32,000 nt of DNA from the NCBI RefSeq assembly GCF_000009705.1, contig NC_003272.1, positions 2,340,001 through 2,372,000 on the forward strand, in the 5' to 3' direction. This document shows positions 1 through 32,000 of the stretch, piece after piece; the first letter of the stretch is position 1, and the number at the start of each line of letters is the position of its first letter. The stretch is from Nostoc sp. PCC 7120 = FACHB-418. GTDB lineage: Bacteria > Cyanobacteriota > Cyanobacteriia > Cyanobacteriales > Nostocaceae. The notes beneath the pieces were generated by a model. That model saw only the letters and a program-made list of their open reading frames with translations. It was not told the origin of the DNA and did no database searches. The translations under genes and the position numbers were made by a program.

Positions 1-2
1 AA

Positions 3-206
3 GTAAAGTTTGAAACTGGTGAAGCCAAAAGAGGCAATTTTACAACTTACGCTATCCGTTTTTTAGATGAGAAACAAGAGTCGGCTTTAAGCTTATTTTT
101 GCAATGGGGTAAGCCTGGAGAATATGAACCAGGACAAGTAGAAGCTTGGCACGCTTTAAAAGAAAAGTACGGCGAGGTTTGGGAACCTTTGCCAGTACAA
201 CTTTAG
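3..206 (+). CDS. 3' end of an unidentified gene entering from the left window edge (last 67 aa: ...FLQWGKPGEYEPGQVEAWHALKEKYGEVWEPLPVQL)
   Basis: My own translation of frame 3 is open from position 3 to TAG at 204-206. It has no internal stop and a non-repetitive composition. It is absent from the ORF track because there is no start codon in the window. Its stop overlaps the stop of the convergent TIR gene. No family recognised. Confidence 0.35.
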   Translation, partial: VKFETGEAKRGNFTTYAIRFLDEKQESALSLFLQWGKPGEYEPGQVEAWHALKEKYGEVWEPLPVQL

Positions 207-1294
207 TTGGATATAACAATATTATGGAATCTAGCGTCTTCTATGTTTTTATTTGGCCTTCCATAGGCGGCTGCAATTTCCAAAACTTGAATTTGGTTTA
301 CTTGTGCAGGCACTTTAGTAAAATTAATAATGAGTTTATTCTTAACTTTTGGGATTAAAGTCGTCTTCACATATTTTTCTACATTTCCATCAATTTCAAC
401 TGATTCAGCAAAGTAGGTAATACCATCTAAGTCTAGTATTCTGCTTCTCAGACCAGCAAAATTACCATACATAATCAGTCTTTGATCATCATTAAGAGTG
501 TTGATTAATTGCAACTCGCATTTGATATTCTGATTTTTTCTTGCACACTTCTGTAAAGTAAATTCTAACCCATCTCTTTCAATAGTTGTAAAATTTTCTA
601 TTGGTGATGCGGTGTTTAACTCAGGCTGTTTATTTGATATGGGATTGGAAGAGGATTTTAATAAAGAATCATCAGATTTTAGAGGAGATTCAGGATTTTT
701 TAATACAGAACTTGATGAATTTATATCAGGTAAATTTTGACTACTTTTACTAAATGAGTTTTCGGAACATTGTATTTTTAAAAAACATCTCACTTCTGGT
801 GTTGCAACAGCAATTATTAGCCCAGTAATAGTTAATAACAGGGTAACTATAGCATTAAATTTATTAAATGCTATCTTTTTACGGCGATGTTTTAAAACCT
901 GGTCTTGAATGAGCCGCCAAAGTTTAACAATTTGCTCATTCTCCCTATCTCCATCCCAGCCTATAAGATTAGCAGATTGAATATCTAAAAATTCTCCAGG
1001 GATTTTTACTGGTTCTATCAAAACAGAAATCAATACCTTGCCATTTTTCTTGGCTTCCGCCGCTAAATTTGTCAACAAAGCTGATTTGACAGATGTATTA
1101 GACCATAAAACAATAACGAACTTATTCTTTTCTAAAGCCTTTGTTGTTTCACTTATGATTTGGCTGCCTATAGATATATTTTGTGCTTCCCAAATATCAA
1201 TACTGTAGTAATTTAAAGCATCTTTCAAAAGATTTGCTGTAGCTTGATTTGATTCAGAGTATAATAAACAAACTTCACTCTTGCGTGTGTTCAT
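203..1294 (-). CDS. Membrane-anchored TIR-domain protein: N-terminal TIR_2-like domain, one TM helix, Ser-rich linker, C-terminal beta-rich domain of unknown function
   Basis: 363-aa ORF with an ATG start. The N-terminal ~130 aa follow the bacterial TIR pattern (VCLLYSESNQ..A..L...L....I.IW.......G......T..AL...KFVIVLWS..SV.S). A hydrophobic helix (FNAIVTLLLTITGLIIAVA) is followed by a low-complexity S/N/P linker and a ~130-aa C-terminal domain. The gene is AT-rich and I saw no HIP1 site in it. Confidence 0.7.
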   Translation of the reverse strand: MNTRKSEVCLLYSESNQATANLLKDALNYYSIDIWEAQNISIGSQIISETTKALEKNKFVIVLWSNTSVKSALLTNLAAEAKKNGKVLISVLIEPVKIPGEFLDIQSANLIGWDGDRENEQIVKLWRLIQDQVLKHRRKKIAFNKFNAIVTLLLTITGLIIAVATPEVRCFLKIQCSENSFSKSSQNLPDINSSSSVLKNPESPLKSDDSLLKSSSNPISNKQPELNTASPIENFTTIERDGLEFTLQKCARKNQNIKCELQLINTLNDDQRLIMYGNFAGLRSRILDLDGITYFAESVEIDGNVEKYVKTTLIPKVKNKLIINFTKVPAQVNQIQVLEIAAAYGRPNKNIEDARFHNIVISN

Positions 1295-1549
1295 TCATTG
1301 ATTGTCCTTTTCAATATATTTTATTTTAATGGCGAATTAGTATAATAATCAGACTAGAAAATTATAGAGGTCTTTCAATGGAAAATCAATATTATAGTTA
1401 GCTGGGAAACTTATGGTGTTTGCCTAGCTGTCCATTATACCTTAACTGGGGATCTTATTTTTGTATGGTTGAGTGATCGCTTAACTAAAATAATTGCTAT
1501 GGATTAAATCTCTGATTAATAAAAAATCAATAATAAATAGATATAGATA

Positions 1550-2335
1550 ATGCTGACAATAAGAGCTATTTGGAGTTTTTGCTTAATTATTTTCTTGTTA
1601 GTGGGGTGGAATGGAGATGCAAATGCAGGTGAACTATCTGAACGCTTGGCTCATTTTCCCCAGTGGAAAAAATTAACTTCTGTGCAGCCAGCTAAGGGGG
1701 ATTTGGCTTACCCTAAATGGATGGCTGGAACTTGGGAAGTTAAGAGTACCTTGGTAGATTTAGCAGCACCTTTAGCACCGGATATTGTTACACCTGGTTT
1801 TGAAGGAAATCGTCAGCAACTAAATCAGCCCGTCAGCTTTTTAGTACGATTTATAGAAGTACAACCTCCCACTATTGGCTTAAAATTCCTTCCTCAGATA
1901 GATGCTAAATCAACAATTGTGGTTGCTGATAGAGTTTTTAACAGTTTGAATTTAGCTAGGTCTTATTTAGGTGATGCAGCCGTATTATCAGTTAAAGTAG
2001 ACCCAGATTCGCCTAATCGTCAGATTACATTTTTACGTGGGGAACGGCAATTAATTTCCATCGTTACAGCAAGGGCTACCGAAACTACAGCAGATGGTAA
2101 ATTTATTACTACAGAAGTTTTCCAACAATTATTTAAAGGCGGTTCCCTTCCTTATTTAAATTCAGTCGAATCTACCACCGCCTACCATCAACTTTCGACA
2201 TCATCCCCAGCAATTGAAGCAGATCAAGTTACTGCTGTCTACCTTTCGCCGCAAGATCCTAATTATTTTACCGCAGGCGATCGCCCAGTTGCACTTTATC
2301 GCTATCGCCTAAAATTTTTCCCTACGGCTAAATAA
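1550..2335 (+). CDS. Secreted/periplasmic conserved cyanobacterial hypothetical protein
   Basis: 261-aa ORF with an ATG start. N-terminal signal peptide (MLTIRAIWSFCLIIFLLVGWNGDANA). The composition is protein-like. I do not recognise a functional family with certainty. Confidence 0.65.
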   Translation: MLTIRAIWSFCLIIFLLVGWNGDANAGELSERLAHFPQWKKLTSVQPAKGDLAYPKWMAGTWEVKSTLVDLAAPLAPDIVTPGFEGNRQQLNQPVSFLVRFIEVQPPTIGLKFLPQIDAKSTIVVADRVFNSLNLARSYLGDAAVLSVKVDPDSPNRQITFLRGERQLISIVTARATETTADGKFITTEVFQQLFKGGSLPYLNSVESTTAYHQLSTSSPAIEADQVTAVYLSPQDPNYFTAGDRPVALYRYRLKFFPTAK

Positions 2336-2387
2336 TGCAAAATCTTTGCAGGTCAGAATTTACATTTTCTTTAGCCTTGACACGCCA

Positions 2388-2452
2388 GTAGGGTGCGTCA
2401 GTATGAATAATTTCTGAGTATAGTTAGGATCTATCGCACTGACGTACCCTAC
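2388..2452. repeat. Intergenic long hairpin / small dispersed-repeat-like element
   Basis: GTAGGGTGCGTCAGT (2388-2402) and ACTGACGTACCCTAC (2438-2452) form a 15-bp inverted repeat with one G-T mismatch and a 35-nt spacer. It lies downstream of the 1550-2335 gene. Confidence 0.5.
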
Positions 2453-2559
2453 CAAACCTGAGAGTCCCATTGCCTACGTCCTGAGACTAAACCCAATTTT
2501 AGCCCACAAGTTATAAAGTATGTGTAGATCACAAATGATAGATTGAGAGAAAAATCTGT

Positions 2560-3039
2560 ATGACAAGCTACCAAGAAACCCTAACTAATAACGAATGTAT
2601 AGATGAACTAATTACAGAGACAGCCAGCATTAATCATGTGGAAGTCATTGAAAATGTCATTGACTCCCTCGAACAAGATGATAGTGCAATGGTTAGTCAC
2701 ACTCCAGAAGGTGGTTATCTATGGAAGTTTAAATACGGCACAGTGGAAGTATTTGTTCAACTCACTGGCAAAAGTGATGAAGACACGATAACAGTTTGGT
2801 CAGTAGTACTCAAATTACCAGCCAAGAATGAACCAAAGTTGTTGCGTCATTTGCTGGAGTTAAACTGTTCTAGTACTTTTGAGGCACGTTTTGGGATTAT
2901 AGAGGATCAAGTAGTAGTTATTTCTACACGCACTCTGGCAGAATTATCTCCAGGGGAAGTTTCGCGGATTATTACTATTGTGGCAACGATCGCCGATGAC
3001 AATGACGAAGCTTTACAATCAGAATTTGGTGCAGCTTAA
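2560..3039 (+). CDS. Acidic cytoplasmic hypothetical protein (possibly YbjN / type III chaperone-like fold)
   Basis: 159-aa ORF with an ATG start, acidic composition and no TM segment. The fold assignment is only an impression from size and pattern. Confidence 0.55.
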   Translation: MTSYQETLTNNECIDELITETASINHVEVIENVIDSLEQDDSAMVSHTPEGGYLWKFKYGTVEVFVQLTGKSDEDTITVWSVVLKLPAKNEPKLLRHLLELNCSSTFEARFGIIEDQVVVISTRTLAELSPGEVSRIITIVATIADDNDEALQSEFGAA

Positions 3040-3056
3040 GCAATTTTAAATTTTCG

Positions 3057-3776
3057 ATGGCTAGTAAGCAGGTTTGGCGACTAATTCCTTTATTAGCAGC
3101 TCCCGGTAGCGTACAAATGGCAATTGACCGTTGGCTATTAACACAACACCAATCTGGTAAGTATCCTTCCACTCTACGATTTTACACTTGGTCGCCACCT
3201 GCCATTTCCCTTGGTTATCATCAACGCCAATATCCAGAACATTGGCAAAACCTGACTTGGCAAAATCAAAAATTAGATTTGGTGCGTCGTCCTACAGGTG
3301 GTAGGGCAGTACTTCACCAAGGTGATTTAACTTATGCTGTGGTAACATCGGGACTAGGTGATAATCGCCTGGTGGCATACCAGAAGATTTGTGAGTTTTT
3401 AATTCAAGGATGGCGATCGCTCGGTTTTGCATTAAGCTATGGTACAGCCGGACGTGGTTACATCCACAATCCCAACTGTTTTGGTACAGCTACAGGTGCA
3501 GATTTAGTCTTACCAACCGGAGCCAAACTCATAGGTAGCGCTCAATTGCGATGCGGTGGCGTAATCTTACAACATGGTTCTATCCGTCTCCAGCCAGATA
3601 CAGAACTATTTGCACAGGTATTCGGTGTAGAAGATTTTAACCCTGTAAAACTTAACCTGAGTGTAGATGATATTATTTCAGCTTTAATTACAGCTGCTAA
3701 CAATTGTTTTGATATAGAACTGGAGACACAACCCCTATCCCCCTCTGAATGGGATGAGATTCACATGACTAGTTAG
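3057..3776 (+). CDS. Lipoate-protein ligase / octanoyltransferase family protein (BPL/LplA/LipB catalytic domain)
   Basis: 239-aa ORF. Family motifs: LRFYTWSPPAISLGYHQ, RRPTGGRAVLH, and a lysine-containing KLIGSAQ motif typical of LplA/LipB-type enzymes. Confidence 0.8.
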   Translation: MASKQVWRLIPLLAAPGSVQMAIDRWLLTQHQSGKYPSTLRFYTWSPPAISLGYHQRQYPEHWQNLTWQNQKLDLVRRPTGGRAVLHQGDLTYAVVTSGLGDNRLVAYQKICEFLIQGWRSLGFALSYGTAGRGYIHNPNCFGTATGADLVLPTGAKLIGSAQLRCGGVILQHGSIRLQPDTELFAQVFGVEDFNPVKLNLSVDDIISALITAANNCFDIELETQPLSPSEWDEIHMTS

Positions 3777-3796
3777 TACAGCAAAGCGCCGATTCT

Positions 3797-3875
3797 TAAT
3801 TTTGAATTTTGTTGGCGTTCGCGGTAGCGTCTCGTAGAGAAGCCTTCCCGTAGGGTATTTTGAATTTTGAATTGC
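3797..3875. repeat. Small structured intergenic repeat between convergent genes
   Basis: A core sequence, GGCGTTCGCGGTAGCGTCTCGTAGAGAAGCCTTCCCGTAGGGTA, is flanked by direct TTTTGAATTTT(G) repeats at about 3800 and 3858. It resembles short dispersed elements common in Nostocales intergenic DNA. Confidence 0.45.
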
Positions 3876-3877
3876 TA

Positions 3878-4174
3878 TTAATTCCAATCCTGCTCATCTC
3901 TTTTACCACGACTCTTATAAATGCCGCCTATTTGATGTATTTGGCGGGTTTTCTCGAATAGTTCCGCTTCGGTTAACCCCCATTGTTGCAAAACTTTATT
4001 CAGGTCGCTTTGTATGTCTCTTGCGCCAGGGAAGCCTTGATAGCGGATTTTGAGCCTAGCTAATTCGGCTAAATTATGGTCTGTCGCCTCTTGAGTTAGT
4101 AGAATATCTATAAAGGGGCGATCGCGGTTGTAGAGTGGATGTTGTTGGTCTTTACTTCCGTGGTTTTCAGTCAT
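3878..4174 (-). CDS. Small conserved cyanobacterial protein (DUF3288-like)
   Basis: 98-aa ORF with an ATG start. Hydrophilic with a protein-like composition. The family name is from memory and unverified. Confidence 0.55.
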   Translation of the reverse strand: MTENHGSKDQQHPLYNRDRPFIDILLTQEATDHNLAELARLKIRYQGFPGARDIQSDLNKVLQQWGLTEAELFEKTRQIHQIGGIYKSRGKRDEQDWN

Positions 4175-4407
4175 GGTTTATACCTTTAGGTAGAGTGTAA
4201 ATTCCTTCAGAGTCCAGAGTCCAGATTCTTGCCATCGCACCATAATTACTCATGACGGCAACTACACCTGAGCTAATACGGCTCTCACCACTGTCACCTA
4301 TCCTTAGATAAAGATACATTGTCTTTAAGAAAGTACAAAAAAGTTTAACAAAAGGGTGAATTTTTAAGTCACCCAAAGTCCAAGCAGCAAGGGAGCAAGA
4401 ACCCGCT

Positions 4408-6852
4408 ATGTTTGAACACTTCACTTCCGAAGCCATCAAAGTCATTATGCTCGCTCAGGAGGAAGCACGTCGCCTGGGACACAATTTCGTAGGAACTGAG
4501 CAAATTCTCCTGGGTTTGATGGGAGAAGGAACTGGGGTTGCTGCCAAAGTGCTGACTGAGATGGGTGTGACTCTTAAAGACGCTCGTCGTGAGGTTGAAA
4601 AAATCATTGGTAGGGGTTCTGGGTTCGTACCGCCAGAAATTCCTTTTACCCCGAAAGTGAAAAGCCTCTTCGAGCAGTCCTTTAGAGAAGCGCATAATCT
4701 CGGAAATAACTACATCAACACAGAACATTTACTCTTAGGGTTAACAGAAGCCGGTGAAGGTGTCGCCGCTAAGGTTTTACAGAATCTTGGTGTTGACCTC
4801 AAGAGTGTCCGCTCTGCTGTCATCCGTCGCTTAGGCGAAGACCCAACCGTGGTTGTGGGTGGTGGCGGTTCCAGACGGAACCAAACACCGATGATGGAAG
4901 AGTTTGGCAGAAATCTGACGAAATTAGCCAAAGAAGGTAAACTCGACCCTGTAGTAGGTCGGCAAAAAGAAATTGAGCGTACTGTGCAGATTCTCGGCCG
5001 TCGTACCAAGAATAACCCCGTGTTAATTGGTGAACCAGGGGTTGGTAAAACTGCAATCGCTGAAGGTTTAGCACAGCGTATTATTAACCAAGATGTCCCC
5101 GACATTTTGCAAGATAAACAAGTCGTCAGCCTGGATATGGGTTCTCTGGTAGCGGGAACTCGCTTCCGGGGAGACTTTGAAGAGCGCATCAAGAAAATCG
5201 TAGAAGAAGTCCGTTCTGCGGGTAATATCATCCTGGTGATAGATGAAATTCATACCTTAGTTGGTGCAGGGGGAACAGAAGGCGGCTTAGATGCAGCCAA
5301 TATCCTCAAACCAGCCTTGGCCAGGGGTGAATTGCAATGTATTGGCGCTACCACATTAGATGAATATCGTCAATACATCGAACGCGATGCGGCCTTAGAG
5401 CGACGTTTCCAACCGATTATGGTCGGGGAACCATCCGTAGCCGAAACCATTGATATCCTCTATGGTTTGCGCGGAGCCTACGAACAGCACCACAAAGTAC
5501 ATATTTCCGATGAGGCTGTGGTAGCAGCAGCGCAATTGGCTGATAGATATATTAGCGATCGCTTCCTGCCCGATAAAGCCATAGACTTAATTGATGAAGC
5601 TGGCTCTCGTGTGCGCCTGCGGAACTCGCAAATTTCCCCTAACAAGGAACTCAAGCGCCAACTGACTGACATCACCAAAAGCAAAAACGAAGCAGTTAGA
5701 CTCCAAGACTTCGATAAAGCCGCAAAACTCCGTGACGAAGAAATTGCCCTAGAAACAGAACTGCAAGCAGCCACCACTGGCCAAACCATCAAGCCAGTTG
5801 TGGATGAAGAAGACATTGCCCAAATTGTCGCCTCTTGGACTGGTGTCCCAGTTAACAAGCTGACAGAATCTGAGTCTGAGTTGCTTCTGCACCTAGAAGA
5901 TACTCTCCACAAACGGTTAATTGGTCAAGAGCAAGCAGTTACATCGGTTTCTCGCGCCATCCGTCGCGCCAGAGTCGGGTTAAAGAGTCCCAACCGTCCC
6001 ATTGCTAGCTTTATTTTCTCCGGGCCTACCGGAGTCGGGAAAACCGAACTAGCCAAAGCATTAGCAGCTTACTTCTTTGGCGCGGAAGATGCCATGATTC
6101 GGTTTGATATGTCCGAATACATGGAAAGCCACACCGTTTCTAAACTCATCGGCTCTCCTCCTGGTTACGTCGGCTACGACGAAGGCGGACAACTCACTGA
6201 AGCCGTGCGGCGTAGACCATACACAGTGTTGCTGTTCGACGAAATCGAAAAAGCGCACCCCGATGTATTCAATATGCTGCTGCAACTTTTAGATGACGGA
6301 CACCTCACCGATGCCAAAGGTCGGAAAGTGGACTTCAAGAACACCTTGATTATCCTGACTTCTAACATTGGTTCTAAGGTAATTGAAAAAGGTGGCGGCG
6401 GTTTAGGCTTTGAATTTGACAACCAAGCCGAAGCTAGTTACAACCGCATCCGCAACTTAGTCAACGAAGAACTGAAAAATTACTTCCGTCCTGAGTTCCT
6501 CAACCGACTTGATGAAGTCATCGTCTTCACTCAACTGTCGAGAGATGAAGTCAAGCAAATCGCTGATATCATGCTGCGTGATGTCGCCAGCCGCCTGACC
6601 GAGAAGGGAATTACCTTAGAAGTTACCGAACGGTTCAAAGAATTAGTAGTAACAGAAGGTTATAACCCCAGCTACGGTGCTAGACCATTACGCCGTGCAA
6701 TCATGCGCCTCCTAGAAGATTCCTTAGCGGAAGTGTTGCTGTCTGGAGAAATCACCGAGGGAGACACAGCCATTGCTGATGTCAACGATGACGGTCAAGT
6801 ACAAATACGCCAGTCAGAAGAAAGAGAGTTACTTCTAGCCAATGTAGGCTAA
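4408..6852 (+). CDS. clpC: ATP-dependent Clp protease ATP-binding subunit ClpC
   Basis: 814 aa. Duplicated Clp_N repeats ([37 protein letters not shown]). Two AAA+ modules with Walker [10 protein letters not shown] and GPTGVGKTE, a UVR-like linker ([11 protein letters not shown]) and the GARPLRR sensor motif. Confidence 0.97.
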
Positions 6853-6910
6853 TTCTCAGATATTCCAAGCTTGACAACACATAATTTCCTTATCAATAAA
6901 ATTTAGGTTA

Positions 6911-6941
6911 GACCCTAGTATAAAAACTAGGGTCTTTTTTT
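6911..6941 (+). terminator. Rho-independent terminator downstream of clpC; may also serve the convergent regulator gene
   Basis: GACCCTAGT (6911-6919), loop ATAAAA, ACTAGGGTC (6926-6934): a perfect 9-bp stem followed by a T-run at 6935-6941. The upstream side is A/T-rich. Confidence 0.75.
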
Positions 6942-7632
6942 ATTCAACTAAATTTGTACCGAAGCGATAGCCTTTACCGTAGACTGTGTGGATTAAGGGA
7001 AGTTCTTTGCCTACCTCGATTTTACGGCGTAGCAATCTGATTAATGCGGCGATAACATTACTATTTGGTGGCTCGTTATCTTCCCACAGATGTTGCAGAA
7101 TTTGGGCGTGAGTTAATAGTTGTCCCGTGTGTTCCATAAAGTATTGCAGCAATTGGCTTTCTTTCTGCGATAGTTCAATGACTCGTCCTTGACGGTAGGC
7201 GACTTGATTTTCACAGTCAAGTTCTAGGTCGGCTACAGTTAATCTTCCTGGTGTAGCTTCATAGGTTTGGGAACTAGAACGCCGTAATAAAGCACGGACT
7301 CTGGCCAACAACTCTCGCAGTTCAAAGGGTTTGACTAAATAGTCATCAGCACCAGCATCTAAACCTTGTACACGGTCATCTAGGGTATCTTTGGCGGTGA
7401 GGAAAAGAACTGGTGTAATTTTTCCTTGGCGGCGTAGTTCTTGGCATATCTCTAAGCCCGTTTTCCCTGGTAGCATCCAGTCTAAAATCAGTAGGTCATA
7501 ATTGCCTACTGTCGCCATTTCACTACCACTTTTCCCCTCATAAGCTGCTTCTACGGTGTAACCTTCACGAGTTAACACACGGCTCAAGGGGACAGTGAGT
7601 TCTACTTCATCATCAACCAATAAAATTCTCAT
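6940..7632 (-). CDS. OmpR-family two-component response regulator (REC + winged-helix DNA-binding domain)
   Basis: The ORF track gives 6940-7722. The REC domain begins at MRILLVDDE (ATG at 7632-7630), so I trimmed the 30-aa Cys/Ser-rich extension. Phospho-acceptor context LLILDWMLP. C-terminal motif LTxxEFxLL-like (LSQKESQLLQYF...VYGKGYRF). Confidence 0.9.
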   Translation of the reverse strand: MRILLVDDEVELTVPLSRVLTREGYTVEAAYEGKSGSEMATVGNYDLLILDWMLPGKTGLEICQELRRQGKITPVLFLTAKDTLDDRVQGLDAGADDYLVKPFELRELLARVRALLRRSSSQTYEATPGRLTVADLELDCENQVAYRQGRVIELSQKESQLLQYFMEHTGQLLTHAQILQHLWEDNEPPNSNVIAALIRLLRRKIEVGKELPLIHTVYGKGYRFGTNLVE

Positions 7633-7730
7633 GCTGCTTGAGGTAAGCATTAGAGATATTCTCAATATTAATGAACTGCTAAGACAAGGACACGATAAAG
7701 TGTCTCTAGCCAAGGATACCAAGAAAACGA

Positions 7731-8375
7731 ATGTTAACTGTTGCGTTGCCGAAAGGGGAACTACTCAAAAATAGCATCCGCCTACTGCAATCTGTAGGGT
7801 TGGATTTTAGTGCTTTTTTAGACTCAGGGAATCGTCAGTTGCAAATCACTGATGCTAGTGGAACGGCGAAAGGGTTGTTAGTTAGAGGTCAAGATGTGCC
7901 TGTTTATGTGGAGTATGGACAAGCTCAAATTGGTATTATTGGTTACGATGTCCTCCGTGAGAAACAACCACAAGTTGCTCATTTAGTTGATTTACAGTTT
8001 GGCTATTGTCGGATGTCGGTGGCGGTAAAAGCATCTAGTCCCTACAAATCACCGCTAGATTTACCTGCTCACAGTCGTGTTGCTTCTAAATATGTCAATT
8101 CGGCGCGCGAGTTCTTCCAAGGTTTAGATTTACCTGTGGAAATTGTCCCGCTTTACGGTTCCGTGGAATTAGGGCCAATCACAGGAATGTCTGAGGCAAT
8201 TGTCGATATAGTTTCTACAGGCCGGACTTTAAAAGAAAATGGTTTGGTGGAAATTACAACTTTATATGAAAGTACGGCACGGTTAATTGCTCATCCCCTT
8301 AGTTATCGCTTGAATACAGGGAATTTACATCAATTAGTTGAGCAATTACGAGAGGGTGCTTTGACTAAAGTTTAA
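7731..8375 (+). CDS. hisG: ATP phosphoribosyltransferase, short form (HisG)
   Basis: 214 aa. N-terminus [12 protein letters not shown]. It also carries the [16 protein letters not shown] motif characteristic of HisG. Confidence 0.92.
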
Positions 8376-8634
8376 ATTAGTTTTGTCAGGTGTTAGTAGT
8401 CAGTTGTCACTGATAGAAGGTGCAACTGATTATATACTTTCAACAAAAACTTCTTTACGAAAGCATCTTCTTGTAAATAGAAATGTTTAACAATTATTTT
8501 TAAGTTAATTTTTTTTAAAAACTTTGTCTAAACTATAAGATAGTTCGACTTTGTATTTCTGAAATAAAACTTTCAGATAATTTCGTATCTTTTTTTAACA
8601 AAAATTTATATCTGGATTTTTTCTCCAAAATTTA

Positions 8635-11274
8635 ATGAAATCCTCTTTGCAGAATGAACAGGCGAGACTTGCAGCTTTACGCCAATATCAAATTCTAGAT
8701 ACTGAACCGGAGGAAGTTTATGACAATCTGGCTCAGTTAGCTGCGTTTATTTGCGGCACACCCATAGCTTTAGTCAATTTTATTGATGAAAATCGTCAAT
8801 GGTTTAAAGCCAAACTGGGTATAGACGTACCAGAAATGCCCCGGAATGTGGGTTTATCCTATCTTTGCCAGGAAAAGCAAGATGTTGTTGTTATACCGGA
8901 TACTTTAGCAGACGATCGCTTCATTGATAACCCAGTCGTTAAATCCTACCCTCATGTGAGATTTTACGCAGGTGTACCACTGTTGACACAAGAGGGTCAT
9001 TTTTTGGGAACCCTCTGCGTCATTGACAGGATACCAAAACAACTTAATCAGCCACAAATTGATGCACTGGTTGCCTTAAGTCGCCTAGTCATTAGTCAGC
9101 TAGAACTGAGGCGCAATGTCGCCCATGTATCTCAGATTAGCGAACTGTTGATTAAGCATGAACAAACGGCGCGTGCGGAGTCGGAAACAGCTAGAGAGCA
9201 GATTGCCAATATACTGGAAAGTATTACTGACGCGTTTTTTGCCATAGATTACGAATGGCGATTTACCTACGTCAATGGTCAAGCTTCCAAGTTGTTAGAG
9301 AAAACACCAGATGAGCTATTAGGTAAAAGTATCTGGGAAGTATTTTCAGATCACGTAGATTCAACATTTTATCGTGAAACTAGACGCGCGATCGCCAAAC
9401 AAATCAGTGTCAAGTTTGAGGAGTTTTACCCGCCACTGCACAAATGGTTTGCCATTCATGCTTACCCAAGTAAAGACGGCTTATCTGTTTATTTCCAAGA
9501 TATTAGCGAACGTCGATATACAGCCGCCGCCCTGCGCGAGAGTGAGGAACGTTGGCAGTTAGCTTTAATTGGTAACAATGATGGTATTTGGGATTGGAAC
9601 ATCAAAACTGATGAAGTCTTCTTCTCCTCACGCTGGAAACAAATGTTGGGGTATGAAGACGACGAAATTACTAACCACATTGATGAATGGTCAAAGCGGG
9701 TGCATCCTGATGATATAGATTGGGTAATGCAAGCGGTTCAAGACCATTTGGCGAAAAAAACTTCCCATTACGTTACCGAACATCGTGTACTGTGCAAAGA
9801 TGGCAGTTATAAATGGATTTTAGACCGAGGTCAGGCGCTTTGGGATGAGGCGGGTAATGCGTTACGGATGGTAGGTTCCCATACAGATATTACGGAACGC
9901 AAACAAACAGAAGAGGAATTAAAAAAACAGAATTTGCGATCGCAATTATTCGCGGAAATCACCGTCAAAATTCGGGAAACCCTTGATATTGAAGAGATTC
10001 TGCATACATCAGTTCAAGAAGTGCAGAAACTTTTGCAAGCAGACCGAGTATTGATTTTCCGACTCTGGGCCGATGGTTCGGGAACAGTAGTACAAGAATC
10101 AGTGTTACCTGGCTGGCCTGTGGTACTGGGACAAAATATCCTTGACCCTTGTTTTCAAAAAGATTACGTTGATAAATATCGCCAAGGGCGAGTCAGTGCC
10201 ATAGTAGATGTTACTAAAGCAGATATTCAAGAATGTCATCGAGAATTTTTGCAAGGATTTGGCGTAAAAGCTAACCTCGTAGTCCCTATTCTCAATCGGG
10301 ATGGCATTTGGGGTTTGCTGATTGCCCATCAGTGTACAAATCCTCGCCATTGGAATAACTTTGAGTTGGAATTATTGCAACAACTAGCCAACCAAATGGG
10401 AATTGCTTTATCCCAAGGACAATTATTGGAACTACAAACTAGGCAAAGTCAAGAACTCGCTCGTTCTAATACTGAACTGGAAAATTTCGCCTATGTAGCC
10501 TCCCATGATTTACAAGAACCCTTGCGGATGGTGACTAGTTATTTACAGTTATTGGAAAGGAGGTATAAAAATCAACTAGACAGTAACGCTGAACAGTTCA
10601 TCACCTACGCCGTTGATGGTGCTAGGCGGATGCAGACCTTAATCAACGACCTGTTGAATTATTCACGCGTTACCACCCGTGGACAACCATTTGTCGCCGT
10701 TGACTGTGGCGTTATTTTACAACGAGCGATCGCCAATCTCAAAATAGCGATCGAAGAATCTGGTGCAGTTGTTACCCATGACCCCTTACCCACAGTCATG
10801 GCAGACCCTACCCAACTAACCCAGATTTTTCAAAACCTCATCGCCAACGCCATCAAATTTCGCCGAGAAGCAGCACCAGAAATTCATGTTGGAGTAGTAG
10901 AGGCAGGGGGCAGGGGGCAGGAAGAGAAGTCGCAAGGAGGGTTTCCCTCCGGGCGAACTTCGGGGGCAGGGGGAGAAAGACCCAATCCCCCCCCAGTCCC
11001 CAATCCCCAATCCCCAGTCCCCAGTCCCCATACAACCTGGCTATTCTCAGTCCGTGATAATGGCATCGGTATAGAACCCCAATATGCAGACCGTATTTTT
11101 ATCATTTTTCAACGTCTGCATGGTAGAAGTAAATATCCGGGTACAGGCATTGGTTTGGCAATTTGTAAGAAAATAATAGAGCGCCACGGTGGTCATATCT
11201 GGGTGGAGTCGGAACCGGGTCAAGGCTCGACATTCTACTTCACAATTCCAGAACAAGCAGGGAAACAATCGTGA
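8635..11274 (+). CDS. Multi-sensor histidine kinase (GAF - PAS - PAS - GAF - HisKA - HATPase_c) with an in-frame repeat insertion in the ATPase domain
   Basis: 879 aa. H-box [15 protein letters not shown]-box [13 protein letters not shown]1 VRDNGIGI, G2 [12 protein letters not shown]. Two PAS-like modules end in DITERK / DISERR. A low-complexity G/P-rich segment of about 45 aa lies between the N-box and G1. Confidence 0.9.
10903..11030. repeat. STRR-containing structured element inside the kinase CDS
   Basis: Three parts. (1) GCAGGGG heptamers at 10903-10921. (2) A nested hairpin GAAGTCGCAAGGAGGGTTTCCCTCCGGGCGAACTTC at 10926-10961, with a perfect 6-bp GGAGGG/CCCTCC stem. (3) Tandem CCCCAGT/CCCCAAT heptamers (5.7 copies) at 10991-11030, matching the STRR1 consensus of heterocystous cyanobacteria. 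Confidence 0.8.
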
Positions 11275-11717
11275 ATATGACAACAGCGATTATGCCAATT
11301 GAGGTTTTGTTGGTAGAAGATAACCCAGGAGATGTAGAACTCACCCGTATTGCTTTAGAAGATAGCAAAATTTCCGTTCATCTGAGTGTGGTTGAGGATG
11401 GCGTGGAAGCAATGGCATTTCTGCGAAAACAAGATAAATACGCCAATGTACCTCATCCAGATATAGTGCTGCTGGATTTCAATCTGCCTAGAAAAGATGG
11501 GCGGGAAGTATTGGCAGAGATTAAAACTGATAGTTATCTCAAACGCATCCCAGTAGTGGTGCTGACGACTTCCCAGGCCGAGGAAGACATTCTCAAAGCT
11601 TATAACCTAGCAGCCAATTGTTACATAACTAAGCCTGTTGACTTTGACCAGTTCGTTAGAATTGTACAGTCCATAGAAAACTTTTGGTTTGCGATCGTCA
11701 AGCTGCCACCGGAGTGA
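11271..11717 (+). CDS. Single-domain CheY-like response regulator (REC only)
   Basis: 148 aa. [10 protein letters not shown], phospho-acceptor context IVLLDFNLP, and VVVLTTS...KP. The start is either a GTG overlapping the kinase stop (GTGA at 11271-11274) or the ATG at 11277. Confidence 0.9.
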
Positions 11718-11721
11718 AGCA

Positions 11722-14001
11722 ATGGCAGATGAAATTATCAAAGTCTTATTGGTAGAAGATAATCCTGGTGACGCTTTTTTAATTCAAGAGTTAATCAAAG
11801 AGGTAAATACAGCCAATTTAGAGTTATATCCAGTAGAGCGATTATCGGAAGCACTGAAAATTCTTGCTAGTGATACTTCTGATGGTTCGGTTCCACGCTT
11901 TGATGTCATGTTATTAGACTTGTCTTTACCCGACAGTCAGGGTATAGATACCTTTGTCAGAGCTAACCGTGAGACCAACGTTCTTCCCATCATCGTGCTA
12001 ACGGGAATAGATGATGAGAATTTAGCACTCAAAGCCATGCAGAAGGGAGCGCAAGATTATTTAGTTAAAGGACAAGTCACAGGAGACTTATTAGTACGTT
12101 CCATTCGTTATGCCATAGAACGTCAACGAGTAGAAGAAGCTCTGCGTCACAGCGAGGAACGGTTTCGGGTGGCGCTGAAAAACTCTCCTATTTTCGTTTT
12201 TAATCAAGACAGAGACTTACGTTATACCTGGATTTATAACCCAATTGCTGGGTGGACAGTTGAAGAAATGTTGGGTAAACAAGACTCGGAAATTATGTCT
12301 GAGCAGGATGCCCAATGTCTCACTGCCATCAAATATCATGTCCTCACTACAGGTATAGGGACTCGTCAGGTGGTGTCTATCGGTACTCCTCTAGGGACAA
12401 AATACTATGATTTAACTGTCGAGCCATTGCGGAATGAGTCACAAGACATTGTTGGCATTACTTGTGCTTGTATTGACATTAGTGAACGTAAACTAGCAGA
12501 AGCTAAAATTCGTGAACAAGCAGCCTTATTAGACATCACCACAGATGGTATATGTGTGCGCGATTTAGAAAATAAAATTTTGTTTTGGAACAAAGGTGCA
12601 GAAAATCTCTACGGTTGGCAAGCCCATGAGGTGATAGGTAAAAATGCTAGTGATCTTTTATTTCGTGAACCTTCTCTAGAAGTGGAAACTGCTTTATTAA
12701 ACGTTATCTCTCAAGGTAATTGGCAAGGAGAATTAAACAAAGTTACCAAAACTGGTAAGGAAATTGTTGTGGCTAGTCGTTGGAGTTTAGTCTATGACGA
12801 GCAAGGAAAACCAAAATCCATTCTCTCTGTAGATACAGATATTACCCAGAAAAAACATTTAGAAGCGCAATTATTTCGGACTCAACGCCTAGAAAGTATC
12901 GGAACTCTAGCTAGTGGCATTGCTCACGACCTCAACAATATCTTGACACCAATTTTAGCAGGAGCGCAATTACTACCACTCAAATTTCCTGACGCAGATG
13001 AACGTACTCAGCATTTACTAGAGATTTTAGAAATCAATGCTAAACGTGGTGCTGATTTAGTGAAGCAAGTGCTGTCCTTCGCCAGAGGTGTGGAAGGAAA
13101 GCGCATCACTTTACAACTCAAACATTTAATTGTGGAAGTTGTGAAAATTTTGAAGGAAACATTTCCCAAATCCATCGAAGTTTACACAGATATACCAAAT
13201 GACTTGTGGATGGTTTCTGGGGATAGTACCCAACTTCATCAAGTGCTGATGAATCTTTGCGTCAATGCCCGCGATGCTATGCCTGATGGTGGTACGTTGA
13301 CAATCTCTGCGGAAAATCTATTGATTGATGAAAACTACGCCCGGATGAACTTGGAAGCTAAACAAGGCCCATACATCATGATTACGGTGTCGGATACAGG
13401 AGTGGGCATTTCTCCAGAAAACTTAGATAGGATATTTGAGCCATTTTTTACCACCAAAGCTGTAGGACAAGGTACTGGTTTAGGTCTTTCCACGGTTTTA
13501 GGGATTGTCAAAAGTCACGGTGGTTTCGTCAATGTCTATAGTGAAGAAGGGCGGGGTACTACCTTTAGAGTTTACTTACCATCTGTGGGTGGTACGGAAG
13601 CACCCCATATAGATCATCTATTACCGCCGGCTGGTCATGGAGAATTAATCTTGATTGTTGATGATGAAGTCTCAATCCAAGATATTACCAAAACATCTTT
13701 AGAAGGTCATCAATATGAGACTTTAGTTGCTAGTGATGGGGTGGAGGCGATCGCTCTTTATGCCAAAAATGCCGATAAAATTAGTGCTGTATTAATGGAT
13801 ATCATGCTACCAGTACTCGATGGCTTAACCACTATTCGCACTTTGAAGAAAATTAACCCCCAAGTCAAAATTATAGCTACCAGTGGACTCATATCGAAAA
13901 CTAAGTTAACCGAAATAGTCAATACTGGTGCTAACTCATTCTTAGCCAAGCCCTACACAGTCAATGAGTTGTTGTTGGCTCTGCACGAAGTGATGACGTG
14001 A
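11722..14001 (+). CDS. Hybrid sensor histidine kinase (REC - PAS - PAS - HisKA - HATPase_c - REC)
   Basis: The start is moved to ATG 11722 ([17 protein letters not shown]). The 11-aa track extension overlaps the upstream gene. H-box GIAHDLNNILT, N-box LMNLCVNARDAM, G1 VSDTGVGI, G2 GTGLGLSTV. The C-terminal REC has ILIVDDE and VLMDIMLP. Confidence 0.9.
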   Translation: MADEIIKVLLVEDNPGDAFLIQELIKEVNTANLELYPVERLSEALKILASDTSDGSVPRFDVMLLDLSLPDSQGIDTFVRANRETNVLPIIVLTGIDDENLALKAMQKGAQDYLVKGQVTGDLLVRSIRYAIERQRVEEALRHSEERFRVALKNSPIFVFNQDRDLRYTWIYNPIAGWTVEEMLGKQDSEIMSEQDAQCLTAIKYHVLTTGIGTRQVVSIGTPLGTKYYDLTVEPLRNESQDIVGITCACIDISERKLAEAKIREQAALLDITTDGICVRDLENKILFWNKGAENLYGWQAHEVIGKNASDLLFREPSLEVETALLNVISQGNWQGELNKVTKTGKEIVVASRWSLVYDEQGKPKSILSVDTDITQKKHLEAQLFRTQRLESIGTLASGIAHDLNNILTPILAGAQLLPLKFPDADERTQHLLEILEINAKRGADLVKQVLSFARGVEGKRITLQLKHLIVEVVKILKETFPKSIEVYTDIPNDLWMVSGDSTQLHQVLMNLCVNARDAMPDGGTLTISAENLLIDENYARMNLEAKQGPYIMITVSDTGVGISPENLDRIFEPFFTTKAVGQGTGLGLSTVLGIVKSHGGFVNVYSEEGRGTTFRVYLPSVGGTEAPHIDHLLPPAGHGELILIVDDEVSIQDITKTSLEGHQYETLVASDGVEAIALYAKNADKISAVLMDIMLPVLDGLTTIRTLKKINPQVKIIATSGLISKTKLTEIVNTGANSFLAKPYTVNELLLALHEVMT

Positions 14002-14010
14002 AATATTAAA

Positions 14011-15279
14011 TCAAATTTCTATGCCTAAAACACATAAATGATCTTTTATAAGTTGTTTACCCAAATGCAAGGGATATGGTGAGATAATATTACCCATAGA
14101 CCATGCTGGTGAAATTCGTAGATAATGCGGTACTCGACAAAGTATTTTGAGACTTTCTGCTGTTTTTTGGAAATTTGGATGGACGAAAAATGGAACCATT
14201 TCTAAGATTTGTTGATGCTTGAATGCAATATTTACACCGTATTCGTCATTTTGAGAATCAAGCATATAGAGTTCCCTTGTTGTTAGTGTATCTTGTGCTT
14301 TTTGTGTTGTTGGTAATTTACCAATTGAGAAATAATGAAGTAACTCAGGTATAGATATATCGTAAAAACCACTTAAATTGATGAGATCCCTTGCTGAAGA
14401 GTTTTCATCCCAGGTTTCTCTATTAGTGATATATTGGGCTGTCTCATCGCCAGAGCGTAAGCGGATGATTCCAAGTAAGTTTTTGAGTGCTTTATGGTCA
14501 CGGGGATACACACAACCATGACCCGGAACGTGTTGGAAATCTAACACATCACGCTTTGCAAAAAGATATTCATTTTTCAATTGAAACCAAGCTTGACCTT
14601 CATTATCCTCACCACGCTCGTTGCGCCATCCCTCAGCCTCGATTAAAACCAGTGTGGGGCGATCGCTGATTTGCGTGAATACATCAGCCGCAAATTTAGC
14701 TAGTTCTATCCCTTTTAATTGGACTGTTTTGAAAAGATGGCGATCGCGTTTTACCTGTGAGAAAATTTTCCCAAGTTCAATTCCTGCTCGTGGGTAAGGA
14801 ATCCAATCCTTTGTATTAGGAAATAATACATCAACCTCACCCGTTGCCCGTAGACGGACAGCAAGAACATAGTGGATATTTTCCCTAGCTTGATTGACTT
14901 TACGACGGCACAAGGCAATCACATCTAGGTTTTGTGCAATTTCCTTCTCTATCCCCGCCTGTTCATAAACTTCTGAAGGTAAACCATATAGCGTGCCAGT
15001 CTGACGTAGTGTCAAATCCAATACAGCGTTTAATATACGCCCTTCAGTTTTCTTACTATAAGAGGGTGTAACATTTTTATTATTATCTTCTTGGTTAGTA
15101 GATTTTGGTGAAACCGTTTGCACCATTTGGGAACTAAGTTCTTCTAACACACAAGCTTCCCTAACGGCTCCATAGATATTTTGCTGTGGATATAATCCTT
15201 TCTTTTTGGTTTGTCCAACTTCCACAATTGCCAAGCAGTAAGGTTGGATGGAACAGTCAATCAAAGGTTTAAGTTTGAC
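14011..15279 (-). pseudogene. pPIWI-RE protein, C-terminal segment (predicted RNase H/PIWI-like domain), cut off from the rest by an in-frame TAA
   Basis: The track ORF 14011-15264 starts at a TTG. The same frame is open up to the TAA at 15280-15282, which ends the upstream ORF (15282 minus 15264 = 18 nt). Features I associate with the pPIWI_RE RNase H domain: IIRLRSGDETAQY, QQILEMVPFFV, and the C-terminal PYPLHLGKQL. Confidence 0.6.
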
Positions 15280-16173
15280 TTACAAAGACTTGCGCCATTC
15301 TTCGCGTTTATGCTGATACTCTTTACTAATTTGTTTATCAAACTCTTGACCATCTTTAGGAGCTAATCCATTTGTATCTAGTGGCTTTAAAAGTTTATCA
15401 TTATCAATCCACACAGATAATAGTTTAATATAATCAGGAAAGTCTTCGTCTTCATTTAATAAAAAGACATCACGTAAACTTTGATAGACAATATCATGGG
15501 TATCTCGTTCGCGCCATAACAGAAAAATATACATAAATTTTCCCGTTAATACTCGTTGGATAGCATTAGCAATGATTATTTTTCTTTCCTGATGATGTTT
15601 AGCTACAAGTTCTTGAATTTTGTCTTGACTCAGCTTTTCTTTTTGCTGTTTTGTTATGGTTTTAGGCTGGGAGATAAATTTGTAATCACGCATTGCCAAG
15701 GGCGTATTTTGTCCAGATGGAGTAGGAATGTCAGTTTGTATTGGCTCATCTGGAATAAGTACATTATCTAATAATTGCAATACTTGATTTACTATATCTC
15801 CGCGCTCCTGTAAACTAAATCCAGGTTTAATGCTGTGTTTTCTTTTAGAGCTTTCATGTTTATACTTGTATCCTTCAGCGTGAACTATATAATATTCATC
15901 TTTTTTCCAATCAGGTCTATTTTGTAAATTGTTGTATTTTATTGGATTAAGTAGAATATCACTACTAGATTGAAGCGATCGCGCCTTAAAAGCAGATAGC
16001 AAATTTGGTAATTGAAATTCCCACTGCTTACTCTCCTCTCTCCCATTATTGTCAATAGTGAGTCTGATTAAAGTAGAATCTATATCATACCCAGATAAGC
16101 GCTCTTCATTCATACCCATCAACACAGAGATATCACGTCCATAATTAGTTTCTATTAATGGTTCATGAGCATA
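15280..16173 (-). pseudogene. pPIWI-RE protein, middle segment (between the IS630 insertion and the in-frame TAA)
   Basis: The track ORF 15280-16125 starts at a GTG. My translation stays open upstream to the IS junction (YAHEPLIETNYGRDISVLMGMNEERL...). It ends at TAA 15280-15282. Confidence 0.6.
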
Positions 16174-17365
16174 TAGGAATCCTATTTGATTTTTGAATAA
16201 GTTCCGTACATCTGTAGAGTGTCAAAATCAAAGGTAGTGTGTCTAATAAACCACTCAAATATCCACTTTAAATGTGAAAATGAAGGAATTAAAGCACAAA
16301 AACGTCTAACCCATGTTTTGGCTTGTAACCAAATATCCTCTATCGGATTTTGTACTGGGCAATTAGGGGCAAAACGGACACAGTGTATTTTCCATTGCTC
16401 GGTTGGTAAGCTTTGATTAACAGAGTCCAAGAAACCTCTAATTTCCTTGGAACGGTGGTAGCTAGCCCCATCCCAAAAAATTAGTAATCGCTGGTCGGGA
16501 GAGTTAGCTAGTAAGTATTCTAGGTAGTTGATAGTATTTTTTGAGTTTCCAGCATCATAAGCTTTGAGAACTAATTCTCCAAGGAGATAGTCAACTGCCC
16601 CATAGTATGTCTGCTTATCTCGCTCGTTGACAACTGGGACTGCGATTTCTTGGTCACTTTTTCCCCATACATAACCACTTAAATCTCCCCACATTAAATG
16701 ACACTCATCAATTAACAATACTCTTAACTTTCCTGTTTCGATTTCTTCTCGGTTATTTGCCAGCAATGTTTCAATCTCTTTTTTTTTTCTGCAACAGCAT
16801 TCTCATCGGCTTTCGGATTTACCTTTGTGGTTTTCTTCCAACTGATTCCTGCTTCGGAGAACAAGTCGTAGTAGCTTTGCTTTGACTCATAAACTACGTC
16901 ATACTCAAAAGCTAGTTGATACTCTAGTTCCCCAAGCTCCCAACAATCTTTTGTTTGTAGCCAGCTCAACACCTCTTGGAGTTGTTTAGCATTCAGATAG
17001 CTCTTTCTCCCTTTGTAGTTTAGTCGCAGTCCGTCAATTCCAGTTTCTTCATAGGCTTGCTTCCAGCCTGTGATTGACCCTCGCGATACGTCTAAAATTT
17101 TTTGGATTTCATCATACAAGTAACCTTGATAAACTAGCTTGACTGCCAATGCTTTCCTTACTTCACGCGCATCTGGACACATATCTATAAAATCTTGTAA
17201 TTCAGCAATCGCATTCAGTGCAGTTTCCTCTTTTAAATATTGCTGCGATACTTCCCCCGCAAGTGTAGTAGCTTGTAAATGCTGACTTTTCATTGTTTAC
17301 TATTAGACTTTTATCCCTCTCCGTATTATCTCTTGGTCTTGTTCACAAATCAAATAGGATTCCTA
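16174..17365 (-). mobile_element. IS630-family insertion sequence (~1.19 kb) inserted in the pPIWI-RE gene
   Basis: Terminal inverted repeats: TAGGAATCCTATTTGATTTTTGAATAAG (from 16174) pairs with the reverse complement of CTTGTTCACAAATCAAATAGGATTCCTA (ending 17365), with 2 mismatches over ~28 bp. Flanking TA at 16172-16173 and 17366-17367 is the target duplication typical of IS630/Tc1-mariner. Boundaries are ambiguous by 2 nt because of the TATA context. Confidence 0.85.
16182..17293 (-). CDS. IS630-family transposase (HTH N-terminal part 16724-17293, DDE part 16182-16766), two frames joined at an A10 run
   Basis: The N-terminal ORF has winged-helix/HTH character. The C-terminal ORF carries DDE-type residues (LLIDECH, IFWDGASYH, NPIEDIW). 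The frames overlap around AAAAAAAAAA (T-run on the plus strand, 16779-16788), and the downstream frame is -1 relative to the upstream one. Confidence 0.85.
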
Positions 17366-18174
17366 TATCTCTGGCAACTTAAATGTAAGAAAATCCAAGG
17401 TTTGATCTGACTAATTTCATTAAACCTTCCTGCTTGAGTTTGTAAGCGAAAATCTAAGCGATAGACAAAATATCCTGTCCTTTCCTTGCCGTTCTCATCT
17501 AGGTAAAAGGCAACAAATGGTTGACTAACTAGGAATAGTCCCGTTCTTCCTGAACCATCGCCTTGTGCTTTTCTCCAGCGAATTTCTTGCTCTCTTTGTC
17601 CAGAGCGAATAACACAGGCTTTTCCATGCAATATAGTTGCAAGTAGGCTGGGTATAGCTTGAAATCCAAGTCCTTTTTCGGCGTTAATATTTTGGATCAG
17701 GGTTTCTGTTGGTATTGATTGCCAAAACCAATTAGAGGGAAATATGTCTATTTTTTCTAGGAAGCGATCGCAAACACTAGCGACCTGATCTGTTTTTCCC
17801 TTACCAGAAAATTGCTTTGTCCATTCCTGCGCCCAAATACTCACTAACTCATGTATTTGTTCTGGTGTGGGAACTCGAAGGGGATTTTCATTTGTGCCTA
17901 CAGCTAAAGCTCGATAATCACCTCTATCAAAATACTCAAAACCATGAGTTAAAGTTGATGCACAGGCAACTAAACCATTATTCAACTGTCTGTAAGGTAC
18001 ATGAACCTTTTTTTTGCGATTTGGGGATAAAACCTCTTCCATGCTGTTACGAAATTCCGCAATAATTTCGGCAAATGGAAACTGAAGTATCGCAATTTGC
18101 AAATTTTTTAAAGCATCTTCCCGAAGCGTCATTCGCGCCAGTAAAAGGGAATTTGAATCAGATTTTTTAGGCAT
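17366..18174 (-). pseudogene. pPIWI-RE protein, N-terminal segment (pPIWI_RE N-terminal module), truncated by IS630
   Basis: The track ORF 17350-18189 starts at a GTG. ATG 18174 is preceded by AGGAG 7 nt upstream, so I prefer it. The last 5 track residues (YRNPI) and the stop are read from IS sequence. The native sequence ends ...FLHLSCQR at the TA target site. Confidence 0.6.
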
Positions 18175-18197
18175 TGTCAACTCCTGCACGCAAAAAG

Positions 18198-21100
18198 CTA
18201 AAAATATAGGTCATTAATTGTTTCCATCGCCTCAGCAAGAGGCTGATAAAGTGCATTGCCCACGCTGTTTTCCTCGCTGGCATAGTCGCAAATTCGTAAT
18301 ATCATGGCGACGAGTAGGCTTGTTTGTTCAGTATCATTTTCATTCAGTTCAGGATTAGCTATTCTGGCAGCACTCTTAGGGGCCCAAGCAGCATCAACGA
18401 AATAAGCACGAAATGGCACACCGCCACGCAACAGACGACCAACGGCTTGAATGACTAACCCAGCAGTAGTTGCAGCCAAATCAAATCTTGGATAAGCAAG
18501 TAATTCCTTATCATCACGTAGAGTTTTATAGTATGAGCGCTGTTCAACCGATCGCCAATAACGCGCTGCTAGTTGCCGCACTTTTTCTGCACGTTGAACG
18601 ACTCCATCTCCCTGTAACCAGGCTGTAAAGGCATCTTTATCCACCCAGTCTAAAGCGCGTCGATTCATTTCTTGGGCGATCGCTTGTGTATCATGGGGAT
18701 GGGGATAGGGACGAGTTAGAAAGTAAACGCTACCAAATGCGGCTTTACCATTGCCATTCAAAATATTGAAGCCACGCCCCATCGCACTCATCGGCGCAAC
18801 TAAAATTCTGCCGTTGGTTTGCCCGAAAGTTTCAATATCTGCACGATTGAGCGCACCTTTGTCAGTTGGTTGTAGAAGTCGGTCTATTTCATCAAAGTCA
18901 TTCTCTGTGTATGTATCTGTATTATCAGGGACTAAATGATAAACAGAGTCCTGCATACTTGACCAGCAATTACCAATTTCCTTGGCTACCCAACGGGCTT
19001 GATCATAGGAGTTGACTAATAATAAAATACGATCGCGATCGCGCCAGTGGTAATTTGCATCATCACCAAGATGTCTCAATTCCTTAAGTTCTTGACCTAG
19101 ATGACCTGTACCGTTACTACCAATAAGCGATCGCGCTATTTCTTGAAATAAGCCCATTTTTTTTCGTTCAGCGCTACCGGAAATACGCAGGGGTTGGTTC
19201 TTTTGGTTGAATTGAGGCAGAAACTTGAAGTAACTTTGAGCGATCGCTTTTATTGCCTCTTGTTCCGGCATTAAAATACCCTGCGGATTACCAACGTGAA
19301 AGCTAGTAGAATGTGGTAAATATGATGTTCCAGAAAGTGCCAGCACATTAGGCCCGCGTTGTCCATTAAAGTCTGTTAGTAAATGATGAAAGTTAAGAAT
19401 ATAGCAACGTCCAATATTTGTATAAGCAAACAATGTTAGGGCATTATTACTACGATTCTTGGATTTTTTATCGCTCTCATTGTCTTTAGAGTAATATGTG
19501 CCGAATTGTCGTCCTGTAAGGGGTAGCGGCAAAATATTCAACATCGCCGTCGGCATACGCTGATGGGGTGAATCATCGGTAATTGATTGGGGCCGATTTT
19601 GCCACTCATAGAAGACAATGCGCGTGTGTCTATCCAAAAGAGCGATCGTCAGCGCGAATTGTAGGCGATAAGCCAAAGTTTCTATAGTATCTACCTCATT
19701 CTCATTGCTTGATTGTGGCGAACTGTGCTGACGATTCTCTAATTCTGTTCGCAACCGTTCTAAACGCCTTTGTGTATTCGGAAAAAATTCCAGAATCCAA
19801 GCTCTGCAAGCTATGTATATTTTGTCATCTAATGCGCTTTCACCAGTGCTGTTAATTTCCTGCATAAGCGCTGCCAGACGATACACTGGATTTTGACTTG
19901 GGTTTTCAGGAGAATCCATCCGTAAAGGATCTTCCTCGTTGAGTAGTGCATCAAAATAACGCACAATTGGCTTTATCAGTCGAGCATTGGCTTGCGAATG
20001 GGCTTCTGGGGTTTCTGGAGATTCAAATTCTTCTAATCCCGCCAGACGACGGGCAAATTTAAACAGCAGAGTGTTGGGTGTAAAGTAACCGCGTTTAATC
20101 CAATCTCGTAGAATCTGATGTCCAAAATGTTTATCAAGTAGCGTTAGTGTGGCTGTAATTGCTTTTTGGGCATCACGTTCTGCACCAGTCCATCTCTGAG
20201 TTAACGGGGGCATCACACGGTTAGTTGTGGAAAATTGTTCTGTTTTCACGCCAATATCATCAAAAACCCCGTTTTTACCACCATCAGTAAGCACCACCTC
20301 CTCAGCGTAGGTGTCATCAAACCACTTAATAACCGTCTCTACTTCATCAAAAACAACAAAATCTGATTGTTCGTAGACGAGTTCACCTATTTTCATAGGA
20401 CGCAACTCTAGATGGCGTGGTAATCCTGCCATTGCCATTGCGCCTGGAGTTGTAATCCAAACACGGGCATTTGGCATATCATGATAAACCTGTTGGGATG
20501 GACATTTGGCAAAGAATGGACACAAATAAAATGAACCTCTGCTTTTACTTCGTCTGGCGCGTAGGCGTAGCCCGTCGTAGACATCGCTTGCAGGCATTTT
20601 TTGCAGAGAGTAACAAGGTTCTGTTCCTGGTTTGAGGGGTTTGTTATTTAAAAATTCCTGAAAGGAACGCTTATTAATCTGACCCTGTAGAGGACAAGCT
20701 GTGCCTAACCAACGTTCACCCCAGTGAGGCTGTCCACGTTGCTGATGTTCAAGATAATCCTTCGACGTAGAGAAACTCCGCAGGTGTGCATCCCGTTTAC
20801 TGCGCCCCAAGATTGGTACTGCTATCGGCTCATCATTCTCTGGGTCGTCACAGAACCACCAATTGATTTGGTTAGCTAATTTAATCGCTGATTGCACATC
20901 ACTAACGACTAAGGTGATGCGGCGATCGCCATGATGTCGCACAATATTTACAGTCAGCAATTGCGAAAAGGTGGTCTTTCCAGAGGCAACCATACCAGCA
21001 ATGTTTGTGAAGCCATCTAACTCTAGAATCCGCTCCTCTTGCTGAAGCAGTGTGGCATTTTCCTGTACTCTGTGGAAATTAATTTTGCGGAAGCGATTTA

Positions 21101-21827
21101 CCCAATGTCCTTTGGCGGTTTCATCCCACCCATATTGTCGGGTTAACGCTTCCTCTCGTTCATCAATCCAGGCTGCATCTTGCTCTAAATCTGAAATGCG
21201 GAGGGAAAAAGAACTGCGAGAACGAGATGTGGCAAACCAGGGTAAGTGCTGTATCTGTGCATTACGTACCTGTTGCTGGGTAAATTTGATTGGGACTATA
21301 ACTGTCTGTTCTCCTGTCTTCGCCTCGAATTGATAAGCAACGTCAAGCTCTACTTGCTGAACTTTACGAAGCCGGAAATTCAAATTGGCTATTAAACACC
21401 GTTCATATACATCTTGATTTGCTGGATGTCTGAGGTTTTTAGCAGCATGAATAATATAGATATCCCAATTTTGCGGTGTGAAATCTCCGTAGTTACGCCA
21501 ATCTAAAGGAATCTTCAGATAAGAACGCAAGGCAGCTAACCAAGCGAAGCGGGCAGAAAATGGAGCAATTTGACGAGCGTTGGCGATCGCTTTTCTTGCC
21601 ATCTCATCTAAGTTTTGTAAACGCGGATGTCTTAAGGGCATCCCACTCAAAACCGCCCAAGGTGCAGTAACTGGCTCATCATCGAGTCCCAAACGCTCCA
21701 TCAGCACAAAGCAAAGCTCTACCTGAAGTAGCAATTCAGCCTGAATACGCTCCAAGCCTTCATCCTTCAACTGTTCGAGGCGGTCTATAAACTCTCTTGG
21801 TAGCTCAAATAAGGTCTTCTGGCTCAT
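18198..21827 (-). CDS. Large SF2 (DinG/XPD-like) helicase of the pPIWI-RE three-gene island, with a ~270-aa N-terminal extension
   Basis: 1209 aa. Walker A AGMVASGKTT (20970-20999). Walker B VVFDEVE (20337-20357). Four Cys between them (aa 378, 405, 436, 442). C-terminal motif VI-like QAVGRLLRGG. The start overlaps the upstream stop (ATGA at 21824-21827). Confidence 0.75.
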   Translation of the reverse strand: MSQKTLFELPREFIDRLEQLKDEGLERIQAELLLQVELCFVLMERLGLDDEPVTAPWAVLSGMPLRHPRLQNLDEMARKAIANARQIAPFSARFAWLAALRSYLKIPLDWRNYGDFTPQNWDIYIIHAAKNLRHPANQDVYERCLIANLNFRLRKVQQVELDVAYQFEAKTGEQTVIVPIKFTQQQVRNAQIQHLPWFATSRSRSSFSLRISDLEQDAAWIDEREEALTRQYGWDETAKGHWVNRFRKINFHRVQENATLLQQEERILELDGFTNIAGMVASGKTTFSQLLTVNIVRHHGDRRITLVVSDVQSAIKLANQINWWFCDDPENDEPIAVPILGRSKRDAHLRSFSTSKDYLEHQQRGQPHWGERWLGTACPLQGQINKRSFQEFLNNKPLKPGTEPCYSLQKMPASDVYDGLRLRARRSKSRGSFYLCPFFAKCPSQQVYHDMPNARVWITTPGAMAMAGLPRHLELRPMKIGELVYEQSDFVVFDEVETVIKWFDDTYAEEVVLTDGGKNGVFDDIGVKTEQFSTTNRVMPPLTQRWTGAERDAQKAITATLTLLDKHFGHQILRDWIKRGYFTPNTLLFKFARRLAGLEEFESPETPEAHSQANARLIKPIVRYFDALLNEEDPLRMDSPENPSQNPVYRLAALMQEINSTGESALDDKIYIACRAWILEFFPNTQRRLERLRTELENRQHSSPQSSNENEVDTIETLAYRLQFALTIALLDRHTRIVFYEWQNRPQSITDDSPHQRMPTAMLNILPLPLTGRQFGTYYSKDNESDKKSKNRSNNALTLFAYTNIGRCYILNFHHLLTDFNGQRGPNVLALSGTSYLPHSTSFHVGNPQGILMPEQEAIKAIAQSYFKFLPQFNQKNQPLRISGSAERKKMGLFQEIARSLIGSNGTGHLGQELKELRHLGDDANYHWRDRDRILLLVNSYDQARWVAKEIGNCWSSMQDSVYHLVPDNTDTYTENDFDEIDRLLQPTDKGALNRADIETFGQTNGRILVAPMSAMGRGFNILNGNGKAAFGSVYFLTRPYPHPHDTQAIAQEMNRRALDWVDKDAFTAWLQGDGVVQRAEKVRQLAARYWRSVEQRSYYKTLRDDKELLAYPRFDLAATTAGLVIQAVGRLLRGGVPFRAYFVDAAWAPKSAARIANPELNENDTEQTSLLVAMILRICDYASEENSVGNALYQPLAEAMETINDLYF

Positions 21828-22966
21828 TGGCTATTCCCCTCCAGCAAGCTTTCAATTTTATTAATCACTCGTTTCTCAAAAACAGCATCACTCAAAAGAT
21901 GAATACTGCTTGGCAGTTTTGCCGCCTGCTCCCGAAGAATTTCTAGATAATTCTGTGTTTGTTGCAAACGTTCGATAGGAATGACATAAAAACTTTCGTG
22001 ATAACGTAAATCTCCCTCGCTGAATAGAGGTGTTAACTTCGGTGCTAACTTGTAGGGACTTTGATAATCCTTAATATCTACAGCCCAGGTTGTTTGGTCA
22101 CAGAAGCACAGTTGTAAGTCATAGCGATCAATGCCAGGGTAAAGATGAATGGCGCAAAGCTGTTGTGGGAATTTACTTTGTAGTTCTGCCAAAATCTCAA
22201 ATAACCGTATTTCCGGTATTCCTGGTAAACAGATACGCAAGTGAATCCCAAACTTCAAGCGACACAACCCATGTTGCCATGTAATCTTTTTCACATAAGG
22301 CAGACTTTGCCGATGGTCGTTGCAAACACTAGGTTTAATACCACGTAGCTTGCCATACTTTTTAAACAAAGGGCCGCAGCGATCGCAATTCCAGGAAGGC
22401 TCTTCTATTTCACACTCATCATAGAGTTCTCCAACTTCTTGGATGTGAATATATTTTGTTTTCAAAAATACTTTGCGGATATGTGCCTTAGTTGTGTATC
22501 GATTCTCAATCAGAAATCGACGCAGTAAAACATATTCCCTTTGCACACTTTCAGGATTACTATCGTTGTTATATAACTCTTGTAAACGTGCCAAAATTCT
22601 TTGAAATTGGAGATTTTCTATAGCAATCTGCTGAGTTGTAGCAGTTGCGGACTCTGATAATTTTGTCCGCTCAAGCAGTTCTTCATAAAAGTATCGATTT
22701 GCTTCTTCACTAAGTCCTCCTTCGTAAAGTAAGCCAAAATCTGAGTCAAATTCTTTTGGTATGAAGCGCCTTGGATACCAAGTTTTCACAGGTTTTTCCA
22801 GTAGAACTAAAAGACCATTCAGAGTACGCGGATATGGTACAGCAGTTAACTCTAGTGCTAGTTTATTCAGACCATGACGTAGTAGTTCTGGATATGGATA
22901 CTTGCCATCTCGGCGGACAAACTCTGCTAAACCAATAACAAGACTGTTAAATTCGCTAATTTCCAT
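21824..22966 (-). CDS. PD-(D/E)xK restriction-endonuclease-fold protein with Zn-ribbon, first gene of the pPIWI-RE island
   Basis: 380 aa. CDRC...CNDH putative Zn-ribbon (aa 194-218). Nuclease core PGID(280)...x16...VD(297)IK(299), at 22070-22129, preceded by an acidic helix (PEIRLFE). Translationally coupled to the helicase gene. Confidence 0.7.
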   Translation of the reverse strand: MEISEFNSLVIGLAEFVRRDGKYPYPELLRHGLNKLALELTAVPYPRTLNGLLVLLEKPVKTWYPRRFIPKEFDSDFGLLYEGGLSEEANRYFYEELLERTKLSESATATTQQIAIENLQFQRILARLQELYNNDSNPESVQREYVLLRRFLIENRYTTKAHIRKVFLKTKYIHIQEVGELYDECEIEEPSWNCDRCGPLFKKYGKLRGIKPSVCNDHRQSLPYVKKITWQHGLCRLKFGIHLRICLPGIPEIRLFEILAELQSKFPQQLCAIHLYPGIDRYDLQLCFCDQTTWAVDIKDYQSPYKLAPKLTPLFSEGDLRYHESFYVIPIERLQQTQNYLEILREQAAKLPSSIHLLSDAVFEKRVINKIESLLEGNSQ

Positions 22967-23030
22967 AAGCGATCATCCTTCTTTGAGAGGATTTACTCAG
23001 CACCACGCTTTTTTCATTCATGATACATTT

Positions 23031-23069
23031 GTTGCACATACCATACAGGATTATTTATGGTGTGTCAAC
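23031..23069. promoter_or_regulatory. Candidate operator palindrome in the divergent promoter region between the nuclease operon and the XRE gene
   Basis: GTTGCACATACCATA (23031-23045), an 10-nt spacer, then TATGGTGTGTCAAC (23056-23069). The core ACCATA/TATGGT is perfect, and the extended arms match 9 of 11. GGAG sits 5 nt upstream of the XRE ATG at 23110. Confidence 0.4.
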
Positions 23070-23109
23070 TAAGAAACGATTGATTTTTACGTGACGCAAG
23101 GATAGGAGA

Positions 23110-23475
23110 ATGGGAAGTTATCTAGATATAGAACGCTTGGCGAGCCTAGTTCGCAAAAAGCGAGGTAGTAGAGGGTTGCGAGAAACTTCGGTAGAAATTG
23201 GGAATGTAAGTCCATCTACTCTATCAAGGGTAGAGAGCGGTAGAATGCCGGACATGGAAACATTTTTAGCGCTTTGTAACTGGCTACAAGTACCACCTGC
23301 GGAGTTATTTAGAACTACGGAGGAGGATCAACCAGATACGCCTGAAGCGATCGCAATTCAATTACGAGCCGACAAAAAACTTGATCCAGCGATCGCCAAT
23401 GCTTTAGCGTCCTTAGTCAAAGCAGCCTATCGAGACCTTTCGCAACAAGATGACGAATTGAAGCAAGACCCATAA
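23110..23475 (+). CDS. XRE-family helix-turn-helix transcriptional regulator
   Basis: 121 aa. Typical HTH_3 pattern (LVRKKRGSRGLRETSVEIGNVSPSTLSRVESGRMPDMETFLALCNWLQVPPAELF) followed by an acidic tail. Confidence 0.85.
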   Translation: MGSYLDIERLASLVRKKRGSRGLRETSVEIGNVSPSTLSRVESGRMPDMETFLALCNWLQVPPAELFRTTEEDQPDTPEAIAIQLRADKKLDPAIANALASLVKAAYRDLSQQDDELKQDP

Positions 23476-23477
23476 CT

Positions 23478-24023
23478 ATGTCATTAATTGAAAAACTGTC
23501 GACAGACTTTAGACAACGCTGTGAGGTAATCACTACTGAACAACGCAGCTTAATTCAATTGAAAGCTTTTGAGCGATTGCCAGCAAACACCCTAGCCGCT
23601 AAATTAGGGGCAACAGTCTTGACACCTGATCAGTTTCCCAATTTACCAGCAGAGCAAGTACAAAGATTACTTGCCAGTGATGAGTGGTCAGGAGCAATTG
23701 TATGCGATCGCCCCCTAATAATTGTTTATAATCCCCTTCACGCAGATACAAGATACGAATCAAATGTGATGCACGAAATAGCTCATGTATTGTTAAATCA
23801 TAAGCGGGTTGGTTTCGATCCATTAACAGGGCTACCAAAACGTCAACAAATTAACGAAGATGAAGCCACTTATTTAGGAGGATGCCTGCAAATTCCCAAA
23901 CGTGGTTTACTATGGGCAACACAAAGAAAAATGCTCTTATCTGAGATTGCGGTATATTTTGGTGCTAGTGAAGCTATGGTACAGTTTCGCAGTAATGTAA
24001 CTAACGTACCTGTAAGATACTAA
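23478..24023 (+). CDS. ImmA/IrrE-family (COG2856) zinc metallopeptidase
   Basis: 181 aa. HEIAHVLLNH (HExxH) in the position typical of ImmA/IrrE. The start is 2 nt after the XRE stop, so the two genes form an operon. Confidence 0.8.
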   Translation: MSLIEKLSTDFRQRCEVITTEQRSLIQLKAFERLPANTLAAKLGATVLTPDQFPNLPAEQVQRLLASDEWSGAIVCDRPLIIVYNPLHADTRYESNVMHEIAHVLLNHKRVGFDPLTGLPKRQQINEDEATYLGGCLQIPKRGLLWATQRKMLLSEIAVYFGASEAMVQFRSNVTNVPVRY

Positions 24024-24225
24024 GGTTCTATCAAATACAAACTATTATCTGCTTGCCATTGTGATTGAGAGATGGCGTAGTAAGCTAGCTTTTGATACTT
24101 CATGGCTATTTTCTCAATTACTCGTCTTGATGCTATGTTTTCTGGAAGAGCGATCGCTACTATTTTCGAGAGTCACCTAGAGTAAAGCATCTGAGTCTTA
24201 ATCTTACGGTTTCTATCTCAGGCAT
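24020..24225 (-). pseudogene. Remnant of a RimJ/RimL-type GNAT N-acetyltransferase with a large internal deletion
   Basis: My translation gives ATG 24225 -> MPEIETVRLRLRCFTLGDSRK*, a classic GNAT N-terminus. A second frame (24172-24020) reads LSKIVAIALPENIASRRVIEKIAMKYQKLAYYAISQSQW..., a classic GNAT C-terminus. About 110 central residues are missing. Confidence 0.55.
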
Positions 24226-24322
24226 TGCATCACAACGAAAGCGCACTTTACCTTCAGACAGGTGTTTTTCTAATCAAACAATTTACACACAGTCTATTAA
24301 AAATTAATATAATGCTCCTACT

Positions 24323-26203
24323 ATGAGCATCTACCAACTTTCCCAAAAATCTTACAAACGAAACCGTTGGCGTAACAATGACTGGCGGCTGTTTTCCCGT
24401 TTGGTTCCTTACGCCCGGCGTAATACTAAACTCCTAATTCTGGCAATGGTACTGCTATTACCACTTGCTTTGGCTAATGCCGTACAACCCTTGTTAATTG
24501 GACAAGCTGTATCCTTAATTCGTAAGGAATCTAGCGCATACGAGTTTTTGAGAAATCGCCCCTTGTCCCAAGGGCTACATATAATTGAGGGAGTCTTACT
24601 CTTTACAATTGTTGTTCGTTTAGCGTTGACGGGTTACCAAGGCTATTTGTTACAGAAGTTAGGGCAAAAAATTACAGCCGCTATTCGCCAAGACTTATTT
24701 CATCATGTAACTTCTCTGGCAGTCCGTTTCTTCGACCGTACACCCGTTGGTAAACTAATTACCCGACTCACCAGTGATGTAGAAGTATTGGGAGACGTAT
24801 TTTCCACTGGTGCTATTGGCATCGTCTCTGACGTAGTTTTGATGGTGGTCATTACTGGTTTAATGTTTTCTATCCAGTGGCAACTTGCTTCTTTGCTCCT
24901 GGTGATGTTGTTACCAGTTACTTGGTTAATTATTTACTTCCAACAAGAGTACCGCAAAGCTAATTACAAAGCGAGGGAAGAACTCTCTTTATTGAATTCC
25001 CAGCTACAAGAGAATGTTTTGGGGATTAACGTAGTCCAGTTATTCCGCCGGGAAAAGTTTAATGCTGAGTTATTTCGGACTACTAACCAACGCTATACCA
25101 AACAGGTAGATCAAACTATCTTTTTTGATTCGGCTGTTTCCGCAACTCTGGAATGGATTGGCTTAATTGCGATCGCTGGTGTATTGTGGGTGGGTGGATG
25201 GTTACTTTCAGACAATCAAGTTGATTTTGGGACTTTATCGACCTTTATTTTATACGCCCAACGCTTATTCGACCCTTTACGAGATTTTGCGGAAAAATTC
25301 ACCGTGATTCAATCTGGATTTACGGCCATTGAACGGGTTAGCGACATTTTAGATGAACCGATAGAAATAAGCGATCGCTCCAACTCTCGTTTTTCCGTTT
25401 TTGATGCTAAATTTGGTTACATTGATGAAATTGTGGCTGATTTGGAATCTCAAAATATCAGCGACACTCCAAACATGGGAGAAATACGTTTTGAACACGT
25501 TTGGTTTGCCTATAAAGACGATGATTACGTCATCAAAGACTTAGACTTTATTATTCGTCCTGGCGAAAAAGTTGCATTAGTAGGGCCTACTGGCGCAGGT
25601 AAAAGTTCTATCATCCGTCTTTTATGTCGTCTCTACGAACCCACCCAAGGACGTATCTTAGTCGATGGAATTGATATCCGCGAGTTACCTCAAGCAGAAT
25701 TACGCCGTTATATGGCGGTAATTTTACAAGAGGGTTTTTTATTTGCTGGTAATGTCAAAAGCAACATTACTTTAGGTGATTACTATACTTTTGAGGAAAT
25801 TCAAGCAGCCGCACAACAAACAAATATTGCCGAATTTATCGAAGAACTACCCTTAGGTTACGATACTAAATTGCGAGAACGGGGTACAAATCTTTCTAGT
25901 GGACAAAAGCAACTGTTAGCTTTTGCTCGTGCAGCTATTCGCAATCCTCAAATTTTGGTTCTAGATGAAGCCACTGCAAGTCTCGATGTTGGTACAGAAG
26001 CCTTAGTGCAGGAAGCATTAAACGAATTATTAATTGGGCGAACTGCCATCATTATTGCCCACCGCCTGTCTACAATTCGCAACGTAGATAGAATTTTTGT
26101 GTTAAAACGTGGTGAATTAGTGGAACAAGGTAGCCATGAGGAACTGTTAAATTCAGGAGGGCTTTATTCTACTCTGCATAATCTCCAAATGCTGGGAACC
26201 TAG
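24323..26203 (+). CDS. ABC exporter, fused permease + ATPase (MsbA/MdlB-like)
   Basis: 626 aa. N-terminal 6-TM-type domain. Walker A GPTGAGKSS, signature LSSGQKQ, Walker B ILVLDEATASLD, H-loop IIIAHRL. Confidence 0.92.
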   Translation: MSIYQLSQKSYKRNRWRNNDWRLFSRLVPYARRNTKLLILAMVLLLPLALANAVQPLLIGQAVSLIRKESSAYEFLRNRPLSQGLHIIEGVLLFTIVVRLALTGYQGYLLQKLGQKITAAIRQDLFHHVTSLAVRFFDRTPVGKLITRLTSDVEVLGDVFSTGAIGIVSDVVLMVVITGLMFSIQWQLASLLLVMLLPVTWLIIYFQQEYRKANYKAREELSLLNSQLQENVLGINVVQLFRREKFNAELFRTTNQRYTKQVDQTIFFDSAVSATLEWIGLIAIAGVLWVGGWLLSDNQVDFGTLSTFILYAQRLFDPLRDFAEKFTVIQSGFTAIERVSDILDEPIEISDRSNSRFSVFDAKFGYIDEIVADLESQNISDTPNMGEIRFEHVWFAYKDDDYVIKDLDFIIRPGEKVALVGPTGAGKSSIIRLLCRLYEPTQGRILVDGIDIRELPQAELRRYMAVILQEGFLFAGNVKSNITLGDYYTFEEIQAAAQQTNIAEFIEELPLGYDTKLRERGTNLSSGQKQLLAFARAAIRNPQILVLDEATASLDVGTEALVQEALNELLIGRTAIIIAHRLSTIRNVDRIFVLKRGELVEQGSHEELLNSGGLYSTLHNLQMLGT

Positions 26204-26303
26204 TTGATGAGTTATCCAAAAAAAGGTAGCTCTAATATCTCATATGGTTACATATCAAAATCATTTGCTAAAGATCAAATATTAGTATCTAAGGTTTTTC
26301 AGG

Positions 26304-26822
26304 ATGAATATAATTTCATTTAGGCTTTTAATCCTGGGTGCTGGTATTACTCTAGTACCTCTGTTATCCAGCTTAAGTACCTCTGCACAAAATCCATCAC
26401 AAAATATTGAGCTAAAAGTTTATAGCGAAAATGAACAAAAACAAAGTTGTCCAGACAAAGTTTCGGTTACTGAAAAACCCCGACCTTATCAAGAAGGTAG
26501 TTTTACAACGGATGGCTCTGTTAACTTGAGTGCCTACGCTAGTAACATTTCAGTGCTTACTAGCAATAACTTTAGCGTTACATGGGTGGGAAAATTGAAG
26601 CCGAGATATACCAAATGCTCGGCATCTGCTGGGATGTCCAAGTTTGATGGACAAGACTACTCTGGAAACATTAATTATTTACGAATGCACTTTGTTAAAG
26701 GCAAAGTTTACTTTATCTTAGATTTGGCAGGTGGTTCTGATCCTAATAATTATCCCCTAGTGGTGCTAAAAAATAGTTTAAAAAATGGCAATCCAGCTTG
26801 GTCTTGGGGTGGCTCTGATTAG
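26304..26822 (+). CDS. Secreted hypothetical protein
   Basis: 172 aa. Signal peptide MNIISFRLLILGAGITLVPLLSSLSTSAQ. AT-rich gene. No family recognised. Confidence 0.55.
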   Translation: MNIISFRLLILGAGITLVPLLSSLSTSAQNPSQNIELKVYSENEQKQSCPDKVSVTEKPRPYQEGSFTTDGSVNLSAYASNISVLTSNNFSVTWVGKLKPRYTKCSASAGMSKFDGQDYSGNINYLRMHFVKGKVYFILDLAGGSDPNNYPLVVLKNSLKNGNPAWSWGGSD

Positions 26823-26836
26823 CATCAAGTAAATCA

Positions 26837-27988
26837 CTAATTTCTTGTATTTTCTTGACCTTGATTTATTTCTTGTTTGTACTGAATATAGTTTTTATTT
26901 ACTTTTATAAACCCCAGTTCTAACAACTGATTAATATTTCTATATTCAATTGAATTATGCGAATGTAGAATTAATGTATTGTTCTCTAGTAGTACTTCCT
27001 GATAGCGTTTGTATTCTGAAGAATTGTTGTAATACTGTTTTTCTCGTACCGCTTTATCAACCACTTGTGTAAACTGAGGCAGAAATTTATAATGGAACAT
27101 AACACAAGTAATATCTGCTATGTTTGCCCATTGTACTAGATGGCTACCAACTAACTGTAATCGAAAGTTTGGCTTCAATAATGCAAACTTTGAGAGGAAA
27201 GGTGAGTTATTAAATACTCTGTTGCGAACGCCACCATAATGTAACTTTAAATTAGCCTTATCCTTCATTTTATTACTCAGTCCAGAAGGTAACAATTTCT
27301 CTTCGATATCTGCGATTTCAAACCATCGATGCGATTGCAGAAAGTCAAGATTTTTCCCATTACTCTGTGTTTGAATTGCTCCACGAGGAAACATATCTAG
27401 CATCTGTCCCATTACAGCATTATATCTGTGGATATCCAGCCATGCTAATAAGTCTCTAAACGAAATTTCATCAGAGCATGGATAATCAAAGAATTCATCA
27501 CAATCCACTAGCAGACACCAGCGATTAAACGAATAATGATCAATCAAGAACTGACGCATATCGCGTTTATATTCTGCAAAACTTAAATGGCACTCCACAA
27601 TAGTAACCTGTTTATATTTAGCAGCCCGCGAGATGGTTCCATCTTTTGAACCATTGTCCATCAAGACGATATGTTTAACACCTAGTGCTAGGTAATGTTG
27701 AATAAAAGATTCAATATAGTCTTCACAGTCTCGAACAACAGAAAGAACGGTACAATCAGACTTACTCCACCAAGTCAATCTCTTACCATGAATGTGTTTT
27801 ACATTTAACCATACATAAAAATATGAGCGTAGTCTTTCAAGCAGACGTGTAAATTGTTTTTTCCTATATTGGAGATGTTGTACTAGATTGTTAAGCATTT
27901 GTTTCAACTCACTCAATACATAATATTGGCGGTTTAACAGCCCCAGGATACAATTTCCACAAGCGAAGATACCGCCAAGTATCAACAA
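26837..27988 (-). CDS. Family-2-type glycosyltransferase (Glyco_tranf_2_4-like)
   Basis: Motifs: VLSVVRDCEDYIESFIQHYLALGVKHIVLMDNGSKDGT and DxD-type LLVDCDEF. The track start is a TTG at 27988. An alternative ATG lies at 27898, so the start is uncertain. Confidence 0.75.
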   Translation of the reverse strand: MLILGGIFACGNCILGLLNRQYYVLSELKQMLNNLVQHLQYRKKQFTRLLERLRSYFYVWLNVKHIHGKRLTWWSKSDCTVLSVVRDCEDYIESFIQHYLALGVKHIVLMDNGSKDGTISRAAKYKQVTIVECHLSFAEYKRDMRQFLIDHYSFNRWCLLVDCDEFFDYPCSDEISFRDLLAWLDIHRYNAVMGQMLDMFPRGAIQTQSNGKNLDFLQSHRWFEIADIEEKLLPSGLSNKMKDKANLKLHYGGVRNRVFNNSPFLSKFALLKPNFRLQLVGSHLVQWANIADITCVMFHYKFLPQFTQVVDKAVREKQYYNNSSEYKRYQEVLLENNTLILHSHNSIEYRNINQLLELGFIKVNKNYIQYKQEINQGQENTRN

Positions 27989-28245
27989 CTGTTTAGCAAT
28001 TAAAGACGAATTACGAGTATTTTTACTTACTACTACTTAATATCTGAGTGAGTATAACCGTAATTTCACCCTTAGCTATCAATATTATGTATGAATTACG
28101 TATTTTCCACCATAAATTTCTGAGATATTTATCTATACAGCATTCAGGCTTGATGGCGCAGGTGATATCTGCTTCGCCAGCCATAGAGTTGGTTGGGAAA
28201 ATACTGGTACCTTCAGGGAGAACTTCACATGGTTAACAATATAGT

Positions 28246-28348
28246 GGCGTGGCAAGAGCTTAAAATAATTTATGAAAAATAAAGCAAAAGTATTGATTTA
28301 TCTCAATTTTCTCAAAAATACATTGCAATATTTTAGCTTTGCCACGCC
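28246..28348. repeat. Long inverted repeat (about 20-nt arms, 61-nt AT-rich spacer)
   Basis: GGCGTGGCAAGAGCTTAAAATA (28246-28267) pairs with TATTTTAGCTTTGCCACGCC (28329-28348). The reverse complement matches apart from two single-nucleotide indels. Confidence 0.6.
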
Positions 28349-28424
28349 AATAGGCTCATAAGACGATGTGTGTAGCGATCGCTCTCAGTAGATAAATCCT
28401 CTGATATAATATAAATTATGATTT

Positions 28425-29402
28425 CTACTTACTAAGAGTTAGGACATTTTCCGTAACTAACCCAAGATCGGCTACAGCGTATTTGACAATCGTTGAAGTT
28501 TGGTTAGCACTACAAGAACTCTTCACACTGATAGTCCTATCTATATCTTTGATCAATTTAGCTCGATATGTATACAAAGAGCTAGAGCCTTGCTCAAAAG
28601 TTAATTCACCCACCATAGTATTGTTGTCCAAACTTTGCTCTAAAATCTTGGCTGAAACTCTGTAATTAAACCAACTCCATCCATGACTCAACATTAAATC
28701 TCTTTCTAGAACTTGAATAACTGGTGGTAAAATTCCCCAACCTCGATATACTTTTTTTAGACTTTGAATATCGCCAGTACGTGTCAAGATTGATAGAAAA
28801 GAATCCTGATCTAAAAGCCCATAATATCTCCCTTCCGGTAAGTCTATTGCTGTGGGTGCGAATCTATGACCACCAATGTGAGTTGATTGCCAAATTCGGA
28901 CATTTTCTAACTTCAAATTGGAGATAGTAGCGTTAGCATGGAAATAAAAAGAATTACCATATCTAGCACAACACTTATCATAACTACCGTGTGTACAAAC
29001 TAAAATATCTCTCGTTATATTTGTTTCTATATCAGACTCTGGTCGCTTACCCCATAACCATTTTTTGACAATACCAGCTACTTGCTCAATGTGCGTTAAT
29101 TTAAATTCATGCTTGAAATATCCACGACTTAAGCCTTCTTGTTTTTGATAAATTAAGAGGGTTGTATGATCTGCTTTATGGGTAAGATCATTAGCAATTA
29201 AAAGAAACCTAATTGGTAGTTTAGCTTTGTATACTTCTTCTACCAGCATCTGTAAATTATTCGGAACCCATCTCGAACTGAAAGCATTTTTTAGCCAGGG
29301 TTGAGGACACTCAACAAGAATATATGTTTGGTAATCAGTACCACTACCAATGATATCTTCCTCTACTTTCCTTGTGTAGTCTGAACAAAAAATATTACTC
29401 AT
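28425..29402 (-). CDS. Sucrase/ferredoxin-like (Suc_Fer-like, thioredoxin-fold) family protein
   Basis: 325 aa with an ATG start. ILVCTHGSYDKCCARYG and HIGGHRFAP motifs are characteristic of this family. Confidence 0.75.
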   Translation of the reverse strand: MSNIFCSDYTRKVEEDIIGSGTDYQTYILVECPQPWLKNAFSSRWVPNNLQMLVEEVYKAKLPIRFLLIANDLTHKADHTTLLIYQKQEGLSRGYFKHEFKLTHIEQVAGIVKKWLWGKRPESDIETNITRDILVCTHGSYDKCCARYGNSFYFHANATISNLKLENVRIWQSTHIGGHRFAPTAIDLPEGRYYGLLDQDSFLSILTRTGDIQSLKKVYRGWGILPPVIQVLERDLMLSHGWSWFNYRVSAKILEQSLDNNTMVGELTFEQGSSSLYTYRAKLIKDIDRTISVKSSCSANQTSTIVKYAVADLGLVTENVLTLSK

Positions 29403-30490
29403 TTTTCTATACTAATTTATTTTTCTTGTTGACGAATTAATGAAAAACAGTATTGTTTTCCACATTACAAAATTCCCATTTCAAAAAGTCAAAACTAATC
29501 CTTTTTATTTAAGGACTAACCCCAGGTAGGCACTTTATAACATTATTTTCAATCAGCGTCCTCCCTATTAAGAATAATTCTATATAAAATATCAATAACT
29601 TCCTGGTCATATCCGGTTAACATCTCCAAATGTTTAACTTGTCAGAAGCCACAAAGCAATAATTGACAGCTACGTATTTACTCAACTTGTTAGCAAATAG
29701 AGCAAGAATAGCAGTATTTATGACTAATTTACTGAGGTTATAACTTCTCATTGGAAAATAGATTTGAGGGAATTTACTGAATAAAAAATTAATATATTGA
29801 TCACAAATTAATCCTAAAGATAGTTGAATTATGTTTTTCTGTAACTAGTATTGATTTAGACTTTTACTGTCTAAGTATCATGTCTTGGCAACAACGCTAT
29901 TTTTTAGGAAGATGAAATTGATGGTGGCAGGTAATACATATTATTGAGAATTTTTATCAATAGTTTTATAAAAAAAAGGTAGAAGGCTCAGGAGACGTTA
30001 TGTTTTTAACTATCTCACATTCAGCACATTTAACTTTTGTCGGGAAAAGATGTTTTGAATTTCGTGTATTTATGTTTCAATCGTCTAAATACAGGTGAAC
30101 TATCCAAAAATCTTAGTTTTTATGCGGACTGGACTTATAAGTTGGATATTAACCCTGTGTTTATTTTACTCAACTGTACACAGTGAGAAATAATTCTTTA
30201 GACAGCTACTATTGAATTTAACCTAAAGAAATCATAAATGCAAGTATTTATTAATATTTATGATGAATTTTAAATCCGTGTGTTTCACAAACCTACTTCT
30301 GGGCAAGGTTTATAAGCATTTAAATATAGAAAAATCCATATTTATAGCTATTGGATAAATCAATGTAAATAATAAAAATTCTCAATAGATAAGATTAAAT
30401 GACATAACATCATAGATTTAACCAATGCACAGGTAAACTTTTTGCTGTGATGTCCTAGACTTAACCTGAATATTGGTTTTTGACGAAAAA

Positions 30491-31444
30491 ATGATGAAAT
30501 TAACTTTAGCGCTGGATTTTGGGGGAACGAAGCTAGCAGCAGGGTTAGTAAATGCTGATTCTAGAGAATGGTTGCGTTATGAACGTCGCTTTTCCCCAAT
30601 TAATGGCGATGCTAACACAGACTTGGCAATTATGCGATCGCTCATTCACTCCTTACTCCAAGGTGCAACTCCCGTCGCCATTGGTGTTAGCTTCGGCGGC
30701 CCCGTAGACGCAACCACTGGGACTGTCAGACTATCTCATCACGTCCCTGGCTGGGAAAATATTCCCCTCAAAAGCTTGCTAGAGAAAGAGTTTGGTGTAA
30801 CTACCAGTGTAGACAACGATGCCAACGTTGCGGCTTTAGGCGAACAGCACTTTGGCGCAGGCCAAGGATACGATAGCCTGTTTTACATTACCATCAGCAC
30901 TGGTGTGGGTGGCGGGTGGATACTCAACGGTAAACCTTGGCGGGGTGCAGTTGGGATGGCTGGTGAAATTGGCCATATAGTTGTAGAACCTGCTGGGCCT
31001 ATGTGTTTATGTGGTAAGCGTGGATGCGTAGAACGTTTAGCATCAGGGCCTTATATGGCGCAAAATGCCAAAGATATTTTAGAAAATCAACCAGAACGGG
31101 AAGACGGACAAATACTCAGAAATTTGGTAGGGAATAACTTAAATTTACTCACAGGTCAACTAATCAGCGAAGCGGCTATAAAAGGAGATCATCTAGCTCA
31201 AGCTGTTTTGCAAAAATCTGCTTGGGCTTTAGGTGTAGGTATCGGTAACGTAGCTAATCTCATTAACCCCCAACGTTTTATTTTAGGTGGTAGCGTCACC
31301 AAAGCAGGGGAAACTTGGTGGACTGTATTACAAGAAACAGCCAGATTCACAGCATTACCAGAAGTACCATTGGAAATCGTGCCGGCAGCATTAGCCGACG
31401 ATGCACCATTATGGGGTGCTGTAGCTTTAGCCCAAAATCTTTAA
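30491..31444 (+). CDS. ROK-family sugar kinase (glucokinase-like)
   Basis: Start moved from the TTG at 30473 to ATG 30491 (MMKLTLALDFGGTKLA). Motifs: DNDANVAALGE, GVGGG, and the Zn-binding ROK motif GHIVVEPAGPMCLCGKRGCVE. Confidence 0.9.
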   Translation: MMKLTLALDFGGTKLAAGLVNADSREWLRYERRFSPINGDANTDLAIMRSLIHSLLQGATPVAIGVSFGGPVDATTGTVRLSHHVPGWENIPLKSLLEKEFGVTTSVDNDANVAALGEQHFGAGQGYDSLFYITISTGVGGGWILNGKPWRGAVGMAGEIGHIVVEPAGPMCLCGKRGCVERLASGPYMAQNAKDILENQPEREDGQILRNLVGNNLNLLTGQLISEAAIKGDHLAQAVLQKSAWALGVGIGNVANLINPQRFILGGSVTKAGETWWTVLQETARFTALPEVPLEIVPAALADDAPLWGAVALAQNL

Positions 31445-31482
31445 TCAACTTTCCTTGTTTCGGTGTGAAATAAAACCAAATA

Positions 31483-32000
31483 TTACAAAACGGAAGACTT
31501 ACTCTCAGACACCTGAGTAAACGATTCAAACTCACCATTGGGCATCCATTGAATAGCCCCATCTTGGGCTGTCACGAAAACTTTAGTTGATGTTTTACTG
31601 AGTTCAGATAAGACCGTACTCTCAAGACTACCAGAAGAAGCGATCGCCACCTGCGGTTTGAGCATCATGACTAAATCCTTTAAAGACTCAGCATTACACC
31701 ACAAAACTTGAGGACTAGGCCAACCTCCAGCTTTCATAATTCTTTCTACCTCTTTCGGTTCCACATCCCCCACCAATAACCAACTCTGGCCTAACATTTG
31801 CAACTGCATCATTGGTTGTTCGTTGATTAATTGGGCTACCGTAGAACCAAGATTAATAGTTTGCCCAACAGGTAAAAGTTGATAAATGCCCTTTTGCTTT
31901 TGTAAGATTTGAGGTATGGCTTGATCTGCTAGAGAATTTTCCTTATTGGTAGCGTAGGCGTAAAAGTTTTTAATTGCCAAACGTTGCAGAACTTCTAACC
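31483..32000 (-). CDS. C-terminal part of a larger protein continuing past the right window edge; possibly the ComEC/Rec2-type C-terminal (degenerate MBL-fold) region
   Basis: The frame stays open from 31980 to 32000 (my translation ...LEVLQRLAIKNF), so the gene start lies outside the window. The pattern LLVGD...VLW....S...L...LKPQVAIASSG...VFVTAQDGAIQW resembles ComEC C-termini but lacks the HHGS motif. Confidence 0.4.
   Translation of the reverse strand, partial: LEVLQRLAIKNFYAYATNKENSLADQAIPQILQKQKGIYQLLPVGQTINLGSTVAQLINEQPMMQLQMLGQSWLLVGDVEPKEVERIMKAGGWPSPQVLWCNAESLKDLVMMLKPQVAIASSGSLESTVLSELSKTSTKVFVTAQDGAIQWMPNGEFESFTQVSESKSSVL

Follow-up and report, generated by a model that had tools for sequence, protein, structure and literature searches.

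A pPIWI-RE cassette with an inactivated PIWI-RE gene and a divergent XRE and ImmA/IrrE pair in Nostoc sp. PCC 7120

Two questions are raised by a locus of Nostoc sp. PCC 7120 in which a nuclease gene, a helicase gene and an interrupted third reading frame lie tightly packed: whether it represents a recognizable Argonaute-like cassette, and whether such a cassette can still work in this organism. Coordinates refer to the window, i.e., the whole stretch of DNA that was analyzed, with a length of 32,000 nucleotides. The layout given in a preliminary description of this DNA is borne out by the sequence. Three co-directional genes occupy the minus strand at 21824..22966 (380 aa), 18198..21827 (1209 aa) and, as the interrupted frame, 14011..18189. 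The end of gene 1 and the start of gene 2 share an ATGA, the helicase stop is separated from the gene 3 ATG at 18174 by 23 nt containing an AGGAG, and 9 nt lie between the end of the triad and the stop of a convergent kinase gene. The neighboring GNAT gene is decayed, as had been stated, with ~305 nt absent relative to Anabaena azotica. The features of the locus are as follows.

14011..15279, minus strand: gene 3 fragment 3, MID and PIWI (RNase H-like) module (RNaseH_pPIWI_RE E 8e-21; MID_pPIWI_RE 0.004)
15280..15282, minus strand: nonsense TAA, in frame at codon 567 of repaired gene 3 (from the sequence; CAA to TAA)
15283..16171, minus strand: gene 3 fragment 2, middle part with the remainder of domain X and a linker (PADLOC PprPIWI matches)
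16174..17365, minus strand: IS895 (IS630-like), 1192 bp, with 28-nt terminal inverted repeats and a TA duplication at 16172-73 and 17366-67
17366..18174, minus strand: gene 3 fragment 1, N-terminal piece up to the IS site, with the first half of domain X (pPIWI_RE_X E 2e-10; junction reconstruction)
18198..21827, minus strand: gene 2, intact DinG-type SF2 helicase with an N-terminal Z domain, 1209 aa (pPIWI_RE_Z E 4e-41)
21824..22966, minus strand: gene 1, intact REase of the pPIWI-RE triad, 380 aa (pPIWI_RE_REase E 9e-24)
22967..23109, no strand: divergent intergenic region of 143 nt, candidate promoter/operator (promoter-like site and conserved blocks)
23110..23475, plus strand: XRE-family HTH repressor Alr1976, published as “NsrX”, 121 aa (Pfam HTH_3 E 5e-8)
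23478..24023, plus strand: ImmA/IrrE-family Zn metallopeptidase Alr1977, 181 aa (Pfam Peptidase_M78 E 4e-16)

Profile E-values for the proteins of the locus range from 1e-18 to 1e-122, which excludes a chance match. Gene 1 consists of a helical N-terminal region, a Zn ribbon and a PD-(D/E)xK domain. Two pPIWI_RE domains had been predicted for it; pPIWI_RE_REase is matched strongly, as is PADLOC PprRE (E 8e-18), while the match to pPIWI_RE_Y is weak (E 0.003). For gene 2, the predicted pPIWI_RE_Z match is joined by one to PADLOC PprDinG (E 1e-121). All motifs read earlier from the two genes, i.e., GID...VDIK and the Zn ribbon (CxxC...CxxH) in gene 1 and GMVASGKT and FDEVE in gene 2, are present and invariant, with invariance judged over 35–44 orthologs. 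Gene 1 retains 60 of 60 family-invariant residues, including C185/C194/C197/C215/H218, P277, D280, D297 and K299, and gene 2 retains 272 of 272, including G283-K284-T286 of Walker A, D494-E495 and the cysteines at 378, 405, 436 and 442.

The three pieces of gene 3 (17350..18189, 15280..16125 and 14011..15264) share one frame and, once joined, encode 989 aa from the ATG, in keeping with the ~990 aa estimated before. Fragment 2 runs on from fragment 1 after removal of the IS, and it aligns with intact orthologs. The repaired gene (14011..18174) matches pPIWI_RE_X and RNaseH_pPIWI_RE, as had been anticipated, and its product is 75% identical to intact 990-aa Nostoc proteins over 100% of the length. 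The R/E signature of PIWI-RE proteins corresponds here to R840 and E927. A structural check, run on the intact ortholog P0005, agrees with the proposed Argonaute relationship. The AF2 model (pLDDT 88, pTM 0.88) finds full-length Argonaute/Piwi structures as its best 28 matches in the PDB (top E 5e-10), and the lower-ranking matches, among those listed, are short Argonautes. As modeled, this intact ortholog adopts the Argonaute fold.

The locus is therefore a known type of Argonaute-like cassette composed of a nuclease, a helicase and a PIWI-RE protein. Public databases already carry pPIWI_RE-based names on PCC 7120 proteins, so the family itself is not new. Order and spacing agree, as claimed, with the three-gene island of Burroughs, Iyer and Aravind (2013), known in PADLOC as PprRE-PprDinG-PprPIWI: the same three families follow one another in a fixed order, their ends overlapping or close together, and they share the X, MID and PIWI modules, the R/E signature, the protein with a ZnR and an REase domain, and the helicase with a Z domain and a Cys-rich DinG part. 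In contrast to that island, the PIWI-RE gene of PCC 7120 is a pseudogene.

The pieces of gene 3 are separated by an IS630-type element and by a single in-frame TAA, neither of which had been named in the preliminary description. The element matches IS895 of Anabaena PCC 7120 in its 1192 bp, inverted repeats, TA duplication and two-frame transposase with HTH and DDE_3 domains (HTH_23/HTH_33 and DDE_3 by profile). The PCC 7120 genome has many more identical copies, and identical proteins are named IS895 in databases (“IS630-like element IS895 family transposase”, 370 aa). The two transposase frames overlap and are joined at an A10 run (16779..16788). Excision of the element in silico, leaving one TA copy, exactly restores the gene 3 frame, and the target site is unoccupied in A. 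azotica. At codon 567, Gln is the commonest residue, in a poorly conserved column (39% of 99 homologs), and A. azotica has Q at this position. The same insertion and the same TAA are found in three further assemblies (CP183817.1, AP018216.1 and the UBA8866 MAG). Gene 3 is a pseudogene, knocked out twice, by the IS895 insertion and by the CAA to TAA change, and the system is consequently unable to work as encoded.

Could the locus nevertheless function, either as a split protein resembling a short pAgo, whose C-terminal 417 aa would carry MID and PIWI, or through excision of IS895 as a reversible switch? The REase and DinG genes are fully intact, the C-terminal ORF holds the whole RNaseH_pPIWI_RE domain, and the frame is restorable as described. 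Against this, the TAA would remain after excision, both lesions are fixed in four of four assemblies, homologs show no conserved split at these positions, and in the sister species the break falls at another codon. The C-terminal ORF, moreover, has only TTG as a start and no evident ribosome-binding site. Continued function is accordingly extremely unlikely. PCC 7120 still has intact genes for the nuclease, the helicase and the regulators. The invariant residues of REase and DinG, together with their low omega (~0.2–0.26), could mean that some function is retained or that decay is merely recent.

The island extends beyond the three genes first described. Past the REase gene lie an XRE repressor and an ImmA/IrrE peptidase (23110..24023), a pair that the preliminary description had missed. 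NCBI names Alr1977 an “ImmA/IrrE family metallo-endopeptidase” (BAB73676), and its HExxH motif (H99-E100-H103) is kept in 53 orthologs. In 41 of 43 loci, drawn from Cyanobacteria, Bacteroidota, Chloroflexota and Armatimonadota and varying in their flanks, the pair lies next to the triad and diverges from the REase gene. The conserved unit thus comprises five genes, with the XRE and ImmA/IrrE pair oriented one way and REase, DinG and PIWI-RE the other. The pair is unmentioned in the 2013 paper, where HTH domains appear only as occasional fusions to the REase (Burroughs et al. 2013).

Within the intergenic region, blocks TTGACACA and ATGTATCA are invariant across 13 aligned Nostocaceae loci. A sigma-70-like site (TTGACA-17-TATGGT) on the minus strand at 23068->23040 points toward the REase operon, but such sites are no commoner than in shuffles, so that the match counts for little by itself. 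NsrX is a repressor with high affinity for its own promoter (PMC12584617); the EMSA on that promoter necessarily covered 22967..23109. NsrX was published as a nitrogen regulator with no mention of the pPIWI-RE context (PMC12584617). Might the pair then be a host nitrogen-regulatory operon to which the triad is merely adjacent? NsrX does bind promoters of nitrogen and heterocyst genes, some of which are up-regulated in the mutant, but this binding is metal-dependent and of lower affinity than that to the shared intergenic region (PMC12584617). The patchy distribution across lineages reported for NsrX (PMC12584617) fits an island-borne gene. Since the pair also keeps its constant divergent position in non-diazotrophic Bacteroidota and Chloroflexota, adjacency alone is a very improbable explanation. 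Alr1976 is probably the repressor of the pPIWI-RE cassette.

The catalytic site of the PIWI-RE protein bears on what an intact cassette would do. The preliminary description regarded these systems as experimentally uncharacterized, which is slightly outdated. PsPIWI-RE of Pseudomonas stutzeri, a member of the same family whose gene likewise overlaps an upstream dinG, has been characterized in vitro (Huang et al. 2022, PMC10991935), and known PIWI-RE biochemistry is limited to this one catalytically active protein (PMC10991935). Its R639/E718 signature equals R840/E927 of the PCC 7120 protein. PsPIWI-RE has 783 aa and is active through D525 and D610, whereas proteins of the cyanobacterial clade have ~990 aa. 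In a residue mapping based on a weak alignment (hhalign probability 21%) and secondary-structure register, without structural superposition, the column of D525 holds an acidic residue in 0 of 99 homologs, with R/V/I/H/L in the cyanobacterial clade; an adjacent Arg is kept in 96 of 99, and the position of D610 is Glu in 94 of 99. Cleavage by this clade is therefore doubtful and, as the first catalytic position lacks an acidic residue, its PIWI-RE is probably a nucleic-acid binder rather than a cutter. The carboxylate retained at the second position may indicate a non-canonical active site.

Does the triad instead serve chromosome maintenance, in replication, decatenation or repair? PIWI-RE and DinG would then deal with replication problems, with the XRE/ImmA pair coupling them to the DNA-damage response. 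The DinG helicase acts in repair, switches of the ImmA/IrrE type are triggered by DNA damage, and deletion of piwi-re in P. stutzeri increases ciprofloxacin sensitivity and disturbs cell division, a phenotype of replication and division rather than immunity (PMC10991935). On the other hand, the cassette is patchily distributed across phyla, with neighbors that vary between genomes, and its synonymous divergence (0.11–0.37) is below that of its flanks (0.73–1.05), which suggests exchange. In addition, 22 of 50 loci with full context are degraded and PCC 7120 is viable without PIWI-RE; a housekeeping function would not decay so freely. A maintenance role is thus unlikely, and the locus is very probably a decayed pPIWI-RE cassette (“argonaute type III” in PADLOC) of Nostoc/Anabaena sp. 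PCC 7120.

In DdmDE of Vibrio cholerae, and in long-B and short pAgo systems with partner effectors, an inactive Argonaute-like guided sensor engages a helicase-nuclease effector. The working logic of the pPIWI-RE cassette would be similar, with homology traced only as far as the Argonaute fold. Unlike in those systems, its DinG-type helicase (with an Fe-S motif) and PD-(D/E)xK nuclease are two proteins from distinct families, and its sensor comes from the PIWI-RE branch. To our knowledge, a defense role has been shown experimentally for no three-gene PIWI-RE system. In an intact system, Alr1976 would hold the triad operon (all1975-all1973) repressed from the shared 143-nt region until a stress signal led the peptidase to inactivate it, with DNA damage or infection as the probable trigger. 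The MID pocket of PIWI-RE would grip the 5′ end of a short guide, and the loaded protein would locate complementary invader nucleic acid or an RNA-DNA hybrid. Lacking the first catalytic aspartate, the cyanobacterial PIWI-RE would probably only bind, bringing in the Fe-S DinG helicase for unwinding or translocation and the REase to cut DNA.

The regulatory half of this scheme has parallels in CapH/CapP, ImmR/ImmA and DdrO/IrrE, which show the same order of HTH repressor and M78 Zn-peptidase with HExxH kept; CapH/CapP-type pairs lie upstream of the immune operons they control, on the opposite strand. PIWI-RE is absent from the published lists of associates consulted for these switches. Compared with CapP and IrrE, Alr1977 is just 181 aa long and a domain profile search found no GAF domain in it, making it more ImmA-like; the ssDNA sensing shown for CapP is thus not simply transferable, and repressor cleavage and an activating signal are proposed here by analogy.

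The PIWI-RE copy of the model cyanobacterium PCC 7120 is non-functional, and with the sensor missing there is no guided targeting as encoded. The family itself is known; to it the analysis adds the five-gene unit, the link of Alr1976/NsrX to the cassette, and a clade whose PIWI-RE proteins are probably binders and not cutters.

Three co-directional, tightly packed genes on the minus strand, spanning 14011..22966, encode a REase, a DinG helicase and a PIWI-RE protein. Together they form a pPIWI-RE triad, a family that was defined in 2013 (Burroughs et al.) and is now represented in Pfam and PADLOC. The three genes are as follows:

21824..22966, minus strand, gene 1: REase, 380 aa (pPIWI_RE_REase, E 9e-24; PADLOC PprRE)
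18198..21827, minus strand, gene 2: DinG-type SF2 helicase, 1209 aa (pPIWI_RE_Z, E 4e-41; PprDinG, E 1e-121)
down to 14011, minus strand, gene 3: PIWI-RE, in three pieces that share one common frame

The preliminary description had read these genes as a pPIWI-RE trio in the order REase, helicase, PIWI-RE, and this reading is borne out by profile matches, gene order and spacing. The structural details on which it relied are also present, including the ATGA overlap of genes 1 and 2, the 23-nt spacer with an AGGAG between genes 2 and 3, and the 9 nt that separate the end of gene 3 from the stop codon of a convergent histidine-kinase gene. The arrangement, with its strict order, shared direction and close or overlapping termini, is the one set out by Burroughs et al. 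(2013). A profile-HMM search had been proposed as a check, and all three proteins match pPIWI_RE families. The pieces of gene 3 give matches to pPIWI_RE_X, PprPIWI and RNaseH_pPIWI_RE in Pfam and PADLOC, and the repaired 989-aa protein, in which the pieces are joined, matches pPIWI_RE_X (E 2e-18) and RNaseH_pPIWI_RE (E 4e-20). Its MID_pPIWI_RE match is below the cutoff at 0.004, and PF18157 is present in most close homologs. Intact Nostoc proteins of 990 aa with the same domains share 75% identity with the repaired PIWI-RE over its full length.

The two partner proteins are well preserved. The Y domain of the REase is matched weakly (PADLOC E 0.003), and the invariant residues of the protein include those of a Zn ribbon (C185, C194, C197, C215 and H218) together with R149, P277, D280, D297 and K299. 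The helicase retains its Walker A motif and the DE of Walker B, with four invariant cysteines in between. All family-invariant residues are kept in both the REase (60/60) and the helicase (272/272). Both of these genes are intact in PCC 7120, and PIWI-RE is the only one of the three that is not; the locus is a pPIWI-RE member by descent, without function. Exact protein look-ups (BAB73673, BAB73674, BAB73676) return public names such as “REase associating with pPIWI RE” and “pPIWI_RE_Z domain-containing protein”. The system is of an already-known kind, already labelled in public records and non-functional in PCC 7120, and only its association with a regulator pair and the connection to NsrX go beyond the existing record. 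PDB sequence searches returned no relevant entry for any of the three proteins, and no defence assay for three-gene PIWI-RE systems was found in the literature. Rfam detected no RNA family in 13000..25000, and this interval therefore gives no hint of a gene for guide RNA or of a CRISPR-like array.

Gene 3 is inactivated by two lesions:

16174..17365, IS895 (IS630-like), 1192 bp, with 28-nt terminal inverted repeats, a TA target duplication, and HTH and DDE_3 domains
15280..15282, a single in-frame nonsense codon (TAA) at codon 567 of gene 3

The terminal repeats, the TA duplication and the HTH plus DDE_3 transposase are those of the IS630 family, and the 28-nt repeats have no further occurrence in the window. 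When IS895 and one TA are taken out, the gene 3 frame is no longer interrupted at this site. The transposase itself is carried on two frames that overlap at an A10 run (16779..16788), where a −1 slip would yield a protein of ~370 aa that is annotated as such in one assembly. The arrangement would fit programmed frameshifting, as opposed to decay.

The nonsense codon could in principle reflect a sequencing error or recoding. The gene 3 fragments, IS895 and the TAA also occur in CP183817.1, Trichormus variabilis NIES-23 and the UBA8866 MAG; since the lesions are common to four assemblies, they are not sequencing errors. Both explanations of the TAA were set aside on the basis of this recurrence and of a different stop located elsewhere in the gene of a sister species. 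A metagenome pattern scan across the nonsense codon gave no match. The PIWI-RE frame has lost a single one of its 90 invariant residues, and its omega relative to Anabaena azotica (0.24) is close to that of the neighbouring genes, both of which argue that the inactivation is recent.

The sister species in question, A. azotica FACHB-119, has a syntenic locus in which the IS site is empty and a Q occupies the position of the PCC 7120 stop. Its PIWI-RE gene (9113..12100 of the locus, L001) is nevertheless dead, with intact REase and DinG genes beside it. The gene has no IS and carries another single in-frame stop at protein position ~240, in the codon that specifies E in PCC 7120 (DENGKE versus DDNGK*). 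Given the different stop and the empty IS site, PIWI-RE has been lost independently in the two sister lineages. Divergence between the two species is uneven across this region. The five genes of the extended island (14011..24023), which comprise the triad plus a regulator pair, have dS values of 0.11–0.37, versus 0.73 for the flanking kinase and 1.05 for the flanking ABC transporter (flanks compared: 11689..14001 and 24323..26203). The island thus looks younger than its surroundings at the same site, which suggests a later exchange between lineages by recombination. A decayed GNAT gene had been described beside the island, and a remnant is indeed found at 24024..24322, with ~305 nt deleted relative to A. 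azotica (24164-24183 of the window corresponds to 3129-2806 of L001).

The fold of PIWI-RE was examined on an AlphaFold2 model of an intact ortholog, P0005 (74% identical; pLDDT 88, pTM 0.88), rather than on the window protein. A search for a MID/PIWI fold had been proposed, and Foldseek against the PDB recovered an Argonaute-like architecture for this model. The best 28 matches were full-length Argonaute/Piwi proteins (TtAgo, CpAgo, RsAgo, hAgo2 and others), with a top match at E 5e-10 and probability 1.00, and short Argonautes ranked lower among the matches listed. The model has strands at 687-696, 703-711 and 717-720 and then, behind the invariant W727, a helix at 730-747. This agrees with a family trait of PIWI-RE proteins, in which the first three-stranded beta-meander is succeeded by a conserved Trp and an additional alpha-helix.

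The only characterized family member is PsPIWI-RE of Pseudomonas stutzeri, in which D525 and D610 are required (PMC10991935). Its sequence was taken for alignment from the supplement of that paper. In the “RE” signature, which belongs to the PIWI beta-sheet extension, R639 of PsPIWI-RE corresponds to R840 and, once a gap is shifted by one column, E718 corresponds to E927; these residues are conserved in 98–99 of 99 homologs, and both are present in the window. Opposite D525, in what is a weak alignment, the residue is R, V, I, H or L; none of the 99 homologs is acidic at this column, and an adjoining Arg is kept in 96 of them. A profile alignment moved the register by two residues and still placed a non-acidic residue at this position. 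The column aligned with D610 is Glu in 94/99 homologs. From the lack of an acidic residue at the first column, in beta-1, and the Glu at the second, where an active PIWI has Asp at the end of beta-4, we infer that the clade lacks the canonical catalytic tetrad (DEDX), a reading drawn from weak alignments rather than structural superposition. Most of the PIWI-RE family likewise lacks this tetrad (Burroughs et al. 2013). D686 was considered as a displaced first catalytic Asp and was dropped, as it sits at the very start of beta-1 and RNase H-fold enzymes have their catalytic Asp late in that strand.

The island extends past the previously described triad, with a pair of regulatory genes located upstream of REase and divergent from it:

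23110..23475, alr1976, XRE HTH repressor, divergent from the REase gene
23478..24023, alr1977, ImmA/IrrE M78 peptidase, 181 aa, with Peptidase_M78 (residues 69-172) as its only Pfam domain

A. azotica has the pair in the same place, as does Nostoc sp. C110, whose flanking genes differ. One genome per species was scanned for PIWI-RE relatives, which yielded 75 loci whose ORFs were searched with iterated profiles. The XRE/M78 pair is adjacent and divergent in 41 of the 43 loci in which the REase gene is complete and upstream sequence of 1.5 kb or more is available; 40 were counted by script, which passed over L010 solely on account of an overlap between its stop-to-stop ORFs. Loci with the pair include those of Spirosoma, Hymenobacter, Anaerolineae and Capsulimonadaceae genomes. 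An HTH and M78 pair placed upstream of an immune operon on the opposite strand is the arrangement of CapH/CapP-type controllers (Lau et al. 2022), and Alr1976/Alr1977 share it. CapP and IrrE, however, carry a C-terminal GAF domain, which forms an ssDNA-binding groove in CapP, whereas Alr1977 is short and has no GAF. The pair is therefore classed as ImmA-type, a predicted switch, and not as CapP. Within the searchable literature, PIWI-RE is not among the systems associated with CapH/CapP-type pairs.

All five genes are full length in 28 of the 50 loci with full context, and at least one is truncated or missing in the other 22, a degraded fraction that MAG assembly errors may inflate. On this count, the degraded state of the window is typical for Nostocales and not exceptional.

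Several loci depart from the standard layout. In four Nostoc/Aulosira loci (L005, L008, L015 and L016), an opposite-strand PLD-nuclease plus SF2 helicase gene (922 aa in L008), at positions of about 5.2–9.9 kb, takes the place of the REase gene and of the part encoding the N-terminal two-thirds of DinG. These loci retain an intact PIWI-RE (997 aa stop-to-stop, 989 aa from ATG) next to a truncated XRE gene, in what looks like cassette swapping inside the island. A locus from the Cyanobacteria bacterium J06621_8 MAG (L068, 6944..12796) has one 1951-aa frame matching both DinG and PIWI-RE, which could be a deletion-made fusion or an assembly artefact. In Nostoc carneum NIES-2107 (L054, 9992..14338), PIWI-RE is found as 813-aa and 189-aa pieces ~1.3 kb apart, probably through a further insertion-sequence strike on the gene. 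The window also contains, ~13 kb from the island, a gene (203..1294, minus strand) whose 363-aa product begins with a TIR_2 domain (E 7e-11); it is possibly a separate defence or signalling gene.

The identity of the regulator genes follows from accession arithmetic and is consistent with a 2025 paper, which describes an XRE-like Alr1976, named “NsrX”, followed by an IrrE-domain protease, Alr1977 (PMC12584617). NsrX was demonstrated to bind its own promoter with high affinity in a metal-independent manner and to behave as a repressor, and it binds nitrogen-gene promoters at lower affinity (PMC12584617). Binding of NsrX to its own promoter is the one part of the predicted switch that has been published, and neither all1975 nor PIWI is mentioned in that paper (PMC12584617). 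The “own promoter” used in EMSA is necessarily the 143-nt region 22967..23109, which is common to the REase operon. A TTGACA-17-TATGGT site in this region, not significant alone, points to the REase operon. Two blocks, TTGACACA and ATGTATCA, show no variation among 13 Nostocaceae loci and are candidate operator blocks. They were preferred to a 10-nt inverted repeat (23036-23065) that was also considered as an operator and is unconserved even in the closest relatives.

In the intact five-gene system, the XRE repressor would hold expression off until the peptidase releases it under stress. The PIWI-RE protein, which in this clade is probably non-catalytic, would then use a 5′-anchored guide to recognize invader nucleic acid or R-loops, as proposed for the family in 2013 (Burroughs et al.). 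It would next recruit the DinG helicase and the REase, leading to unwinding and cutting. A mechanism of this kind resembles those of DdmDE and effector-linked pAgos. Guided targeting is lost in PCC 7120.

The triad and its repressor-peptidase switch almost always occur together in this clade. For further study, an intact ortholog such as the Nostoc sp. C110 cassette offers a better start than the PCC 7120 copy. The latter is a natural PIWI-RE null, now precisely described, whose partner genes are intact and whose host is a genetically tractable model organism. Alr1976/NsrX has so far been interpreted without its genomic context. Tentatively, and at somewhat less than even confidence, these loci may be stress-inducible five-gene pPIWI-RE cassettes under their own XRE/ImmA-like switch, with NsrX acting primarily as repressor of an Argonaute-like defence operon that has decayed. 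What NsrX does to nitrogen and heterocyst genes could then be secondary, and might stem from the domestication of an island regulator left orphaned, or from a derepressed nuclease-helicase pair that lacks its PIWI-RE sensor. Since a Δalr1976 strain exists, the regulation of PIWI-RE systems is directly testable.
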